Positions 1-64,000 of a stretch of 64,000 nucleotides of DNA are shown piece after piece. The number at the start of each line of letters is the position of its first letter. Positions within the stretch are counted from its first letter, which is position 1. Both the position numbers and the translations under genes were made by a program. The DNA is from Candidatus Woesearchaeota archaeon. Lineage in GTDB: Archaea > Nanobdellota > Nanobdellia > Pacearchaeales > GW2011-AR1. Location of the stretch: contig CAZETU010000004.1 of the NCBI GenBank assembly GCA_964514585.1, forward strand, positions 10,031-74,030, in the 5' to 3' direction. The notes beneath the pieces are model-generated. The model did not search any database and was not told the origin of the DNA. It saw only the letters and a program-made list of their open reading frames with translations.

Positions 1-1066
1 TCTGATGAATCTCCCCCTTCTTAATATCCAACTCAAACCCAGTATCAAACTTAACGCTAAAATCAGGCCACTCAGCAATCTTAAACCCGCCCATTGCAGG
101 ATTCTTAGTAAAATTAAAATTCAACTCCTTATCCCGAATCCTCAAATTCTCCTCCTTCAAAAACCCATGCAAATAAGCATTCACACCTTCCTTACTCCCC
201 TTAACACCAGACACCGTCCCAAAAGCACCCTGCCCCCCAAAAAAGATATTCAAAAAATCCGTCAAATAATCCAAAATCAACAAATCATGCTCAACAACAA
301 TAAGAGTTTTCTCCTTAGAAATCTCTTTCAAAAAATCACTAACCCGAAGTCTCTCGCCAATGTCCAAAAAAGCCAACGGCTCATCGAAAAAATAAATATC
401 CGCCTCACCCAAACTCGCAGCCAAAATCGCAATCCTCTGTAACTCACCACCAGACAACTTATTCATCTTATTCCCAAGAACTTGAGAAACACCCAATCTC
501 TCAGCCAAAGCCTTAATTTCGTCCTTAGAGCCCCTCTTAGACAACAACTCCATCACCGGCACATCAATAGCCAACTGCGACAAATTCTGCGGCTTATACG
601 AAACCTTCTTATCCTTAAGCGACTCCAAATACCTCAAAATCTCATTCCCCTTAAAAAATTTCTTAATATCATCCTTACTAGCTTCACTCTTCCCTAAATT
701 AATCTTCTCAGTCCCAGCCAACAATTTCACAGCAGTAGACTTCCCAATACCATTCCGACCAAGCAACCCAAGAACAAACCCTTCTTTCGGTGTCGGTAAA
801 CCATAAAGCGCAAACCCATTCTCCCCATAACGATGCACCAAATCCTCCTCACTAACCGACGGCAAATTAATAATATCAATCGCACCAAACGGACACCGCT
901 TCACACAAATCGCACACCCGACACAAGTATTTTCATCAATAGCACACTTATCCTCAATAGTCACACAGCTATCAGACTCCTTCTTCTCAACCGGACAATA
1001 TTTCTTACACTCACTCCCACAAATCGCCGGCTTACATTTTCCCTTATGAACTATAGCTAACTTCAT
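1..1066 (-). CDS. abcE1: ABCE1/RLI-type ribosome-recycling ABC ATPase, N-terminal part (3' end lies beyond the left window edge)
   Basis: Absent from the ORF track because it is open at the edge. Manual minus-strand translation from ATG (CAT at 1064-1066) gives MKLAIVHKGKCKPAICGSECKKYCPVE...CVGCAICVKRCPFGAI (two 4Fe-4S Cys clusters), then LLGRNGIGKST (Walker A), LSGGELQR (ABC signature) and IYFFDEP (Walker B). Confidence 0.85.
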   Translation of the reverse strand, partial: MKLAIVHKGKCKPAICGSECKKYCPVEKKESDSCVTIEDKCAIDENTCVGCAICVKRCPFGAIDIINLPSVSEEDLVHRYGENGFALYGLPTPKEGFVLGLLGRNGIGKSTAVKLLAGTEKINLGKSEASKDDIKKFFKGNEILRYLESLKDKKVSYKPQNLSQLAIDVPVMELLSKRGSKDEIKALAERLGVSQVLGNKMNKLSGGELQRIAILAASLGEADIYFFDEPLAFLDIGERLRVSDFLKEISKEKTLIVVEHDLLILDYLTDFLNIFFGGQGAFGTVSGVKGSKEGVNAYLHGFLKEENLRIRDKELNFNFTKNPAMGGFKIAEWPDFSVKFDTGFELDIKKGEIHQ

Positions 1067-1104
1067 ATTAAACAGAATAAATTTACAGTTTTAAAGCTTT
1101 AGAA

Positions 1105-1308
1105 CTAACATTTCTTCCCACATTCCGGACAAAACTTTTCTCCACCTTCCAAAGCCCAATTACAATCCTCACACCGCTTAATATCTTTCCTCTCCTCAAT
1201 AATCGCCTCATAATCATCACGCCCCGAAAGAATCTTCCCCATTATAGACTTAACCTTCTGTTTATCTTCCCCTTCTTCCTGATATTTCGTCAAATCAAAT
1301 CCGTCCAT
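1105..1308 (-). CDS. small zinc-ribbon protein (67 aa)
   Basis: Acidic N-terminal half and C-terminal CEDC...CPEC double CxxC motif. No family recognised. Confidence 0.5.
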   Translation of the reverse strand: MDGFDLTKYQEEGEDKQKVKSIMGKILSGRDDYEAIIEERKDIKRCEDCNWALEGGEKFCPECGKKC

Positions 1309-1339
1309 TATATTTTCTAGAAATTGCCTCTTTTAAATT

Positions 1340-1546
1340 TTATCTCTCTATAATTTTATACTTTCGATCAAAGCGCCTCTGCTTCGTAAAAGAAATAACT
1401 CCCTCAGCCGCAAAACCAAGACCCGTCAAAAACCAAAACCAATCACTATCTACTCCAATTCCAAAAATCAACTTCGAAAAAACTAATCCAGCCATCAAAA
1501 TCCCGACGACAATCACCAAAACATAAGTCGAATAATCTAATTTCAT
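1340..1546 (-). CDS. small two-TM membrane protein
   Basis: The ORF-track start at 1603 is a TTG. The first ATG (1546) gives MKLDYSTYVLVIVVGILMAGLVF... with two hydrophobic helices. Confidence 0.45.
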   Translation of the reverse strand: MKLDYSTYVLVIVVGILMAGLVFSKLIFGIGVDSDWFWFLTGLGFAAEGVISFTKQRRFDRKYKIIER

Positions 1547-1596
1547 TATTAAGAGAAAACCACATATTTTATAAATCTTCACCCCAACATTTAACC

Positions 1597-1761
1597 ATGA
1601 CAAAATGTGAATTATGCAAAGAAGAAATTAAAACGACTTTCCTAGATAAACTAGACGGAACTATCATAAAAACAGGGAAAGGCGAAGACTCAAAAACACA
1701 CTATATCTGTTCAGATTGCCAAAAAGAACACAAAGAAAAATTAAAAGAAAAATTATCTTAA
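1597..1761 (+). CDS. 54-aa zinc-ribbon micro-protein (below ORF-track size cutoff)
   Basis: Manual translation: MTKCELCKEEIKTTFLDKLDGTIIKTGKGEDSKTHYICSDCQKEHKEKLKEKLS, with CxxC...CxxC. The stop lies 1 nt (A1762) before tRNA-Thr. Confidence 0.4.
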   Translation: MTKCELCKEEIKTTFLDKLDGTIIKTGKGEDSKTHYICSDCQKEHKEKLKEKLS

Positions 1762-1762
1762 A

Positions 1763-1835
1763 GCCTGCGTAGCTCAGTTGATAGAGCGCAACACTCGTAA
1801 TGTTGAGGCCACGGGTTTGACTCCCGTCGCAGGCT
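1763..1835 (+). tRNA. tRNA-Thr (anticodon CGU)
   Basis: Hand-folded 73-nt cloverleaf: acceptor gcctgcg/cgcaggc, anticodon arm caaca-ctCGTaa-tgttg, T arm acggg-tttgact-cccgt. Confidence 0.85.
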
Positions 1836-1899
1836 TAGAAAATAAACCTAAAAAAATAAAAGTTCGATCAGGCCCATAACAAGATCGAACAAAATAAAA

Positions 1900-2589
1900 T
1901 TATTGCAGTTCAGCGTCGATTACCTGCTTAAAAGCAGAATATGGTTGCGCCCCAGAAAGAAGCTTCCCATTAATAAAAAACGCCGGAGTTCCCTGAACGC
2001 CCGCACTCTGACCATCCAAAAAATCTTTCTCAACCTCAGAAGCCATTTCTCCAGAATCTAAACACTCATTAAATTCCGACACATCAAGACCAATATCAAC
2101 AGCATATTGCTTAAAAGTATCAACGCCACCAACAACACCTTTATCAAATAAAACATCATGCATCTCATAATACTTATCTTGCTCACCAGAACATTCAGCA
2201 GCCTCAGCAGCCTTCTGCGCATTTTGATGAAAACTCAAAGGAAAATCCCTAAAAACAATCTTTACCTTTCCAGTCTCAACATAATCCTTACGAATTTGAC
2301 CTAAAGTTTGGCTATAAAACCTAGCACAAAAAGGACACTCATAATCACTAAATTCAACAATAGTTACCGGAGCATCAGGATCGCCCTCGACAGAATCATC
2401 ATCCATTAAAGAATTCAAATCAACCGAAGGAGCTGTCCGAACAGGAGCCTCACGAGAAGGAACCCCCACGGCATTTCCAGTAACCTGACTACCATTACCC
2501 GAAAAAGCAAAATAAGCCAAGCCAACAACCAAAACTATCAGAACAATAGAAACAACCTTCCAGTTATTATTCATTTTTTCTTCACTCAT
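1900..2589 (-). CDS. membrane-anchored DsbA-family thiol:disulfide oxidoreductase
   Basis: N-terminal TM helix, then a thioredoxin fold with a CPFC active site (EFSDYECPFCARF) and the GTPAFFING motif typical of DsbA-like proteins. Confidence 0.75.
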   Translation of the reverse strand: MSEEKMNNNWKVVSIVLIVLVVGLAYFAFSGNGSQVTGNAVGVPSREAPVRTAPSVDLNSLMDDDSVEGDPDAPVTIVEFSDYECPFCARFYSQTLGQIRKDYVETGKVKIVFRDFPLSFHQNAQKAAEAAECSGEQDKYYEMHDVLFDKGVVGGVDTFKQYAVDIGLDVSEFNECLDSGEMASEVEKDFLDGQSAGVQGTPAFFINGKLLSGAQPYSAFKQVIDAELQ

Positions 2590-2590
2590 A

Positions 2591-4744
2591 TTATATTTTC
2601 CTCCTTCTCAATAAATTAGCATTAGTAACAACAGTAATACTCGACAACGCCATCGCAGCCTCAGCAAACACAGGATTCAAAACTCCCGCCACGGCCAACG
2701 GAATCGCAATAACATTATAAAAAAACGCCCAAAACAAATTCTGCTTTATCTTACCAAAAGTCGCATTCGACAAATTAATCGCCTGAACAACCCCCGTCAA
2801 ATTCCCCTTCGCGAGAACTATATCCCCTGCCTCAATCGCAATATCCGTCCCTGTCCCCATCGCAATCCCAACATTCGCCTGCTTCAAAGCCGGAGCATCA
2901 TTAATCCCGTCACCAACAAAGGCAACAAATCCCTTTTTCTGCAACTCCATAACCTTCCGAGACTTATCCTCCGGCATAACCCCAGCAATAACTTCCTTAA
3001 TCCCAACCTGTTTCGCAATCGCCCTCGCCGTAATCTCATTATCACCCGTAATCATCACCGTCCTAAAGCCACCCCGATTCAACCGACCAACAGCCTCGAC
3101 AGAATCTTCCTTAACCGCATCAGCAACCCCAATCACACCCACAACCTTCTTATTCTCAACAACAACCATAACGCTCATCGCCTTCTCAGCAAACTCTCTA
3201 ACAACCCCTGAATACTTACCCAAAGCAACCTTCCTATCCTTCATCAGAGCCTCATTCCCAACAACATACTTCTTTCCCTTAATCGTCCCCTCAAGACCCT
3301 TCCCTCGAATAATCTTAAAATTCTTCACACTTAGATACTTCTTCAAATTAGCCTTCCGAACAATCGCCTTAGCCAACGGATGCTCACTTAATTTCTCAAG
3401 CGAACCAGCAATCTCAAATAACCTCTTCTCATCCTCAGCAGAAACTTCAACAACTTCAGGCTCGCCCTTGGTAATCGTCCCAGTCTTATCGAAAACAACC
3501 ATTTTAACTTCCTTCATCGTCTGAATCGCCTCACCCTTCCGAATAAGTATCCCTTTCTTCGCACCCATCCCAGAACCGACCATCAACGAAATCGGAACCG
3601 CCAATCCCAAAGAACAAGGACAAGCAATAACCAAAACAGAAATCGCATTACTAAGAGCAACACTAAGTCCCACTCCACCAAAATAAAACCAACCCAAAAA
3701 AGTCAAAACAGCTAAACTCAAAATCACCGGAACAAAAACCCCAGTCACCTTATCGGCCAACTTCTGAATCGGAACCTTCGTCCCCTGCGCCTCCTCGACC
3801 AACTTAATAATATGCGACAAAAAAGTATCCTTGCCAACCTTAGACGCCTTAACATACAAAACCCCATCCTGATTCAAAGTCGCCCCAATAACCAAACTCT
3901 TAACGGTTTTCTCGACGGGCAAACTTTCCCCAGTAATCATCGACTCATCAACGGCACTCTCACCCTTAACAACAACACCATCCGTCGGAATTTTCTCACC
4001 AGGCTTAACAACCATCACATCACCAATTCTCACGTCCTCAATATCAATTTCAAACTCTTCCTTACCTCTCAAAATCCTGGCCTTCTTCGCCCCAAGCTCC
4101 AACAATTTTCTAATCTCAGAAGTCGCCCGCCCCTTTGCCTTAGCCTCGATAAATTTCCCAGTAATAAAAATCGTCATAATCATTCCAGACACCCCAGCAA
4201 AACTAGTTACATCAATAAAAAAACTAAGTATACCAGTCAAATAAGCAACAACAGTCCCAAGCGCAATCAAAGAATCCATCGTAAACTGTAACTTAAAAAA
4301 TCCTCTTATCCCAGACTTAACCGTATGAAAACCAAAAATAAAAATAATCGGAAAACTCAAAATCAACATCAAAGGAGTCATCCATTTCATAGGCACTATC
4401 CCCACACCAAACAAATCCTCAAAATACATAATCCCCATAATCAAAACCGTCAAAAACCATGTTCCAATAAGTTTCCTCTTCCAAACCCCAATCTCATCCT
4501 TTTTCTCAGATGAAGCCAAAGCCTTACCTTCACCAAAATCAACATTCACCAACTTAAACCCAGCACCCTTCACAACTTCATCAAGATACTTAGCAGAAAC
4601 ACCATCGCTAACTTCCGCAAAAGCTTTCCCACTAACCGGATTAACACTAACATCATTAGCCCCAATCTTCTCCAATTCAGAAGACATTATATTCGAACAC
4701 GAAGCACAATGCATTCCCTCAATATCCAACTTAATTTTTTTCAT
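2591..4744 (-). CDS. copA: copper-translocating P1B-type ATPase
   Basis: N-terminal HMA domain GMHCASC, TM CPC motif (ACPCSLGLA), DKTGT phosphorylation site, and GDGINDAP hinge. Confidence 0.9.
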
Positions 4745-4759
4745 TTTTATTACTGTATT

Positions 4760-4972
4760 TTATTCCTTCTGTATTTGTTTAACTAGCCATACTATTGCCA
4801 AAACCAACACAACAACAAACAAAACGCCAATTAACCAACCAAAAAACATTCCACCAAAACCATAATTACCAGACATCATACCAGACATTCCACAACCATA
4901 ATCTCCAACATCAGCCGACACAAAACTCATCATCAAACCAACCGCCAAAATAAAAAAATATTTTTTATCCAT
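4760..4972 (-). CDS. small Met/Gly-rich membrane protein
   Basis: Signal-like N-terminus, then GCGMSGMMSGNYGFGGMFFG followed by a TM helix. It sits inside the copper cluster. Confidence 0.45.
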   Translation of the reverse strand: MDKKYFFILAVGLMMSFVSADVGDYGCGMSGMMSGNYGFGGMFFGWLIGVLFVVVLVLAIVWLVKQIQKE

Positions 4973-4973
4973 T

Positions 4974-5417
4974 CTAAAACCGATATCGCCCAGCCTCCAA
5001 ATTTAATTTAGTTATAATAAGATAATCTCCCTCAACTTCCGCAGGCAAATACCCAGGCCAACAACCGCCACCCTTTAAGTTCGCACTTCCGATTCCAGAA
5101 ATCCTATAATGATTCCCACAATTATTACAAACCATATCATCCCCTTCCTGCCGATAACCTTTCTTAGATCTATAACAAACATCACAAGCATTAAACGCCG
5201 TCTTCACCGAACCATCCTTAGCCCGAACAACAAAAAATTCAATCCCATCATAATCAAAAAACTGCGCCTCTTCGCCAATGCCATCTAAAGAAAACTTTAC
5301 AACATCTCCATCATCAATCATCTCAGCAGCAACTACATTCCCAGTCATTCCACCAAATACAATATATATAACACCAACTAAAACCAAGGCCCCAGCTCCA
5401 AAATATATCTTATTCAT
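4974..5417 (-). CDS. DUF2318-like Cys-rich membrane-anchored protein
   Basis: N-terminal TM helix. FNACDVCYRSKKGY...CNNCGNHY...GGCWP resembles the DUF2318 CxxC/CxxC pattern seen next to metal transporters. Confidence 0.55.
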   Translation of the reverse strand: MNKIYFGAGALVLVGVIYIVFGGMTGNVVAAEMIDDGDVVKFSLDGIGEEAQFFDYDGIEFFVVRAKDGSVKTAFNACDVCYRSKKGYRQEGDDMVCNNCGNHYRISGIGSANLKGGGCWPGYLPAEVEGDYLIITKLNLEAGRYRF

Positions 5418-5574
5418 TCAACACCCTCCTATTAATAGTATTAAACTTCCTCATACAAATCTTACAACAAAATTCCTCAAGACCCTCAATCGCCATCCCA
5501 CACATCTTACAGCCTCGACCAACGCCAGAAAAAACTTCCATTTTGCAAACAGGACAATTTAACACATCTCCCAT
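5410..5574 (-). CDS. 54-aa Cys-rich zinc-finger protein
   Basis: The track ORF 5410..5676 overlaps the upstream gene. The internal ATG at 5574 gives MGDVLNCPVCKMEVF..CKMCGMAIEG..FCCKICMRKF, starting 1 nt after the upstream stop codon. Confidence 0.45.
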   Translation of the reverse strand: MGDVLNCPVCKMEVFSGVGRGCKMCGMAIEGLEEFCCKICMRKFNTINRRVLNE

Positions 5575-5575
5575 C

Positions 5576-7024
5576 TTATCCTCCACAAGTCGAACCGCCG
5601 CCACAGCCCCCTCCACATCCGCCGCCACACGAACCATCACAACTACCACTAGAGGCAGTAACCTCCGCAGCAACATCTAACTGACTCGCCGACGCAACAC
5701 CATCATCAGTCACAACAAAAACCCCAGGAATCATTCCCATCCAACAACTCCACCGAACAGTCCCAATCTCATCAGGCGTAAACTCTACAACATTCATCCC
5801 CTTCTTCAACTTAACATCCAAGCCATAATCCCGAACAACAATCTCATTATTACACCCCGTCAATTCCTTCACATCAATATTCCACTTAACAGGAACCCCT
5901 TTTTTCAAAGTAAAAGTATCAGGAGTCCAACCATAACGATCAACCTCCATATTAATCACCTGATAATCCCCTTCTATTGCAGCACCAGCAGAACTCGCAC
6001 TAACACCAAACACGCTAGCGCCAATCGCACTAAAACTATAATCACTCCCCAAAACAACAAGCCCCCGATTCAACATTATCAATCCCAAAATTAAAACAAG
6101 AACCGCCGCAACTTTCAAAATCCTTTTAGTCGCATTCTTACTAATAACAGAAGTCAACGAACCAAACCCAATCAAAACAGGCAACGTCCCAAGACTAAAA
6201 GCCCCCAAAGATAAAAACCCAGTCCAAAAACTCCCTGTCCCAGCCGCATACAAATACAAAGCCTGCAACGGACCACAAGCGATAAACAAACCACTAAGTA
6301 TACCCGTCATAAAAGGCGCCTTGTAAAAGCCCTTAGCATCATGCGTCGTCTTGCCAGCCCACCTAGTCAAAAACTTCGGATTAAATTGAAACTTCCTAAA
6401 AAACCCGACACCGAGCATACTCAAAGCAAAAGCAATCATAAACAACCCAGCAAAAATCGCAATCCCCCCACGAAGCCCAACACTAAAAGCAAAGACCCCT
6501 CCAATCAAACCAAAAATTCCTCCGATCACAGCATAAGAAACAACCTTCGCCCCACCATAAACAAAATGCTGCTTAAACCCCTTGTGCCCCTTCTCAGCAT
6601 TCTTAGTAGTATACCCCACAACAAAAGCCCCGCACATCGAAATACAATGAAACCCAGTCAACACCCCAACAAAAAATAATATAATAAGACCAGAGCTCTC
6701 CCCAACACCAGGAATAGAAAAATTCAATTCAGAAACCCATCCATATATAAGATAAGCCAAAACACCCAAAGAACCAATCATAAACAAAAGCCCAATCTTA
6801 TCACCAACACTTCTACCCTTCTTCTCTTTCCTAATACTAAACTCATCATCTTCAATCAAACCAACAACTTCCTTTTCACTAATCTTATCCTCATCAAAAT
6901 CAACTTCAACAGTACCCTTAGAATAACTAGCCGAAACACTTCTAACCTTCTCCTTCAATTTACCTTCAATAAGATTAGAACATGAATTACAAGTCATCCC
7001 ATCAACTTCAAAAACCTTTTTCAT
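5576..7024 (-). CDS. three-module metal protein: HMA domain + DsbD_2/TauE-like polytopic membrane domain + cupredoxin-like domain with Cys-Gly tail
   Basis: N-terminus GMTCNSCSN (HMA). TM core with FHCISMCGAF and FIACGPLQ motifs. C-terminal beta-rich domain (KKGVPVKWNIDV..CNNEIV..WSCWMGMIPG). Tail SSGSCDGSCGGGCGGGCGGGSTCGG. Confidence 0.7.
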   Translation of the reverse strand: MKKVFEVDGMTCNSCSNLIEGKLKEKVRSVSASYSKGTVEVDFDEDKISEKEVVGLIEDDEFSIRKEKKGRSVGDKIGLLFMIGSLGVLAYLIYGWVSELNFSIPGVGESSGLIILFFVGVLTGFHCISMCGAFVVGYTTKNAEKGHKGFKQHFVYGGAKVVSYAVIGGIFGLIGGVFAFSVGLRGGIAIFAGLFMIAFALSMLGVGFFRKFQFNPKFLTRWAGKTTHDAKGFYKAPFMTGILSGLFIACGPLQALYLYAAGTGSFWTGFLSLGAFSLGTLPVLIGFGSLTSVISKNATKRILKVAAVLVLILGLIMLNRGLVVLGSDYSFSAIGASVFGVSASSAGAAIEGDYQVINMEVDRYGWTPDTFTLKKGVPVKWNIDVKELTGCNNEIVVRDYGLDVKLKKGMNVVEFTPDEIGTVRWSCWMGMIPGVFVVTDDGVASASQLDVAAEVTASSGSCDGSCGGGCGGGCGGGSTCGG

Positions 7025-7081
7025 ATAAAACCTAAAAAAATATTTTATTTAACCACTTCGCTGAAACTAGTTTCAATTATA

Positions 7082-7567
7082 TTAACTCTTCAAAACAATA
7101 ATATTATTCATTCCTCGGCGCTTCCTCTCGACAATCTGCTTAGCCTCAAGCTTATCCATCATCCGTGTCATCTTCACCTTCCCAACACCCAACTCTTCCA
7201 TCAAACTCTTCTGAAAAAACGCCCCACCTTCTCTCTCCAAAATCTTAACAACATTTTTCTCAACAGAATCCAACCCAGAAAGATTAATCTTTTTCTTTTT
7301 CTCCCGAACCTTCTTCACAACCACTTTCTCAACAACCCTCTCGCTCTCCTTACTAAAAATCAAAAACAAACCAATCAACAAAACCAACCCCGCAACCGCT
7401 AAACTCAAATTCGTCTGCAAAGAAATCGTATCATACATAGTACAAGTCGTCCCATGATCACAAGTCTGGTCAACAACGTTCTTCATACCAGAATTAAACA
7501 ACAAAATTATAACTCCAATCATAACCGCAATCCCAACAATCAAGAATCCAACATTCCTATTCTTCAT
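7082..7567 (-). CDS. membrane-tethered winged-helix (MarR-like) transcription regulator
   Basis: Two TM helices flank the loop DQTCDHGTTCTMYD. The C-terminal part EREGGAFFQKSLMEELGVGKVKMTRMMDKLEAKQIVERKRRG is wHTH-like. Confidence 0.6.
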   Translation of the reverse strand: MKNRNVGFLIVGIAVMIGVIILLFNSGMKNVVDQTCDHGTTCTMYDTISLQTNLSLAVAGLVLLIGLFLIFSKESERVVEKVVVKKVREKKKKINLSGLDSVEKNVVKILEREGGAFFQKSLMEELGVGKVKMTRMMDKLEAKQIVERKRRGMNNIIVLKS

Positions 7568-7640
7568 AAAAAATCCAGCTAAATCGCCTATAAATAACTA
7601 TCCTTAACACCGTTGACAAAATATCCCACCTCCGATAATC

Positions 7641-7648
7641 TTTTATAT
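7641..7648 (+). promoter_or_regulatory. TATA-box-like element upstream of tRNA-Leu
   Basis: TTTTATAT lies 23-30 nt upstream of the tRNA 5' end, the usual archaeal spacing. Confidence 0.35.
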
Positions 7649-7670
7649 CGCTTTTATCGCATAATTATAC

Positions 7671-7755
7671 GTGGGGATGCCGGAGTGGCCAAACGGGCTG
7701 GACTTAAGATCCAGTAGCATCTTTGCTTACGGGGGTTCGAATCCTCCTCCCCACA
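7671..7755 (+). tRNA. tRNA-Leu (anticodon UAA)
   Basis: 85 nt. Acceptor gtgggga/tccccac, anticodon arm ctgga-ctTAAga-tccag, long variable arm, T arm ggggg-ttcgaat-cctcc. Confidence 0.9.
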
Positions 7756-7799
7756 TGGAACACAAAATCTTAAAAGGCATCCTAATCTAATATTTTCAT

Positions 7800-7875
7800 A
7801 GCGGGGTGGAGCAGTCTGGTCAGCTCGTGAGGCCCATAACCTCAAGGTCACGTGGTTCAAATCCCGTCCCCGCTA
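7800..7875 (+). tRNA. tRNA-Met (anticodon CAU), initiator-like (A1:U72)
   Basis: Acceptor agcgggg/ccccgct with an A1:U72 pair, and anticodon arm tgagg-ccCATaa-cctca. The T arm acgtgg-ttcaaat-cccgt carries one extra nucleotide. Track ORF 7654..7860 is spurious. Confidence 0.75.
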
Positions 7876-7906
7876 TTCTTATAAACTTCACCCATTTATT
7901 CTAAAT

Positions 7907-8563
7907 ATGACACTTATCCTAGGAATCGACGATGCAGGAAGAGGCCCCGTCCTAGGACCAATGACTCTAGCCGGAGTAATAATAGACAAAAAAGACGAAC
8001 AAACACTAAGAAACTGGAACGCAAAAGATTCAAAACTCCTAACCCCAAAACAACGAGGCGAAATAAAAGAAAAAATAGTCGCCCAGTTTAAATATCACAC
8101 AGAAATTTCAACTCCAAAAGAAATAGACGATCACGAAAACTTAAACCTACTAGAAGCCCAAAAAACCGCAAAAATAATCAATGAACTAACTTACGAGCTA
8201 ACTGAGAAAGTGGAAGTTATAGTAGACTGCCCCTCAACAAACATCCAATCTTGGACAAATGATGTCCAAAAACTCCTCAAAAAACCAGAAATCATTTCCC
8301 TTTCCTGTGAACACAAAGCCGACGCAAACCACCCAATAGTCTCAGCCGCCTCAATCGTAGCAAAGGAAAAACGAGAAGACGAAGTCTACAAATTAAAACT
8401 CTCATTAAAGACCGACTTCGGTTCCGGATATCCCGCAGACCCAAAAACAAAAGAGTTCATTACAGAAAATTTTAACAACCCTAAATACAAGCACATTATC
8501 AGATTCTCGTGGAACACAGTCAAAAAACTAGTCAAAGCAACTAACCAAAAAAAACTATTCTAA
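7907..8563 (+). CDS. rnhB: ribonuclease HII
   Basis: ILGIDDAGRGPVLGPM N-terminal motif and typical length of 218 aa. Confidence 0.9.
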   Translation: MTLILGIDDAGRGPVLGPMTLAGVIIDKKDEQTLRNWNAKDSKLLTPKQRGEIKEKIVAQFKYHTEISTPKEIDDHENLNLLEAQKTAKIINELTYELTEKVEVIVDCPSTNIQSWTNDVQKLLKKPEIISLSCEHKADANHPIVSAASIVAKEKREDEVYKLKLSLKTDFGSGYPADPKTKEFITENFNNPKYKHIIRFSWNTVKKLVKATNQKKLF

Positions 8564-9003
8564 GGAATTACAAAAAAATAAGCAATCAAAAATACTAAAA
8601 CTATTACAATTATTCCAAGAAAAACCCAGATCCAATCATTCTTATGATAAATATGCTCACGACCAAACTTCCTTGGATTTTGCCATAAAGGAACCGTTAC
8701 TTTTTTCCAATAAAAATATTGAAGGATAGTACCGATAACAACCAGAAACACCATAGAAATAATATTATAAAACGTGATATCAATCATGAACAACTTAAAA
8801 AAAACAATAGCAATAAATGAATTAATAGAGGCATTTATGATGAAAAATTTCTTACTAATCAATAAAAAATTTTTCTTAAGAATCAAGCAAACAACTCCTG
8901 TCAGAATTAAAAGTATTAAAATAAAAGATACGATAAAAATAAAGCTTTTATTACCAAGAATCCAAGATAACATACCCATCAAACTCTCGAATCCCATAAG
9001 CAA
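8560..9003 (-). CDS. polytopic membrane protein, unknown function
   Basis: Four or more hydrophobic helices. No motif recognised. Confidence 0.5.
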   Translation of the reverse strand: MLMGFESLMGMLSWILGNKSFIFIVSFILILLILTGVVCLILKKNFLLISKKFFIINASINSFIAIVFFKLFMIDITFYNIISMVFLVVIGTILQYFYWKKVTVPLWQNPRKFGREHIYHKNDWIWVFLGIIVIVLVFLIAYFFVIP

Positions 9004-9043
9004 TTAATCATAATATTACTTATAAAACCTCATATAATTTCAA

Positions 9044-9301
9044 CTAATTAGAAGAAACTTTTCTAGAAACTTTTCTCTTCGAAATAAAATAAATCGCCCA
9101 CAACGTCGCAACAACAACCGGAGGATATAACATGAAACTTATTATCGCACGATTAATAGTAGCCCCACTAACAAGCCTATAAATTCCAAGTGAAAAAATA
9201 AAAACACACCCTATAGTTACTAAAAAAATAATAAACCACAATTCTCCATCGCCACCAGAGCTCAATCTTTCGTCACGCAACTTTTTCATAATAAAACCCA
9301 T
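9044..9301 (-). CDS. small two-TM membrane protein
   Basis: 85 aa with two hydrophobic segments. No motif recognised. Confidence 0.45.
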   Translation of the reverse strand: MGFIMKKLRDERLSSGGDGELWFIIFLVTIGCVFIFSLGIYRLVSGATINRAIISFMLYPPVVVATLWAIYFISKRKVSRKVSSN

Positions 9302-9335
9302 ACTTCAAAACTTATAAAATCTTCCAAACAAAAAA

Positions 9336-10250
9336 CTAAATACCATTCTCACAAGAATAAACGCCATCTATCAGATTTGAATTAGAAGGTATAATATATT
9401 CAATTTCATACTTCTTACAAATAGCCTCAACCAAAGCCGAGCAAACCCTCGCCCCATGCATCCACTTCGGAGATTCTGGCATCATACTCTCTAATTCTTG
9501 AAACTTAATCTTCGAGAAAATTTCCTCATTCTTCATAGCAAAATCAGCAAAACCTATAACACTCGGATGAGCAACATCATCAAAAAAAACATTTTTCACC
9601 AACGGATAATTCGCAAGTTGCATATAATTCAACTCTCCCCCAGTATAAAACGCCTTCAAAACTTTATTATCCAACTCCGGAAGTTCACCCTCAACAAAAT
9701 CAACAATAACTTTTTTATCAATAGAAGAAATCTCATCATTAACACCCAAAAACTTCTTCAACAAAACGCCAACTCCAATATCTACATTCTTCTTTTCAAT
9801 AGACTCACCATTACGCGCAACAACAAATTCAGTAGACCCACCTCCCACATTTATCAAAAGCACAGACTCATCTAAATCAAATTTCCCAAGCAAAGCTTTC
9901 TCTAAATAAAAATTCTCCATCTCATGAGAAATCACATTAAAAGACAACCCAGTTTTTTCATAAATCTTCTTCCCCAGTCTTTTACTAGCTTCAGAACTCA
10001 ACTTTCTAAAAACAGCAGTAGCATATATAGAAACAGAAAACCCAGAATAGGTCTCCTTTAATTCCTGCAAAAATTTAATCAACATTTCTTCATTTTTCAA
10101 ACTTATTCCCTCATCAGAAAAACCTTCATTAAAAAAAATCGACTCTATCTTCTCAAGAGAAAGTATCCCATCCGATGAGACATACACCTTAATCGTAGAG
10201 GATCCCACATCAATCAAAACCTTTTTATCATCCATAAAAAACAAACACAT
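9336..10250 (-). CDS. Ppx/GppA-like ASKHA-fold phosphatase
   Basis: LIDVGSSTIKVY and INVGGGSTEF phosphate-binding motifs. An alternative start ATG at 10235 (MDDKKVLIDVG) is likely. Confidence 0.6.
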   Translation of the reverse strand: MCLFFMDDKKVLIDVGSSTIKVYVSSDGILSLEKIESIFFNEGFSDEGISLKNEEMLIKFLQELKETYSGFSVSIYATAVFRKLSSEASKRLGKKIYEKTGLSFNVISHEMENFYLEKALLGKFDLDESVLLINVGGGSTEFVVARNGESIEKKNVDIGVGVLLKKFLGVNDEISSIDKKVIVDFVEGELPELDNKVLKAFYTGGELNYMQLANYPLVKNVFFDDVAHPSVIGFADFAMKNEEIFSKIKFQELESMMPESPKWMHGARVCSALVEAICKKYEIEYIIPSNSNLIDGVYSCENGI

Positions 10251-10265
10251 CCAATACTTATAAAA

Positions 10266-11168
10266 TTATTCAACCAACGGCAACTTCATCGCCAAAATCA
10301 AGTGAGTCAAGTCCGTCACGCTCTCAGAAATCTCAAAAAAATACCTCGACAACCTAGAATCCCCTTTTATCTTCCCAGCAACACCCCTAACCTTTCTCCT
10401 AATTTCATAACTTCTATCAATCTCCATAGAATCAAATCTATAAAACAAATCAAAAGAATATTCCAACATCTCCAGGCACAAATCCGCAAGCTTCCTCAAT
10501 TCAGCACTCTTCCTCGGACCCTCTTTAATGTTCATCCTCCACAACCTCAAAATGTTATCCCCAATCCGCTCCAACTCAAAAGAATAAGTAAACAACGCCC
10601 GACCATAAACCGCATCCGCGTAACTCATCTTATTAATCGACCTCTGCAAATATAGACACAACTTATTAATTTCCTTATCCCTCAAATTAAGATCGCACTC
10701 CTTCTCTTTTTCTTCGCCAAAAATATCAGCAATGGCAGATTCAAAAAACAAAATCACCGCTTGAAAAACCCTCTTAAAAACCTCATCCAAATCACTCAAC
10801 GGATTACCCCCAATATCTTTTATCAGATACTTATCTCCGTCCTTATCCACAAGAACATACCCAATCAAAGTATTAAGCGCATTCACAAGCAAAGTTGAAA
10901 TATCCTTCTCACTTGTAATCTCAATTTCATCAACTCCAACAGCATAAAGAGAATTCAAATGCAAAAACACATTCTTAAAATAAAACCCAGACATATCCAC
11001 TTTAGCCCGCTTCTTCTTGGTTCCACCCAAATTAGAAACAATCAAACTCTTACCATCCTCAATCACATCGACCTCTTTCTTCTCGTCAATATCATTTTCC
11101 CGGACCCATTTGATCGGCAAAGTCAAAGTATACGCACTCCCCGCCTGTTTAATCACCTTTCTTTTCAT
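10266..11168 (-). CDS. archaeal-type phosphate uptake regulator (AbrB/SpoVT domain + PhoU domain)
   Basis: N-terminus KVIKQAGSAYTLTLPIKWVRENDI is an AbrB-like swapped hairpin. The C-terminal helical repeats are PhoU-like. Confidence 0.7.
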   Translation of the reverse strand: MKRKVIKQAGSAYTLTLPIKWVRENDIDEKKEVDVIEDGKSLIVSNLGGTKKKRAKVDMSGFYFKNVFLHLNSLYAVGVDEIEITSEKDISTLLVNALNTLIGYVLVDKDGDKYLIKDIGGNPLSDLDEVFKRVFQAVILFFESAIADIFGEEKEKECDLNLRDKEINKLCLYLQRSINKMSYADAVYGRALFTYSFELERIGDNILRLWRMNIKEGPRKSAELRKLADLCLEMLEYSFDLFYRFDSMEIDRSYEIRRKVRGVAGKIKGDSRLSRYFFEISESVTDLTHLILAMKLPLVE

Positions 11169-11235
11169 TTTATATTATATTATTTATATAAATAATATCG
11201 GAAATATATAAGTCTTTCTATGACTAAATACTATT

Positions 11236-11487
11236 ATGACAGACGAAAAAAGATACCTTAAAGGAGAAGAAATTTTGTATAGCGAAGATAATATGGTTCT
11301 TCGAGTAAAAATAATAGAAAATAAATCAACGATCAACCAAGTAGCATATAGACTTGAAATCGTAAAAAATCTAGTACCACATTACATTTTCGGAAAACTA
11401 AAAGTTGGAGGACAGTTTGAATTTTCTAAATTCAGAAGCTCGCCTGGATGCGGAAATTTAAGACAAATTATAGAAGATGGAAACTAA
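11236..11487 (+). CDS. hypothetical protein (83 aa)
   Basis: Its ORF overlaps the PHP gene start by 11 nt. No motif recognised. Confidence 0.4.
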   Translation: MTDEKRYLKGEEILYSEDNMVLRVKIIENKSTINQVAYRLEIVKNLVPHYIFGKLKVGGQFEFSKFRSSPGCGNLRQIIEDGN

Positions 11488-12328
11488 ATATATCGACCTC
11501 CACACCCACACTTGTAATTACTCCGACGGAGATTTAACTCCAAAAGCAATAGCAAAACAGGCGGCACTAAACGGATTAGACATCTTCGCAATCAGCGACC
11601 ATGACAACTACAGAGCATTCTTCGACGCAAAAAACACAGCCGACGCCTATGGAATAATACTCCTACCAGGAACAGAATTCACAACTCCCGATTACCACCT
11701 CCTCGCCCTGAACTACGATCCCACAGACAAAGCATTCCAAGAATTCACAGACCACTCAAGAGCCCTCCAAAGAAACGACTGCGAAAGACGAGTAGAAATC
11801 CTAAGAAACGACGACGTCCCAATAACAATGGGACAAATTGACAAAGAATACCCACTAGCCCGCCTAGGAAAAGGAAACCTAATACAAACCCTTTTCATGA
11901 ACCCCACATGCAAAGAATACATCAGCGCAAGACACCCAAACGAACCAACAAGACAAATCATCAACTACTACTTCGGGGAAACCGGGATCGCAAGCAACCT
12001 AGACCCACGACACGGCGTCACTCCGGCAGAAGCAATTCATGCAACCCACAAAGCAGGAGGAGCCATTGGAATCGCCCACCCCCAAAAAGACGTCGACACT
12101 ATTGCCGAACTTGAAATCCTAATCGACCAAGGAATCGACTTCATAGAAATCCAACCAGACTTCAAAGAAAAATACGACTACTCAAAATTCGAAACATACG
12201 CCAACGACCACGACATCCCAATATCATACGGTTCAGATTACCACGGCCCATCTATGAAACGAAACATGTTAAGCAGAGGAGAAAACGTCTTAACAAAAGG
12301 ACTAGCCAACCTTCTCAAAGTAGCCTAA
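11477..12328 (+). CDS. PHP-domain metal-dependent phosphoesterase (TrpH/YciV-like)
   Basis: IDLHTHTCNYSDG, ISDHD and GIAHP His/Asp motifs of the PHP fold. Confidence 0.8.
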   Translation: METKYIDLHTHTCNYSDGDLTPKAIAKQAALNGLDIFAISDHDNYRAFFDAKNTADAYGIILLPGTEFTTPDYHLLALNYDPTDKAFQEFTDHSRALQRNDCERRVEILRNDDVPITMGQIDKEYPLARLGKGNLIQTLFMNPTCKEYISARHPNEPTRQIINYYFGETGIASNLDPRHGVTPAEAIHATHKAGGAIGIAHPQKDVDTIAELEILIDQGIDFIEIQPDFKEKYDYSKFETYANDHDIPISYGSDYHGPSMKRNMLSRGENVLTKGLANLLKVA

Positions 12329-12362
12329 TAATATTTATATACGACTCTTCCCTCTACCAACA

Positions 12363-15227
12363 ATGACATATGTGAAGAAGATAGTGATGCACGGATTCAA
12401 ATCTTTCGCCAGAAAAACCGAAATTCCACTAGAAAACGCAATGAATGTAATCGTCGGACCAAACGGCTCAGGAAAATCAAACATCACAGACGCACTCTGC
12501 TTCGTTCTAGGAAGACTTTCAATTAAATCAATCCGAGCAGCAAAGGCAGCGAACCTTCTTTTCTCAGGAAACCAGACATACAAGGGTTCCAATGAAGCTT
12601 CAGTAGAATTAATCTTCGACAACTCTGACAAAACTTTCGGAGTCGACGCAAGCGAAGTAACCATTAAAAGAATCGTAAGAAAAAACGGACAATCAATCTA
12701 TAAAATCAACGGCCAAACAAAAACAAGACAAGATTTACTAGAGCTACTTTCCCAAGGCGGAATCGACCCAAATGGATTCAACATCGTCCTTCAAGGCGAA
12801 ATCCAATCTCTAGTCAAAGCAACATCAGAAGAAAGAAGAAAAATAATCGAAGAAGTCGCAGGAATTTCAATTTACGAAACAAGAAAACACAAATCCTTAA
12901 GAGAGCTAGAAAAAACCGAAGAGAAATTAAAAGAAATCTCCGCCGTTCTAAAAGAAAGAGTATCTTATTTAAAAAATCTGGATAAAGAAAGACAAGAAGC
13001 AATATCATACCAAAAACTTGAAAAAACAATAAAAAAATGCAAAGCAACACTTCTCTCAAGAAGCATGAACGAAAAAGAAATTGAAATTTCAAAACTCAAT
13101 AAAGCAATTGAAGAATTCGAAATAGAAATAGAAAAACTAAGAAAATTAATCTATGAAAAAAACGAAGGCGTAGATAAGCTCCAAGACAAAATAGTCGTAG
13201 TTAACAAACAAATCCAATCTTCAACTAGCGAAGAACAAGAAATACTACACAGAGAAATATCAGACCTAAAGGCAGATCTTGCAGGATTAAATGTCAGACG
13301 AGAAAACTTCGAGAACAGAATTATTCAAGGAAAAGAAAAAATAGATGAGCACAAAGAAAAAATCGAAAATCTAAACTTAGAAATATCAAAAATCCAAACC
13401 AGCAGCCCAGAGATTAAAAAACAACAAGAACAACAAAAAATCTTACAAGACAAATTCGACATCCTCGAACAACAAAGAAGAAAATTTTACATGTTAAAAT
13501 CAGAACTCTCAACCCTAGAAAACCAAAAATTCGAAAAAGAAAAAACATTAATCGAATCGAAAAAAGAAGTTCAACTTATCGAACAAAACATAACCTCGCT
13601 ATTTCACGAAATCAAATATGCCAAATCAGTAGAAAAAGTCAAAGAGCTGAAAAAAGAATCTGAAAAAGAGATTGACGAAATTCAAAATAAGATCGCCAAA
13701 TTAGAAGAAGAAATTTTAGAAAAGGAAAAACGCGTAGCCATTCTTGGACAAGATGTCAAAAGAGAAGAAAAATTAAAAGATGACATTACAAAATTAGACA
13801 AATGCCCAGTCTGCAAACAAGATGTTAAAAACGAATACAAAGACGATATTTCCATAAACGCCAATATAAAAATAGACGCAGCCAAAATCGAAATCGAACA
13901 AAGCATGAAAACCAGAGAAGAAAACGCGAAGAAAATCGCTTTACTAAAACAGTCCCGTTCATCCCTAAGAACAAAAATAAACGAATTAGATATCGACCAA
14001 TTCAAACTGCAAAACTCAGAAGAGAAAAAGAAGCAAATTCAAAAAATAACACTTATGCAAGAAGAATCCCAAAAAGAACTCGTAAAAATTAATGAGAAAA
14101 ATCATTCAATACGAGAAGAATTTGAAAAACTAAAAGACATCGAAGAAAAATACGACGACACAAGATTAAAACTGCAAGAACTAAGCTTCGCAGATATGGA
14201 CGTCGACACAGAAATAACAGTCAAACAAAGAGAAGTAAGTAGATTAAGTATGGAACTAAAATCCTCAACAAGAGATATAGAAGATTCAACAGTAGAACTC
14301 AAAAAAATAGAAGTCCTAATTATTGAAAAAGACAAATTAGTTGGCAAAAAAGAAATTGAAGAACAAAAGCTATATGAAAAATTCCAAAAATTCTTCGAAG
14401 AAAGAAACGAAATCCAAGACCAACAAAAAGTCTTAGAAACCGACGTCGTAGGAATGCAACATACAGCAAGAAATTTCGAAGACAAAATAAACCACAACAA
14501 AATCCAAAGAGCCCAATACAAAGCTCAAATAGATTCCATCAAATCAGAACTAACAGAATTTGGCTCTATAGAAATACTAAGTATACCAATAGATCAAATC
14601 AAAGAAAGACTCCAAAAATCTCAATTCAAAATATCAAGATTAGGAAACGTAAATCTAAGAGCCCTAGAAGTTTTCGACAAGGTTGGAGAACAAGTAAAAC
14701 TAATACAAGAAAAAGTTACAATAATCATACAAGAAAAAGAAAAAATTGAAACCATTATAGCAGAAATTGACAAGAAAAAGAAAAAGTCTTTCTTAGGAAC
14801 ACTAGAAGCTGTTAACGAATACTTCACAAGAAATTTCAAACAGCTATCCAGAAAAGGCGAAGTCTTCCTAGAACTAGAAAACAAAAAAGAACCCTTCGAC
14901 GGAGGGCTAAACATTTTAATCAAAGTCTCCCGTGGAAAATACTTCGACATCACAAGCCTATCAGGCGGAGAAAAAACAATGGTAGCCCTAGCCCTAATCT
15001 TCGCGATACAAGAATACAAACCATACTGCTTCTACGTCTTCGACGAAATCGACGCCGCCCTAGACAAACACAACTCAGAACTCCTAGCAGCCCTAATCAA
15101 AAAATACATGACAACCGGCCAATACATCGTAGTAACCCACAACGACACTCTAATCTCAGAAGCCACAAATATCTACGGAGTATCCATGCAAGAAAATATC
15201 TCTAAAATAATTAGCTTGAAACTTTAA
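12363..15227 (+). CDS. SMC-type ATPase with central CxxC zinc hook instead of a hinge (954 aa)
   Basis: SMC-type head: HGFKSFARKTEI..GPNGSGKSNITDALCFVLG, LSGGEKTMVALALIFAIQEYKPYCFYVFDEIDAALD and YGVSMQENISKI. The middle is continuous K/E-rich coiled coil with no Gly-rich hinge. LDKCPVCKQD sits at residues 481-484 of 954. Confidence 0.85.
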   Translation: MTYVKKIVMHGFKSFARKTEIPLENAMNVIVGPNGSGKSNITDALCFVLGRLSIKSIRAAKAANLLFSGNQTYKGSNEASVELIFDNSDKTFGVDASEVTIKRIVRKNGQSIYKINGQTKTRQDLLELLSQGGIDPNGFNIVLQGEIQSLVKATSEERRKIIEEVAGISIYETRKHKSLRELEKTEEKLKEISAVLKERVSYLKNLDKERQEAISYQKLEKTIKKCKATLLSRSMNEKEIEISKLNKAIEEFEIEIEKLRKLIYEKNEGVDKLQDKIVVVNKQIQSSTSEEQEILHREISDLKADLAGLNVRRENFENRIIQGKEKIDEHKEKIENLNLEISKIQTSSPEIKKQQEQQKILQDKFDILEQQRRKFYMLKSELSTLENQKFEKEKTLIESKKEVQLIEQNITSLFHEIKYAKSVEKVKELKKESEKEIDEIQNKIAKLEEEILEKEKRVAILGQDVKREEKLKDDITKLDKCPVCKQDVKNEYKDDISINANIKIDAAKIEIEQSMKTREENAKKIALLKQSRSSLRTKINELDIDQFKLQNSEEKKKQIQKITLMQEESQKELVKINEKNHSIREEFEKLKDIEEKYDDTRLKLQELSFADMDVDTEITVKQREVSRLSMELKSSTRDIEDSTVELKKIEVLIIEKDKLVGKKEIEEQKLYEKFQKFFEERNEIQDQQKVLETDVVGMQHTARNFEDKINHNKIQRAQYKAQIDSIKSELTEFGSIEILSIPIDQIKERLQKSQFKISRLGNVNLRALEVFDKVGEQVKLIQEKVTIIIQEKEKIETIIAEIDKKKKKSFLGTLEAVNEYFTRNFKQLSRKGEVFLELENKKEPFDGGLNILIKVSRGKYFDITSLSGGEKTMVALALIFAIQEYKPYCFYVFDEIDAALDKHNSELLAALIKKYMTTGQYIVVTHNDTLISEATNIYGVSMQENISKIISLKL

Positions 15228-16798
15228 TTACAAAAATCAACAACAAAATACTTAGCAGTTAACTTCTCACCAGTCGCTCTCTCAACCAACTCAGACGAAG
15301 TATACTTGTTCCCAGCCTTAAAAATTTTCTCAATCAAATACTTTGAAACATCCTTGTTTCCAGAATAATCACTATCAAAATCCCCCACATAATTCTCAAC
15401 AATATAATTATGCAACTGACTCGCCATCAACTCCCCAAGCATATAATGATGATAATAAACAGGACAACTCGCCAAATGAACTTTAGAAGCCCAATCTGGC
15501 TTATCACGACTAAAATCAATCAACTGATATTTCTTAACCATGTCCCACCAAAGCTTATTCAAATCTTGATCCGGATTCCTATACAACTCCTGCTCAAAAT
15601 TAAACATAACTAGGCACCACCTACAAAAAACAATCTGTCTCACCCTCAACATCTTACTAATATCTTCTCGAACACCCTCAACATCAGCACCACAATAACT
15701 CTTAATAAAATTAGGGTTCCTTGACTTCCTCCCAAACAACAAGGCAATAGCCTCGGTAGTATATATATTAGGACTATCTCTCAAAAGAAATGAATCGGCC
15801 TCATCATAATTCTTACCATACACCGCATGCCCCAATTCATGCAAAATCGTGTCCATCCACTTTTCATTATTTATCAAATTATTAATCGTCCTAACATCTC
15901 CCTTTCTATCCATATCAATACAACAAGCATGGGGATATTTTCCCTTACGCTCATAAAGATCACTGAACTTAATAATATCGTCAATATCAAACCCCAAACT
16001 TTCATAGTAACTCCTAGCTTTAACTAAAATATCCTCACCATAAAAAGAATCCAAATCAACATCATAAATACTCGGTCCCTCCTGGAAATAAGGATCCTCA
16101 TAATGCCACGGCCGAAGCTCACTCTTGTCAATATCATGCTTAACAGACAAATAATCATTTATCTCCCCCATCAATTTTCTAAATGGAGCATCAGTTTTTT
16201 CCTCAAGCTCATCAAAAACCTTTTTCAACTCATCAATATTTTGTTCTTGAAATTCCAACGACATCAAATAATAATTCTCAAAACCCAAACTCTTAGCAAG
16301 TTTATTCCTCAACTTAATAATCTCAACGATAGGACCACAACAAATCTCCCCTCTTTTCTTGCTAGCCTCCCAAGCCTCTTTTAATTTACCAGAATCTTTC
16401 TCTTTAGACAAAATTTTCTTAATATCATTATCACTAACATCCTCTCCACCAAGACTAGGACGAAAAACATTAAACATCTTTTTCACGGCTCCTTCTTTTC
16501 TAGTAATCTCCTCCACCAAAGCTTTATCTCCAGCTGCCTCCAAACAAAGATTATATAATATTTTCAACTTACGCTTCAACTTAGGCTCCAAACCCTCAAT
16601 TTCCAAAAATTTCTTCACCTTCCCAAAATCATCAGAATTATTAAAAAAATTCTTAATCTTCAAGTCCGCCTCAGTATACGCCTCATACTTTTCATCCTCA
16701 CCACTCAAAACAGCATCCCAATAAGAACAAGTCTCACCACGATACAACTCCCCATAACCTCGTTCTTTCTCATCAACAAAAGCACCAGAGTCTTCCAT
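15224..16798 (-). CDS. gluzincin metallopeptidase (M2/M3-like)
   Basis: HELGH followed about 27 residues later by TEAIALLFG (HExxH...E). I cannot separate the M2 and M3 families by eye. Confidence 0.6.
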   Translation of the reverse strand: MEDSGAFVDEKERGYGELYRGETCSYWDAVLSGEDEKYEAYTEADLKIKNFFNNSDDFGKVKKFLEIEGLEPKLKRKLKILYNLCLEAAGDKALVEEITRKEGAVKKMFNVFRPSLGGEDVSDNDIKKILSKEKDSGKLKEAWEASKKRGEICCGPIVEIIKLRNKLAKSLGFENYYLMSLEFQEQNIDELKKVFDELEEKTDAPFRKLMGEINDYLSVKHDIDKSELRPWHYEDPYFQEGPSIYDVDLDSFYGEDILVKARSYYESLGFDIDDIIKFSDLYERKGKYPHACCIDMDRKGDVRTINNLINNEKWMDTILHELGHAVYGKNYDEADSFLLRDSPNIYTTEAIALLFGRKSRNPNFIKSYCGADVEGVREDISKMLRVRQIVFCRWCLVMFNFEQELYRNPDQDLNKLWWDMVKKYQLIDFSRDKPDWASKVHLASCPVYYHHYMLGELMASQLHNYIVENYVGDFDSDYSGNKDVSKYLIEKIFKAGNKYTSSELVERATGEKLTAKYFVVDFCN

Positions 16799-16868
16799 AT
16801 ATAAACAAGAATAATTATAATTTATATGTCTATCCCCCTACCATAATAACTACAAAAATCTTCTAATT

Positions 16869-17351
16869 TTAAACTCTAGCCCAATATTTTTTAGCCCCAT
16901 GTTTCTTTAAGAAACCATAGCCCTTGCTTGACCAATAACCAGGATTTGTAACATTAGATAAATAAATTCTTTCTTCACATCCAAGCCTCTCACCTAGAAC
17001 ATGCATCAAATCAAACAGCATGTCTCCACTCTTACCATCCCCTCTTTGTGCACGACGAAGTTCATACCAACAAACACACATAGCAGGATTAGATAAACGA
17101 TAAAGAAATTCAACCGAAGTACAATCAAGGGGCCAAATAGGATTGTGCTTCATCGGTACAATAAAATCTTCAACAATAATCGAATTTTCAATAACTTCAG
17201 AATCTGGCCACCATCGTTCATAAAATCCCTTATCTCGATTTCTTTCATTAACACTTATTTTAACAATTGGAGAGTGAAAATTGATTTTTAAACCAAGGAA
17301 ATCTTCATTAACTCTTTCTATAATCCCTCTAATGTCTTCTATATCTCTCAT
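16869..17351 (-). CDS. hypothetical protein, weak GNAT-like motif
   Basis: RRAQRGDGKSGDML loosely resembles GNAT motif A. This is weak evidence. Confidence 0.3.
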   Translation of the reverse strand: MRDIEDIRGIIERVNEDFLGLKINFHSPIVKISVNERNRDKGFYERWWPDSEVIENSIIVEDFIVPMKHNPIWPLDCTSVEFLYRLSNPAMCVCWYELRRAQRGDGKSGDMLFDLMHVLGERLGCEERIYLSNVTNPGYWSSKGYGFLKKHGAKKYWARV

Positions 17352-17430
17352 TATAAAAAATAAAAACCACCCCTACTTTCTCTTTCAACCTTTCTCTTTC
17401 AAATAAAAAATAAAATAAAATTTAAACTAA

Positions 17431-18630
17431 TTAATAATAACTAGTTTCTACTTCTTCCATTGGCTTTTCTTTTCGAGTAAGAAGGACAATTAAAACTGCA
17501 AGGAGTACAACAAAGATAATCACAAGGATTACTGTTAAAGCAACAACAGATGACGAGACATTAGTCCCAACAACGTTAGCTCCGAAAACAGCTTGTTTAC
17601 CGTCAACATCTACAGAGAAAGTATAAGTTCCAATTGCAGCATCATCGTCTGCAGTAACTGTTATAGAAACTGTTTCGCTAGCATCTGGGCCAACAGTAAC
17701 TACTGAAGGAGCCGATACGCTCAAAACATCTCCGGAAACAGCACTAATCTGGAAAACCTTAACATTATCTGCCGAGTTAACAATAACCAATTCATAAGTT
17801 ACTGTTTCTCCTGCGTTTAAGTCCTTACTTTTTACAGCCGACAAAACCATAGTAGAAGCCGCATCATCAATACTGATAAGCTTCTTCACAATAGTTTCAG
17901 TGTCTTCATTGTAAACCACGATTTCCATTTCATAAACACCGCTATCAGCGTTCGTTGGAATCTTCAAGTATACAATTTCTTCATGAGAGTCTTCTTCGTG
18001 ATCTTCTTCTCCGTCTTCGATAGGAATCAAGTCTCTAGCATAACCTCGAGTGGAAACACCCAAAGCTGGAATAGAGGCAACAACGTAAACGTCGTCCATC
18101 CTATTGTAACCATTGTTCTTTATAACAATAGAAACAGGAATAACTTCTCCGCCTTGAACTTTAGAAGTATAGTCAACAGATAAGATTTCAAGAGTATATG
18201 ATTCTCTCTGCATCTTAACAGTATAGTCAACTTCAGATCTATCGTTCTTAGAAACAACTTCAACATAAAGAGTATATTCTTCAGATAAGTCGTTAGCGTC
18301 AGAAGGAAGTCTCAAAGATAAAAGCTTAGTATATGTTGTACCATCTTCGATATCGAATCTAGTAGTAGAAGCCGAAACATCGTCCCGGTGACCTTCCATA
18401 TATACCTTAACTTTAACGTCACTCATGTCTTTACTCGCGTCGAAAATAACCTTAACGGGGACTGTACCTGAAACGTCACCAGCCATATTAGTATTTTGAT
18501 TTAACCAAACTCCATTGAATTCGGTATCAATACCAGTAACCAGTTCGTCAGCAGAGGCAAAGCCTACAACCATCAAAGTTAAAACTGCAATAAAAGCAAC
18601 CAAAAGCACATTTCTTTTCATATTTTTCAT
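17431..18630 (-). CDS. cell-surface (S-layer-like) protein with signal peptide and C-terminal TM anchor
   Basis: Start trimmed to MKNMKRNVLLVAFIAVLTLMVVGFASA. The body is beta-rich and Thr/Val/Ser-rich, and the C-terminal helix is VVALTVILVIIFVVLLAVLIVLL. Confidence 0.6.
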   Translation of the reverse strand: MKNMKRNVLLVAFIAVLTLMVVGFASADELVTGIDTEFNGVWLNQNTNMAGDVSGTVPVKVIFDASKDMSDVKVKVYMEGHRDDVSASTTRFDIEDGTTYTKLLSLRLPSDANDLSEEYTLYVEVVSKNDRSEVDYTVKMQRESYTLEILSVDYTSKVQGGEVIPVSIVIKNNGYNRMDDVYVVASIPALGVSTRGYARDLIPIEDGEEDHEEDSHEEIVYLKIPTNADSGVYEMEIVVYNEDTETIVKKLISIDDAASTMVLSAVKSKDLNAGETVTYELVIVNSADNVKVFQISAVSGDVLSVSAPSVVTVGPDASETVSITVTADDDAAIGTYTFSVDVDGKQAVFGANVVGTNVSSSVVALTVILVIIFVVLLAVLIVLLTRKEKPMEEVETSYY

Positions 18631-18761
18631 TTTGAATTTAGTTAAAATTGAAACAAATGAAAAGTATATAAAGCTTACCATTGTTGTAATTCCAGAAGGA
18701 CGAAAACACTTAAAAAGTATACTGAAGTATACAATATGTCACAAAAGATAGTAATAAAAAA

Positions 18762-19028
18762 ATGGCTAAAAAAAACAACCCCGAAGGAAAGATAACAACA
18801 ATAAAACTCTTAGATGAGACTAAACTTCGTATCGAGAAATTACGAGAACACAAGAGAGAATCCTACGATGATATCCTAAGAAAAATACTATATGTTCTAA
18901 ATGTAGCCAGAGAAAGCCCAGAGAAAGCAAAAAGAGTTTTAGAAAGAATTGGGGAACTTCGAAATAGAATGCTTGAGGAAGAAAAACAGCTCAAAGAAGA
19001 CCTGAAAAAAGAAAAAGAGATGGAATAA
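18762..19028 (+). CDS. VapB/DUF217-like ribbon-helix-helix-type small protein
   Basis: KITTIKLLDETKLRIEKLREHKRESYDDILRKIL matches the pattern of archaeal putative antitoxins (tItl.de.y..L..lk...eSfsdvi..l). Confidence 0.45.
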   Translation: MAKKNNPEGKITTIKLLDETKLRIEKLREHKRESYDDILRKILYVLNVARESPEKAKRVLERIGELRNRMLEEEKQLKEDLKKEKEME

Positions 19029-19029
19029 A

Positions 19030-19314
19030 ATGAACATAGAATACGCTATCTCTGAACTATCACAAGATTTACTAATAAGAGGAGAAAATCATGCAAAAAA
19101 ATCGTCTCAAAGAATTTATAATACAATCTTTGAAGAATACAAAGAAGAAAGAAGAATTATTGATTGTATCATTATTCCTTGGGCAAGGGCTAATGGAGTT
19201 ACATCCAAAGACGAAATAGAAGGAGCGTTTGAAGAAGCTGAAGACATAATAAATCGACTTAACGAATTTAATGAAGATTGGCTCCGTCAATATTCAGAAC
19301 ACTGCCTCAATTAA
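19030..19314 (+). CDS. hypothetical protein (94 aa)
   Basis: Starts 1 nt after the stop of the VapB-like ORF. No PIN or other toxin motif recognised. Confidence 0.4.
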   Translation: MNIEYAISELSQDLLIRGENHAKKSSQRIYNTIFEEYKEERRIIDCIIIPWARANGVTSKDEIEGAFEEAEDIINRLNEFNEDWLRQYSEHCLN

Positions 19315-20086
19315 TCCCTTCCCAAATCTCCAAACCCTTAGAAGAATCCAAAACAGGATCAGGACTCTCACAAATTATCACAACATCTTTATCAATCCCC
19401 TTCAAAAAATTCAAAACACTTTCCCACTCACCCTTCTCAGTCAACTTATGCTTCCTCTCCCCCTTATCCCCATACTCAATCCCAGAAAAATGAACATGCC
19501 AGTTCTTACGAGAAAAAGCCTTCGCAATCGTCTCAAACTCATACTTCCCATACCGAGCCAAAACATGAGCAATATCAATACAAAAACTACACCCCGTCTC
19601 ATCAACCAAATCAGCAACCTCATCAATCGAACCAAAAACATTAATCTTCCCCATCACCTCAGGACAAAGTTCAACATCCCAGCCATTCTTTCCAATAACT
19701 TTCATCATCTCCAAAATCCCTTTCTTGATATTAACACCAGCCTTCTCACTGTTCATATCAGAATAAAACCCCGGATGAAAAACAATACTCCTCGCCCCAA
19801 GATAATGCCCAATCTCACAAGACTTCAAAATCCTCTGTTTCGACGCCTCAATCTTCTCAGGCTCTTTAGAATTCAAATTAACATAATACGGCGCATGAAT
19901 CGACAAACTAATCCCCAATCTCTTCGCAGCTTTCCCAATCTCAACAGCATCATCCCTCTTAATATAAGCCTGCCTCACAAACAAAACCTCACAAGCCTTA
20001 AAACCCAACTCGGAATATCTCTCTAAATTAGAAATCGCATCTTTAACCGGCCCAATCCCCGTCGGACCAAAAATAATCTTTGACAT
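19307..20086 (-). CDS. nfo: endonuclease IV (AP endonuclease family 2)
   Basis: TIM-barrel motifs LSIHAPYYVNLNS, VFHPG and CIDIAHV. Confidence 0.8.
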   Translation of the reverse strand: MSKIIFGPTGIGPVKDAISNLERYSELGFKACEVLFVRQAYIKRDDAVEIGKAAKRLGISLSIHAPYYVNLNSKEPEKIEASKQRILKSCEIGHYLGARSIVFHPGFYSDMNSEKAGVNIKKGILEMMKVIGKNGWDVELCPEVMGKINVFGSIDEVADLVDETGCSFCIDIAHVLARYGKYEFETIAKAFSRKNWHVHFSGIEYGDKGERKHKLTEKGEWESVLNFLKGIDKDVVIICESPDPVLDSSKGLEIWEGIN

Positions 20087-20580
20087 TAAGCCCCAGTCGA
20101 ATTAATCTCAGGCACATCCAAAACTTCCAAATTAATCCGCCCCAAATTCTGAACGATATTAGCGTGCAACCCCTTAATAATCAAATCCTGCAAACCTTCC
20201 TTCAGCTCCCCATGACAATTCCCAATATTACTCTCAGGAATCATAACAATCCCCTCCGGCAAACTACACATCATTTCTTTATTCTCAAGCCTCAAAGAAT
20301 CCTGATTATTCAACTGCCCCTGTAACAACCTCACATTAACTTTGCAAATTCCATCCTCATCACCGTCAATACGATATTCAAAAATCATTTCAGACTCACC
20401 AATAAAAGTCGCCCGATCACAACCCCCAAGATAATTGTTAAAACACTCCCAATCATTACACTCCGCATAACTAAAAAAGAAAAACCAAATAATCCAAATC
20501 AAAATAACTAAAGACACCAAAAAAATAAACCACTTCAAATTAAAAATACTATTCTCCTTGCCCATCACCATGAATAACAA
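20086..20580 (-). CDS. membrane-anchored Cys-containing exported protein
   Basis: N-terminal TM helix followed by a soluble domain with 6 Cys. No family recognised. Confidence 0.45.
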   Translation of the reverse strand: MLFMVMGKENSIFNLKWFIFLVSLVILIWIIWFFFFSYAECNDWECFNNYLGGCDRATFIGESEMIFEYRIDGDEDGICKVNVRLLQGQLNNQDSLRLENKEMMCSLPEGIVMIPESNIGNCHGELKEGLQDLIIKGLHANIVQNLGRINLEVLDVPEINSTGA

Positions 20581-20609
20581 ACACCAACACGGTATATAAA
20601 TATTATCAA

Positions 20610-21011
20610 TTATTTATTTTCTTTCAAAAAATTAACCAACTCATCAAGATCCTGAGCAACATAATCACAAACAGCATCTAACCAACTAGAATATTGTCTA
20701 GTTTCATCAACTCTCAAAGCATATACTTTCTTTCCAAGGGCCTTCGCAAATCCAGCCTCAATATAAATTCCCCTTGTATCAGACAAAACTAAGATTAAAA
20801 ATTCACAATCTTTTATAATTCTTTTTTGCTCCTCCCACACATCTTCCATACTCATATTCTGATGATGATGAGGAACGTAAACATCCAATCCAATTTCTTT
20901 TAATGCAGAAGCAATCTCATCATTCCTAGACAATTTCCAATCAGAAGACGACCAAACCCCTTTATCCTTAGGCTCCGTAGACCCAATCGGACTCGCCAAA
21001 TATACAACCAT
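20610..21011 (-). CDS. nucleoside 2-deoxyribosyltransferase-like protein
   Basis: VYLASPIG..., then LILVLSDTRGIYIEAGFAKALGKKVYAL, which resembles the D.Gt.fE.GyA.alGKpV core of the family. Confidence 0.5.
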   Translation of the reverse strand: MVVYLASPIGSTEPKDKGVWSSSDWKLSRNDEIASALKEIGLDVYVPHHHQNMSMEDVWEEQKRIIKDCEFLILVLSDTRGIYIEAGFAKALGKKVYALRVDETRQYSSWLDAVCDYVAQDLDELVNFLKENK

Positions 21012-21092
21012 AACAAATCAATAGTCGAAAAGCTATATAAAAGTTTTCAAAAAATAAAAAAAATAAAAAAAGGTCAATAAGACCCAATAAAT

Positions 21093-22262
21093 TTACAAAG
21101 AAACTAATTGTATCTTCGTCTCTGGAATCTTTCCAAATGTCTTAGCTGCAACAGCTCTAGAGCCTAACTTCTCCGCTCCTTGAATAACAGCGCCAGTAGC
21201 ACTGCCAACCATCAATACAAAAGCTTCCTTCGCGTTAACAGAATCAAGTCTCGAAGCAGGAACATTCTTAACAACTTCCAATTCGTCGTTCAAAACCAAA
21301 ACGTTCTTACCCTTAATCTCAGGGGCAAGCTCTCTCAGCTTCGAAATATCGCTATCGTTCAATTCTCTTCGAACAACATCTTCAGCCGGCTCAGAATCAA
21401 ATCTAGGCTTACGTTCAAATTTCTTTGAACGGTCCTCACCCTTACCTAAAAAAACTCTAGCAGGAACTTTCTTCCTCAATGCCTGCAATAATTCTTTTCC
21501 AGCAAGTTCTTCAACTTCCTTTCCGTCTGGAGCCTGCGCGATATAAACAACCTTAGCGTTGTCACAAACATTCTTTGCAATCAAATTTCCGCCTCGGTCG
21601 CCATCAACAAATAAAGTTAATTCTTTAGTTTCCCCAAGCTTCGTAATCGTCTTCGGAAACTTTGTTCCTTGCATACCAATAACATTCTTAATCCCATGTT
21701 TCAACATGTTAATAACATCTGCTCGACCTTCACAAACAATCAATTCTTTCTCATTGTCAATATCAGGACCTGCCGCCAAACCTTCCGGACCGTATTCAAC
21801 AGCCTTAGAAACTCTATTAGATTCCCTAAGTTCAGTTTCCATTTCTGTAGAATCCATACCCTCGTTCTTAATTCCAGCCAGCAAAGCTTTCGCTCTCTCC
21901 ATGATATAATCCCGCTTCGAACCTCTAACATCACTAATATCTCTAATAGTAATCTTAGCGTCGGTAGGACCAATCTTATCAATCGTTTCCAAAGAAGCCG
22001 CAATTATCGTAGTCTCGGTTTTATCCAATGCAGACGGAATCGTAATCTCTCCAGTTGTCTTGCCACCCTCGGTAACCAAATCAACTTCGATACGACCAAC
22101 TTTTCCTTCTTTTTGAAGTTCCCTCAGTTCCATGTCGCTGCCAAGCAAACCCTCGGTCTGCCCAAACAAAGCGCCAATAACATCAGGTTTCTGGAACGGA
22201 CCATCCGCTACGAAATCAGCTATAATCGAATATTTTATCGACGTTGGACTAATTTTTGCCAT
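21093..22262 (-). CDS. dnaG: archaeal DnaG-type primase (TOPRIM)
   Basis: LIVCEGRADVINMLKHGIKNVIGMQG...LFVDGDRGG TOPRIM motifs and an archaeal DnaG N-terminal domain. Confidence 0.85.
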   Translation of the reverse strand: MAKISPTSIKYSIIADFVADGPFQKPDVIGALFGQTEGLLGSDMELRELQKEGKVGRIEVDLVTEGGKTTGEITIPSALDKTETTIIAASLETIDKIGPTDAKITIRDISDVRGSKRDYIMERAKALLAGIKNEGMDSTEMETELRESNRVSKAVEYGPEGLAAGPDIDNEKELIVCEGRADVINMLKHGIKNVIGMQGTKFPKTITKLGETKELTLFVDGDRGGNLIAKNVCDNAKVVYIAQAPDGKEVEELAGKELLQALRKKVPARVFLGKGEDRSKKFERKPRFDSEPAEDVVRRELNDSDISKLRELAPEIKGKNVLVLNDELEVVKNVPASRLDSVNAKEAFVLMVGSATGAVIQGAEKLGSRAVAAKTFGKIPETKIQLVSL

Positions 22263-22544
22263 ACTTTATTTTCTCCTATTTAGTTCATTAGAAATAACCT
22301 ATTCTTTGCTCTTCTAAAGCCACTCGTGAATGTGAATGTGATAATCGTAATACTGATACCCTAAAGGCCATCTCTAACAAATATCAAAGCAATTTTCGCT
22401 TTTTAAAACTTACTATCCAAAGAAAGCATTAAAAAAAATAAACAATCCCCTTTAAATTCTTTTAGATTCTCGACAAAACAGAAAATTTTACACAAATCTT
22501 TATAAACTTTCTAAGTCAAAAAAGTTTAAATAAAAGAGGGTAAA

Positions 22545-22619
22545 ATGGAACTCAACGAAGATAACAACCTTGAAACCGAAGAATTCGACGATAAGGAAGA
22601 ACTCGGAGATGAGCAATAA
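22545..22619 (+). CDS. 24-aa hyper-acidic micro-ORF
   Basis: Manual translation: MELNEDNNLETEEFDDKEELGDEQ, preceded by AGAGGG 5 nt upstream. Confidence 0.25.
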   Translation: MELNEDNNLETEEFDDKEELGDEQ

Positions 22620-22628
22620 CCCAAAAAC

Positions 22629-22703
22629 ATGAGTGTAGAAGAAGACTTAAACAAAGAACATGCAGACATCGATAGCATGGATGTCACAGAAGATTTAGAC
22701 TAA
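22629..22703 (+). CDS. 24-aa hyper-acidic micro-ORF
   Basis: Manual translation: MSVEEDLNKEHADIDSMDVTEDLD, starting 9 nt after the previous micro-ORF. Confidence 0.25.
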   Translation: MSVEEDLNKEHADIDSMDVTEDLD

Positions 22704-22735
22704 ACTTTTTTTTATTTTTTTATTTTTTTATTTTT
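22704..22735. terminator. oligo-T tract between convergent genes
   Basis: cttttttttatttttttatttttttattttttt: four T7-T8 runs. Archaeal terminators are oligo-T. Confidence 0.4.
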
Positions 22736-23299
22736 TTAAATCCCCTCTAATAACTTTGCCTCTCTAAACATTCCAAGCGCCTTATACGTCGTCAGTAACC
22801 TATCCTTAATCATCATCTTCTCCATATCATCCAAATTCATCTTAATCAACTTCTCATAAAACTTCGTCGCCCCAGCCTTCTTACCCTTATTCTCAAACTC
22901 CTTCGCAAAAACAACATAAATATTCTTCCGCGCCAACTTCACCTTAGACCTCTGTTCAACATTAGCATCCCGACTCGCCCGAATAAACATCTCATCAGCC
23001 TCGTCAACCTTACCCATCCTAGCAAACAACTCAGCCGCCACTAAATGACTATCAATCTTATCCTTAAGCGTCACCTCGACCGCCGCCTTATTCCCCATCG
23101 CCTTAGCCGCCCTGTCATACATTTTCCTCTCAGCATAAAGCCCAGCCAACTCACCCCACAAAAATCGCTTAATCTCATAACTAAAACCTGACTCCTTCAA
23201 CGCCGACTCCAAATACATTATCTTATTCAAAATCGTATTCATAGAAGCCAGCTTACCCTCAATTTCCTCAATACTCCGCTCCCTAACTTGAACACCCAT
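22736..23299 (-). CDS. hypothetical helical (TPR-like) protein
   Basis: All-helical, with an Ala/Leu/Lys-rich repeating pattern. No specific family recognised. Confidence 0.4.
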   Translation of the reverse strand: MGVQVRERSIEEIEGKLASMNTILNKIMYLESALKESGFSYEIKRFLWGELAGLYAERKMYDRAAKAMGNKAAVEVTLKDKIDSHLVAAELFARMGKVDEADEMFIRASRDANVEQRSKVKLARKNIYVVFAKEFENKGKKAGATKFYEKLIKMNLDDMEKMMIKDRLLTTYKALGMFREAKLLEGI

Positions 23300-23345
23300 A
23301 ATAAAAAAAGCTTCTCCGACTTTTTAAGAATTTATATGATTCATA

Positions 23346-23645
23346 TCAACGAGGCAACTTCAAAGAAATCTCATCGGGCAAACACTCAAGGCCCATGCCA
23401 TTAAACTCCCAGCCATCCTCTCCACTCAAAACTTCCATAGGATCAACCTTTTTTTGTTCCTGATTATAGAGCTCACCCTCTAAACCCAAACCAAACCTCA
23501 GCTCATCTCCAGCCATTCTACCATAATCATAAGTCCTAAATCCCTGACCAGGCCTCAACCTACCAGATTCAAGTCGTTCATAAAACTCATTTGATCCATG
23601 GAACAAGCCCTCTTCCGAAACAAGAAACCGAGGTAAATCTCCCAT
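23346..23645 (-). CDS. hypothetical protein (99 aa)
   Basis: ORF with normal composition. No motif recognised. Confidence 0.4.
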   Translation of the reverse strand: MGDLPRFLVSEEGLFHGSNEFYERLESGRLRPGQGFRTYDYGRMAGDELRFGLGLEGELYNQEQKKVDPMEVLSGEDGWEFNGMGLECLPDEISLKLPR

Positions 23646-23782
23646 AACAAAAATTATACTAACGACTTTTTAAAAATTTATACACTTACAGCTCACATCA
23701 ATAAAATAAAAACATTTTTACCCTCAGGGATTTTACCCCCGAAGGATTTTAATTATAAAAATAAAAAAATAAAGTTGTAAAA

Positions 23783-25069
23783 TTACAACTTCTTTTCAAC
23801 AAGAGATTTACAAACGCCTGCCGCAACTGTAACACCAGCGTCTCGGATAGCGAATCTCGCCATGTATGGATTATCTGTAACAGATTCCATAACTAGATTT
23901 CCGATCGGTTTGATCTTAACAATAGCAACATCCCCATTCTTCAAAAAGTCTGGGTTCTCTTCAGAGACTTGTCCGCTTGCAGGGTCCAACTTAGCCTTAA
24001 GTTCCACGAATTGACATGGGACTTGAGCTGTGTGAACATGGAAAACTGGTGTGTAACCTTTAGCGATTACTGTTGGGTGGTTGATAACAGCAATTTGTGC
24101 TTCAAACTCTTCAACAATCTTAGCCGGGTTAGCAGCATCACAAATAACGTCGCCTCGAGCCATGTCTTTCTTACCAACACCTCGGATGTTGATACCGACA
24201 TTGTCTCCAGCTTCGCCTTCTTTTAACTGCTCATGGTGAGCTTCGATAGATCGAACTTCACCTGCAATTCCAGTTCCAGATCGTCCTGGTAATACGATAA
24301 CCTTTTGACCGATTTTCATAATTCCAGTTTCAATCTTTCCTACAGGAACAGTACCAATACCCGTGATATCATAGACATCTTGGATTGGCATTCTCATCGG
24401 TAAAGTAGTTGGTTTTTCTGGTGCAGGGAACTTATCAATCTGTTCTAGAACAGTTGGTCCTTTGTACCATGCTATATTCTCGCTTCTCTTAGCCATGTTG
24501 TCGCCCATAAGAGCGGAACCTGCGATAAACGGAGTTTCGTCAGGATTGTATCCAGCTTGTTTAATAACAACCTTTACATCCTCAACAGCCTTATTGTACT
24601 TAGTCTCATCATACTTAACAACGTCCATTTTATTAATAAGAACTGCAATGTTTTTTACACCCATAGTTCGAAGTAACCAAACGTGTTCTTTTGTCTGAGG
24701 TTGTACACCGTCTTCGCATCCAACAACTAAGAAGGCAGCATCTGCTTGCGAAGCACCTGTGATCATGTTTTTAACAAAATCCTTATGTCCTGGTGCATCA
24801 ATAATTGTAACTTCATAATTCTGAGTAACAAGCTTCTTGTAAGACAAGTTAATAGTAACTCCTCTTTCTCGCTCTTCCTTCAGATTATCAGTAAAATAAG
24901 CAAACTCAAATCCTGCTTTACCGTGTTTCTCTGCTTCTTCCTTGAACTTCTTCATTTCCTGATCGGAAATAGCTCCGCCTTCAAAGAATACTCTACCAAC
25001 TGCGGTAGACTTTCCCTGATCGACGTGCCCAACGAAGACAACATTCATTCCTGGTTTTTCTTTAGCCAT
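23783..25069 (-). CDS. tuf: translation elongation factor EF-1 alpha
   Basis: GHVDQGKST, DAPGHKDF and NKMD GTPase motifs over 428 aa. Confidence 0.95.
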   Translation of the reverse strand: MAKEKPGMNVVFVGHVDQGKSTAVGRVFFEGGAISDQEMKKFKEEAEKHGKAGFEFAYFTDNLKEERERGVTINLSYKKLVTQNYEVTIIDAPGHKDFVKNMITGASQADAAFLVVGCEDGVQPQTKEHVWLLRTMGVKNIAVLINKMDVVKYDETKYNKAVEDVKVVIKQAGYNPDETPFIAGSALMGDNMAKRSENIAWYKGPTVLEQIDKFPAPEKPTTLPMRMPIQDVYDITGIGTVPVGKIETGIMKIGQKVIVLPGRSGTGIAGEVRSIEAHHEQLKEGEAGDNVGINIRGVGKKDMARGDVICDAANPAKIVEEFEAQIAVINHPTVIAKGYTPVFHVHTAQVPCQFVELKAKLDPASGQVSEENPDFLKNGDVAIVKIKPIGNLVMESVTDNPYMARFAIRDAGVTVAAGVCKSLVEKKL

Positions 25070-25198
25070 TTTCTAATTTTTTTAATTTAGTTAGTTTTAT
25101 TTAGTCCTCGAAGATAAATCCCTCCGAAAGACATAAAATATGATATTAAAATCGGTTTTTAAGGGTTGTGGTTGGATATCTCATTGAGTACATTAAAA

Positions 25199-25672
25199 TT
25201 ACAAACAACATATTCTTGCAGGTTGTACATCTCCCATTAACACATAAACAGAATAATGATTATCCTTAGCATCAACACAATATTTTCTCCTTACCTCTCC
25301 AGCCTTATTACTTTTACCATAAGGACTATAACGAATTCTTGAATCACTTTTTTTATTACCTGGCGCACCTTCCCAAGTATCATTTAATTCACTATCTTCA
25401 ACCCTTTCTTGACTCCCTTTTACACAAGTAACGACAACAAACTCTCCACTCTCCAAGGCTTTTCCCCTGAAAAAAGCAGTATTAACAACATCGCCAGATA
25501 AATCCTCAAGGCTACGCCGAACCGCTCCTTCAAACAACTCAAACCTCCTCTGACGTTCTATTGCAATTGAATACGCACCTAAAAGATTCTTTACAGTTGT
25601 CATTTTATCTTTGCCATTTCTTAATTTATCAGAACTCTTATTCCCTTTCGGATAAAAAAACACAGTAATCAT
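25199..25672 (-). CDS. hypothetical protein inserted between EF-2 and EF-1alpha
   Basis: 157-aa ORF (an alternative start at 25603, MTTVKNLLG, is possible). No motif recognised. Confidence 0.4.
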   Translation of the reverse strand: MITVFFYPKGNKSSDKLRNGKDKMTTVKNLLGAYSIAIERQRRFELFEGAVRRSLEDLSGDVVNTAFFRGKALESGEFVVVTCVKGSQERVEDSELNDTWEGAPGNKKSDSRIRYSPYGKSNKAGEVRRKYCVDAKDNHYSVYVLMGDVQPARICCL

Positions 25673-25695
25673 AATTTATAAAATTTGCTATTTCC

Positions 25696-25800
25696 CAATT
25701 TTTGATTCTTTTTAGAGTTAGACGAGGCGTGAGGTTGCGCAGTGTGCTCACGCACATAAGCATTTTCACAACAAAGTATAAACTAAAAAGAATCAAAAAT
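25696..25800. repeat. 105-nt element: 19-bp perfect inverted repeat enclosing a GC-rich hairpin
   Basis: aatttttgattctttttag (25696-25714) is the exact reverse complement of ctaaaaagaatcaaaaatt (25782-25800). An inner stem gcgtgag/ctcacgc lies at 25726-25732 and 25746-25752. Confidence 0.7.
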
Positions 25801-27971
25801 TATTGGTTTTCGGAAAGTCCTTTCCTATCCCTAATCTGCTTGATAATCTTAACCTGCAATTCATTAGGCAATTTCTTAAAACTCTGACTAACCAACGAAG
25901 AAACTCCTCGACCACCAGTAGTACTTCTAAGGTCACTAGTCCATCCAATCATTTCCTGAACCGGAAGCTCTGCCCTAATCGTAACACCAGTTTCATCCTG
26001 CTGAACATCAACTAAAGTTCCTCTCTTTGTAGAAACTAAACTCGTCACAGCACCCATATACTCTGTAGGCGCCTCAATCTGATGAACCTGAACAGGCTCA
26101 TAAATAGTCGGAACAGCCTTAGCAAAAGCGGCTCGAAGACCTTCTCTAATCGCAGGGTATACCTGAGCAGGACCCCTATGAATCGCGTCCTCATGCAACT
26201 TCAAATCAACCAAAGAAACCTTCAACTTCAAAGTCGGCTCCCTAGCCAAAGGACCGCTCTTCATAACTTCTTCAAAACTATCCAAAACCAACTCGATAAC
26301 TTCACCAATATGGACCTCACCCTTAGTCTTATCCAAGAAAACATTCCCATTAAAAATATCCCTATATTGCTGAGCCTCATCTCTAGAAATCCCAAGACCA
26401 ACCAAAGTCTCATCAAGCGCTTTGTCCTTCTTCTTAATCCTACCTCTTGGCAAAGTACCATCAGCAACAGCCTCGACAATCGCATCCTCCAAAGGCTCAA
26501 CCGTCATAAAGAAACTATTATGCTTATTCGGAGACCTACCCTCAGCAGGATCAGAAGTCTTTGCAACCGATTCCCTATAAACAATAATCGGAGGTCCCAT
26601 TTCAATCTCAAGCCCCTTCTCTGTCTTAATCCTATTCTCAATAATCTCCAAATGCAACTCCCCCATACCAGACATCAAAGATTCCCCAGTCTCCTCATTA
26701 ATCTCAATCCGAAGGCTAGGATCTTCCTTTCCAACCTGTCTCAATGTCTCAATCAACTTAGGCAAATCAGCAGTCTTCTTAGCAGCAATAGACTTTGTAA
26801 CAACCGGTTCAAACAAATGACTAATCGCTTCAAATGGCTCAATTGGATTCTTACTAACAGTCTCACCAACAACGACATCCCTCAACCCAACAATACCAAC
26901 AATATTACCCGCAACAACCTCGTCAAGCTGAACCCTATTCGCACCCTTGTAAATCGAAACCTGCTGCGCCCGAACATTAGTCCCTGCAATATTCATATAC
27001 AACTCATCACCCTGTTTAATCGTCCCACCAAACAATCTACCAGCAGCAACCTCACCAGCATGAGGATCAATCACAATCTTAATCGGAACAAAAGCAACCT
27101 CACCCTTAATATTACAACTCGTTAAATCCTTCCCAGCCTGACTCTCCAAGTCACCATGCCAAATCTTAGGAATCCTATAAGCCTGAGCAGTCACAGGATC
27201 AGGATGGTTATTAACAACCATAGAAAGAATAACCTCATGAATTGGAGCCTTCTTCGCCAAAATCTTATATTCTTCCCCACCTGCCTCATAAGCATCAATA
27301 ATTTCTTTAAAACTAATACCATGCTTTTGCATATACGGAATCGAAAGAGCCCAATTGTGAAAAGCACTACCAAACGCAACCGAGCCATCAGCGACGCTAA
27401 CTTGCCACTTCTGCTTATAATCAGGCTCAGCAATCTCAGCAATCAACTTATTCACCGAATTAATAATATCAATAAATCTCTTCTGCATTTCCTCAGGAGT
27501 CAACTTAACTTCCCTAATCAAACGGTCAACCTTATTGATAAACAAAATAGGCCTAACTCTTTCCTTCAAAGCCTGTCGAAGAACAGTCTCAGTCTGAGGC
27601 ATAATCCCTTCACTAGCACAACTCAAAACAATCGCACCGTCCACTGCCCTCATAGCTCGTGTAACATCACCACCAAAATCAACATGCCCAGGTGTATCAA
27701 TTAAGTTAATCAAATAATCCTGGCCATCAACAGTATGAACCATAGAAACTGAAGCCGAATCAATAGTAATCCCCCTCTCCGCCTCATCATCATGAAAATC
27801 CAAAGTCCTAGCCTTTCCAGCCAAAGCCTCACTCATCATCCCAGCACCAGCCAACAAATTATCAGAAAACGTCGTCTTACCATGATCGATGTGCGCACAA
27901 ATAGCAATATTCCGAATATGCGTCGGATCATTCTGCAATTCCTTAACTTTAGTAGTCATATCTGCCATCAT
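25800..27971 (-). CDS. fusA: translation elongation factor EF-2
   Basis: AHIDHGKTT, DTPGHVDF and NKVD motifs, 723 aa, at the conserved position after rps7. Confidence 0.95.
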   Translation of the reverse strand: MMADMTTKVKELQNDPTHIRNIAICAHIDHGKTTFSDNLLAGAGMMSEALAGKARTLDFHDDEAERGITIDSASVSMVHTVDGQDYLINLIDTPGHVDFGGDVTRAMRAVDGAIVLSCASEGIMPQTETVLRQALKERVRPILFINKVDRLIREVKLTPEEMQKRFIDIINSVNKLIAEIAEPDYKQKWQVSVADGSVAFGSAFHNWALSIPYMQKHGISFKEIIDAYEAGGEEYKILAKKAPIHEVILSMVVNNHPDPVTAQAYRIPKIWHGDLESQAGKDLTSCNIKGEVAFVPIKIVIDPHAGEVAAGRLFGGTIKQGDELYMNIAGTNVRAQQVSIYKGANRVQLDEVVAGNIVGIVGLRDVVVGETVSKNPIEPFEAISHLFEPVVTKSIAAKKTADLPKLIETLRQVGKEDPSLRIEINEETGESLMSGMGELHLEIIENRIKTEKGLEIEMGPPIIVYRESVAKTSDPAEGRSPNKHNSFFMTVEPLEDAIVEAVADGTLPRGRIKKKDKALDETLVGLGISRDEAQQYRDIFNGNVFLDKTKGEVHIGEVIELVLDSFEEVMKSGPLAREPTLKLKVSLVDLKLHEDAIHRGPAQVYPAIREGLRAAFAKAVPTIYEPVQVHQIEAPTEYMGAVTSLVSTKRGTLVDVQQDETGVTIRAELPVQEMIGWTSDLRSTTGGRGVSSLVSQSFKKLPNELQVKIIKQIRDRKGLSENQ

Positions 27972-28040
27972 AATTAATTGAAAAAACGGTTTATAAAAGT
28001 TTGCCTTCCAAAATCAAAAATCACCGTCGAGCATTTAATA

Positions 28041-28415
28041 TCACCAATAACTATGACGAAGAGGACTTATTTCATACCCAAAATGCTTTTTGTAAAGACC
28101 AATCATCTCTTTCTCCTTTAAAGAAGCAACGCTATGAAAAGATCCACGCAACCAACTATCTCCCCTATCATATAAGGAATCGTCATCCGTTGAACTTGAA
28201 GACGATCTCCTAGAATCCCTATGAGAATCTAAAACCATTGTACCTCCAAACAAAGCAACCATATTGCCTCTTATGCCAAATTCATCTTGATGGGCATCAG
28301 AACAAAAATGAGCTTCCACAATCTTACCCTTTCGACCAGCATAATTAACAGAACAATCTTTTGAACCCGGCGCTCCACAATAACATTTATCAATAACTCT
28401 AGTTGTCATAAACAA
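28041..28415 (-). CDS. hypothetical Cys/His-containing protein inserted between rps7 and EF-2
   Basis: 124 aa, with KCYCGAPGSKDC...HFCSDAH. No family recognised. Confidence 0.4.
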   Translation of the reverse strand: MFMTTRVIDKCYCGAPGSKDCSVNYAGRKGKIVEAHFCSDAHQDEFGIRGNMVALFGGTMVLDSHRDSRRSSSSSTDDDSLYDRGDSWLRGSFHSVASLKEKEMIGLYKKHFGYEISPLRHSYW

Positions 28416-28463
28416 ACCAATAAGAAACCTTCTTTATAAAAATAATTATCCTAAAGAACACAC

Positions 28464-29060
28464 TTAACGAGCAGCATCAGCCTGCTTCTCCGCATCATTC
28501 TTCTTAGAAACAGCATAGCTCTCAGAACTACCTTCAGCCGCCAACATTATCTCCTTTGCCAAAGCCTCAACAATCGTAGCCTTCTTATTAAAAGCCTTAT
28601 CATAAGAACCATTAATAATATACCGAAGAACCAAATTCAATCTTCTCCGTGGAGAAACATCAACTGCCTGCGGATATCTAGCTCCACCATACTCAATAGA
28701 AGTAACCTCATCCCGCGGTGCCCCATTTTCAACAGCCTTAACAAAAACCTTCAAAGGATTCTCACCAGTCTTCTCCTCGATAATCTTAAACGCATCAATC
28801 ACAATACCAGTACACCGAGTATGCTTCCCCGTAATCCACCCAGTAATAATCCTATGCTTCTTCCCTCTACTACCAGGAACCTGCAACAAATTTACCAACC
28901 TCTCAACAACATTAACCTTCGCCCTCGTCGGATCCCACTTAATCCTACCATGAGACTTCAACATCAACTTCGCATTCAAATTAATAACCTTCTTCAAACC
29001 AGGATCCTCAACCCTAACCTCAGAAGCATCAAATAAACCAAAAACCTTCATTTGTACCAT
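28464..29060 (-). CDS. rps7: ribosomal protein uS7
   Basis: Sequence character and conserved operon position after uS12. Confidence 0.9.
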   Translation of the reverse strand: MVQMKVFGLFDASEVRVEDPGLKKVINLNAKLMLKSHGRIKWDPTRAKVNVVERLVNLLQVPGSRGKKHRIITGWITGKHTRCTGIVIDAFKIIEEKTGENPLKVFVKAVENGAPRDEVTSIEYGGARYPQAVDVSPRRRLNLVLRYIINGSYDKAFNKKATIVEALAKEIMLAAEGSSESYAVSKKNDAEKQADAAR

Positions 29061-29062
29061 AA

Positions 29063-29485
29063 TTATCTTCGACCCTTCTCAATCTTACCTGACCAAAGTC
29101 TAGCCAATGGCTGATCGTTCACTTTAATAATTTGAAATCTAACGCCTGACAAATCTCCCTTAGTCCGACCCTGCTTCCCACCAATTCTCTCAATCAAAAC
29201 TTCATCATGCTCATCAACAAACTTCTGCGCCAAATTCCCAGGAATAAAAGCAGTAACTTCCTTACCATTCTTAATCAACTGAACCCTCGCACATTTCCTC
29301 ATAGCCGAGTTCGGCTGCTTAGCTTCCTTCTGAATCTTCTTCGTAACAATTCCTTTAGCCTGCGCCGCTCGCCCAATCGGATCAAACTTCAAACTAATCC
29401 CAAGCCGCTTCTTTTTGTCAGGCAACCTGCTATCTCTAAACTTACTCCGCGCTTTCTTCAATTTTCGTCCATTCATTAATCCCAT
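29063..29485 (-). CDS. rps12: ribosomal protein uS12
   Basis: KQPNSAMRKCARVQLIKNGKEVTAFIPG is the hallmark uS12 segment. Confidence 0.95.
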   Translation of the reverse strand: MGLMNGRKLKKARSKFRDSRLPDKKKRLGISLKFDPIGRAAQAKGIVTKKIQKEAKQPNSAMRKCARVQLIKNGKEVTAFIPGNLAQKFVDEHDEVLIERIGGKQGRTKGDLSGVRFQIIKVNDQPLARLWSGKIEKGRR

Positions 29486-29528
29486 CGTATAAATTAAGTG
29501 AAAAGTTGGTTTAAAAACTTTTACATAT

Positions 29529-29954
29529 CTAAGCTATTCTAAATTTAATAATCCCAAAAAAATTCTTCAAAACTTCAGCTAATTCCTTCTCTCTCTGACG
29601 ACCACGACCAATCAAAGCAGCCTTGCTCTGACGACCAGCAGTAATCGTTAACGAATTTTCCTTTACTTCAACTTTATTAAATTCAACAGGGTCGACAACA
29701 TCCTCGACAAACTTCCCAATACCATCTCTATCTTCACAATCAGGCATAGCGACAACCTTAATCTTCTTCCTCAAAATATCCCTCAGCCTCTTAACATTCA
29801 CAGCATTCTTCCCAATCGCCAAAGAAACCTTAGAACTAGGAACAGCAAAAATAATCTGATTATTATAAACAAAACACTTCGTCGTCGAAACCTTGGAAAC
29901 CTTAGAAAACAAATTAATGTACCTCATCAACTGCATATCAATAGTTCCAGCCAT
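29529..29954 (-). CDS. nusA: archaeal NusA-like KH-domain protein
   Basis: 141 aa, KH-like GKNAVNVKRL and GRGRQREKEL, at the conserved position between rpl30e and rps12. Confidence 0.8.
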   Translation of the reverse strand: MAGTIDMQLMRYINLFSKVSKVSTTKCFVYNNQIIFAVPSSKVSLAIGKNAVNVKRLRDILRKKIKVVAMPDCEDRDGIGKFVEDVVDPVEFNKVEVKENSLTITAGRQSKAALIGRGRQREKELAEVLKNFFGIIKFRIA

Positions 29955-29955
29955 T

Positions 29956-30192
29956 TTATCTCAAAGAGAAAACTTCAGATTCAAAATCGAGATTTAATTC
30001 CTTGGCTAATTCTGCTTTAGGCTTCAAAACAACAAATTCAATTCCAGCAGATTCCAACTTTTCAACAGTCTCATCTCGAGTATCTTTAGCAATAAAAACG
30101 CCTTTCAATCCCTTCGGATTTTTCAAAGCTTGACGAACACCAAAACAAACATTCTTTTTTTCCATTCCTTCCCGAATTTCTTTTACGCTCAT
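29956..30192 (-). CDS. rpl30e: ribosomal protein eL30 (short form)
   Basis: L7Ae/L30e-like sequence at the conserved position directly after rpoA. At 78 aa it is shorter than usual. Confidence 0.65.
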   Translation of the reverse strand: MSVKEIREGMEKKNVCFGVRQALKNPKGLKGVFIAKDTRDETVEKLESAGIEFVVLKPKAELAKELNLDFESEVFSLR

Positions 30193-33100
30193 ACTTTCTT
30201 CTCCTTTGTCTTCTCTTCTTTCTTAAGTTTCGATTGGACAGCCAATGGGCCAGTAACTTTAACCAACAACCCAGGAAGACCCGTACCAACAGGAACCGGC
30301 TGATTCAAAATAACATTCTCAATCACCGACGCCAACTTATCCTTTCTACCAGTCTTAGTAGCCTGAACAAACTGCTTATCTGGAGTCTCAAACGCAGCCC
30401 TTGCCAAAATCGAACTCTTGTCCCCAATAATACCCATTCGAGTAATACCCTTAACAGCACCAGAACCAGTCATAGTATCCGCGACAAGCATAGCGTGCTT
30501 GCCATCAATCGCAAGACCCTGAGAAACAATTACACCATTAATTTCATTAATAACTAATTGTCGAGCAGCCTCAATTCCCAAAACATCCGAAACCTCATAA
30601 ATATCATTCGTAATAATCCTATCAGCATCGATACCCTTAAACTTCAGCAAATCCTTTAAATTTGAACCAGCCGTCAAAATCACATAATCCCTATCCCTCT
30701 TAACAACCAAAACCTGCGAAATCTTCTTAACACCAGTCAAAATAACTTCCTTAATTTTCTCCTTAGTTTTATAAATCATCTTAAAATCTTCCTTAGACAT
30801 ATCAAGAGTAATTCCGTCAGACAACTTCTTAGCATCGAAACCCTTATCATTCAAAACCTCAACAGCCTTATCTAAAGTTATGTGAGCCAATTTCAAAGAT
30901 GCATTATCAACACCAATCTTAATCTTCTTAGAGCCAAAATCAATCCCAATCTCAGAAACAATTTCCTTCAACTTAACTTCCTTAATCTTCTCAGCAACAA
31001 CCCTAGCATCCTTCTCATTATTATGATCCTTATCCAAATAAATAACCATAGCTGGTGTCTTAGGTAACTTACGAGCATCCAAAATTTCAATTATTCTCGG
31101 CAACCCCTGAGTAACCTGCATCTCTGCAACACCAGCAGCGTGAAACGTATTCAAAACCATCTGAGTCGAAGCTTCACCAAAACTCTGAGCAGTCACAACA
31201 CCAATAGCTTCACCAGACGCAACCGGCATATTCTTATGTTTAGCAGAAACATCAATCCCATCAAGACCATACTTAAACTGAACAATATTATTAGAAGCAT
31301 CCCTCACAGTACCGTCGTAAGCCATAACCAAATCCTGCAAAGAATTTGCCAACCTTCTATACAAATAACCAGACTTCGGCGTCCTAAGAGCTACATCCAT
31401 CAGACCATCTCGACCAGTCATAGAACCAAAGAAAAATTCCTGAGCAGTCAAACCTTTCATCAAAGAACTATAAATAAACCCTCTAGCCTTCGGCGACAAA
31501 TCTCCCTTCTTGAAAAACGGCAATGTCCTATCGGTATACCCAAAATCAATTCTACGCCCATTCAATACTTGCTGCCCAACCGAACAGGCAATCTGAGTAA
31601 TATTAAGCATACTACCCTTCGCCCCCGAACCAATCATCTTACTAGTCAAATTATCCTTAGGAAAACCTTCCTTAACAGCGTCACCAATCTCAGTTCGAGT
31701 CTCATTCAAAACCTGCAAAACCTTATTTTCCCTCGTCTCCTCAGAACTCTTACCCGGCAAGCATTCAATACTGCCATCGTAATAACTATCAATAATTTTC
31801 TGAGACTTAGCCTCAGCAACTTCAATAATCTTAGCCGTCTTATTCTTAACTTCCTTAGGAACGTCTAAATCAGTCATAGAAAGTGTAAACCCCGTCCTCG
31901 ATAAAAAAGTCGTACCAATGGCAAAAACTCTTCTCAAAAGTTCAGTAACCTCACTTCGACTCATCTTAGTATCAGCGATCCTTAAAGCGTCGCCACTACC
32001 TTCCTTAAATCCTTTAAAATCGACATTATCTCCAGCCATAACTTTAGGGATAACTTTATCAAAAACATCCTTTCCTGAATTCATTGCCTTAAAATTAGGA
32101 ACCTCAACGCCCGCTTCATACATCAATTGCGAAGCGTCCTCCTTACTAAGTTCAGCCTCATTCAACATAAAATTCCCACTAACAGCATCCGCAACACAGC
32201 CTAAAAAATTCATATTATTCTTTGGCGAAAATAAATTATTATCAACATTCAACAAAACCTCTGCTTCAGCCCTAGCCTCTTCAGTCTGTGGAGCGTGAAT
32301 ATTCATCTCATCCCCATCAAAGTCCGCACCATAGGGACCACAAACAGCAGGATGAATTCTAAAAGTCCTACATGGAAGAACCTTAACAAAATGAGCCATC
32401 AGCGACGCTCTATGCAAAGAAGGATGCCTATTAAACAAAACAATGTCTCCATCAATCAAATGCCTCTCAACAACATAACCAGGCTCAATCTCCTCTTTCA
32501 ATTCTTCCCTCAAATCATTAGTAATTCTTTTCCTCTTCCCATCAGGTCGAATAATATAATTAGCACCAGGATATTCCGCCTTCATAATCAATTCCTTCAA
32601 CTTCTTAATATTAAGCGATGTCACCCTCTCTGCAGCAGTCAAAATCTTTGCAACTTCAAAAGGAACACCAACTTCATTTAGCCTCATATTAGGATCCGGA
32701 GAAATAACAGTACGAGCAGAAAAATTAACTCTCTTCCCAGCCAAATTCTTTCTAATTCGTCCTTCCTTACCTTTAATTCTCTCAGTAATAGTCTTCAATG
32801 GCTGACCACTTCTATGCCTCGCTGGCGGAATCTTTGCAATTGAATTATCAAAGAAGGTCGTAATATGATACTGCAATAAATCCCAAAGATCCTCGATAAT
32901 AACCTCAGGCGCACCAGCATTCAAATTTTCCCAAAGCCTTTGATTAGACCGAATAATATCCGACAACTTATGTGTCAAATCATCTTCACTTCTTTCACCA
33001 GATTCCAAAGTAATAGAAGGTCGAACCGTTACAGACGGAACAAGCAACAAAGTCAAAATCGCCCATTCAGGCCTCAAAGTCTCAGCATTAATTCCCAAAA

Positions 33101-33629
33101 TCTTCAAATCGTCGTCGCTAACCTTAACCAATCTCTCCCTAATCTCAGAAGGGAAAAGTCTCCGCCTACCTGATCTAAAGGTAGTAGGTTTCTCCAACTT
33201 AACTTTCTCCTGAATAATACTACAATGAGGACATTTCTTTCCATCCTTAGCCTTCTTAATTCTATCAATCAAATTCTTACTCAAATCCTTCTCTTCTTTA
33301 ATTAAAACCTTACCACAAGCCTCACAAGTTGACCTCAAAACCAAATCAATAATTGGCAGATACTTAATATGAACAAGAGGTCGAGCTAATTCAATAACAC
33401 CAGGATGACCAAGACATTCCTTCAATCGACCACCACAAGTTCTACACCGAACACCAGGGTCAATCGCACCAAGCCTCAAATCCATCAAACCACCATCAAC
33501 CGGATAACCATCAACGTCATAAAGCTCCGGCGTCACAATCTTCGCAACACTCAACTTCTTAATCTGCTCAGGACTAAGTAAGTGAAAAGTCATCGCATCA
33601 ATTTGTTTCTTAATTGGTTTCCTACTCAT
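30189..33629 (-). CDS. rpoA: RNA polymerase subunit A, with A' and A'' parts fused in one 1146-aa ORF
   Basis: A' hallmarks: zinc CRTCGGRLKECLGHPG, active-site YGADFDGDEMN and bridge helix GRDGLMDVALRTPKSGY. These are followed in frame by the A'' trigger-loop region GEAIGVVTAQSFGEASTQMVLNTFHAAGV (junction near 31215-31245). Confidence 0.9.
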   Translation of the reverse strand: MSRKPIKKQIDAMTFHLLSPEQIKKLSVAKIVTPELYDVDGYPVDGGLMDLRLGAIDPGVRCRTCGGRLKECLGHPGVIELARPLVHIKYLPIIDLVLRSTCEACGKVLIKEEKDLSKNLIDRIKKAKDGKKCPHCSIIQEKVKLEKPTTFRSGRRRLFPSEIRERLVKVSDDDLKILGINAETLRPEWAILTLLLVPSVTVRPSITLESGERSEDDLTHKLSDIIRSNQRLWENLNAGAPEVIIEDLWDLLQYHITTFFDNSIAKIPPARHRSGQPLKTITERIKGKEGRIRKNLAGKRVNFSARTVISPDPNMRLNEVGVPFEVAKILTAAERVTSLNIKKLKELIMKAEYPGANYIIRPDGKRKRITNDLREELKEEIEPGYVVERHLIDGDIVLFNRHPSLHRASLMAHFVKVLPCRTFRIHPAVCGPYGADFDGDEMNIHAPQTEEARAEAEVLLNVDNNLFSPKNNMNFLGCVADAVSGNFMLNEAELSKEDASQLMYEAGVEVPNFKAMNSGKDVFDKVIPKVMAGDNVDFKGFKEGSGDALRIADTKMSRSEVTELLRRVFAIGTTFLSRTGFTLSMTDLDVPKEVKNKTAKIIEVAEAKSQKIIDSYYDGSIECLPGKSSEETRENKVLQVLNETRTEIGDAVKEGFPKDNLTSKMIGSGAKGSMLNITQIACSVGQQVLNGRRIDFGYTDRTLPFFKKGDLSPKARGFIYSSLMKGLTAQEFFFGSMTGRDGLMDVALRTPKSGYLYRRLANSLQDLVMAYDGTVRDASNNIVQFKYGLDGIDVSAKHKNMPVASGEAIGVVTAQSFGEASTQMVLNTFHAAGVAEMQVTQGLPRIIEILDARKLPKTPAMVIYLDKDHNNEKDARVVAEKIKEVKLKEIVSEIGIDFGSKKIKIGVDNASLKLAHITLDKAVEVLNDKGFDAKKLSDGITLDMSKEDFKMIYKTKEKIKEVILTGVKKISQVLVVKRDRDYVILTAGSNLKDLLKFKGIDADRIITNDIYEVSDVLGIEAARQLVINEINGVIVSQGLAIDGKHAMLVADTMTGSGAVKGITRMGIIGDKSSILARAAFETPDKQFVQATKTGRKDKLASVIENVILNQPVPVGTGLPGLLVKVTGPLAVQSKLKKEEKTKEKKV

Positions 33630-33630
33630 T

Positions 33631-36600
33631 TTATTCGTACTTGTTCTTTAGCTCGAATTTAGTTAATAAATGCAATCCCTGTAATTCCTCAACCAACAAC
33701 TTGAAAGCATACGAAACCTCAATGGGTTCAATCTGATTTGAATGACAAAGGCTACAAACTTTCTTATTATGAATCTGATCATCGATAACAACACTCCCAC
33801 ACTTCGAACAAATATTCAAAACAACCTTATCAGAATCGTAACGCTCCTTCAAAAGAAGAGACGCCCCATGCCCAACCAAAGCTTCCTGCTCCATTTCTCC
33901 AAGTCTCAAAGCTCCACCCCGACTCCTACCCTCGATAGGCTGCCTAGTCAACAAAGCAATCTTCCCCGAAGCTCGAGCGTGCATCTTATCCGCAACCATA
34001 TACTTCAACTTCAAATAAAACATATTACCAATAAAAATCTTAACAGGCATTCGCTTCCCAGTAATCCCGTTATACATAACTTCCTTACCACTCGCTCTAA
34101 ATCCTAACTTCTTCAAATTATCTTCAAGACTATCAATCGTCTCACCACTAAAACTAGAAGCATCAACAATTCTTCCAGAAAGAGCAGCCAACTTACCAGC
34201 CAAAACATCCATCAAATAACCAACAGTCATACGCGATGGTATACCATGAGGATTAAACATAATGTCCGGTCGTATACCACTAACAGTAAACGGAATATCA
34301 GCCTCCTTAGCAATCATACCAACAATACCTTTCTGTCCATGAGGCACCGAAAACTTATCTCCAACTTCAGGAATTCTCAATTCTCGAGTTCTAACCTGAA
34401 CAATCTTATTACCTTCTTTATCTTGAGTAATAAAAACAGCGTCGACAATACCAGTCTCTTCTTGCTTAATAGCAGAAGAATTCTCCTTCTTTGTCTGAAT
34501 AGAAATTTCCCTAGCCTCACTCAAAAATTTAGGAGGACTAATCTTGCCAATAACAACCTCACCCTCATTCAAAGAAGCCTCAGGATAAACAATACCATCA
34601 TCTTCCAAAAACCTATAGCTCTCTTCCAATCTGTAACCAGAAACATCCTTGTCAGGAATCATAATCTCATCACGAAGACCACCGGCATAGTTCAACTCAA
34701 TAGAAGTATACGGCCTAAATCTAGAGCTTCTACCAAATCCCCTATCAACAGAACCACCATTCAAAACAGTAGCATCTTCCATATTATAACCCTCATAAGG
34801 CATAATCGCCAAAACAACATTCTGCCCAACAGGATGAACATTTAAAGTATCATAAACAAAACTTCTAACTAGGGGCTTCTGCGGATAATGCAAAAGAGAA
34901 ACATCAGTATCAATTCTAACAGGAAAATTACCAGCATAAATTCCAAGGCCCTGTCTATAAGCTCTAGAACCACCCTTAACCATACGCGCAGGAGGATCAT
35001 GATTTCCAAAAGGAATCAAAGAAACCGAAACACCAAAAACATCAATATCATCAATCTCAAGATGAGTATGCTCCTCAGTCAAGCCATCTTCTTTCAAAGA
35101 AAGATAACAATCATCTTCCTCAGCAGCATCAAGATACTCCAAAATTCCCTGCCTAAACAATTCTTCCCAAGACAAATTTCCTTCCTTAACCAATTCCAAA
35201 TGTTCTTCCTTTAATCTAGAAACGCCATTCTCAACGATAATCAAAGGTCGAATAACTCTACCAACTTCAGAACTTATAAAAACAGTATTCAAAAACTTAT
35301 CAAACCGAACAGACATTTCAACCGGTAACCTATTTTCTCTCCTAGCTTCTCTAACCAACTTCGTAAAATCTTCAGCCTCATCAATAGAACCAACAAATCG
35401 TCCATTATAAAAAACATCAACATTCCCTTCGTCACTAATCATTCCAGATTCCTTCAAAACCTTCAAAACATCATCATGCTCCATCGTCGTCCTCGTAGTA
35501 ATTCTAGCAAGCAATGCCAAATTTTTCCTAAGACCAATCTCAGTTCCTTCTGGAGTTTCAATCGGACAGAATCGACCATAATGAGTTGGATGAACAGTCC
35601 TAGCAGCCAAATTTTCCTGCTCACCAGGCAAAGTCGAAGTCACTCTCTGTAATTGAGACATAATCGCAAAAGAATTATTCTTATCCATATTCTGAGTCAC
35701 ACCATTTCTCTCACCAATCCACGAACCGGTCGCAATCGCCGATTCAACCCTGTGAGTAAACAAAGTCGACTTAGCAATAGTCTTAATAGAATAAAACTTA
35801 CGTCTCTTCACAGTCTTCTGCAAAGTATGCTGAACCTCTCTAAGCAAAATATTAATATTAACCCTAAACAAATCAGACAACAAATCCCCACTCAATCTAA
35901 CTCTCTTATTAGCATAATGGTCCTTATCAGTAAAAGCATCACCAGGATTTTCCCTCGCAATATAAAACTGCTTAATAAATTTACAAAGCGTCTTAGCTTT
36001 CTCAAGACGAGCCGCCTTGTCTAAACCAATATGAGGTAAAAAGTAAGAATCCATTCTCTGCTTAACCCTATCAAGCATCTCCTTGTTCGTACCCTGCAAA
36101 GAACTCTTCTCCGCAATCCACATCAAAGCATCATTCACATTAGCAATTTCAGCATATTCATAAAGATTAACGGCCAAACTATCCGTCTGCTTCCCAATCA
36201 ACTGCGCAATCTCAGCGTCACTAGTCAAGCCCAAAGCCTTCAAAAGAACAATAGCCGGAATATCTCTAAACCTCGAAAACGAAGCCTCCAAAATTCCCTC
36301 AGGACTCTCAACTAAATTAACTGGAATCTTATAAGCCCCTCGCTGCGAGAACAGCCTCAAAACCAATCTATTCTTAGTCTTCTGCCACTCAACAAAAGTT
36401 TGATTCGAAGCCAAATCCTCAGCCATAACCATAACTCTCTCATTACCATTAATCAAAAAATAGCCACCATGATCTTTAGGATCAATATAATTCTTAATCA
36501 AATCCTCCTCATTCATTCCATCAAGATTACAAGCCCGACTCTTAACCATAATCGGAATCCTACCAAGCTGAACTTCCTCAGTCTCAACCTGACCAGCATA

Positions 36601-36885
36601 ATTAATCGCCATCTCAATCCAAATCGGAGCAGAATAAGTCAAATTTCTCAAACGAGATTCAGCAGGAGTAATCGGCCGACTAGAACCATCACTCTCGATA
36701 ATATTCGGCTTACCAACCCTAACCTTACCAAGTTTAATCTCAAAATCCTCATTAGGCAAACCGTCAGACAACTCCGTCACAATTTCCTGCATCTTATTTT
36801 CAACAAAATCATTAAAAGACTTAATATTAGACTCAACAAGTGAATGGTTCTTCAAAAACTCTTTAACTAAAACATGCTCAGCCAT
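33631..36885 (-). CDS. rpoB: RNA polymerase subunit B (unsplit, 1084 aa)
   Basis: Hallmarks GQKGIVG, PDIMFNPHGIPSRMTVG, GEMEQEAL and a C-terminal Zn motif CSKCGS...CSLC. Confidence 0.95.
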   Translation of the reverse strand: MAEHVLVKEFLKNHSLVESNIKSFNDFVENKMQEIVTELSDGLPNEDFEIKLGKVRVGKPNIIESDGSSRPITPAESRLRNLTYSAPIWIEMAINYAGQVETEEVQLGRIPIMVKSRACNLDGMNEEDLIKNYIDPKDHGGYFLINGNERVMVMAEDLASNQTFVEWQKTKNRLVLRLFSQRGAYKIPVNLVESPEGILEASFSRFRDIPAIVLLKALGLTSDAEIAQLIGKQTDSLAVNLYEYAEIANVNDALMWIAEKSSLQGTNKEMLDRVKQRMDSYFLPHIGLDKAARLEKAKTLCKFIKQFYIARENPGDAFTDKDHYANKRVRLSGDLLSDLFRVNINILLREVQHTLQKTVKRRKFYSIKTIAKSTLFTHRVESAIATGSWIGERNGVTQNMDKNNSFAIMSQLQRVTSTLPGEQENLAARTVHPTHYGRFCPIETPEGTEIGLRKNLALLARITTRTTMEHDDVLKVLKESGMISDEGNVDVFYNGRFVGSIDEAEDFTKLVREARRENRLPVEMSVRFDKFLNTVFISSEVGRVIRPLIIVENGVSRLKEEHLELVKEGNLSWEELFRQGILEYLDAAEEDDCYLSLKEDGLTEEHTHLEIDDIDVFGVSVSLIPFGNHDPPARMVKGGSRAYRQGLGIYAGNFPVRIDTDVSLLHYPQKPLVRSFVYDTLNVHPVGQNVVLAIMPYEGYNMEDATVLNGGSVDRGFGRSSRFRPYTSIELNYAGGLRDEIMIPDKDVSGYRLEESYRFLEDDGIVYPEASLNEGEVVIGKISPPKFLSEAREISIQTKKENSSAIKQEETGIVDAVFITQDKEGNKIVQVRTRELRIPEVGDKFSVPHGQKGIVGMIAKEADIPFTVSGIRPDIMFNPHGIPSRMTVGYLMDVLAGKLAALSGRIVDASSFSGETIDSLEDNLKKLGFRASGKEVMYNGITGKRMPVKIFIGNMFYLKLKYMVADKMHARASGKIALLTRQPIEGRSRGGALRLGEMEQEALVGHGASLLLKERYDSDKVVLNICSKCGSVVIDDQIHNKKVCSLCHSNQIEPIEVSYAFKLLVEELQGLHLLTKFELKNKYE

Positions 36886-36886
36886 C

Positions 36887-37090
36887 TTAAATCACAACCC
36901 TATAATAAACTTCGGCCAAATCACCCTTTCGTTCAATTTTAACAACGTCTCCAGTCTCACAACCTTCAGGAAGAGCAGCGTCCTTCTTAGAAATTTTCGG
37001 CAACTGCGCCAAAGCAATATTAAACTGAAGCAGAACCTTCTCTACCTCATTGGGATTCAGCTTCGTGTGCTTTGGTTGGAGTATATGCAT
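36887..37090 (-). CDS. rpoH: RNA polymerase subunit H (Rpb5-like)
   Basis: HILQPKHTKLNPNEVEKVLLQFNI..LPKI...GDVVKIER..YYRVV, positioned upstream of rpoB. Confidence 0.9.
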   Translation of the reverse strand: MHILQPKHTKLNPNEVEKVLLQFNIALAQLPKISKKDAALPEGCETGDVVKIERKGDLAEVYYRVVI

Positions 37091-37248
37091 CTTACTTTTA
37101 GAATATTACCTTTAGATAAAAAAAAGACCAAAAATGGCTTTAAAAACTTTTGCTTTTTGTTATTATAAAGTAGTTCGAGACAAAATTGCCCTCCCACAAA
37201 GATACATTACAATAATACTTTTAAATCACATTAATATAATTCATTAAA

Positions 37249-38166
37249 ATGATTAACAGACAAAGAACCATCAAAAAACCATTTAAGCTTTCAGGAATAG
37301 AAGCACTTGGTGGAAAATCTGTATATGTTTATTTTGAGAAAGCTCCAGTAGACAATGGAATTAAGTTTATAACTCCCTCTGGATACATTCCTGCATCATT
37401 AGATTGCGTTAAATCGAAAACAGCTTTTTTAGATCTTGCACGAACATTATCCCTAAGCAATGGAAGAAATGATATTCTAGTGCCAGAACATTTACTTGGG
37501 ATCGTCTTTGGAATGGAGCTAGATAATGCAAATATAATCTTAGAAACAGAAGAATCAAGAAGTTATTCTGCTTTAAAAGGAATATTGGGGTCTTCTAATT
37601 CTGATGTTGTACCATATCTCGGAGAAGCTCTATATGATCACTTAGAAAATAATTTAGAAGAACAAGAAACCCCTAGAAAAAATTTATTTCTCGAACACAG
37701 AATAGAAAGTGATAGATTATCCATAGAACCAACAGATAGAAAGGGAATAATTATAGACATAGAAACTGACTATAAATTAAGAAGTGGAGAAAGAGTGATT
37801 CAATCATATAAGGGGGAAATAACACCCGAACTAGTAAAAGAAATTTCATTAGCCAGAGCCTATTGCAGAGTTCCACACTGGTCCCCAAAAACTTTAACAA
37901 AATTTCTGAGTCAGTTCTTCTATCTTTCACAAGGCTTAGGGAATGGGAGCAATAAAGATAATATTTTTTATCCAGAAAAAACCGCCAATGGTTGGCATGC
38001 CCAAGAAAGAGTGGAGGCCGAAATAGTCAAACATTCAATTTTAGACAAACTGGGAGAAATAGCATTACTATCAGGAAGATTATCTAGAGTAAAAATAACA
38101 TCTCGTGGAGCAAGTCATAAACACACAATGGGGTTTCTTCAAAAATATCAAGACAAATTTAGATAA
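37249..38166 (+). CDS. LpxC-like zinc deacetylase homologue
   Basis: By recall of E. coli LpxC: RQRTIKKPFKLSGIEALGGKSVYVYFEKAPVDNGIKF vs [32 protein letters not shown]; PEHLL vs VEHL (E78/H79); VKHSILDKLGE vs VRHKMLDAIGD (H238/D242); GASH vs SGH (H265). Length is 305 aa. Confidence 0.65.
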   Translation: MINRQRTIKKPFKLSGIEALGGKSVYVYFEKAPVDNGIKFITPSGYIPASLDCVKSKTAFLDLARTLSLSNGRNDILVPEHLLGIVFGMELDNANIILETEESRSYSALKGILGSSNSDVVPYLGEALYDHLENNLEEQETPRKNLFLEHRIESDRLSIEPTDRKGIIIDIETDYKLRSGERVIQSYKGEITPELVKEISLARAYCRVPHWSPKTLTKFLSQFFYLSQGLGNGSNKDNIFYPEKTANGWHAQERVEAEIVKHSILDKLGEIALLSGRLSRVKITSRGASHKHTMGFLQKYQDKFR

Positions 38167-38271
38167 AAAATAGTCCGAGGGAATTAAAGAGTCTTTATAA
38201 CTCCTTAGAAATTATTTACAATTTCGGCCGAGCTTCTTTGAAGCGACGGTTGTTCAAAGACCCGAGAAAAA

Positions 38272-38346
38272 TGGCCCCGAGGGGATTTGAACCCCCGACA
38301 CCTGGATTAAAAGTCCAGTGCTCTAACCAGGCTGAGCTACGGAGCC
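38272..38346 (-). tRNA. tRNA-Lys (anticodon UUU)
   Basis: 75 nt. Acceptor ggctccg/cggggcc, anticodon arm ctgga-ctTTTaa-tccag, T arm ggggg-ttcaaat-cccct. Confidence 0.9.
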
Positions 38347-38369
38347 ATTAAATTACTGAGAAAATTTAA

Positions 38370-38378
38370 CTTTAAAAA
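38370..38378 (-). promoter_or_regulatory. TATA-box-like element upstream of tRNA-Lys
   Basis: The minus strand reads TTTTTAAAG, 24-32 nt upstream of the tRNA 5' end. Confidence 0.35.
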
Positions 38379-38422
38379 CTTGTGGGATTAAAGCACTGAC
38401 ACCTCAATCTTAACTTTAAAAA

Positions 38423-39526
38423 CTATTTATTCATATCAAAATATTTAGCCAACTTCGGACCATGTTGACCCTGATAATGAGAGCCCTTTCCCTTCTCTCC
38501 ATATAAAACCTCTGGGAGATCTTTCATACGATAAAACTTGAAACTCCCTATCCTTTGTCCATCCGTCAATAAAAAAGGCTGGCCAAAATTCCTAACCTCA
38601 AGAGTTGCTTGCGCTCTAAAATTAGGATCAAAAAACCCTGCATAATGAACACGAACTTCTCCAGCATCCGTTTCGATATCAACCATTTCCGAACAAAGAT
38701 TTGCAGGGATGCTAATAATCTCCTTACTAGAAAGAATATAGAAAGAATTAGAATTAACAATAAGCCCCTTACCCAAACCCTTAGATAAATAGACTTTATC
38801 AAAATACTCTGAAAAGGGAAGATCTCTTTTAGAAAGATCGACAGGAGGAGCATTTTCCTTAGAAACAAACCCAGGAAACCTTTCATCCAAATCTAAAGTT
38901 AAAGAAAATATTCCGTTAAAAAGCCCTTTACCTTCACTCAAAAGACATTCAGTATCATTGTTTGACTCAAACAATAAACCATAATTTTTATTAATTTTTT
39001 TCAAACAATCTTCATCAAGACAACAAGTGTTAGAGTCAAAAAATCTAAGCTGATTAAGACAATCCCCTTTGCGAACAATAATATCAAAAGACCTAGGATA
39101 TATTTCAACCCACAACTTCCCACTATAACCATAAGGTATCTTATCAAAAGAAGTTCCATTTTCAGCTATTAATCTAACATGAACATCAATTCTACCAATA
39201 GAACTTTTAGGATTAACTCTCCCAGAAATTCCCGGAGGCAATTTCAAATATTCTTGCAACTCAAAAACATAAACACAATTTTTATGCAAAAATCCATTCT
39301 TACTCAAATCAACGTCATAAGAAGAATTATTTTTCAAAAACTCTTCAAAATTTCCATTAGAAGAAATAGAAGAAAAAGGCAAACAATAACCCATCTCACC
39401 TAACCTCAAGTCCAAAGAAGAAGGTTGTATTTGATTTTCGTTTACAGCCTCCTTTGAACAAATCAACCCTCTTTCAATTAATTTCTTAATACCCTTATCG
39501 GAATAAACGCCCCCTTCTTCAATCAT
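38423..39526 (-). CDS. long-form dCTP deaminase-like protein (DCD family, about 365 aa type)
   Basis: Two dUTPase-fold-like halves. IQPSSLDLRLG and GRIDVHVRL motifs resemble dCTP deaminase. The 367-aa length matches the long DCD family. Confidence 0.65.
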   Translation of the reverse strand: MIEEGGVYSDKGIKKLIERGLICSKEAVNENQIQPSSLDLRLGEMGYCLPFSSISSNGNFEEFLKNNSSYDVDLSKNGFLHKNCVYVFELQEYLKLPPGISGRVNPKSSIGRIDVHVRLIAENGTSFDKIPYGYSGKLWVEIYPRSFDIIVRKGDCLNQLRFFDSNTCCLDEDCLKKINKNYGLLFESNNDTECLLSEGKGLFNGIFSLTLDLDERFPGFVSKENAPPVDLSKRDLPFSEYFDKVYLSKGLGKGLIVNSNSFYILSSKEIISIPANLCSEMVDIETDAGEVRVHYAGFFDPNFRAQATLEVRNFGQPFLLTDGQRIGSFKFYRMKDLPEVLYGEKGKGSHYQGQHGPKLAKYFDMNK

Positions 39527-39607
39527 ACAAAAAAATGATTAATCCCATTTATATAAATTATTGTGATTAGTTAAGCTATAAATAAAATTAAAAATTAGCC
39601 CACTCTA

Positions 39608-39691
39608 CTAAATATTACTTCCACCGCTACCAAAAGCCCTGTTACCCAGAACACTATCACTAAGCTCGCCGACAACCGACAACTCAATCAC
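39608..39691 (-). pseudogene. remnant of a dUTPase 3' end (last ~25 codons only)
   Basis: Manual translation VIELSVVGELSDSVLGNRAFGSGGSNI* parallels the C-terminus of the intact dut (VDIETVDELSDSVRGEAAFGSG*). The nucleotide similarity continues into the downstream flank (aatattactt). A stop lies immediately upstream. Confidence 0.7.
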
Positions 39692-39777
39692 TCAAAATCA
39701 TAACTAACAAAAAATTATTCATCTACATATTGTTACAATAAGGTAAACTATAAATAACAACACTGCCTCAACAACTT

Positions 39778-40236
39778 ATGGAACAATACAACTTCCAATA
39801 CTGCCCAAAAATAATAATATTCTCAAAAGACAAATCAAAAGTACTCTTATGCAAAAGAAAAGGAGAAAACGACTACGACGGAACATTTGGGTTCCCGGGA
39901 GGAAAAATGGAAACAACCGACAACTCAATCATCGAAGGACTAGCAAGAGAGAAAAACGAAGAACTAAGCCCATCCTTCAAAATCAAAATCTTAAAAACAT
40001 TCACAAACAACATCCTATTCAAAAAGAAAAACGGGAAATCCATGATTCTGCCATACTACCTAGCAATACATGAAAACGGAGAGGTAAAAATAAATGAAGA
40101 ATATTCAGAATACAAATGGGTCCAAATAAAAGATTTAGAAGAATTCGGCCCCAGAATGCCAAACATCCCTGAAGTTACAGAAAAAATGAAAAAACTATTA
40201 ACAATCTCAAAAGAACACGACTTCGAAATAATCTAA
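39778..40236 (+). CDS. NUDIX hydrolase
   Basis: Nudix box GFPGGKMETTDNSIIEGLAREKNEEL. Confidence 0.85.
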   Translation: MEQYNFQYCPKIIIFSKDKSKVLLCKRKGENDYDGTFGFPGGKMETTDNSIIEGLAREKNEELSPSFKIKILKTFTNNILFKKKNGKSMILPYYLAIHENGEVKINEEYSEYKWVQIKDLEEFGPRMPNIPEVTEKMKKLLTISKEHDFEII

Positions 40237-40282
40237 ACCCAAAACAATAAACAAAATTAAATAACTCTAATTAAATATTACT

Positions 40283-40921
40283 TCAACCACTTCCAAAAGC
40301 CGCTTCTCCTCGAACAGAATCTGACAATTCATCTACAGTCTCAATATCCACCATTGCAACCGGCGCAATCACAACTTGAGCAACTTGATCTCCAGTTCTA
40401 ATCACAAAATCCTCATCACTTGTATTCAAGAAAACAACCCCATATTCTCCAGTATAAGTATACTCGATTACTCCCCCAAGAATACAAATCCCCCTCTTAT
40501 ATGCCAAACCACTCTTCCCCCGAATCGAAGCGAAATAACCCTCAGGCAATTCCATCGCAATCCCCGTAGAAATCAACTGTCTTTTTCCAGCCGGCACAAC
40601 ATAATCTTCACAAGAATGCAAATCTAAAGCAGCATCACCAGGATGTCCATAACTAGGAATGATAGCATTCTCCTTCAATTTTTTAATCTTCACTTTAACC
40701 GCCCCCTCGTCAATCAACTCAAACCGCTTAACCCTTCGACCATCCTCAAAAATCTTATCCCCACAAAACTCATCCAACAACCTAACCCAAGTCACGCCAT
40801 CACCGTAAAGAGCCTTATACACAACTAACATCTGATCCGTATTATCACAATTCCGCGCAACATCAACAATCTCATATTCGCCCCCCTTAAAATGCCGATA
40901 CCGCTCTCCAACCTCAACCAT
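40283..40921 (-). CDS. dut: DUF1653 domain fused to trimeric dUTPase
   Basis: Start trimmed to MVEVGERYRHFKGGEYEIV (the DUF1653-like YRHFKGG..Y..V.......VVY.ALYG....WVR pattern). dUTPase motifs follow: GDAALDL, RGKSG, GVIEYTYTGE and RGEAAFGSG. Confidence 0.8.
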   Translation of the reverse strand: MVEVGERYRHFKGGEYEIVDVARNCDNTDQMLVVYKALYGDGVTWVRLLDEFCGDKIFEDGRRVKRFELIDEGAVKVKIKKLKENAIIPSYGHPGDAALDLHSCEDYVVPAGKRQLISTGIAMELPEGYFASIRGKSGLAYKRGICILGGVIEYTYTGEYGVVFLNTSDEDFVIRTGDQVAQVVIAPVAMVDIETVDELSDSVRGEAAFGSG

Positions 40922-40961
40922 AAAAAACAAAACAACTAACACTTTATAAAAATTATTACAC
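40698..40961. repeat. direct repeat copy A (DUF1653 coding region plus its promoter-proximal flank)
   Basis: 264 nt aligning without gaps to 40982-41245, including ccataaaaaacaaaac...ctttataaaaattattacac upstream of both start codons. Confidence 0.8.
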
Positions 40962-40977
40962 TCTAATCTCCACTTCT

Positions 40978-41205
40978 TCAAACCGAACTCTCATCAATCA
41001 ACTCAAACCGTTTAACCCTCCGTCCATCATCAAAAACTTTATCTCCACAAAACTCATCAAGCGACCTGTCCCAAGTCCCACCCTCGCCATAAAGCGCCTT
41101 ATACTTAACTAACATCTGACCTGCATTATCACAATTCGGCGCAACATCAATAATCTCATACTCGCCACCCTTAAAATGCCGATATCTCTCTCCAGCCTCA
41201 ACCAT
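40978..41205 (-). CDS. stand-alone DUF1653 protein (paralogue of the dut N-terminal domain)
   Basis: MVEAGERYRHFKGGEYEIIDVAPNCDNAGQMLVKYKALYGEGGTWDRSLDEFCGDKVFDDGRRVKRFELI is near-identical in pattern to residues 1-70 of the fusion protein. Confidence 0.75.
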   Translation of the reverse strand: MVEAGERYRHFKGGEYEIIDVAPNCDNAGQMLVKYKALYGEGGTWDRSLDEFCGDKVFDDGRRVKRFELIDESSV

Positions 41206-41245
41206 AAAAAACAAAACCCAAAATACTTTATAAAAATTATTACAC
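40982..41245. repeat. direct repeat copy B
   Basis: See copy A. By eye, roughly 80-85% of positions are identical. Confidence 0.8.
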
Positions 41246-41941
41246 CCTGATATCTACTTTCTCAAAATACTCAACAGCAACAGCCTTCAATTTCTCCAAA
41301 TATTCCTCACGCACATCCAATTCCGTCACCAAACTCTTATCTATCATCTCATGCCCAGATTTAAACCCCTGCAAAAATAAATTCTTAGGCTTGCCCCCAC
41401 AAACATCATTCAACCACCGACCCATTTCCTCAACAACACTCTCGTCATGAAACTTATTCAAAATCGTCGTCCTAAACTCGTACTTCCCAAAATCATAAAT
41501 AATCTTCATCGACTTCTCAACCTTCTCAATATTAACATCAACCCCGACAACATTAGAATAATTCGCCCGAGAACTCTTAACATCCATCGCAATATAATCA
41601 ATCAAACCCTCGTCAATCAACTCTTTCAACTTGTCTGGAAACGACCCATTAGTATCAATCTTCACCAAATAGCCCATGGCCTTAATCTTCTTCAAAAAAC
41701 CAACATCCAAAGTCATCAACGGCTCACCACCAGTCACACAAACAGCGTCCAGCTTCCCACGACGCCTCTCTAAAAATTCCAAAATATAACTCTCAGAAAA
41801 AATCTCACTATCACCTCCAAGTACCAACAATGGATTATAACAAAACCCACAACGAAAATTACAACCAAATAAAAAAATGGTACACGCAACTTTCCCTGGA
41901 TAATCAACCAGAGTAGTCCTTTGCAAACCTAAAATTTTCAT
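41240..41941 (-). CDS. nrdG: anaerobic ribonucleotide reductase activating protein (radical SAM)
   Basis: CNFRCGFCYNP radical-SAM cluster motif. Start trimmed to ATG 41941 (MKILGLQ), preceded by GGAGGTG. Confidence 0.85.
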   Translation of the reverse strand: MKILGLQRTTLVDYPGKVACTIFLFGCNFRCGFCYNPLLVLGGDSEIFSESYILEFLERRRGKLDAVCVTGGEPLMTLDVGFLKKIKAMGYLVKIDTNGSFPDKLKELIDEGLIDYIAMDVKSSRANYSNVVGVDVNIEKVEKSMKIIYDFGKYEFRTTILNKFHDESVVEEMGRWLNDVCGGKPKNLFLQGFKSGHEMIDKSLVTELDVREEYLEKLKAVAVEYFEKVDIRV

Positions 41942-41951
41942 AAACACCTCC

Positions 41952-41979
41952 AAAAAAATTAAAAGGGGGGAAATCCCCC
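41952..41979 (-). terminator. G/C hairpin plus T-tract between nrdD 3' region and nrdG
   Basis: The minus strand reads GGGGGATTTCCCCCCTTTTAATTTTTTT. This is a possible attenuator or processing site. Confidence 0.3.
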
Positions 41980-41986
41980 AGGAAAT

Positions 41987-42109
41987 TTAACAATCGGAAC
42001 AGAACATAGAACGATCCTTAAACTCTTCTAGTTTACCGTCGTTCCATCGAGCAGTCGGTCTCAAATATCCGCAAACCCTGCTCCAAACTTCACACTTAGT
42101 TCTCCCCAT
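41987..42109 (-). CDS. NrdD glycyl-radical C-terminal segment, encoded out of frame with nrdD (either a separate 40-42 aa ORF or a frameshifted 3' end)
   Basis: Manual translation: M(PM)GRTKCEVWSRVCGYLRPTARWNDGKLEEFKDRSMFCSDC*. RVCGY is the class III RNR glycyl-radical motif. GGAGGTGA lies 5 nt upstream of the ATG at 42109. Confidence 0.7.
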   Translation of the reverse strand: MGRTKCEVWSRVCGYLRPTARWNDGKLEEFKDRSMFCSDC

Positions 42110-44330
42110 TGGCATCACCTCCAAAATTTAGTTGAGATTCAAAATTAACACTCGAAACACTAGGGGCCGACAAATTGTCCTCAACAACAACATTGGCAAC
42201 CTTCAAAACAGGAACTTCTGCAACCGGAGCAACGACGACTGGAGCTTCAGCAATAGGGGCTTCAGCAATTTCCTCAGGTTGTACCTCAGGCAAAACATCT
42301 TTAGCAACAGGAGTTGTATGTGCCTCAGCTTCAGCAATATCAGCATCACACTTAGGACAATATTCATGTTCCCCAGCCAAATAACCATGAATCGGACAAA
42401 TCGAAAACGTAGGAGTAATTGTAAAATAAGGCAAATGATAATTATTAGAAATCTTTTTAACCATCGTCCTAACAGCATCCTTACTCAGCTTCTCCCCAAC
42501 AAAAGTATGAAACACCGTTCCCCCAGTATACTTACATTGCAAGTCATCCTGCAAATCAAGCGCCTCAAAAACATCATCAGTATGATTCACTGCCAACTGT
42601 GTCGAATTAGTATAATACGGCTTCGCCCCGTCCTGGTACGCCTTTTCATTCGCAACCAAAATTCGGCCAAACCTTTTCTTATCAATCCGTGCAAACCTAT
42701 AAGTCGTACCCTCACCCGGAGTCGCCTCAAGATTGTAAATACTATTAGTCTCTTCCTGATATTCCTCAAGCTTCTCTCTCATAAAATCCAAAACCTTAAT
42801 AGAAAAAGCCATCCCCTTCTCCGTCGCAATATCCTCACCAGGCATAAAATTAGTAATCGACTCATTCATACCCAAAAGTCCAATCGTCGAAAAATGATTC
42901 TTCCAATACTCTCCAAACCGTTGATGAACCTGTCTCAAATAAAACCTAGTATACGGATAAAGCCCCACATTAATAAACTGCTCAATCGTCTTCCTCTTAA
43001 TCTCAAGGCTCTCCTTCGCCAACTCCATCAATCTAGCCAGCCGCGCCATATAGTCATCTTCACTCGTCGACACATAACCAAGTCTAGGCATATTAATCGT
43101 CACAACCCCAATCGAACCAGTCAAGGGATTAGAACCAAATAAACCACCACCCCTCTTCTTTAGTTGAGTATTATCAATACGAAGACGACAACACATACTT
43201 CTAGCGTCCTCAGGATTCATATCTGAATTAACAAAATTGGAAAAATAAGGTATACCATACTTCGCCGTCATTTCCCAAAGTAAATCGTGGGAAGGATTGT
43301 CCCAATCAAAATTTTTCGTAATATTATATGTCGGAATAGGAAAAGTAAAAACCTGCCCCGTCGCATCGCCCTCAAGCATGCATTCAGCAAACGCCCGATT
43401 AATCATTTCCATCTCAACCTCAAAATCCCCATAAGTCTCGCTCTGCGGTTGCCCACCAATAACAACATGTTCATCCTTCATATAAGACGGAATCTCCAAG
43501 TCCATAGTAATATTTGTAAACGGCGTCTGAAACCCAACCCTCGTCGGCACAGCCATATTAAAAATAAACTCCTGCATCGCCTGCTTCACCTGCTTATAGT
43601 CCAACTTATCATAACGAACAAATGGAGCAAGTAAAGTATCAAAATTAGAAAACGCCTGAGCCCCGGCAGTCTCACCTTGTAAAGTATAAAAGAAGTTCAC
43701 CATCTGCCCCAAAGCAGTCCTCAAATGCTTAGCAGGCTTACTCTCAACTTTCCCCTTAACGCCCTTAAACCCAACCGTCAACAAATCCTTCAAATCCCAA
43801 CCAACACAATAAGCACCAAGAGTCCCCAAGTCATGAATATGCAAATCACCAGCCTCGTGAACTTTCCGAATCGCCTCAGGATAAATCCGCCTCATCCAAT
43901 AATTCGTAATAATCTTCGTCGCAATATAATTATTCAACCCCTGCAACGAAAACCCCATATTAGAATTCTCCTTAACCATCCAATCATTCAAACCAATATA
44001 ATCATCAACTGCCTCAATCGTATCAAACAACCCCTTAACATCCCGTAGCTCCTGTCGGCTCTGTCTATACAAAATAAACGATTTAGAAACCTTCGCATGC
44101 CCCTCCTCAATTAAAACCTTCTCAACAAGATCCTGAACCTCTTCAACGTCAGGTATACCAAAATCCCCATAAGTTTCATCTAACTTTTCACAAACTAAGC
44201 CTGCAAGATGCACCGACTTCTCTTTATCTTTCCCGCCAACAGCCTTAACCGCCTTCCAAATAGCGTCGGAAATTTTATCTTTCTGAAAGAATACAACACA
44301 CCCATCTCTTTTTCTTATTTTTTTAACCAT
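42096..44330 (-). CDS. nrdD: anaerobic (class III) ribonucleoside-triphosphate reductase, lacking the glycyl-radical motif in frame
   Basis: N-terminal ATP-cone (KRDGCVVFFQKDKISDAI), catalytic core, and C-terminal Zn site CPIHG...CPKC. An ~80-residue PAE-rich tail then ends GGDANGEN*. Confidence 0.9.
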   Translation of the reverse strand: MVKKIRKRDGCVVFFQKDKISDAIWKAVKAVGGKDKEKSVHLAGLVCEKLDETYGDFGIPDVEEVQDLVEKVLIEEGHAKVSKSFILYRQSRQELRDVKGLFDTIEAVDDYIGLNDWMVKENSNMGFSLQGLNNYIATKIITNYWMRRIYPEAIRKVHEAGDLHIHDLGTLGAYCVGWDLKDLLTVGFKGVKGKVESKPAKHLRTALGQMVNFFYTLQGETAGAQAFSNFDTLLAPFVRYDKLDYKQVKQAMQEFIFNMAVPTRVGFQTPFTNITMDLEIPSYMKDEHVVIGGQPQSETYGDFEVEMEMINRAFAECMLEGDATGQVFTFPIPTYNITKNFDWDNPSHDLLWEMTAKYGIPYFSNFVNSDMNPEDARSMCCRLRIDNTQLKKRGGGLFGSNPLTGSIGVVTINMPRLGYVSTSEDDYMARLARLMELAKESLEIKRKTIEQFINVGLYPYTRFYLRQVHQRFGEYWKNHFSTIGLLGMNESITNFMPGEDIATEKGMAFSIKVLDFMREKLEEYQEETNSIYNLEATPGEGTTYRFARIDKKRFGRILVANEKAYQDGAKPYYTNSTQLAVNHTDDVFEALDLQDDLQCKYTGGTVFHTFVGEKLSKDAVRTMVKKISNNYHLPYFTITPTFSICPIHGYLAGEHEYCPKCDADIAEAEAHTTPVAKDVLPEVQPEEIAEAPIAEAPVVVAPVAEVPVLKVANVVVEDNLSAPSVSSVNFESQLNFGGDANGEN

Positions 44331-44373
44331 CTATTTTTCCTTATGTATTTATGTTACTCTTTGAGCAACCATC

Positions 44374-44817
44374 TTATTTTCCTAATTTAGCAAGCTCATC
44401 TTTGAACTCATCAATATCTGCAAAGTCACGGTATACCGCAGCAAATCGAACATACGCAACCTTATCGACTTTCTTCAGCTTATTCATAACAATCTCCCCG
44501 ATACGCGTACTCTTAATGTCCTTATCTTTAGCAACCCGATAAACATTCGCCTCAACCTCATCCACAATTCTTTCTATCTCAGCACTCGTGAATGGCCTCT
44601 TCTGAAGATTATTATCAATTCCCTCAAAAAGCTTAGCTCGCGAAAATTTCTGCCTCCGACCGTCCTTTTTAATAACGTTCAAATCCAACTCCACTCGCTC
44701 ATACGTAGTAAACCGCTTACCACATTTCAAGCACTCTCGCCGCCTCCGAGTCAAAGATTCACTATCTCTTTTATCAGTAACTTTCGTTTCAGCAGCACAA
44801 CAGTATGGACATTGCAT
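44374..44817 (-). CDS. nrdR: NrdR transcriptional repressor (Zn-ribbon + ATP-cone)
   Basis: Start trimmed to MQCPYCCAAETKVTDKRDS..RRRRECLKCGKRFTTYE. The C-terminus KVDKVAYVRFAAVYRDFADIDEF closely parallels bacterial NrdR. Confidence 0.9.
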   Translation of the reverse strand: MQCPYCCAAETKVTDKRDSESLTRRRRECLKCGKRFTTYERVELDLNVIKKDGRRQKFSRAKLFEGIDNNLQKRPFTSAEIERIVDEVEANVYRVAKDKDIKSTRIGEIVMNKLKKVDKVAYVRFAAVYRDFADIDEFKDELAKLGK

Positions 44818-44836
44818 TTTTGTTATTTTATAATGA

Positions 44837-44852
44837 ATACAAGATATTGTAT
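44837..44852. promoter_or_regulatory. NrdR-box-like palindrome 1
   Basis: ATACAAGATATTGTAT, with arms ATACAA/TTGTAT, 20-35 nt upstream of the nrdR ATG. Confidence 0.6.
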
Positions 44853-44868
44853 CTCGCACCCCTTTTTG

Positions 44869-44884
44869 CCACAATAAATTGTGG
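44869..44884. promoter_or_regulatory. NrdR-box-like palindrome 2
   Basis: CCACAATAAATTGTGG, with arms CCACAAT/ATTGTGG. Its centre is 32 bp from the centre of box 1. Confidence 0.6.
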
Positions 44885-45042
44885 GCGTAAGAGAATATTA
44901 ACCAAAAGAGTATTTAAAGATTATTGTCCTCCAGCTACTATTTATGTTAACTATAGTAAACATTGTAGACTGACAGTTACTTTTTTCAAATGATTACGCA
45001 TCTTTAAGAACCTCTCACATCAAAACTCCCATAAAGAATTCA

Positions 45043-46287
45043 TTAATAAAAAGAAAACCTTTTACACAACTCCCCAACCTCTAACTTAATCTTAGAACAA
45101 ACAGATTCATCAGACAAATTTTCAATAACATCAGCAATCCAATTCCCAACGATAATCATTTCATTCTCCTTCATACCCATAGTTGTCAAAATCGGGACAC
45201 CCAACCTAATTCCAGATGGTTTAAACGGAGTAGATGGATCAAACGGAACAGTGTTGGCGTTAGTCACAATTCCCGCTTCCTCCAAAGCAACAGCAACCTC
45301 TCGACCCCTGCCCGGCTCACCAATAGCAGAAGTCTTAATCAAATCAATCAAAATCAAATGATTATCGGTCCCATCACTAACCAACTTAATATTCCTCTTC
45401 TTCAAGGTCTCCGCCAAAATAAAACAATTATCAATAATCTGCTGAGAATATTTTTTAAACTCTGGCTTTAACGCCTCGCCAAAAGCAATTGCCTTAGCCG
45501 CAATCGTATGCTCATGAGGACCGCCCTGCAACCCCGGGAAAACGGCCTTATCAATTGCCTTACCAAATTCTTCCTTACACATAATTATTGCACTCCTAGG
45601 ACCTCTCAAAGTCTTATGCGTTGTCGTCGTCACAAAATCAAAATCCGGAAACGGAGTTGGATGAACACCACTAGCAACTAAACCAGCAACATGAGAAATA
45701 TCCGCCAAACAATAAGCTCCAATCTCCTTAGCAATTAAAGCGAAGGCCTTAAAATCAATCTCTCGAGGATAAGCCGTCGCCCCACAAACAATCATCTTCG
45801 GCCTCTCGCGCAAAGCAATCTCTCTAACCTTCTCCATGTCAACAATTCCAGTTTCCTCCTCAACACCATAAGAAACAAAATCATAGTCTTTCCCAGAAAA
45901 ATTCACCTTCGACCCATGAGTCAAATGTCCACCATGCATCAAATCCATTCCAAGAATCTTATCCCCCTTCTCCAAAACCGCAACATAAACCGCCATATTC
46001 GCAGGACTCCCAGAATTCGGCTGCACATTTACATGTTCAGCCCCAAACAATTTCTTCGCCCGCTCAATCGCCAAATTCTCAACCTTATCAACAAACTCAT
46101 TCCCTTGATAATACCTCTTCCCAGGATAACCCTCTGCATACTTATTATTAAAAACCGAACCACACGCCGCCAAAACATCCTTAGAACAAAAATTCTCCGA
46201 AGGAATCATATTCAAAGTCGTCTTCTGTCGCTCCAACTCGTCAACAACGATCTCATTCACCTCAGAATCCAAAATCCAAAAAGTCAT
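45043..46287 (-). CDS. glyA: serine hydroxymethyltransferase
   Basis: TTTTHKTLRGPR PLP-lysine motif over 414 aa. Confidence 0.95.
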   Translation of the reverse strand: MTFWILDSEVNEIVVDELERQKTTLNMIPSENFCSKDVLAACGSVFNNKYAEGYPGKRYYQGNEFVDKVENLAIERAKKLFGAEHVNVQPNSGSPANMAVYVAVLEKGDKILGMDLMHGGHLTHGSKVNFSGKDYDFVSYGVEEETGIVDMEKVREIALRERPKMIVCGATAYPREIDFKAFALIAKEIGAYCLADISHVAGLVASGVHPTPFPDFDFVTTTTHKTLRGPRSAIIMCKEEFGKAIDKAVFPGLQGGPHEHTIAAKAIAFGEALKPEFKKYSQQIIDNCFILAETLKKRNIKLVSDGTDNHLILIDLIKTSAIGEPGRGREVAVALEEAGIVTNANTVPFDPSTPFKPSGIRLGVPILTTMGMKENEMIIVGNWIADVIENLSDESVCSKIKLEVGELCKRFSFY

Positions 46288-48512
46288 AACAAAGTACTCT
46301 TGGCTTCAGTTTGTTCCTCAGCCTTCAACCGACCAAGCTCCTCCTCAGAATAATTGCAAACAATATACTTCGCCAAAATCGGATACCTCTCTTTCATTAT
46401 CTCATAAACCCTATAAGCGATTCTCCTATACGAATCATGCGCCAACGGAATCGTCCTCAACTTAATCAAATGATACAACTCCCTTAAATTCATCGTAATC
46501 AAAAACCTCTTCCTAAATCCAAGCGGCAAAAGATACTGCGCCTGCCACGGATACTTCTCACGAACCCTATCGTAAACAACCTTCGCCTTTTCCATCGCAA
46601 GTCGATACTCACTTTCAACCCCAGCAGCCACGATATCTTTCGGAATATCATAGCCAAGGTCAGCAGTAAAAAGAGGATTCGTCTGAGTACAAATCCTATG
46701 CCTCTGCAAATCACGAAAAGCCCCATAATCCATCACAATCTCAAAACTAAAACTCTCATGCTCTAATTCCCTCATCGGATAATCAAATTCCCCCATCTTC
46801 CCAAGGTAATCATCCAAAACTCTTTCCTTATCAAAAACACTCATCAAAGCAACCTCTCGACTAATCTTATCAAACGACTTATTATTAAATCTATACAAAA
46901 TAGAAGAAACAATTCTATCCTCAGGATTTTCAGGAACCCCAACCAACTTCACCTTCTCCCCATCAAAATTATTATCACCAAAATCATAACTCTGCATCGC
47001 ATCCTGTGTATCACAAATATAATTTTTCTTATCCGCAAATTCCAATAAAGACGGCAAAACCTTCCGCCCCTCAACTTTCAACATCTCGCCAATCTCCTTC
47101 ATCTCTTTCAGCGGATGCGACGAAAGCTTCGAAATAGCATGCGACAACTGTCTAGCATTAAGAGTCCACCCAAGGCTCGTCTTAGTACAGGTCGGAAGCA
47201 AATAACGAATAGCATCAAATCTCCGAGAACCACAAGCCCTTTCCCAAGCCGCCTTTGATCCCCCCGCCCCAAAAGGAGCCGAACCCTTGACATAATCCAA
47301 AACTGGAACATGTAGCTTCGTATAAGTCTCAAAAAGATAATCCAACATCTCACCAATCTCACCAACAAATTCAGAATTCTTCAAAACAGGATCAAGATAA
47401 AACGAACTCCTATTAAACGAAACATACCTCGTAGACTTTTCGCAAAAAGAAGCCAATCTATTATCCTCAATAATCTTCGTCGCCAAAATACTCACTCCCT
47501 CAAGACCAAATCCAACAACAGCCCCCTCAGCAATAGAACTATGACCATAACCAAGAACCCATTTCTCCATAAATTGAATCGCCTTTTCCGTCGCGTGCTT
47601 AGTCGCCTCCCCAGCACCAGTCTTCTTTAACTCAGCAACAAGCAAATTAAAATTACTTTCATCCTCCTTCAGTAAATCCAAAAAACTATCCCTCAACCCG
47701 CCCTGAGACCGGCTATATCTCGCCTGCATCAAAGCCCAAACCTCAGGATGAAAATTCTTAGTAGCAAAAATCGAGCTATCAACATTAGTAAAAAAATAAT
47801 CCAAAACCAATCTTTCGTCAGAACTATAACTCAAACTATCACCCAACTTCTCCCAAAGTTCCTTATGAATTTCTTCTGGTGTCTTCAAAGAGGCCATCGT
47901 TCCATCAGGCGCACAATTAATCTTAATCCAACCATACAACTCCGCCAAATGCAAATACGACTCCTCCGCATTCCTCATATGCTCCTCATTACTCTCATGC
48001 CCATCAATATCCCCCTTCTCGGAACGAAACCTAGAACCCCGATTCCCCATTAACTCCTGACTAACCCCATACGGCATATAAAGAAAAACAACGACATCAG
48101 GCCTCGGCAAACTAAAATTCTCATACTCCAACTCACGCAACCACTCAAAAAAACTCTCCCTCTCTATCTCATCACGAATCTTCCCTCCCTGGTGCCCCAT
48201 ATTAGACTCAACATATCTATCCAAAATCGTCACATTACCCTTCTTCAACTCGTCCTGAATAAACCTCTTTGACGCAAATCTATCCTCGGCATAAAAAATC
48301 GAAGCAACCTTCGCCGGAACCTCATTCGCAGGTCCAAGCCAACCATCAAGATACCGTCTCACAACCTTCCCAGTCGGCGTAGAATAATCCGGAAAATCCA
48401 AAGCCACAACTCCACGATTCATCGATTTCAATTTCTCAATCAACAAATCAATCTGCGTAGATTTCCCACAACAATGACTTCCTTCAAAAACAATCAACTT
48501 ACCCTTCCTCAT
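46284..48512 (-). CDS. fusion of thymidylate kinase (N-terminal) with flavin-dependent thymidylate synthase ThyX (C-terminal)
   Basis: N-terminal ~215 aa: LIVFEGSHCCGKSTQ P-loop and LDRY, paralogous to the neighbouring tmk. C-terminal: ThyX hallmarks QRHRICTQ and MNLRELYHLIKLRT...AHDSYRRIA. The ThyX part is long (~520 aa), which may indicate two Thy1-like halves. Confidence 0.8.
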   Translation of the reverse strand: MRKGKLIVFEGSHCCGKSTQIDLLIEKLKSMNRGVVALDFPDYSTPTGKVVRRYLDGWLGPANEVPAKVASIFYAEDRFASKRFIQDELKKGNVTILDRYVESNMGHQGGKIRDEIERESFFEWLRELEYENFSLPRPDVVVFLYMPYGVSQELMGNRGSRFRSEKGDIDGHESNEEHMRNAEESYLHLAELYGWIKINCAPDGTMASLKTPEEIHKELWEKLGDSLSYSSDERLVLDYFFTNVDSSIFATKNFHPEVWALMQARYSRSQGGLRDSFLDLLKEDESNFNLLVAELKKTGAGEATKHATEKAIQFMEKWVLGYGHSSIAEGAVVGFGLEGVSILATKIIEDNRLASFCEKSTRYVSFNRSSFYLDPVLKNSEFVGEIGEMLDYLFETYTKLHVPVLDYVKGSAPFGAGGSKAAWERACGSRRFDAIRYLLPTCTKTSLGWTLNARQLSHAISKLSSHPLKEMKEIGEMLKVEGRKVLPSLLEFADKKNYICDTQDAMQSYDFGDNNFDGEKVKLVGVPENPEDRIVSSILYRFNNKSFDKISREVALMSVFDKERVLDDYLGKMGEFDYPMRELEHESFSFEIVMDYGAFRDLQRHRICTQTNPLFTADLGYDIPKDIVAAGVESEYRLAMEKAKVVYDRVREKYPWQAQYLLPLGFRKRFLITMNLRELYHLIKLRTIPLAHDSYRRIAYRVYEIMKERYPILAKYIVCNYSEEELGRLKAEEQTEAKSTLL

Positions 48513-48581
48513 AAAAAACCCAATCTCCTATCCTTAATAAAAAAATATATACTCCAATATATATATTCCCCCTCAAGCTTC

Positions 48582-49346
48582 TCAATCGACTCCTTCCTTC
48601 TCCTTCTCATTCATGCCCTTCGTACTAAAAACAATCTCTTTCTCCTCAGTATCCTCAATCTCCACCTTCACAATCTTGTAAACATCCTCATGTATTTCTT
48701 CAACACTTCTCATTTTCCCATCCGGAGTACACTTAATAACAGACCAACCAAATTTATCAGCACAATACAAAAACGCCTCAGAAGCATCATTAAGATGATT
48801 TATATCCGCCTCATGTATATCTCTTTTATTCCCACCAACATAATCTCGATGCCCCTTTTCATCAACCAAAATCTGAGCAACAGCAGGATCAGCATAAAGT
48901 AAAATTTGACAATCAGGCTTCGGTATTTCAAAAATACTATATTCTAATTCATGCAGCCAATCCAAAAACTTATCTCTTTCAATAATATCTTTAATTTTAC
49001 CAGATTGATGTCCCATATTCGCAGAAACATAACGATTACTAATACCTATTTCTCCATTTTCAAGACGCTTCCTAGCATCCTTTGATACAGCAAAACGATC
49101 ACAGGCATAAAAAATAGATGCCCTATAAGGACCAACTTCCTCAGCACTACCAAATTTCCCAGTCAAATAATCTTCAACCAATGCTGCACTTCTTTCTCCA
49201 TATTGAGGAAAATCCAAAACAAAAACTGGGTACCCCTCTTCTTTCAACCTCTTAACCAACACCTCGGTCTGTGTTCCCTTTCCACTACCATCAATTCCAT
49301 CAATAACAATCAACTTCCCCCTTTTCATACAAAAATCAAAGTTCAT
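48582..49346 (-). CDS. tmk: thymidylate kinase
   Basis: LIVIDGIDGSGKGTQ P-loop and SNRY(DRY-like) motif. An alternative start at 49328 (MKRGKLIV) is possible. Confidence 0.85.
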   Translation of the reverse strand: MNFDFCMKRGKLIVIDGIDGSGKGTQTEVLVKRLKEEGYPVFVLDFPQYGERSAALVEDYLTGKFGSAEEVGPYRASIFYACDRFAVSKDARKRLENGEIGISNRYVSANMGHQSGKIKDIIERDKFLDWLHELEYSIFEIPKPDCQILLYADPAVAQILVDEKGHRDYVGGNKRDIHEADINHLNDASEAFLYCADKFGWSVIKCTPDGKMRSVEEIHEDVYKIVKVEIEDTEEKEIVFSTKGMNEKEKEGVD

Positions 49347-49427
49347 CCCTTTATAAAAAAATATGCACTACAGAATATACCTCACAAAAAACAATAAATT
49401 AATATAAACACATTCACAAAATATATT

Positions 49428-49844
49428 ATGAAAATATATTTCGCAGGATCAATTCGCGGAGGAAGAAAAGACGCCGAACTCTACAATCAAATAATTGAAT
49501 ATCTAAAAACTCTAGGAGAAGTTCTCACTGAACACGTAGGAGACACAAACCTCTCACACCTTGGAGAAAAAACAAAAACACAATATATTCACGACAGAGA
49601 TTTAAAATGGATAACAGAATGCAATATAATGATTGCAGAAGTTTCAACACCATCACTCGGAGTAGGATACGAAATAAAAGACGCAATAACCAAAAACAAA
49701 AAAATTCTATGCTTATATCACCCACAAGAAAACAAAAGTCTCTCGGCAATGATAGCAGGCAGTCTAAATATAACAAATAAATCCTACACAAATCTAGACG
49801 AAGCAAAACAAATAATTAATGAATTCCTAAAAACAATACAATAA
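49428..49844 (+). CDS. DNPH1/Rcl-like 2'-deoxynucleoside 5'-phosphate N-hydrolase (nucleoside 2-deoxyribosyltransferase superfamily)
   Basis: MKIYFAGSIRGGRKDAELYNQII..L...GEVLTEHV and PSLGVGYEI match the DNPH1 pattern YF.GSIRGGR.D..LY..IV..L...G.VLTEHV. Confidence 0.7.
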   Translation: MKIYFAGSIRGGRKDAELYNQIIEYLKTLGEVLTEHVGDTNLSHLGEKTKTQYIHDRDLKWITECNIMIAEVSTPSLGVGYEIKDAITKNKKILCLYHPQENKSLSAMIAGSLNITNKSYTNLDEAKQIINEFLKTIQ

Positions 49845-50657
49845 TCACATACACCCAATAATCTTACAAAAATTACAAACCTCTCCCGTCGACGGCTCCC
49901 CACATTTCCCACAAACCTTCAACTCCCGCTTATTCTCAGTCCGCAAAGAAGGAACCAGTTTTTGAAAATTTTCAACAATAGCTAACTTCTCATCATCCCC
50001 AATATGAGACATCCATTCCCTCGTATCAACCCGGTAAGTCCCAAAAGCACAAGGACACTTATCATACAAAATATCAAACTTCTTCGACTTAGCATACTTC
50101 ATAATCTCCGACTCCGGAACAAAAAACAAAGGCTTAACCCTCTGAGCAAATCCCTCAATCCTCCGTTCCCCAGCCGACGGCGCCGAATTAACCCCCAACA
50201 AAACATTCCCCTTCAAAAAATTCATCAAAACATTCTGAGCCTCATCATCCAAATTATGCCCCGTCACCAAAACATCACCCCCAAGCTTCTTCGCCCACTT
50301 ATTCAAAATCCATCTCTTAATAATCCCACAAACAGTACACCCCGTCAAATTCTTCTCCTTCTTTAAAACAGCCTTAATAAAACAAATCCCCTGCCCCAAC
50401 TCCTTCTTCAAATCAACAATAGTCAACGGCACACCAAGCTCCCCACAAAACGTCGTCATATTCTCATTATGAACCCTCGACCAATCCCCCAAATGCAAAT
50501 CAATCAACAACCCATGAACATCATAGCCCAAATTTTTCAAAATATACAAAACCGAAGTCGAATCCTTCCCACCGGATAAAGCCACGACTACCTTATCTTT
50601 TTTCCCAATCAACTTATACTTGTCCACGGTTTCAGCGACTTTCTTCTCTATATCCAT
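49845..50657 (-). CDS. PP-loop ATPase, TtcA/NcsA-type tRNA thiolation enzyme
   Basis: Start trimmed to MDIEKK. SGGKDS PP-loop, internal CTVCG, and C-terminal CGKCGEP...CNFC. Confidence 0.7.
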   Translation of the reverse strand: MDIEKKVAETVDKYKLIGKKDKVVVALSGGKDSTSVLYILKNLGYDVHGLLIDLHLGDWSRVHNENMTTFCGELGVPLTIVDLKKELGQGICFIKAVLKKEKNLTGCTVCGIIKRWILNKWAKKLGGDVLVTGHNLDDEAQNVLMNFLKGNVLLGVNSAPSAGERRIEGFAQRVKPLFFVPESEIMKYAKSKKFDILYDKCPCAFGTYRVDTREWMSHIGDDEKLAIVENFQKLVPSLRTENKRELKVCGKCGEPSTGEVCNFCKIIGCM

Positions 50658-50742
50658 AATATAATAACAAAAAATCATCTTTTAAGTATAACGTTAACAC
50701 AGATTCCCAAAACTTTATAAAGAAAAACAATCTTGACAAATA

Positions 50743-51684
50743 ATGACAGACAAGAAAGATACCAAAAAAATTCTAAAAGACTTGTCTCAAAACTACTGGA
50801 CGATTTCCACAGTTGTTTTAGCAGTAATTTTAATCATGGTATTAATTATAGGAAACACAGCTACTCCAACAATCAACACAGACGCAATAGCACAAAAAGT
50901 TGTAGAACTCGCAGAAGCACAGGGAGCAAAGGCAGAATTGATAACGGCGGTTGATAACGGACAATTAATCGAAGTAACACTTTCAATGCCAGACCAACAA
51001 GGAAATATGCAAGAAGTTTCTCTATATGCAACACGAGATGGAGAAAACCTAATCTTACCAAACGGAATGATCCCATTAGAAATACAAGAAACACCAGCGC
51101 CTACAGCACCAGCGCCTACACAAGTTCCTACTTCTAACAGACCCTCAGCAGAATTATTTATCATGACACATTGCCCTTACGGAACTCAAGCAGAAAAAGG
51201 ATTCATCTCAGCAATGAAAACATTACAGGACGTCGCTAATGTACAAATCAGATTCGTTCACTATTTTATGCACGACCCTGAAGAAACAGAAACACCAATT
51301 CAAGTCTGCATCAGAGAAGAACAACCAAGCAAATTCCTACCATACTTAGAATGTTTCCTTGAAGCAGGAGACACAGACGCTTGTATCACAACAGCAAACG
51401 TAGACAAAACAAAAGTCGACGAATGTATCGCTAACGGAAACGCAGCAAAATACTACGAAGCAGATTCTGCACTAAGCCAACAATACGGAGTAAGCGGAAG
51501 TCCAACATTAATAGTCAACGGAGCAAAATCAAGCGCAGGACGAGACTCAGCCTCATACCTAGCTGGAATCTGTTCAGCATTCAACGACGCTCCAGAAGTT
51601 TGTAACACAGAGTTATCAACAGCAGCTCCAAGCCCAGGATTCGGATACACAGCAGCAGGAAGCGCAACAACAGCTCAGTGTTAA
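50743..51684 (+). CDS. membrane-anchored thioredoxin-fold protein with monothiol CPYG motif
   Basis: TM helix, a Pro/Thr/Ala linker, then FIMTHCPYGTQAEK and GSPTLIVNG (thioredoxin/DsbA-like). Confidence 0.55.
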   Translation: MTDKKDTKKILKDLSQNYWTISTVVLAVILIMVLIIGNTATPTINTDAIAQKVVELAEAQGAKAELITAVDNGQLIEVTLSMPDQQGNMQEVSLYATRDGENLILPNGMIPLEIQETPAPTAPAPTQVPTSNRPSAELFIMTHCPYGTQAEKGFISAMKTLQDVANVQIRFVHYFMHDPEETETPIQVCIREEQPSKFLPYLECFLEAGDTDACITTANVDKTKVDECIANGNAAKYYEADSALSQQYGVSGSPTLIVNGAKSSAGRDSASYLAGICSAFNDAPEVCNTELSTAAPSPGFGYTAAGSATTAQC

Positions 51685-51704
51685 TAAAAATATTTTTAAT
51701 TTTT

Positions 51705-52907
51705 TCAAGCAACAATCGGTTTATCTAAATATCCAATCTCGTCATCAGACAATCTCAAATCTTCTCGAATCTTAGAACCCTGCAAAATAATCTTCAACAA
51801 CATAAAATCCTTCATCGCAGTCTTCGTCGAAATATGACAATGCTTAGCATACTTCTGGCAAATCGTCTTCTTCTTCGCCGCCCTTTGATTCTGCAACCAA
51901 ATCTTCAAAATCCGACTCGGCTTCTTATAACTAGTCCACCCCTTCCTATCATATTTCTTAACAGACGCAACACCTGCCCCAAGCAAAAAATATTCATAAA
52001 CCATAAACCTCCAATGCCTCTGCCTCCGAATCCGCCCACGAAAAACATCAGCCAAACTCAAAGCCTCAATCGCCCGACACAATTCCTCACCCTGATACGC
52101 AATCGGCAAATTCTCCTCGACCCACAAAAACACATCGTCAATCGGCATGTTCACATCGTCATAAATATTCAACATCTTCTTATCAATATTAGCATTCTGA
52201 AAAACATGCTGCAAAGCCGAAAAAATCGACTGCTCCTTATCCCTCTCACCAACCTCCTGTAAAAGATCCGGCGAATCCATTTTCGACAAAAGCTGCAAAT
52301 CATTCAACGCCGCCCGAATATCCCCCCGAGCCTTAATCGCAATCGACTTCAAAACGTCCCCACTAACAACAACGCTCTCCTTCTCGCAAACATCCATCAT
52401 AATCTTCAACACAACCTTATAGTCAACCTCCTTCAACGCAATCAACTCAGACTTATTCCGAAGCAAATTAAATTTCTTCTGCCAAATATCATTCGCCGTC
52501 ACAACCACAGGAAACACCGACTTCTCCAAAAGACCCAATAACTCAGCAAGACCACCCCTATCCTTCATCGCCGAAATCCCATCAACCTCATCAACCAAAA
52601 TAATCTTATTCTTCCTAAACAAACTCTTCTGTCTCGAAGCCGGCCCAACAATCATTGAAATCTTATCTTTATTCCGAAAATCACTCGCATTCATTTCCAA
52701 AACCTCAGCATCAGTTTCAAACGCAATCGCATAAGCAAGACTAGTCTTCCCAACTCCCGGCGGCCCATGCAAAACCATCGCCTTCTTCTTCGGAAACATC
52801 TTCAAAAACAACTTAGCCTTATCAATCGCCAAATCCTGCCCCTTCACATCGTCAAAACATTTCGCCCGATACTTCTCGCACCACGGCACATTATCCATGT
52901 TCATCAT
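51705..52907 (-). CDS. rfcL: replication factor C large subunit
   Basis: PWCEKYR, LHGPPGVGKTS and LVDEVDG AAA+ motifs. Confidence 0.85.
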   Translation of the reverse strand: MMNMDNVPWCEKYRAKCFDDVKGQDLAIDKAKLFLKMFPKKKAMVLHGPPGVGKTSLAYAIAFETDAEVLEMNASDFRNKDKISMIVGPASRQKSLFRKNKIILVDEVDGISAMKDRGGLAELLGLLEKSVFPVVVTANDIWQKKFNLLRNKSELIALKEVDYKVVLKIMMDVCEKESVVVSGDVLKSIAIKARGDIRAALNDLQLLSKMDSPDLLQEVGERDKEQSIFSALQHVFQNANIDKKMLNIYDDVNMPIDDVFLWVEENLPIAYQGEELCRAIEALSLADVFRGRIRRQRHWRFMVYEYFLLGAGVASVKKYDRKGWTSYKKPSRILKIWLQNQRAAKKKTICQKYAKHCHISTKTAMKDFMLLKIILQGSKIREDLRLSDDEIGYLDKPIVA

Positions 52908-53311
52908 CGTACCAACTCCAACTCCCCATTTATCACAACCAGAGACATCCCCCTCAATTCATCACTAAAAGAACAATTCGGCAAAGGATTATAAAAAAAT
53001 ATTTTCTTATTCATTTCCCATGCTTTAATCACTTCCATAAAAGTCGCGCCACCAATATAATTCGGAATTCCATTTTTCTCAAAATTCAAAACAAGAATTG
53101 CATCCTGCGGAGCAATAGACGCATCAGTTCTCCTCATCATCTCGTCCTTCCAATTTACATGCTCCTCGCTTCCACTCTCCATCTCCTCTTCCTCAAACGG
53201 ATTCTCAAAACAATTAGGTAACGTAATCTCATGTCCTCTTAATTCCAAATTCTCTTTAATTGGCATAATCCTATCATAAAAATGCTTACTTGAAGCAATG
53301 AAAATTTTCAT
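52904..53311 (-). CDS. nucleoside 2-deoxyribosyltransferase-like (Nuc_deoxyri_tr2-like) protein
   Basis: MKIFIASSKHFYDRI..LELRGHEITLPN...DAILVLNFEKNGIPNYIGGATFMEV. Overlaps the rfcL start by 4 nt. Confidence 0.45.
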   Translation of the reverse strand: MKIFIASSKHFYDRIMPIKENLELRGHEITLPNCFENPFEEEEMESGSEEHVNWKDEMMRRTDASIAPQDAILVLNFEKNGIPNYIGGATFMEVIKAWEMNKKIFFYNPLPNCSFSDELRGMSLVVINGELELVR

Positions 53312-53313
53312 AT

Positions 53314-54318
53314 TTACTCCGCCCCCTTCAGCCTACCCGTCTCACAACCGTCACCAATGCCAGCCATAATAAACGCAGCAATCAAAGCTTCCAACTGAAT
53401 AAACTCATCAGCACCCTCAACCAACCTAAACTCAGCCTCGCCAGTCTTCTCAGTCAATCGAACCTTCAACGCATTATCAATCGGCAAATTCCAAACCTCT
53501 TTCTGAATCGCCTTAATCACATCCTGCCCCGAAATCGACTCTTTCAACATAATATCCAACAACTTCTCCCTCGAACTCTGAAAATCCCCACTCAAAGCAT
53601 AATCAAGAACAATCTTAATATCCGAAGGCTTTGCCTTACTAACAATCGTGTTCACCAAATCCGGAGTAATATTAGGACTAATCGACGCCGTCGCCTGCAA
53701 CAAATTAATAATCCTCCTACAATCTCCCTCGCTAGCCTCATACAAGGCATCAAACGCATCAGGAGTAATACTAAGGCCCTCATACTCAGAAATCAAATCA
53801 ATCCGCTTCTTAACGTCCTTCTTCTCCAACAACTGAAACCTAAACACAACCGTCCTAGACTGTATAGGGTCAAGTATCTTCGACGAATAATTACAAGACA
53901 TAACAAACCTACAAGTCGAAGTATAATTCTCCATAGTCCTTCTCAAAGCCTGCTGCGCCTCCCTCGTCAAAGCATCCGCCTCATCAAGAAAAATAACCTT
54001 AAACGGAACGTCCCCTATAGCCTTCGTCCTCGCAAAATCTTTAACCTTCTGTCGCACAACATCAATACCTCGCTCATCCGACGCATTCAACTCCAAATAA
54101 TTCTCACGCCAAGATTCCCCAAACAAAGTCTTAACAATAATTAAAGCAAGTGTACTCTTCCCAGTTCCAGCCGGCCCAGCAAAAAGCAAATGCGGAATAT
54201 TCATCGAACCAACCAAAGACTTAACTCTCTTAAGAATCTCAACTTGCCCAACCATATCACCAAACTCCTTCGGCCGATATTTCTCGGTCCACACCTCCGA
54301 ACTATAATGCTCCGTCAT
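53314..54318 (-). CDS. rfcS: replication factor C small subunit
   Basis: WTEKYRP, FAGPAGTGKST, FLDEADALT and SCNYSSKI (SRC-like) motifs. Confidence 0.9.
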   Translation of the reverse strand: MTEHYSSEVWTEKYRPKEFGDMVGQVEILKRVKSLVGSMNIPHLLFAGPAGTGKSTLALIIVKTLFGESWRENYLELNASDERGIDVVRQKVKDFARTKAIGDVPFKVIFLDEADALTREAQQALRRTMENYTSTCRFVMSCNYSSKILDPIQSRTVVFRFQLLEKKDVKKRIDLISEYEGLSITPDAFDALYEASEGDCRRIINLLQATASISPNITPDLVNTIVSKAKPSDIKIVLDYALSGDFQSSREKLLDIMLKESISGQDVIKAIQKEVWNLPIDNALKVRLTEKTGEAEFRLVEGADEFIQLEALIAAFIMAGIGDGCETGRLKGAE

Positions 54319-54363
54319 AATCTAAAAAGAAATCCCCTGTTTATAAGGATTATTGTGATAAGC

Positions 54364-55122
54364 CTAGCACACTCCACAAGGATCAAGCTTCTTTGATAAT
54401 TCAGGATCATAAGATTCCACTAAATAATCATCACAAACTTCAATATCAGCACATCTAACAGTTATTGGATTAACACCTTCATAAAAATGCAAATCACACC
54501 CATCAACATTACTTTGCACTCCCAAATATTCCAAATTACATAAACCTGAATCATTAGTATGAAAAGCAATCCGCTGATGACACAAATAAAAATAATAAGG
54601 AGAACCTATTTTATCACAAACACCCTCATCAACAATTTCATCATGCTCGTCAACAAAATAAAAAATACAAGAATCAACAACCCTCGTCTCCTCATCAACT
54701 CCTTCAGCCTCTACCCTCTCCTCATTAGAAAAAGAAACTGGATTAAAAAAATCCCCATCATTTCCCAGTTTAAAACAATCATCAATACTCTCTATCGGTT
54801 CTTTATCGGGTACACAAAAAGGAATACCACCGCCATTAATACATCTCATAACAATCGGCCCAGAAAAACCACTCAAACAGTCCCCATCAGACATAAGATA
54901 TCCATATTTTTCCATTTCATCAACACTATTCAAACAACACTTTTTTTCAGAAGGAGAAACTAAAGAATTATCAGAAAGATCTTCACAAAACTGTATTCTT
55001 AAATTATTATAATAATCAGGGATACGTTCCTCGTTCATTACCCAATTTATCTTACTATACAAATAAACTCCAGCAAAAATTAAAAAAATAACGGCAATAA
55101 CAACCCACCATTTCTTCTTCAT
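54364..55122 (-). CDS. membrane-anchored Cys-rich exported protein
   Basis: N-terminal TM helix and about 16 Cys in the ectodomain. No family recognised. Confidence 0.5.
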   Translation of the reverse strand: MKKKWWVVIAVIFLIFAGVYLYSKINWVMNEERIPDYYNNLRIQFCEDLSDNSLVSPSEKKCCLNSVDEMEKYGYLMSDGDCLSGFSGPIVMRCINGGGIPFCVPDKEPIESIDDCFKLGNDGDFFNPVSFSNEERVEAEGVDEETRVVDSCIFYFVDEHDEIVDEGVCDKIGSPYYFYLCHQRIAFHTNDSGLCNLEYLGVQSNVDGCDLHFYEGVNPITVRCADIEVCDDYLVESYDPELSKKLDPCGVC

Positions 55123-55168
55123 AAAACACTCAACACTAAAAACATTATAAATCTTTCGAGAATTACAA

Positions 55169-55279
55169 CTACTTATTTCTCTTCAGCTTTCTCTTTCGCT
55201 TTTCCTTCTTAAGTCTCTTACGCTGCCATTTCCAACGCATTTGACCTTTCTTCTTCCATCGTCTTGAACTTCTCTTCAT
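55169..55279 (-). CDS. tiny hyper-basic protein, ribosomal protein eL41-like
   Basis: The track ORF is trimmed because its 5' part overlaps tRNA-Gln. MKRSSRRWKKKGQMRWKWQRKRLKKEKRKRKLKRNK; the last 23 residues resemble eL41 (MRAKWRKKRMRRLKRKRRK...). Confidence 0.45.
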   Translation of the reverse strand: MKRSSRRWKKKGQMRWKWQRKRLKKEKRKRKLKRNK

Positions 55280-55339
55280 TGTAATAATAACTCCAAATTT
55301 AGGTTTATAAAGTTTTAGATAACTTCTTACCGGAATCAA

Positions 55340-55412
55340 TAGCCCCACCAGGATTCGAACCTGGGTCACGAGAGTCAGAGTCTCGTATCCTTGACCACTA
55401 GACTATGGGACT
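55340..55412 (-). tRNA. tRNA-Gln (anticodon CUG)
   Basis: 73 nt. Acceptor agtccca/tggggct with A1:U72, anticodon arm cgaga-ctCTGac-tctcg, T arm ccagg-ttcgaat-cctgg. Confidence 0.85.
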
Positions 55413-55474
55413 ACATCCAAACAACAAAATCTTAATTTAAAAAGTTTTATAATACAACTCCTCGTTACAAAACT

Positions 55475-55993
55475 ATGACAATAAAAGCAAACCTAACATC
55501 GGAAAAAATCACATCAAATACAGCTGAAGCTCAAAATTTATTTTCAACAAGAAGATTTGGAGAAAAAGACGGAGAAAAAATCTTGTATTCAATCTTCGAA
55601 ACACTATTCCTAATTCAAGACAAAAAAATGGAAATCCACGACTTCCGAGATAAAAAATTAACCAAAAAAGAAATCTTAAAACGCTTCGAAAAAATAGATA
55701 AAAAATTCCATACAAAATACCTCGTCTTCAAAGACTTAAGAAAAAAAGGGTACATCGTAAAGACCGCTCTAAAATTTGGAGCAGAATTCAGAGTCTACGA
55801 AAAAGGAACAAAAGTCGGCAAGAGCCATTCCAAATGGATATGCTTCCCAGTCTCGCAGAGAGAAGTATCAACATGGCAAGATTTCGTAGCTAAAAACCGA
55901 GTCGCACACTCAACAAAAAAGAACCTCCTAATAGCAATCGTAGACGACGAAGGAGACATCTCATACTTCGAAATCAAATGGACTAGAACATAA
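55475..55993 (+). CDS. endA: tRNA-splicing endonuclease (short homotetramer-type)
   Basis: 172 aa, with YLVFKDLRKKGYIVKTALKFGAEFRVYEKG..HSKW catalytic-domain pattern. Confidence 0.85.
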   Translation: MTIKANLTSEKITSNTAEAQNLFSTRRFGEKDGEKILYSIFETLFLIQDKKMEIHDFRDKKLTKKEILKRFEKIDKKFHTKYLVFKDLRKKGYIVKTALKFGAEFRVYEKGTKVGKSHSKWICFPVSQREVSTWQDFVAKNRVAHSTKKNLLIAIVDDEGDISYFEIKWTRT

Positions 55994-56041
55994 CTCTTCG
56001 AACACAAAAAACCTTATAACTTCTAACAATCTCTAAATTTC

Positions 56042-56968
56042 ATGATAGATGTCGAAGATAAAAAACAAAGAATACTTTCATTCTTAGAACAAAACGGACC
56101 CTCTCTCCCAGTCAGAATTGCAAAAACAATCCAAATGGACCCAATCTTCGCATCCGCAATTTTATCAGAACTCTTAGGCGCGCACAAAATCAAAATGAGC
56201 CACATGAAAATCGGCGCCTCCCCCCTCTATCTAATCCCAGGACAAGAGAAACAATTAGAAAAATACACTGAACACCTAAAATCGGCCGAAAAAGAAGCTT
56301 ATAACAAACTCAAGAAAGGAGAAAAATTAACAGACAAAAACGAAGAACCAGCAACAAGAGTAGCCCTAAGAAGTATCAAAGATTTCGCAATACCCTTCAA
56401 ATTAAACGAAGAAATAATGTGGGAATACGCATTTAAGCCAGAAATCCCAAAAGAAACTCCAAAAGAAGAAGAGCCAGAAACAAGACCAGTCCAAGAAACT
56501 GAAAAAATCCCCAAACCTGAACCAGTCGAAGAAGAGCCAGAAACAAAAATAAAAGAAGAACAAAAACCAGAAGAAAATCAGAAACCAGGAAAAGAGCCAG
56601 AACAAAAATCTTTAGAACCAATATTTGAAGAAAAAAACGAAGAACCAAAGCCAGAATTTTTAAATGAGGTCAAAGAATTTTTAGAAAATAAAAAAATAGA
56701 GTTCTTAGAGGAAATCCAATCAGAAAAAAAAGAAATAGTCGCCAAAGTAAGTATTAATTCAACCCTTGGAGAAATGCACTTCCTTATGATTGCCAAAAAC
56801 AAAAAGACAATCTCCAGAGAAGAAATTAACGCATCAGTTCAAAGGGCAAGATATAACAAAATGCCCTGTCTACTCATTCTCAAAAAAGAACCATCAAAAA
56901 CAATACAAACTCTAATTGAGGAAAATCACCTAATAAAATTAGAAATAATGTCAAACGAAGAACCATAA
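56042..56968 (+). CDS. winged-helix protein with long Lys/Glu/Pro-rich linker
   Basis: N-terminal RILSFLEQNGPSLPVRIAKTIQMDPIFASAILSELL is wHTH-like. A central EPE/KPE low-complexity stretch is followed by a C-terminal globular part. Confidence 0.5.
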   Translation: MIDVEDKKQRILSFLEQNGPSLPVRIAKTIQMDPIFASAILSELLGAHKIKMSHMKIGASPLYLIPGQEKQLEKYTEHLKSAEKEAYNKLKKGEKLTDKNEEPATRVALRSIKDFAIPFKLNEEIMWEYAFKPEIPKETPKEEEPETRPVQETEKIPKPEPVEEEPETKIKEEQKPEENQKPGKEPEQKSLEPIFEEKNEEPKPEFLNEVKEFLENKKIEFLEEIQSEKKEIVAKVSINSTLGEMHFLMIAKNKKTISREEINASVQRARYNKMPCLLILKKEPSKTIQTLIEENHLIKLEIMSNEEP

Positions 56969-56999
56969 TACTTTTAAACCCAAAATAATACCCTTAAAC

Positions 57000-57203
57000 A
57001 TGGGAAGAATAAAATCGACACTAATCAAAAGAACTTCAAGACAGTTAATTGTAAATTCGACAGAATCATTCGGAAAAACATTCGAAGAAAATAAAAAAGC
57101 ACTTGGAAGCATACTTCCATCAAAGAAGATGAGAAACAAAGTAGCCGGTTATATTGCACGGATCAAAAGAAACACAAAGACAATCATCGACGACAATGAA
57201 TAA
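57000..57203 (+). CDS. rps17e: ribosomal protein eS17
   Basis: MGRIKSTLIKRTSRQL... is typical of an eS17 N-terminus. Confidence 0.85.
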   Translation: MGRIKSTLIKRTSRQLIVNSTESFGKTFEENKKALGSILPSKKMRNKVAGYIARIKRNTKTIIDDNE

Positions 57204-57507
57204 TAAAATGACAGAAGAAACAATAAAAACAAGCGAAAATTATATTTTTATCGGGGGGAAACCCTTTATGAATTACATTACTGGAGTAGTTATGCAATTC
57301 AACAACAACAAAGCCAACGAAGTAACAATCAAAGCTAGAGGAAAATTTATTTCCAAGGCAGTCGATGTTGCAGAAGTTGCACGAAGAAAATTCTTAACAG
57401 AGCTAAACGTAAAAGTTAAAGAAGTTAGAATCGGAAGCGAAGAATTCGAAAACAAAGAAGGTAAAATGGTTAACGTTTCCACTCTTGAAATCGTTCTAAC
57501 AAGATAA
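57196..57507 (+). CDS. albA: chromatin/RNA-binding protein Alba
   Basis: Start trimmed to MNNKM. NYIFIGGKPFMNYITGVVMQFN....V.IKARGKFISKAVDVAEVARRKF matches the Alba core. Confidence 0.85.
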   Translation: MNNKMTEETIKTSENYIFIGGKPFMNYITGVVMQFNNNKANEVTIKARGKFISKAVDVAEVARRKFLTELNVKVKEVRIGSEEFENKEGKMVNVSTLEIVLTR

Positions 57508-57777
57508 TTACTTCTTTTTCTTTCTAGATTTTTTACTACTTTTCAAAAGAGTATCTAATTTTTTATCAATAACATCAACTTTCTTCTCGATACGGACAAC
57601 TCTCCTATGCCTTCTCCAATTCAAAAAAGCCATGACAACAGCATAACAAACATAAACAATAAACGCAATTCCAACAGCCTTCAATATCGTAGCCAGCCCA
57701 GAAAAACTTTCAACAATTTGAGGAGGTAAATCCACAAATGCATCAGTAAAATTAATCATCCCCTCACTTATAGCCAT
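57508..57777 (-). CDS. small membrane protein with basic C-terminal tail
   Basis: The track ORF is trimmed (its 5' part overlaps a tRNA). MAISEGMINF..., one or two TM segments, and tail KSSKKSRKKKK. Confidence 0.4.
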   Translation of the reverse strand: MAISEGMINFTDAFVDLPPQIVESFSGLATILKAVGIAFIVYVCYAVVMAFLNWRRHRRVVRIEKKVDVIDKKLDTLLKSSKKSRKKKK

Positions 57778-57819
57778 AACTGCAAAAAGAAACCTCACTA
57801 TTAAAACGTTATCATTAAA

Positions 57820-57891
57820 TGGCTCTAGGGAGTGCTGACCTCCCGGCCTCCGCCTCATGAGAGCGGCGCTCTACCGCTGAGCTATAGAGCC
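57820..57891 (-). tRNA. tRNA with CAU anticodon (Met elongator or Ile2), non-canonical loops
   Basis: 72 nt. Acceptor ggctcta/tagagcc, anticodon arm ccgct-ctCATga-ggcgg, T arm gggag-gtcagca-ctccc. Confidence 0.75.
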
Positions 57892-57910
57892 ATACAAAGA
57901 ACTAAGAATT

Positions 57911-59260
57911 TTAATTTAAAAGACTTCCGCTAAGAAAAAATCCATTCAACCAATCATTAAATCTAGTCCACCATGACTTCCCAACAAATTCAGTATCCTT
58001 ATATTTTTCCTCACAAGAAATACAACTACCTCCACAATCAACGCCCTCCTCGGCACCGTTCATTAGCCCATCAAAGCACTCATCGCAGTAAAGACTATTA
58101 TCCTCATCGTCCAAACGAATGTTTAAAGACGGATTGTCCTCAGAACCCTCATTGATACGAGCAATCAGCTTACCGTCCAATTTATTATAAACCCCAATAA
58201 AACCAACACCACACTTCACAAACCTATCAGTATAAATATCAATACTAACAGAACAAGTCTTACTCTCCTCTTTTCCAGGAACACAAGAATTTTCATCAAC
58301 ACAAATCCTGGATTTAACACCAGTAAGCTCTTGAATCTGATCCAAAGAATCCAAATCATCAAAAGTATAATCAACATTACAAATAGTCCAATCCCCACAC
58401 TGAACATCTGGAACGCAATCCTTGCTAACATCACACTCCAATTTCTTAGGAATCTTAAAACTCGTCCCACATTTATTCAAATCAACACAAGTAGGTGTAA
58501 CATAACCACCATTACACTCAGACCACTCACACTGCCAATCTTCAACACAAGCACCATCGCAATAACGGACACTGTCCGGAACATCCGTAGGAATAAAACA
58601 ATCTTTTTTATCCTCGCAAGATCTCCTTTGAACCCCATCAACACATTCCTCCCAATTGCTACAATCCCAATTAGAGGCACACTGTGATTTCCATATTCTT
58701 TCCCTATCAACAATATCCAAAGAAAAAATATCAGAAGTCTGATCTATAAGACGAACAATATCAATAAAATCCTCAACTCCCACTCCAGGCAACGGACTTA
58801 TAGTAACATCAAAATCATCACCATGGATACCAGTCGGACAATATGTAACAAATAACCTTCTAGAATTCTCACAAACAGGCTTAGAAAAATCTTTTTTAAC
58901 CGTCAAAACAACATCAATGTTCTGAGGATTTTTCAAGGCAGGAATTTTATAAGCTCCAACATCACTTCGGTCAGGAACATCGTCCAACTTATATGATTGC
59001 CCCGCCTCGTCAAAAAACGAAACCTTCAACTGATTTATTTCGTAAGGATCCTGTGCTCTCTTAAGCTTCAAAAAAATATTCTTAGAATAAGCATCGTAAC
59101 AAGCATCGTAAACAAAACTAGGATCATTATTCACATCAACACACTTCTCTTCTGGCGATGCCGGCTCGCCAAAAAACAAATCAAAAAGAAAAACAGAAAA
59201 AATAGCTACAATTACCAATAAGATAAGCATATTTAACAAGCCAAAAAATTTCCTTCTCAT
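57911..59260 (-). CDS. membrane-anchored Cys-rich exported protein (449 aa)
   Basis: N-terminal TM helix. More than 35 Cys in repeated C-x-D/E-W-x-C-like units (CSNWEEC, CEWSEC, CGDWTIC). Confidence 0.55.
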   Translation of the reverse strand: MRRKFFGLLNMLILLVIVAIFSVFLFDLFFGEPASPEEKCVDVNNDPSFVYDACYDAYSKNIFLKLKRAQDPYEINQLKVSFFDEAGQSYKLDDVPDRSDVGAYKIPALKNPQNIDVVLTVKKDFSKPVCENSRRLFVTYCPTGIHGDDFDVTISPLPGVGVEDFIDIVRLIDQTSDIFSLDIVDRERIWKSQCASNWDCSNWEECVDGVQRRSCEDKKDCFIPTDVPDSVRYCDGACVEDWQCEWSECNGGYVTPTCVDLNKCGTSFKIPKKLECDVSKDCVPDVQCGDWTICNVDYTFDDLDSLDQIQELTGVKSRICVDENSCVPGKEESKTCSVSIDIYTDRFVKCGVGFIGVYNKLDGKLIARINEGSEDNPSLNIRLDDEDNSLYCDECFDGLMNGAEEGVDCGGSCISCEEKYKDTEFVGKSWWTRFNDWLNGFFLSGSLLN

Positions 59261-60354
59261 CTAAACCCCAACCTTCCCAGAAGGCCTTTCCTCCTTTTAA
59301 CTCTAACGGCCATAAGCCTAGCACGCCTTTCTTCATCCATTTCCCTTCTATTAAACATTTCTGGATTATTTATTTCCATCGCTTTCTCTCTTTCAAACGC
59401 AATCCTGGCTTCTCGAGACTTTTCCTTAGCAGCCCTAGCCCTCAAATTCCTTCTTCTCTTGGCCTCAGCACGAGCAGCCCGTTCTTTCTCTTTAATCTCA
59501 CGAGAATAATCCTTAGCAATTTTCTTATCAACAACAACATCAATCTTCCTCTTGTTACCAACACTCAAAATCTTCTCACGAGTCTCACGAGTCTTACGCA
59601 ACTTCTCATTCTCCAACTCCAACTTCTTCATCTTCTCTACTAACTCTTTCTCCAACCTTTCTCTCTCCTTAGAAATATCCTCATGCCCAGTAGCAACTTT
59701 CACTTTCTTATCCTCATGATGCTTCCTAATCCAACCACCTTTCTTGAAAACAGAAAACAAAGACTCATGCTCCTCCTCAACCTCTTTCCTCTTCTCAACC
59801 TTCTTCTCAACAGGCTTAGACTTAGAAACAAGTTTTTTAGAACCCTTACCACTGCCAAACAATTTATCAACCTTGCCAAAAAAAGAAACAGGAACAACCT
59901 GATCAGTCTGTTCTTTTTGCTGAGCTGCAATAATAAGCAAATTCGCAAGCAACCTAATTCTTTGATCGGTCAATTCACCCTTAGAATAATAAGTATCAAA
60001 CATCGCTTTACAAAACTCAAGATCTTTCTCCTCTTTATTTTTTTCAAAATTTTCAATTAAAGCAGAATAGGTAGAATTCAACGGTGTTCCAAAAGTTTGC
60101 TTAAAGTATTTCTTAGCAGCCCCATTAATAATTTCCAATTTCTCCCTCGCAGATTTATTAGACAAAACCTTCTTTCTCATTTTCTCGACGGGAGATTCTT
60201 CAGACAATTTTTGAACAAGAACAGCCTTCTTTCTTTTCAACATAATTTCAACAAAAGTAAGGATCGCTGCCACAAAAATCGCGACTAACAAAAAGCCCAG
60301 TAAAAACTTCAGACGACTGTCAAACATCAACGGAATCAATGAATACCACCCCAT
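59257..60354 (-). CDS. membrane-anchored charged coiled-coil protein
   Basis: An N-terminal TM pair is followed by a long K/E/R-rich helical region. The stop overlaps the start of the downstream Cys-rich gene (4 nt). Confidence 0.5.
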   Translation of the reverse strand: MGWYSLIPLMFDSRLKFLLGFLLVAIFVAAILTFVEIMLKRKKAVLVQKLSEESPVEKMRKKVLSNKSAREKLEIINGAAKKYFKQTFGTPLNSTYSALIENFEKNKEEKDLEFCKAMFDTYYSKGELTDQRIRLLANLLIIAAQQKEQTDQVVPVSFFGKVDKLFGSGKGSKKLVSKSKPVEKKVEKRKEVEEEHESLFSVFKKGGWIRKHHEDKKVKVATGHEDISKERERLEKELVEKMKKLELENEKLRKTRETREKILSVGNKRKIDVVVDKKIAKDYSREIKEKERAARAEAKRRRNLRARAAKEKSREARIAFEREKAMEINNPEMFNRREMDEERRARLMAVRVKRRKGLLGRLGFR

Positions 60355-60445
60355 AAAAACTATACAACATTTGTATATAAAAAGGTTACTTAATCCCGAA
60401 CATAAAAAACTAAATCTTTAAAAACTATGGTCATCGAATAAAGAC

Positions 60446-60691
60446 ATGGTAAACGGAATCGAAAGACCTTTGGATTTGCTGAATTCGGCAAAAGGTAAAG
60501 AGATTTTAGTGCAGCTGAAAACTGGCAAACAATTTGTCGGAACTTTGCTCGCATTCGACATCCACATCAACGTGGTTCTCGACAACGCGAAAGAAGTTGA
60601 AAACGGAGAACAAACAACGAGCTACGGCTTGACGTTTCTAAGAGGAGATACAATTATCTTCATCTCACCGTCATCAGCGGCTAAAGCTTAA
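60446..60691 (+). CDS. archaeal Sm-like (LSm) protein
   Basis: Sm1/Sm2 pattern: ILVQLKTGKQFVGTLLAFDIHINVVLDNAKEV....RGDTIIFISP. Confidence 0.85.
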   Translation: MVNGIERPLDLLNSAKGKEILVQLKTGKQFVGTLLAFDIHINVVLDNAKEVENGEQTTSYGLTFLRGDTIIFISPSSAAKA

Positions 60692-60798
60692 ATGAGCGTT
60701 TTATCCGATTAATTTCGCAGGATAAGAATTCTCAAAACTTTACAACTAGTCTTAACTCTAAAAGAATAATCTAAACTAAACATAGTCACAACTTTAAG

Positions 60799-60996
60799 CT
60801 ACTTTCTAAGCTTCAAAAACAAACCCAATATACCAATCAACAAAAACATCACACCAAGAAGAGAACTTCCAGAAAAAGAAGACCCACCAATAACATTACC
60901 AGTAATATTTATACCAACAATAACAATCCCCGCTCCAATAAAAAAAAGAAAAATTATCAAAGTAAAATACGCAACCAAAAATCCATTCTTAGCCAT
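60799..60996 (-). CDS. two-TM protein, NITGNV family, copy 1 (shortest)
   Basis: MAKNGF...GINITGNVIGGSSFSGSSLLGVMFLLIGILGLFLKLRK. Confidence 0.55.
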   Translation of the reverse strand: MAKNGFLVAYFTLIIFLFFIGAGIVIVGINITGNVIGGSSFSGSSLLGVMFLLIGILGLFLKLRK

Positions 60997-61063
60997 AACA
61001 AACAATACCTAAACAATTATTTAAATTCTCCTAAAAGTCCAAACAAACATAATTTATTTAAAA

Positions 61064-61327
61064 TCACTTTCTAAATCTCAAAAATAACCCCAATGCACCA
61101 ATCAACAAAAATATAATACCAATAAGAGAGTTCCCAGAAAGAGAAGATTCTCTAACGACATTCCCAGTAATATTTGAACCAACAATAAAGACCCCAACCC
61201 CAAAAAAAACGAGAAGAATTGTCATAGAAAAATATTTTTTTACAGGAGCCTCTTGTCTCTTAGCCTCCGCTGCAACATAACTATCAATCGAAACATTCTC
61301 ACTATTAGATTCCGATCCCCCAACCAT
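61064..61327 (-). CDS. two-TM protein, NITGNV family, copy 2
   Basis: MVGGSE...GSNITGNVVRESSLSGNSLIGIIFLLIGALGLFLRFRK. Confidence 0.55.
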   Translation of the reverse strand: MVGGSESNSENVSIDSYVAAEAKRQEAPVKKYFSMTILLVFFGVGVFIVGSNITGNVVRESSLSGNSLIGIIFLLIGALGLFLRFRK

Positions 61328-61361
61328 AGCAAACAACACCCAAACAATTATTTAAATTTTC

Positions 61362-61409
61362 CTAAAACGAATCTCATACAAATCCTCAACAACTCGCACA
61401 TTCTCAAAA
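61362..61409 (-). pseudogene. remnant of the RNase Z 3' end
   Basis: The minus strand translates FENVRVVEDLYEIRF*, compared with the intact rnz C-terminus FENVRVVEDLDEISF* at 61919-61966. The intergenic sequence after it is also duplicated. Confidence 0.75.
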
Positions 61410-61416
61410 AATAACC

Positions 61417-61884
61417 TCAATTTCTAAGTTTCAAAAACAAACCTAATATCCCAATCAACAAAAACATAATACCAATAAGAGAACTGCCCGAGAAAGAAGA
61501 CTCTCCGACAACATTCCCAGTAATATTCACTCCAAAAATAGAAACACCAAGTCCTACAAAAATAAGAAAAACCGCCGTAGGAAAATATCTCCTTAAAGAA
61601 CTCTCTTGCCCCTTAATCTCTGCCGCGACATAATCACCGATTGAACGCTGCCATCCTTGAGATTCTAGATACGCCTTCGAAGTATCATATCCAGCCCTAA
61701 TACTTTCTGCACTCAATTTATTAAGCACTACCTCCTTGGGCATCTCATTCCTTTTCGCAACAACTGCCATTCTATCTCTAACATTAGCAGCCTTCTCTTT
61801 TTTTCCTTCATCAAAAGCCGTTCTAGCCTCAATATCCATATCAGCCAATTGATCTTCAATAGACTCCCTCTTTCCTTTAGCCAT
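61417..61884 (-). CDS. two-TM protein, NITGNV family, copy 3 (longest, with helical N-terminal extension)
   Basis: MAKGKRES...GVNITGNVVGESSFSGSSLIGIMFLLIGILGLFLKLRN. Confidence 0.6.
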   Translation of the reverse strand: MAKGKRESIEDQLADMDIEARTAFDEGKKEKAANVRDRMAVVAKRNEMPKEVVLNKLSAESIRAGYDTSKAYLESQGWQRSIGDYVAAEIKGQESSLRRYFPTAVFLIFVGLGVSIFGVNITGNVVGESSFSGSSLIGIMFLLIGILGLFLKLRN

Positions 61885-61918
61885 AACAAACAATACTCAA
61901 ACAATTATTTAAATTCTT

Positions 61919-62827
61919 CTAAAACGAAATCTCATCCAAATCCTCAACAACTCGCACATTCTCAAAAACTTCTTTAGCCTCGTTCAAAATCACCTTAGGA
62001 ATCTCATCATACCTCTGACTCAAATGAACCAAAACCAAACTCTTAACTTTAGCTTTCTTAGCAATTTTCGCCGCATCAACAGAAGTCAAATGTCCATGCT
62101 CCGTCGCAATCTCCTGCTCTTCAACAGAATGATTCGCTTCACTGACCAAGACATCTGCCCCTTTAGCCAAACTAATAACCCTATCATTCTTCCGAGTATC
62201 CGTTACAAAAGCAACCTTTCTAGAATCTTCCTTGTACAGCAGTTTCTTCCCGTCAACTTTCTTCCCGTCAATTGTAACAGTTTTTCCCTTAACCAGCTCA
62301 GCTACCAATGGAGAATTCGGAATCTTCAACTTCTTCAACTTATCCTTATCCAACCGAGTCTTTTCCTTAACAGTAAAAGAATAATTCAAAGCAGAACAAT
62401 CATGATCAGCCTCAACAGCCTCGATAAAAAACTCATCATTCTCAAAAACAACTCCTGCCCCCACCTCCTTAACAACGACATCAAGCTTCTGTCCACTCAA
62501 AGGAACCAAATCAAAATATTGCCTAACCTTCTCACTAGTTCCCTTCGGCCCATAAATTTCCAACTTCTTATTATAACCATTCATCATCATTGTCATCCAA
62601 AGCCCAGGCAAACCCAAAACATGATCCCCATGCCAATGAGTAATCAAAATCTTAGTAATTTTACAAGGATTCAACTTAGCCTTCCGAAACTGCCGCTGCG
62701 TCCCCTCCCCACAATCAATCAAAATATTCTCCGCCTTAAACTGCAGAAGCATAGCTAAGTGATTCCGCCGCGCCGTAGGAATAGCACTCCCAGTTCCAAG
62801 GAAAGTCAAACTAATTTTCTCTACCAT
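61919..62827 (-). CDS. rnz: ribonuclease Z (tRNA 3' endonuclease)
   Basis: Metallo-beta-lactamase motif ITHWHGDHVLGLPG, N-terminus LTFLGTGSAIPT, 302 aa. Confidence 0.9.
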   Translation of the reverse strand: MVEKISLTFLGTGSAIPTARRNHLAMLLQFKAENILIDCGEGTQRQFRKAKLNPCKITKILITHWHGDHVLGLPGLWMTMMMNGYNKKLEIYGPKGTSEKVRQYFDLVPLSGQKLDVVVKEVGAGVVFENDEFFIEAVEADHDCSALNYSFTVKEKTRLDKDKLKKLKIPNSPLVAELVKGKTVTIDGKKVDGKKLLYKEDSRKVAFVTDTRKNDRVISLAKGADVLVSEANHSVEEQEIATEHGHLTSVDAAKIAKKAKVKSLVLVHLSQRYDEIPKVILNEAKEVFENVRVVEDLDEISF

Positions 62828-62898
62828 AAAATTATATAACTTCTTCCCTTATAACACTTATGAAACAAATTAAAAAATACAAATCTATAAATCCATTA

Positions 62899-63147
62899 TC
62901 ACGCAACAAGATACTTATAGAAAAAAAAACCAAAGCCAACCAAAAATAATATTAAACGTATAATCCAGGACATTACACCATGATAAAATACTTTAGGATT
63001 TTCATGCTTATATACACCATGAAATCCCCATAAACCAAGTGTCACATAACTTTTCCTTATTATCTTAAAATAAATATGATAAATTGGAATCAACGATAAA
63101 ACAGCAAATATAATTGCAATTGACAAAAATGGAGGTTCTATAACCAT
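62899..63147 (-). CDS. small membrane protein
   Basis: 82 aa with three hydrophobic segments. No motif recognised. Confidence 0.4.
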   Translation of the reverse strand: MVIEPPFLSIAIIFAVLSLIPIYHIYFKIIRKSYVTLGLWGFHGVYKHENPKVFYHGVMSWIIRLILFLVGFGFFFYKYLVA

Positions 63148-63207
63148 AACTATTATTAAACAAATTACACTTATATATCTATAGCCAAATCACTAAAATC
63201 TATCAAA

Positions 63208-63278
63208 AGCAGGTACTGGGATTCGCACCCAGGATCAGCGGGTTGCAGCCGCTTGCCTTACTGCTTGGCTATACCTGC
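63208..63278 (-). tRNA. tRNA-Cys (anticodon GCA)
   Basis: 71 nt. Acceptor gcaggta/tacctgc, discriminator U73, anticodon arm agcgg-ctGCAac-ccgct, T arm ctggg-tgcgaat-cccag. Confidence 0.85.
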
Positions 63279-63311
63279 ACAAATAAATAGAAACAAACTA
63301 GTTTTAAAATC

Positions 63312-63442
63312 ATTCGGTACTGGGATTCGCACCCAGGATTAGTGCGGTTGTAGAAAAAATTTCGCTTCGAGCAAAAAACTCAAAATAATATTTTGCGAGA
63401 TGCAAAATTTTTTAGCTTGCCTTACTACTTGGCTACCCCTGC
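63312..63442 (-). pseudogene. tRNA-Cys-like second copy, interrupted at the anticodon arm by a 63-nt AT-rich insertion and with a non-pairing acceptor stem
   Basis: The 5' 28 nt (GCAGGGGTAGCCAAGTAGTAAGGCAAGC) and 3' ~36 nt (ACAACCGCACTAATCCTGGGTGCGAATCCCAGTACC) match tRNA-Cys. The acceptor strands GCAGGGG and TACCGAA pair at only 3 of 7 positions. Confidence 0.6.
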
Positions 63443-63481
63443 ACAGAAAACTGAAATAAATAATTCTTTTAAACTTATCTA

Positions 63482-63556
63482 CGCGCCCGACAGGATTTGA
63501 ACCTGCGACCCCTTACTTAGAAGGCAAGTGCTCTATCCAGGCTGAGCTACGGGCGC
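63482..63556 (-). tRNA. tRNA-Arg (anticodon UCU)
   Basis: 75 nt. Acceptor gcgcccg/cgggcgc, anticodon arm cttgc-ctTCTaa-gtaag, T arm gcagg-ttcaaat-cctgt. Confidence 0.85.
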
Positions 63557-63577
63557 CTGAAATTAAAACCTAAAAAT

Positions 63578-63588
63578 CTTATATAAAG
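63578..63588 (-). promoter_or_regulatory. TATA-box-like element upstream of tRNA-Arg
   Basis: The minus strand reads CTTTATATAAG, 22-32 nt upstream of the tRNA 5' end. Confidence 0.35.
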
Positions 63589-63633
63589 TTATCCAATCCC
63601 AATTTTTATAAACCTTCACGCCTCTCTATAGCC

Positions 63634-64000
63634 ATGACACTAACAATAGACGAAATGGCAAATTTCTGTAAAAGAAAAGGATTCATCTACCCATCCGCAG
63701 AAATCTACGGCGGACTAGCAGGATTCTGGGACTTCGGACCATTAGGAAGCGAATTAAAAAAGAACATCAAAGACTCATGGTGGAAATACCACGTTCACAC
63801 AAGAGAAGACATGGTTGGAATCGACGGTGCAATAATCACAAACCCAAAAGTATGGGAAGCCTCAGGCCACGTTGAAAATTTCTGCGATGTAGCAGTAGTT
63901 TGCAAAAAATGCAAAAACAAATTTAAAGTCGACGAATCAGAACTTGAAAAAGCAGTCTGCGATAAATGCGGCGGAGAAATAGAATCAAAAGGAAAGTTCA
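63634..64000 (+). CDS. glyS: glycyl-tRNA synthetase (archaeal/eukaryotic type), N-terminal part running off the right edge
   Basis: Manual translation: MTLTIDEMANFCKRKGFIYPSAEIYGGLAGFWDFGPLGSELKKNIKDSWWKYHV... The FxxPSxEIYGGLxGFxDxGPLG pattern is the GlyRS N-terminus. Confidence 0.85.
   Translation, partial: MTLTIDEMANFCKRKGFIYPSAEIYGGLAGFWDFGPLGSELKKNIKDSWWKYHVHTREDMVGIDGAIITNPKVWEASGHVENFCDVAVVCKKCKNKFKVDESELEKAVCDKCGGEIESKGKF

Follow-up and report, generated by a model that had tools for sequence, protein, structure and literature searches.

Does the locus described here encode a true SMC protein whose hinge has been replaced by the zinc hook of Rad50? Reviews treat the hinge as a defining SMC feature and separate the two families by exactly this character, SMC proteins having a hinge and a kleisin, and Rad50 a zinc hook and Mre11 (PMC10586767). 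The gene in question is complete and lies at 12363..15227 on the forward strand of the window (the whole 64-kb stretch of DNA analysed), with an ATG start, 954 encoded residues and a stop codon at 15225-15227. A preliminary description, made from the sequence alone, had read it as an SMC-type ATPase with a Rad50-like hook in place of the hinge, and what it reported of the open reading frame, the length of 954 aa, all the quoted head motifs and the segment LDKCPVCKQDV at the protein midpoint (cysteines 481 and 484) was confirmed. The answer that we consider likely is that the protein is a condensin-type SMC of a Pacearchaeota-like archaeon (DPANN, Nanoarchaeota) in which a Rad50-type hook has taken the place of the hinge, while its function is inferred.

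ATPase heads, coiled-coil arms and the missing hinge

The ABC ATPase head is encoded in two halves which, like all features below, are on the forward strand. The N-terminal half, aa 1-168 (12363..12866), is covered by an alignment to the Pyrococcus Smc head over aa 1-241 and contains the Walker A motif GPNGSGKS (aa 32-39, nt 12456-12479), where G32 to N40 are invariant in 34 relatives, and the Q-loop residue Q144, invariant in the same set. The C-terminal half, aa 829-954 (14847..15224), was assigned by PDB alignment and invariant motifs. It holds the signature LSGGEK (aa 866-871, nt 14958-14975; S867, G868, G869 and E870 invariant), the Walker B/D-loop FYVFDEIDAALD (aa 890-901, nt 15030-15065; D894-D901 invariant) and the H-loop residue H926, unchanged across the 34 relatives. 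Every ATPase motif is retained and does not vary among the 34 relatives in the alignment, and the quoted stretches HGFKSFA, GPNGSGKSN (32-40), DALCFVLG, LSGGEK, the Walker B/D-loop and YGVSM are all present. Only five cysteines are present in the whole protein, at positions 46, 226, 481, 484 and 889.

The Pfam model SMC_N matches residues 3-945 with 193 bits, and the NCBIfam SMC models TIGR02169 and TIGR02168 score 522 and 505 bits. Both scores miss the equivalog cut-offs (729.4 and 567.35, respectively), for TIGR02169 because the hinge segment, profile positions ~480-700, is missing. The NCBIfam Rad50 models reach only 52-76 bits against cut-offs of 700-1087, and the ASRP model, whose cut-off is 300, gives 97 bits from the N-terminal part alone. 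When structures in the PDB were ranked, Pyrococcus Smc heads and joint came first (E 6e-98, head identity ~45% within the aligned parts) and Rad50 followed at only 6e-13. A neighbour-joining tree of head domains, built without a Rad50 outgroup, places the protein among archaeal SMCs, with the hinge-less clade adjoining hinge-bearing SMCs. By these three lines of evidence the heads are SMC-type and not Rad50-type, as the preliminary description had stated, and heads belonging to Rad50, which it had named as a refuting outcome, were not borne out. Relatives with a hook are annotated merely as 'chromosome segregation protein SMC'.

The arms follow the SMC plan. AlphaFold2 secondary structure gives an ascending coiled-coil helix over aa 169-476 (12867..13790), with breaks at 287-290, 345-350 and 417-422. 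The descending arm and head-proximal helices occupy aa 490-828 (13830..14846), as delimited by AlphaFold2 and the alignment to PDB 5xei, and are broken at 590-592, 609-614, 734-742 and 761-766, the last two within the joint region. That region is kept, as shown by the alignment of 5xei, which comprises head plus joint, over aa 710-954. Positions 1-479 of the TIGR02169 profile align to aa 3-492, and the SMC profile runs collinear with both arms as far as the apex. The arms measure ~300 residues each, and with 311/277 aa in hook proteins and 331/288 aa in their hinge-bearing neighbours, they are roughly as long as those of neighbouring canonical SMCs.

What is missing is the hinge. SMC_hinge (PF06470) was absent from the 954-aa protein in a Pfam scan down to E<=1, and a purpose-built hinge HMM, made from neighbouring canonical SMCs, left this protein and every other hook-bearing relative without a match at E<=10; hinge-bearing relatives were matched by the same HMM at 1e-8 to 1e-71, mostly 1e-40 or better. 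In the AlphaFold2 model the helices 169-476 and 490-733+ are separated by a 13-residue turn (477-489) alone, which leaves a cryptic hinge no space. Such a hinge, which the preliminary description had named as a finding that would refute it, is ruled out by Pfam, custom HMM and predicted topology together, and its claim that no hinge domain is present held. Hook and hinge are mutually exclusive among the relatives examined, with 34 proteins carrying a hook, 102 a hinge and none both. These observations make it likely that a ~165-residue hinge was swapped in place for a ~13-residue Rad50-type hook on otherwise full-length SMC arms, zinc binding by that hook being inferred. The full-length AlphaFold2 model adds little, with heads poorly predicted (pLDDT <50) from a shallow 34-sequence alignment and Foldseek returning SMC, Smc5-6 and condensin structures generally.

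The coiled-coil apex and its conservation

The apex turn, aa 477-489 (KLDKCPVCKQDVK, 13791..13829), is read as a zinc hook on the basis of its predicted loop, its matches to Rad50-hook profiles and its Foldseek match to 1l8d. Within it lies CPVC (C481-P-V-C484, 13803..13814), whose cysteines are the putative zinc ligands and form the only invariant apex columns. Chance alone would give an expected 5.5e-4 CxxC motifs within ±10 residues of the protein centre. AlphaFold2 models the apex with good confidence (pLDDT 91.4) as a helix over 423-476, a loop over 477-489 and a helix over 490-544. Searched against the PDB with Foldseek, this model retrieved the Rad50 zinc hook 1l8d (chains A and B) first, with a target-normalised TM of 0.82 and an rmsd of 2.6 A, and 6zff with a TM of 0.76. 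The Foldseek E-values are weak (0.015), which is expected since the apex is a helical hairpin.

Sequence profiles point in the same direction. A profile of 27 apex segments matched 6zff, the P. furiosus Rad50 hook, at 7.7e-7 and then 1l8d at 1.2e-6, with the CxxC in register, and the human hook 5gox at only 0.065. Pfam Rad50_zn_hook (PF04423) matched six of seven apex fragments of the family, with E from 1.7e-5 to 1.3e-3, and archaeal Rad50 models of NCBIfam matched family apices exactly at the hook positions with E down to 1.6e-8. The apex of the window protein itself has no significant match to Pfam Rad50_zn_hook, because it carries Y492 where most relatives have H, and its NCBIfam matches are weak only (ASRP 3.5e-4, Rad50_Sulf 0.003). 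The hook is assigned from the profile of the family, from NCBIfam and from the structure model, and zinc binding and dimerisation remain inferences. On this footing the preliminary description's Rad50-like zinc hook is supported: a CxxC hook at the coiled-coil apex is a feature of Rad50/SbcC that is met here by sequence, profile and predicted fold, with no metal-binding data.

Loss of the CPVC among orthologues would also have refuted the preliminary description, and here too its claim held. The midpoint CxxC is present in 119 of 120 close homologues, the remaining one having a CxxC displaced by an intein, and in all 34 hook-type representatives of 50%-clusters. Across GTDB, 73/73 species-level relatives whose gene covers the apex have CxxC, at identities down to 37%. 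C481 and C484 are the sole invariant positions of the apex, where conservation of the flanks falls to 17-57%.

At species level, the family of hook proteins reaches at least 77 genomes, and their labels are Pacearchaeota, Woesearchaeota or Nanoarchaeota. In the head-domain tree without outgroup, the hinge-less proteins come together in one clade (bootstrap 100/100). The nearest hinge-bearing SMCs carry a Woesearchaeota label in the three of six cases with a taxon name. Some relatives of ~800 aa, PIU75690.1, OYT41877.1 and their clusters, have lost both the hook and the distal arms; those hook-less members of the hinge-less clade that have a taxon name are Pacearchaeota.

Gene neighbourhood, proposed mechanism and alternatives

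The preliminary description had suggested searching the genome for ScpAB/kleisin and a second SMC, and neither was found in the window ORFs scanned or within 10 kb on each side. Specifically, Pfam detected no kleisin (ScpA), ScpB, Mre11/Rad50 or second SMC in ~40 of ~50 window ORFs, and none of these was seen within 10 kb past either window end. The ~10 ORFs outside the Pfam scan were mostly recognised by eye, and comprise EF-1a, EF-2, RNA polymerase, RNR, SHMT, Tmk/ThyX, RFC, ribosomal proteins, an RNase Z-like protein and a few small ORFs; the hook-SMC gene is set in a housekeeping neighbourhood. An ORF of 308 aa at 56042-56968, with a winged helix, an acidic linker and a C-terminal domain, was a candidate for a divergent kleisin but was rejected for want of Pfam or PDB support.

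The neighbourhood was also compared across 77 related loci by clustering 1,075 flank ORFs. Conserved neighbours are RNase HII, an S-layer-like protein, an endonuclease-IV-like protein and DnaG, and an upstream PHP-domain gene occurs in just 2/77 loci. No kleisin was among the conserved neighbours of these loci, and a regular expression for the ScpA N-terminal motif found no match in their flank ORFs. Likewise, an Mre11-like gene is lacking both around the hook-SMC gene in the window and in the set of conserved neighbours. The absence of a kleisin nearby says little, because in a metagenome scan, which returned two loci only, scpA was not adjacent to a canonical Woesearchaeota-like SMC gene either.

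The mechanism that we propose as the most likely one is inferred throughout. As in Rad50, two protomers would each supply C481 and C484 to one tetrahedral Zn2+, and this zinc bridge would make a constitutive homodimer at the arm tips. ATP would engage and release the heads as in Smc-ScpAB, and the dimer may act on chromosomal DNA by entrapment, loop extrusion and segregation, together with a kleisin yet to be identified. The hook segment may have entered the hinge-less lineage at its base, with an archaeal rad50-type gene as the donor. In this respect the term 'chimera' in the preliminary description held only in part: the mixed architecture is supported, while a rad50 gene as the source of the hook is an inference from similarity that has not been demonstrated.

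The alternative that survives best concerns this origin. It is possible that, once the hinge had been deleted, a CxxC metal site arose de novo at the tip of the hairpin, by convergence and not from a hook-bearing gene. In favour of this, the likeness to Rad50 is concentrated in ~15 residues, CP-x-C-x3-[LIV]-[TS]-x-E-H, flanked by generic coiled coil, and the apex scores are modest (19-33 bits). ASRP models also match the apex (E ~3e-4), and hook-like motifs therefore recur across SMC-like families. Against it, the match is not limited to the CxxC: an E-H pair that follows it by 8-9 residues is shared with the P. furiosus Rad50 hook. Archaeal Rad50, and not bacterial SbcC or eukaryotic Rad50, gives the best matches, and archaeal Rad50 models of NCBIfam match precisely at the hook positions.

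It is unlikely, given the evidence at hand, that the protein is a specialised SMC paralogue, engaged for instance in DNA-end tethering, repair or defence, with a canonical hinge SMC encoded at another place in the genome. This reading can draw on the fact that the evidence on a second SMC covers the 64-kb window plus 20 kb only, that the Rad50 hook can bridge between complexes (review PMC7752040), and that genes of DNA metabolism (RNase HII, endonuclease-IV-like and DnaG) are among the conserved neighbours. Opposed to it are the taxon labels, Woesearchaeota for the nearest hinge SMCs and Pacearchaeota for the hook-less clade members, counting named ones only; this pattern leans to replacement over duplication, though labels overlap. 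In addition, the heads are ~45% identical to Pyrococcus Smc with all motifs and the joint region kept, and the neighbourhood is a housekeeping one whose conserved members across the 77 loci include no nuclease or defence gene.

Still less support remains for a CPxC without inter-protomer zinc, where the cysteines would serve as an intramolecular disulfide or redox switch, or as a brace of a monomeric hairpin, and dimerisation would rely on heads or arms only. There are no experimental metal data to exclude this, and the hook and distal arms are lost in some of the ~800-aa Pacearchaeota relatives, which suggests that dimerisation at a hook apex is not indispensable in the lineage. We nevertheless regard it as very unlikely, in that both cysteines are absolutely conserved to 37% identity while the flanks diverge, the register fits the Rad50 hook, where two CxxC of two chains share one Zn (1l8d), and a single CxxC is insufficient for a tetrahedral site. 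Finally, a Rad50/SbcC or ASRP (ClsN/Sph) member with unusually SMC-like heads, for which only the zinc-hook motif at the apex and the weak NCBIfam matches (ASRP 97 bits, Rad50 52-76 bits) speak, is all but excluded by SMC models at 505-522 bits with Rad50 and ASRP under their cut-offs, by the lack of an Mre11 gene nearby in 77 loci and by a length of 954 aa with ~300-aa arms, which is SMC-like where ASRP have ~590 aa; as whole-protein identities both are ruled out by the NCBIfam scores and the PDB ranking.

Returning to an SMC with a Rad50-type hook, a bolder version holds that an entire Pacearchaeota-type DPANN lineage exchanged its hinge, a domain universal in other SMCs, for an archaeal Rad50-type hook and that the protein is the only SMC of that lineage, working with a kleisin. 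The evidence does not tip clearly for or against this version.

Comparison with known systems

The exchange itself has a precedent in the laboratory. An engineered B. subtilis Smc(Zh), in which the P. furiosus Rad50 zinc hook replaces the hinge, supports normal growth in rich medium (PMC5344682, Burmann et al. 2017), and an SMC-with-hook architecture can therefore work. The reverse swap, Rad50 with a MukB hinge, is functional in fission yeast (PMC6969161). The literature searched gave no account of a natural SMC with a hook, and the replacement of hinge by hook is known there only as a laboratory construct; most subscription journals were outside this coverage and a prior description is not excluded. 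Surveys in which SMCs are collected through their homology to the hinge, as was done for the sequence analysis in PMC5344682, would miss hook SMCs by design.

A natural, strongly conserved hook SMC in dozens of species would show independently, from evolution, that only stable dimerisation at the apex matters and not the hinge fold. It would offer a compact natural protein for testing models of hinge-dependent loading and loop extrusion, and would record that the SMC and Rad50 lineages have exchanged a domain. Should the bolder version prove true, nature has already run the Smc(Zh) experiment, the hinge fold and the DNA-binding or gate function ascribed to it are dispensable for core SMC activity, and the ~800-aa derivatives have gone further by losing even the hook.

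Among natural systems, Rad50/SbcC (PF04423; 1l8d, 6zff) shares with the archaeal protein the CP-x-C that caps an antiparallel coiled coil and the E-H that follows it, but differs in that the heads of the archaeal protein are not Rad50-type, its arms follow the SMC profile and no Mre11 gene is nearby. The ASRP (ClsN/coalescin, Sph1/2; NF045487) are archaeal proteins of the SMC superfamily with a zinc-hook motif in place of the hinge (PMC9389158), but constitute a separate family of ~590 aa, whereas the hook protein has 954 aa and stays at 97 bits against the ASRP cut-off of 300. The Smc of Smc-ScpAB (TIGR02169; Pyrococcus Smc 5xei/4i99) has heads of the same type and the same motifs, joint and ~300-aa antiparallel arms; in the hook protein the PF06470 hinge (~165 aa) is entirely gone, with a CPxC turn instead, and the kleisin partner is yet to be identified. 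By similarity of heads and arms the hook protein is a bona fide SMC. Its design, in which SMC heads and arms are tipped by a Rad50-type hook, is identical to that of Smc(Zh); yet Smc(Zh) is artificial and bacterial, whereas the hook SMC is a natural archaeal family found in at least 77 species-level genomes at identities down to 37%.

An SMC with a CPxC hairpin in place of the hinge

The gene at 12363..15227 (+ strand, ATG start) encodes a protein of 954 aa in which an intact SMC ATPase head and SMC arms of near-normal length are combined with a conserved Rad50-like CPxC hairpin tip that replaces the hinge. The preliminary description had proposed an SMC-type ATPase whose hinge is replaced by a Rad50-like CxxC zinc hook; all the motifs it quoted were found and the observation is confirmed. 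Its interpretation is supported as regards the SMC heads and the Rad50-like hook in place of the hinge, while zinc binding and acquisition from rad50 are not established.

The SMC affiliation is evident from both profiles and structures. SMC_N spans residues 3-945 (193 bits), the only other Pfam matches being generic AAA models. Among NCBIfam models, SMC_prok_A and SMC_prok_B score 522 and 505 bits, the model of the archaea-specific SMC-related proteins (ASRP) 97 bits and five Rad50 models 52-76 bits. The closest solved structures are Pyrococcus Smc head/joint constructs (5xei, 6e-98; 5xns, 5e-86; 4i99, 6e-79), and Rad50 heads match at 6e-13 at best. Across 34 relatives (65-78% identity) there is no variation in Walker A, the glutamine of the Q-loop, the LSGGEK signature, the Walker B/D-loop or the histidine of the H-loop. 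Residues 3-492 correspond to SMC profile positions 1-479, and both arms are collinear in BLASTP with those of a canonical 1156-aa neighbour (P0146), which has ~200 additional residues around its hinge. Arm lengths, measured between conserved head-proximal anchors, are 311/277 aa for hook proteins and, as a median, 331/288 aa for hinge neighbours; the arms are essentially kept. On heads, arms and phylogeny the protein is classed as an SMC, despite failing the equivalog cut-offs and the criterion of possessing a hinge.

Two objections may be raised. The apex CxxC could be a chance motif, but it is real: the only cysteines of the protein are the five at 46, 226, 481, 484 and 889, C481 and C484 lie within LDKCPVCKQDV (nt 13803-13814), and merely ~5.5e-4 CxxC motifs are expected within 10 residues of the protein centre. 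Alternatively, a cryptic hinge could have escaped detection; this is ruled out by Pfam, a custom HMM and predicted topology, and no residues are left for one. SMC_hinge was not found in the protein even at E<=1. A custom HMM made from the hinge region of neighbouring canonical SMCs gave 1e-8 to 1e-71, mostly 1e-40 or better, in 102 hinge-bearing cluster representatives; neither this protein nor any of 34 hook-bearing representatives had a match at E<=10. The full-length AlphaFold2 model (34-sequence alignment, mean pLDDT 70.9, arms good and heads poor) predicts a helix at 169-476, a 13-residue turn at 477-489 holding CPVC, and a helix from 490-733 onwards. Residues 420-545 modelled separately yielded an identical topology with a pLDDT of 91.4.

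Conservation of the apex and its likeness to Rad50 hooks

C-[PF]-x-C is found at the midpoint in 119 of 120 close homologues, the sole exception having its motif position displaced by an intein. Among 77 related loci of GTDB species-representative genomes, whose SMC proteins are 37-78% identical, the motif is present in all 73 genes that cover the apex. In an alignment of 27 apex segments, with flanks down to 17% identity, the two cysteines are the only invariant columns and the proline is at least 90% conserved. The family consensus, l-D-x-C-P-[ILV]-C-K-x-x-[IV]-[TS]-x-E-H, resembles the Rad50 hook of P. furiosus, KCPVCGRELTDEHREEL.

This resemblance is reflected in profile searches. The profile of the 27 segments, run against all PDB sequences, ranked two P. 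furiosus Rad50 hook structures first (6zff, 7.7e-7; 1l8d, 1.2e-6) with CxxC in register, and the human Rad50 hook 5gox scored 0.065. Of seven family apex fragments, six are matched by Pfam's Rad50_zn_hook (E 1.7e-5 to 1.3e-3, with one exceeding the gathering score); the apex fragment of the 954-aa protein itself, which has Y492 in place of H, is not. Archaeal Rad50 models of NCBIfam match apex fragments at the models' own hook positions (Rad50_Sulf, 1.6e-8 and 2.8e-7; PRK03918, 3.6e-6), and no NCBIfam SMC model matches the family fragments; the protein's own fragment is matched by ASRP at 3.5e-4 and by Rad50_Sulf at 0.003. When the predicted apex was compared with 350,542 PDB chains by Foldseek, 1l8d_A/B ranked first. 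The E-values of 0.015-0.021 are weak because the apex is a helical hairpin, and superposition gave a target-normalised TM of 0.82-0.83 (rmsd 2.5-2.6 A) for 1l8d and 0.76-0.77 for 6zff. The ranking, resting on a predicted model, agrees with the sequence evidence. By sequence profile and predicted fold the apex is very probably a Rad50-type hook, in the absence of metal-binding data.

Relatives and genomic surroundings

When 1.84 billion cluster representatives were searched exhaustively with HMMER, the best 150 matches included 34 hook-bearing proteins (37-64% identity), 102 SMCs with a hinge and 15 proteins that have neither (about half of these 15 being fragments); none in this list carried both hook and hinge. 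Full-length hook proteins are mostly 946-1023 aa, two are ~1480 aa and probably carry inteins, and the remainder of the 34 are fragments. Some hook-SMC genes (representatives P0102, P0126 and P0131; loci L062, 8375-12850, and L067, 3611-8083) reach ~1480-1490 aa through a ~530-aa insertion directly after the Walker A region; in P0102, the only one so identified, Pfam detects intein and LAGLIDADG domains.

Head domains (109 sequences, 453 columns) were compared in a neighbour-joining tree without an outgroup. One clade, with 100/100 bootstrap support, unites the 19 full-length hook proteins and four proteins of ~800 aa that have neither hook nor hinge; the 86 other SMCs outside it nearly all bear hinges. 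Internal branching has weak support (56/100). The four short forms (~780-800 aa; P0141, P0143, P0145 and P0152, with cluster members including PIU75690.1 and OYT41877.1) have no hinge and no CxxC, are missing the hook and ~75 residues from each distal arm, and fall within or beside the hook clade. Members of two of the four clusters come from several independent contigs; where members are named, the label is Pacearchaeota and the annotation hypothetical. Hook-bearing genomes are labelled Pacearchaeota, Woesearchaeota, Nanoarchaeota or simply archaeon, and the named nearest hinge-bearing SMCs carry the Woesearchaeota label. One exchange of hinge for hook close to the root of a Pacearchaeota-type lineage, with the hook lost again on occasion, would fit this pattern; the tree behind it has weak internal support and no outgroup. 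Hinge-bearing SMCs of DPANN-like relatives (P0158, P0175, P0204, P0218-P0221, P0196) come in discrete lengths of ~1150, ~950 and ~830 aa, and therefore in arm-length classes; in P0196 (968 aa) only the first half of the hinge model is matched.

A PHP-domain gene (11477-12328), found in merely 2 of the 77 loci, lies before the SMC gene, which is convergent with an M3/M32-like peptidase gene (15224-16798). In 51 of the 77 loci RNase HII is a near upstream neighbour of the SMC gene, in almost every case with both on one strand (median gap ~120 nt). Here it is located at 7907-8563, and the ~3.8 kb between holds two small membrane-protein-like ORFs, Ppx/GppA-like and MazE/PhoU-like genes, an 83-aa ORF and the PHP-domain gene. 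An S-layer-like membrane protein, an endonuclease-IV-like protein and DnaG are further recurrent neighbours. The window ORFs scanned, the 10 kb past each end, and the conserved or motif-matching neighbours in the 77 loci included no ScpA (the kleisin), ScpB, Mre11, Rad50 or second SMC. Nor does a canonical SMC locus from a related metagenome have scpA next to it, so local absence of scpA is uninformative; whether the genome holds any other SMC is undecided. The 308-aa ORF at 56042-56968 (+) has a winged-helix-like segment at its N-terminus and a C-terminal domain, joined by a long acidic linker rich in P, E and K. The idea that it is a divergent kleisin is unsupported, as it has no Pfam match and no significant PDB match.

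Strand asymmetry in the window is extreme: the + strand (A 23058, C 16960, G 7550, T 16432) has a GC skew of ~-0.4. At third codon positions, genes on the + strand have skews of -0.4 to -0.84 and those on the - strand of +0.74 to +0.86; the bias therefore tracks the DNA strand and not the coding strand; the cumulative skew is monotonic, and the window therefore holds no origin or terminus. An LpxC-like gene at 37249-38166 (+; Pfam LpxC, E 1.2e-17), in an archaeal genome, has a third-position skew of -0.19, unlike the rest of the strand, which suggests that it was acquired recently. The S-layer-like gene at 17431-18681 (-) is similarly atypical (-0.10). Deoxynucleotide-metabolism genes are densely clustered at 38423-49346. 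Pfam supports the assignment of a dUTPase, a radical-SAM activase, and NUDIX and dCTP deaminase-like genes; a 744-aa anaerobic ribonucleotide reductase-like ORF, a serine hydroxymethyltransferase-like ORF, a 742-aa ORF with a thymidylate kinase-like start and a second thymidylate-kinase-like ORF are recognised by eye alone.

Putative mechanism and comparison with known systems

By inference from 1l8d, and without zinc-binding data, C481 and C484 of two chains would hold one shared Zn2+, which may yield a constitutive dimer at the arm tips; ATP-driven head engagement and bridging by a kleisin, as yet unidentified, would then proceed as in Smc-ScpAB. Such a mechanism is plausible because engineered swaps are functional. 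B. subtilis Smc with the P. furiosus Rad50 hook replacing its hinge supports normal growth, and its authors concluded that chromosome segregation does not depend on the fold of the dimerisation domain (PMC5344682); in fission yeast, a Rad50 given a MukB hinge is functional (PMC6969161). Whether the natural hook derives from rad50 or arose by convergence is undecided.

No natural SMC with a zinc hook was described in the full-text literature searched, although coverage was incomplete and this is absence of evidence only. A large archaeal SMC survey placed DPANN proteins in canonical aSMC without mention of a hook (PMC8665677), and reviews take hinge and kleisin as defining SMC, and hook and Mre11 as defining Rad50 (PMC10586767). 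The known SMC-like families with a hook are Rad50/SbcC, ASRP/ClsN (PMC9389158) and many LmuB proteins; unlike the protein described here, these carry the hook without SMC-type heads and arms.

Follow-up and report, generated by a model that had tools for sequence, protein, structure and literature searches.

Gene content and context of the locus

The window, that is, the whole 64,000-nucleotide stretch of DNA that was analysed, contains an intact open reading frame for an LpxC-like protein of 305 amino acids (P0001), located between rpoH, which encodes the C-terminal domain of RNA polymerase subunit H/Rpb5, and a tRNA-Lys(UUU) gene (Table 1). The coordinates, the length and both flanking genes agree exactly with the original prediction. 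A TATA-like sequence, TTTAAAT, lies 23-29 nt before the ATG and is a likely archaeal promoter, which would give a leaderless or near-leaderless mRNA.

Table 1. Features of the LpxC-like locus (positions in the window; residue numbers of P0001 unless E. coli is named)
Feature	Position	Strand	Basis
rpoH (RNA polymerase subunit H/Rpb5 C-terminal domain), left neighbour	36887..37090	-	PF01191 (RNA_pol_Rpb5_C), 63.1 bits
Lineage-specific inserted segment, from the conserved block upstream of rpoH to tRNA-Lys	37187..38270	.	Genus relatives
TATA-like box TTTAAAT	37220..37226	+	Sequence read
LpxC-like ORF (P0001), archaeal clade A, 305 aa	37249..38166	+	ORF, PF03331, AF2, Foldseek
Glu80-His81 codons, general base and metal ligand 1 (E. 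coli Glu78/His79)	37486..37491	+	P. aeruginosa LpxC EH alignment
Clade-specific insertion of ~18 residues (residues ~101-121), replacing the region that precedes classical P-I-M-D-G-S-A	37549..37611	+	Alignment
Ala204 codon at the invariant Thr191 position	37858..37860	+	Column counts
Enlarged, remodelled Insert II region (residues ~206-234)	37864..37950	+	Segment lengths
His262-Ser263-x2-Asp266-x3-Glu270 codons	38032..38058	+	Column counts
His290 codon, general acid (E. coli His265)	38116..38118	+	Column counts
tRNA-Lys(UUU), right border of the insertion site	38271..38347	-	ARAGORN

In about 16 of the 29 genus relatives, rpoH and tRNA-Lys are separated by 115-250 nt, and the first ~95 nt past rpoH are conserved in the relatives, ending with '...GTAGTTCGAGACAAAAT'. 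The lineage-specific segment between this block and the tRNA gene consists of the LpxC-like gene and its promoter, and nothing else. A 19-nt imperfect direct repeat (37111-37129 and 38158-38176) was considered as a target-site duplication and rejected because the conserved sequence of the relatives continues past the first copy, not the second, and because the match is near chance level in AT-rich DNA. No att-like duplication of the tRNA-Lys 3' end was detected around the insert, and PADLOC and PHROGs searches gave no meaningful defence or phage match.

The identical protein is encoded on 20 contigs from many salt-lake metagenomes that were assembled independently of one another (JGI, ENA and Logan), always in the order rpoB-rpoH-LpxC-like-DCD; thus, the contig is not chimeric. 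The sequencing runs that hold the locus are all salt-lake DNA metagenomes, with no RNA runs among them. A homologue with 84% identity, P0002, has the same neighbours, and the dN/dS ratio between the two is 0.20: the gene is real and evolves under purifying selection. Its composition is not fully native, contrary to the impression recorded earlier. GC3 is 0.21, at the 2.9th percentile of the genome, and the third-position GC skew is -0.19, versus -0.42 to -0.84 for the other plus-strand genes. Such values would be in line with bacterial DNA joined to an archaeal contig during assembly or binning, a possibility raised in the original prediction; however, given the recurrence of the same junctions across assemblies and samples, the shared neighbours of P0002 and the archaeal affiliation of the closest homologues, the probability of such an artefact is negligible.

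Family membership, fold and phylogeny

P0001 matches the Pfam LpxC profile PF03331 over practically its whole length (model positions 1-265 of 268), with 69.5 bits and an E-value of 4.3e-19 (66.9 bits in the genome-wide search), well above the gathering cut-off of 27 bits. A phmmer search against LpxC chains in the PDB yielded an E-value of 3e-10. The AlphaFold2 (AF2) model of P0001 (pLDDT 92.8, pTM 0.91) has the two-domain beta-alpha-alpha-beta sandwich fold of LpxC, and all of the top 50 Foldseek matches in the PDB are LpxC structures (best E-value 2.5e-21; TM 0.71-0.76). The resemblance to LpxC along the entire protein, initially proposed from its motifs, is thereby established, and the motifs themselves are in place: QRT at residues 5-7, E80-H81, H262-x3-D266-x3-E270 and S289-H290.

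An exhaustive search of representative proteins in public data delineated a group of roughly 50 clusters at 50% identity, denoted clade A, to which P0001 belongs. In the phylogenetic tree, classical LpxC sequences lie on one side of a branch with an SH-aLRT support of 100 and clade A on another (SH-aLRT 99), a split that is also recovered in the FastTree topology. All readable genomic contexts of clade A are archaeal, with neighbours such as L15e, ATP-dependent DNA ligase, RFC, FEN1, PolB, Alba and S17e. The nearest relatives of P0001 (47-33% identity) come from these archaeal contexts, whereas bacterial LpxC are only about 20-24% identical, and therefore recent horizontal acquisition from a bacterium, one of the two origins initially suggested, is not supported. 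The other, recruitment of the fold for a different N-deacetylation, fits better with the placement of P0001 in an archaeal clade and with the loss of Thr191 and of the diphosphate-binding residues described below. A literature search returned no publication that deals with LpxC homologues of archaea, DPANN or other.

Of 401 genomes from the order, 9 carry the LpxC-like gene, as do 10 of 401 from the phylum, which amounts to ~2% of related genomes; G756 has a pseudogene remnant. No LpxC remnant was found in the own genome at the alternative locus (DUF87-MaoC-TRM5, C2:15.9-18.7 kb). The gene is thus an accessory one, patchily distributed and under purifying selection. It is mobile within archaea; in this lineage, it has been inserted into the conserved rpoH-tRNA-Lys spacer, with another DPANN archaeon as the most likely donor.

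Catalytic residues and substrate pocket

In LpxC, Glu78 is the general base and His265 the general acid (E. coli numbering). The Zn ligands of the E. coli enzyme are His79, His238 and Asp242 (PMC10254716). We compared 48 clade A sequences with 73 classical LpxC sequences column by column. The EH pair (Glu80-His81 in P0001) is conserved in 47 of the 48 clade A and all 73 classical sequences; His262 and Asp266, metal ligands 2 and 3, align with His238 and Asp242 and are H and D in 48/48 clade A sequences; and the column of His290 is occupied by His in every sequence of both sets (48/48 and 73/73). Hence, all five core catalytic residues are conserved in 47-48 of the 48 clade A proteins, as anticipated for the Zn ligands and the catalytic Glu/His.

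The surroundings of this site are substantially changed. Thr191, which stabilises the oxyanion in true LpxC, is present in 73/73 classical sequences; P0001 has Ala204 at this position, and the clade A column contains Pro (19), Ala (11), Ser (6) and Arg (5). The column of Asp246, also invariant in the classical set (73/73), is occupied by Glu270 in P0001 and in clade A by Ala (31) or Glu (8). The phosphate site of E. coli LpxC is formed by Lys143, Lys239, Lys262 and His265 (PMC10254716). None of the three lysines is retained in P0001: Lys143 is deleted, with a gap in 40/48 clade A sequences; Lys239, present in 73/73 classical sequences, is replaced by Ser263 (Thr or Ser in 42/48 of clade A); and Lys262 is replaced by Gly, next to Arg286 (F21, G9 and R7 in the clade A column).

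The DGS motif, found in 67-70 of the 73 classical sequences, is missing from P0001, where an 18-residue insertion precedes its position, bearing out the reported divergence of the IPIMDGSA region. In the AF2 model, residues 104-113 within this insertion form a helix; the median length of the segment corresponding to H78..P101 is 41 residues in clade A versus 23 in classical LpxC. Insert II, the part of true LpxC that builds the tunnel for the acyl chain, is also enlarged, with a median of 62 versus 48 residues for the segment R189..H237, and is modelled with a lower pLDDT of 78-88. The tunnel of the E. coli enzyme is lined by Met195, Ile198, Phe212 and Val217 (PMC10254716). Within the limits of an uncertain alignment across an Insert II that is ~14 residues longer in P0001, the Ile198 and Val217 positions remain hydrophobic, and Phe212 corresponds to Lys236, a position with charged residues in clade A (E15, K9, R6, D5). 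The counterparts in P0001 of Phe161, the aromatic platform for uracil and hexose in LpxC, and of Asp160 are Tyr175 (47/48 in clade A) and Asp174, and the alignment columns show that Arg203 and Glu258 are kept as well.

We also considered P0001 as a relic, in decay or devoid of catalytic activity, in which the fold alone survives, for instance in a binding or regulatory function. The patchy distribution, the pseudogene in G756 and the loss of Thr191, along with that of Asp246 in most clade members, would be in line with decay, but this is very unlikely in view of the low dN/dS, the conservation of the core catalytic residues across about 50 divergent clusters and the intact reading frame that is identical on 20 contigs. 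The substitutions at Thr191 and, in most clade members, Asp246 could nevertheless lower catalytic power.

Absence of the lipid A pathway

Profile searches of the 1.04-Mb genome (89.7% complete) detected no lpxA, lpxB, lpxD, lpxK or waaA: PF13720, PF02684 and PF04613 had no match at E<=1 genome-wide, and PF02606 (9.8 bits) and PF04413 (12.1 bits) returned only sub-threshold noise. The reported lack of lpxA, lpxB and lpxD neighbours thus extends from the window to the whole genome. P0001 also scores far below the cut-offs of models specific to the true enzyme, with 35.7 bits versus 187.25 for the lpxC equivalog TIGR00325 (NCBIfam) and 54.4 versus 465 for PRK13188. Because the other genes of the pathway are absent and the pocket for UDP-3-O-acyl-GlcNAc is rebuilt, we conclude that P0001 does not make lipid A.

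A bona fide LpxC, which would either serve the synthesis of a lipid A-like molecule by the archaeon itself or process lipid A precursors of a bacterial partner, could be argued from the full-length PF03331 match, the fold and the complete metal and acid-base set. In a related syntenic block, the clade A gene adjoins the gene for a MaoC-like hot-dog dehydratase in L032 and lies beside a pseudogene remnant in L071, an arrangement reminiscent of bacterial LpxC-FabZ fusions. We nevertheless regard this as highly improbable given the missing pathway, the equivalog score five-fold under the cut-off, the loss of Thr191, Lys239, Asp246, Lys143, Lys262 and DGS, and the position outside the classical clade. 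In addition, P0001 has no signal peptide, so that access to a cytoplasmic intermediate of a partner is implausible.

Predicted activity and substrate

The evidence that P0001 truly has the LpxC fold and retains both the metal ligands and the Glu/His catalytic pair is strong; its host is a tiny DPANN-type salt-lake archaeon without the lipid A pathway. We predict with high confidence that P0001 is a functional metal amidase of the LpxC fold with a role outside lipid A synthesis. It would be a soluble, cytoplasmic, metal-dependent amidohydrolase, probably with Zn2+. To judge by the retained residues, His81, His262 and Asp266 would hold the metal, Glu80 would activate the metal-bound water, and His290 would protonate the leaving amine, so that an N-acetyl or short N-acyl amide would be hydrolysed. 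Given the archaeal branch, the rebuilt pocket and the lack of lipid A genes, it most likely deacetylates some other molecule.

A clue to the nature of that molecule comes from a sister group, clade B, one member of which is encoded by another genome of the same archaeal family (G607, locus L069). There, the LpxC-like gene overlaps a Hexapep-DegT fusion gene by 8 nt and is flanked by genes for GFO_IDH_MocA, PMT_2, GT2, GT9, Wzx, GT4 and AglB. The location of a sister-clade gene in an N-glycan/amino-sugar cluster within the family favours a role as a sugar de-N-acetylase, and lends further support to the recruitment of the fold for another N-deacetylation. The retention of Tyr175, Arg203 and Glu258 also counts toward a sugar role. 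The own genome has a glycan cluster away from the LpxC-like gene and encodes, at C1:148-164 kb, AglB, GT4 (GlcNAc-1-P-type) and GT1 together with a hexapeptide transferase and an NTP-transferase. Since it has no DegT or GFO_IDH_MocA homologues, the pathway of L069 itself is absent here. Among the roughly 14 clade A loci inspected, there is no case of a glycan cluster around the gene; the neighbours are housekeeping genes, namely those for L15e, DNA ligase, DUF87/HerA, TRM5/TYW2, cytidylate kinase, an APC permease-methyltransferase fusion and His_Phos_1. The sugar assignment of clade A therefore depends on the sister clade, which retains Lys239. On this basis, we tentatively propose as the most likely substrate class an N-acetylated amino sugar or glycoconjugate of a cell-surface glycan pathway.

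An adjacency to DUF87/HerA genes, apparent in five loci, was not taken as functional: the link in L070 is an intein-to-intein match to MCM, and L029, L032 and L071 represent a single syntenic block, which leaves about two independent cases.

The clade A neighbourhoods also bear on a different possibility, namely that P0001 serves in salvage, as an amidase that cleaves a small N-acetylated or N-acylated metabolite taken up by the cell. Candidate substrates are acetylated amino acids or polyamines (N-acetyl), N4-acetylcytidine and amides of the pantothenate/pantetheine type. A host-dependent archaeon with minimal biosynthesis could make good use of such an enzyme, and the absence of the three UDP-phosphate lysines is consistent with a substrate other than a nucleotide sugar. 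Transport or nucleotide genes are frequent near clade A genes: the APC permease-methyltransferase fusion adjoins them in L021, L024 and L026, cytidylate kinase is a neighbour in L022 and L026, Nudix and His_Phos_1 genes occur in L068 and L034, and dCTP deaminase, dUTPase, Nudix and NrdD are encoded within the window. However, any given neighbour is common to at most 3-6 of about 24 loci, the shared neighbours are housekeeping genes that dominate such tiny genomes, and their orientations differ. Moreover, the uracil-stacking aromatic residue of LpxC is kept in the clade (47/48), and no transporter adjoins the gene in the own genome. We therefore consider salvage unlikely, although it deserves more weight than the relic or a true LpxC. 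The explanation that we prefer as a whole, a clade A LpxC-fold amidohydrolase that is not involved in lipid A synthesis, acts on a substrate of the sugar or glycoconjugate class and is encoded by an accessory, inserted gene, is moderately probable.

Comparison with known systems

P0001 shares with LpxC (EC 3.5.1.108; PF03331/TIGR00325; structures 5UPG from P. aeruginosa, 4MDT from E. coli and 1P42 from A. aeolicus) the fold, with a TM of about 0.75, the His/His/Asp metal site, the Glu general base and the His general acid, as well as the N-terminal Q-x-T, the Arg preceding the Thr191 position, Glu234 and an aromatic residue at Phe161. It differs in the low identity, the lost pocket residues (Thr191, Lys239, Asp246, Lys143, Lys262 and DGS), the insertions of 18 and about 14 residues, the separate clade and an archaeal host without the lipid A pathway. 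Clade B (for example, G607:C9:7983-8858, G050, G045 and G412) resembles clade A in its DPANN hosts, similar protein length, absence of Thr191 and Asp246, and position on the non-classical side of the tree. In contrast to clade A, it keeps Lys239, often has a basic residue at position 262 and lacks the clade A insertions, and one of its members, as opposed to none at the clade A loci examined, is found within an N-glycan/amino-sugar cluster.

GlcN3N-type lipid A is produced following the GnnA/GnnB-LpxA-LpxC logic, and UDP-2,3-diacetamido sugars are made by WbpB/WbpE/WbpD. The L069 cluster parallels both, with a matching succession of reaction steps on UDP-GlcNAc as the scaffold (oxidoreductase, aminotransferase, hexapeptide acyl/acetyltransferase and LpxC-fold deacetylase); however, this parallel concerns clade B in another genome, and the product would be a glycan sugar rather than a lipid A precursor. 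The usual enzymes for de-N-acetylation of GlcNAc conjugates in archaea and eukaryotes are the zinc-dependent members of the PIG-L/LmbE family, which includes GlcNAc-PI deacetylase, MshB and the diacetylchitobiose deacetylase of Thermococcus. These are functional analogues of the role proposed here, but are unrelated in fold and family.

A broader evolutionary scenario, which we consider rather improbable, is that the archaeal LpxC-like clades, rather than being degraded imports from bacteria, are an old independent branch that de-N-acetylates lipid- or nucleotide-linked amino sugars destined for the surface glycans of archaea, with the lipid A LpxC as one specialised offshoot of a wider family of sugar deacetylases. 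If so, the activity of clade A would be new and DPANN-specific; removal of the N-acetyl group from dolichol-linked GlcNAc, or from a different amphipathic conjugate of GlcNAc, would be one example.

Implications

LpxC is a major antibiotic target, and its presence is taken to mark outer-membrane bacteria that produce lipid A. The existence of a conserved, selected archaeal branch with the catalytic residues kept and the pocket rebuilt implies that enzymes with this fold have one or more further natural substrates. Automatic annotation of these proteins as UDP-3-O-acyl-GlcNAc deacetylase would falsely assign LPS capacity to DPANN genomes. The clade B gene in the AglB/DegT/GFO cluster provides a testable pathway hypothesis. 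Identifying the substrate would bring to light a new enzyme activity, and perhaps also the way in which host-dependent DPANN archaea modify their surface glycans or reuse acetylated compounds.

An LpxC-fold protein in an archaeal genome

The gene between rpoH and tRNA-Lys(UUU), flanks that the original prediction had named correctly, encodes a 305-aa protein whose relationship to LpxC, the UDP-3-O-acyl-GlcNAc deacetylase of bacterial lipid A synthesis, is far above chance. The predicted full-length resemblance is confirmed by the match to Pfam LpxC (PF03331; 69.5 bits, cut-off 27, model positions 1-265 of 268), by phmmer matches to Pseudomonas aeruginosa LpxC chains (E = 3e-10), and by an AlphaFold2 model from 42 homologues (pLDDT 92.8, pTM 0.91), whose best 50 Foldseek PDB matches are LpxC in 50/50 cases (E to 2.5e-21, TM 0.71-0.76).

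The gene is real and under purifying selection. The identical protein occurs on 20 contigs from many samples (JGI, ENA and Logan assemblies), every time in the order rpoB-rpoH-gene-DCD, and the gene for P0002, an 84%-identical homologue, has the same neighbours, which rules out an assembly artefact; dN/dS between the two genes is 0.20 (dS 0.41). The source of the sequence occurrences is salt-lake metagenomes. Past tRNA-Lys follow genes for a dCTP-deaminase-like protein (DCD), a Nudix protein, a DUF1653-dUTPase fusion, a second DUF1653 protein, an NrdG-like radical-SAM activase and NrdD. Within this nucleotide-metabolism run, the fusion carries its DUF1653 domain N-terminally and is preceded by the stand-alone DUF1653 gene.

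Coordinates of features in the window, the host genome and related genomes
Feature	Location	Strand	Remark
LpxC-like gene	37249-38166	+	305 aa; skew outlier
rpoH	36887-37090	-	PF01191
tRNA-Lys(UUU)	38271-38347	-	
rpoH-tRNA-Lys spacer	37091-38270		related loci L073-L101
19-nt imperfect direct repeat	37111-37129; 38158-38176		89% identity
DUF1653-dUTPase	40283-41214	-	
RNA polymerase subunit A	30189-33629	-	1146 aa
Other skew-outlier genes	17431-18681; 23783-25069		
AglB region, host genome	C1:148-164 kb		
DUF87-MaoC-like-TRM5 block, host genome	C2:15879-18688 (15.9-18.7 kb)		
Surface-glycan cluster L069	G607:C9:191-17048		clade B gene at 7983-8858 (-)
LpxC-like remnant, L071	G756:C1:62994-63191		residues ~234-302
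Classical LpxC, L026	G384:C57:6327-7322	-	
Divergent LpxC-like gene, L028	G003:C45:927-1790	-	287 aa
MCM with intein (G545)	L070 3551-6928	-	
DUF87/HerA-like ATPase with intein (G756)	L071 8206-10830	-	
Partial tRNA-Lys copies	L077 ~1830-1900; L080 ~1230-1300		

The host genome (1.04 Mb, 18 contigs, 89.7% complete) is archaeal and contains RpoH, L15e, AglB and an ATP-dependent DNA ligase; it is of a size that suggests a DPANN-type organism. RNA polymerase A' and A'' are separate genes in most archaea; here they appear fused in a single ORF with Rpb1 domains 1-5. The lack of lipid A partner genes, first noted for the window, extends to the whole 89.7%-complete genome, in which nothing scored above threshold for LpxA (C-terminal domain, PF13720), LpxB (PF02684), LpxD (PF04613), LpxK (PF02606) or Kdo transferase (PF04413); the positive controls (E. 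coli, Caulobacter, Synechococcus and Bacteroides) were all detected.

Conserved catalytic residues and probably altered substrate recognition

With the NCBIfam lpxC equivalog model the protein reaches 35.7, where the cut-off is 187.25. When 1.84 billion cluster representatives were searched exhaustively with HMMER, only 261 proteins passed E<=1e-3 and 60 passed E<=1e-10; the top ~55 matches, 300-340 aa long, are a family apart from the classical LpxCs, which lie in the tail of the list. In E. coli LpxC, Zn is bound by His79, His238 and Asp242, phosphate by Lys143, Lys239, Lys262 and His265, and the nucleotide by Asp160 and Phe161, and the tunnel is lined by Met195, Ile198, Phe212 and Val217 (PMC10254716). 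We compared alignment columns between 73 classical LpxCs and 48 sequences of the archaeal branch that includes the query (clade A).

Residues of classical LpxC and clade A proteins, in E. coli numbering
Position	Classical (n=73)	Clade A (n=48)	Query
Glu78, His79, His238, Asp242, His265	invariant	47-48/48	Glu80, His81, His262, Asp266, His290
Phe161	F or Y	Tyr 47/48	Tyr175
Arg190	R 71/73	48/48	Arg203
Glu234	E 72/73	46/48	Glu258
Thr191	invariant	P, A, S or R	Ala204
Lys239	invariant	T or S 42/48	Ser263
Asp246	invariant	Ala 31/48, Glu 8/48	Glu270
DGS motif	nearly always	absent	absent
Lys143	variable: S20, K13, A12, R8	gap 40/48	deleted
Lys262	basic (K or R) 59/73	mostly F or G	Gly287
Phe212	hydrophobic	charged	Lys236

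The metal ligands and catalytic Glu/His are thus retained, as predicted. Clade A proteins also carry two insertions. One, a helix in the model, adds 18 residues ahead of the former DGS motif; the other adds ~14 residues within Insert II, the acyl-tunnel-forming element of LpxC. Our reading of these sequences is that hydrolytic chemistry is probably retained and substrate recognition altered. The protein would hydrolyse an amide in a metal-dependent manner, with Glu80 activating the metal-bound water and His290 protonating the leaving amine.

Phylogeny and distribution

In trees of 147 (FastTree) and 65 (IQ-TREE) sequences, one branch (SH-aLRT 100) sets off the classical LpxCs and another (99) sets off clade A. 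Clade B, a further archaeal group that keeps Lys239 and lacks Thr191 and Asp246, also falls on the non-classical side. All readable clade A contexts are archaeal (L15e, ATP-dependent DNA ligase, RFC, FEN1, PolB, HerA, TYW2, Alba, S17e). The import from bacteria initially considered is not supported as a recent event.

The gene is rare: matches occur in 4/61 genomes of the nearest relatives (PF03331), 9/401 of the order (7/153 genera) and 10/401 of the phylum. Genome G756 has only a remnant interrupted by stops (one TGA, one TAA), lying between a DUF87/HerA-like gene with an intein and a MaoC-like gene. A same-genus genome encodes a very divergent LpxC-like protein (L028; PF03331 only 21.7 bits) with EH, H-K-x2-D and the late GH still present. 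The LpxC of another DPANN genome (L026), adjoining cytidylate kinase, has the full classical signature T-F-D...H-K-D-D...H and forms a long branch among bacterial LpxCs; it represents a genuine import from bacteria or else contamination.

Insertion site and mobility

In ~16/29 genus relatives, rpoH and tRNA-Lys are 115-250 nt apart, and ~95 nt immediately upstream of rpoH are conserved. The spacer holds other, unrelated ORFs (117-269 aa) in four relatives (G013, G011, G025, G021) and the LpxC-like gene, among the genus relatives compared, only here and in the organism of P0002. Within the genus the spacer acts as a minor hot spot for insertions; the orientation of tRNA-Lys relative to rpoH flips from species to species, and two loci have a partial tRNA-Lys 3'-end copy ('TGGCCCCGAGGGGATTT...') beside the full gene. 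The imperfect repeat bracketing the LpxC-like gene (TTTAGATAAAAAA[A/T]AG[A/T]CC) more probably reflects coincidence or a regulatory motif common to both sites than a target-site duplication.

The gene has a GC3 of 0.21 (genome percentile 2.9) and a third-position GC skew of -0.19, compared with -0.42 to -0.84 in other + strand genes of this extremely strand-asymmetric genome. These values would fit a gene that came onto the + strand relatively recently. Across window positions 1-64000, third-position skew is ~+0.8 for - and ~-0.6 for + genes, cumulative skew is monotonic and the - strand holds ~80% of genes; the three skew outliers may be recent inversions or insertions.

The closest relatives have the arrangement L15e-gene-DNA ligase, and the more distant part of clade A a DUF87-gene-(MaoC-like)-TRM5 block, which the host genome possesses without the LpxC-like gene. 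In some relatives (L032, L029, L071) the block reads DUF87(HerA-like)-LpxC-like-MaoC-like double hot-dog-TRM5/TYW2; the pairing of LpxC-like and hot-dog genes recalls bacterial LpxC-FabZ fusions. An apparent shared neighbour of L070 and L071 was false, reflecting similarity between LAGLIDADG inteins. We conclude that the gene is accessory and has moved or been transferred among DPANN archaea.

Possible function

The analysis establishes that the protein has an LpxC fold whose metal and acid-base site is complete, that its gene is under purifying selection, and that the lipid A pathway is absent. The best clue to the substrate is L069, a locus from the same family, in which a clade B gene and a Hexapep-DegT fusion overlap by 8 nt and lie on one strand, in a run with genes for a GFO_IDH_MocA oxidoreductase and for PMT_2, GT2 and GT9 glycosyltransferases; next to these are Wzx, GT4, a TylF methyltransferase and AglB/STT3. 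The cluster also contains a nucleoside 2-deoxyribosyltransferase-like gene and a second GT2. The L069 gene set follows the logic of oxidation, amination, acylation and deacetylation of the GnnA/GnnB-LpxA-LpxC and WbpB/E/D pathways, and this argues that archaeal LpxC-like enzymes can modify amino sugars destined for surface glycans.

The host genome encodes AglB, a GlcNAc-1-P-type GT4, GT1, a hexapeptide transferase and a nucleotidyltransferase in one region; it has no DegT or GFO homologues. Clade A loci have housekeeping neighbours only; a sugar or glycoconjugate de-N-acetylase role for the window's protein is therefore tentative, a little under an even chance, a small-metabolite salvage amidase is unlikely, and true LpxC activity is highly improbable.

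A full-text literature search turned up no publication on LpxC homologues in archaea, DPANN included, and we regard the protein as a member of an archaeal LpxC-fold subfamily that is still uncharacterised. Such a subfamily is a hazard for annotation, and the pathway hypothesis is testable.
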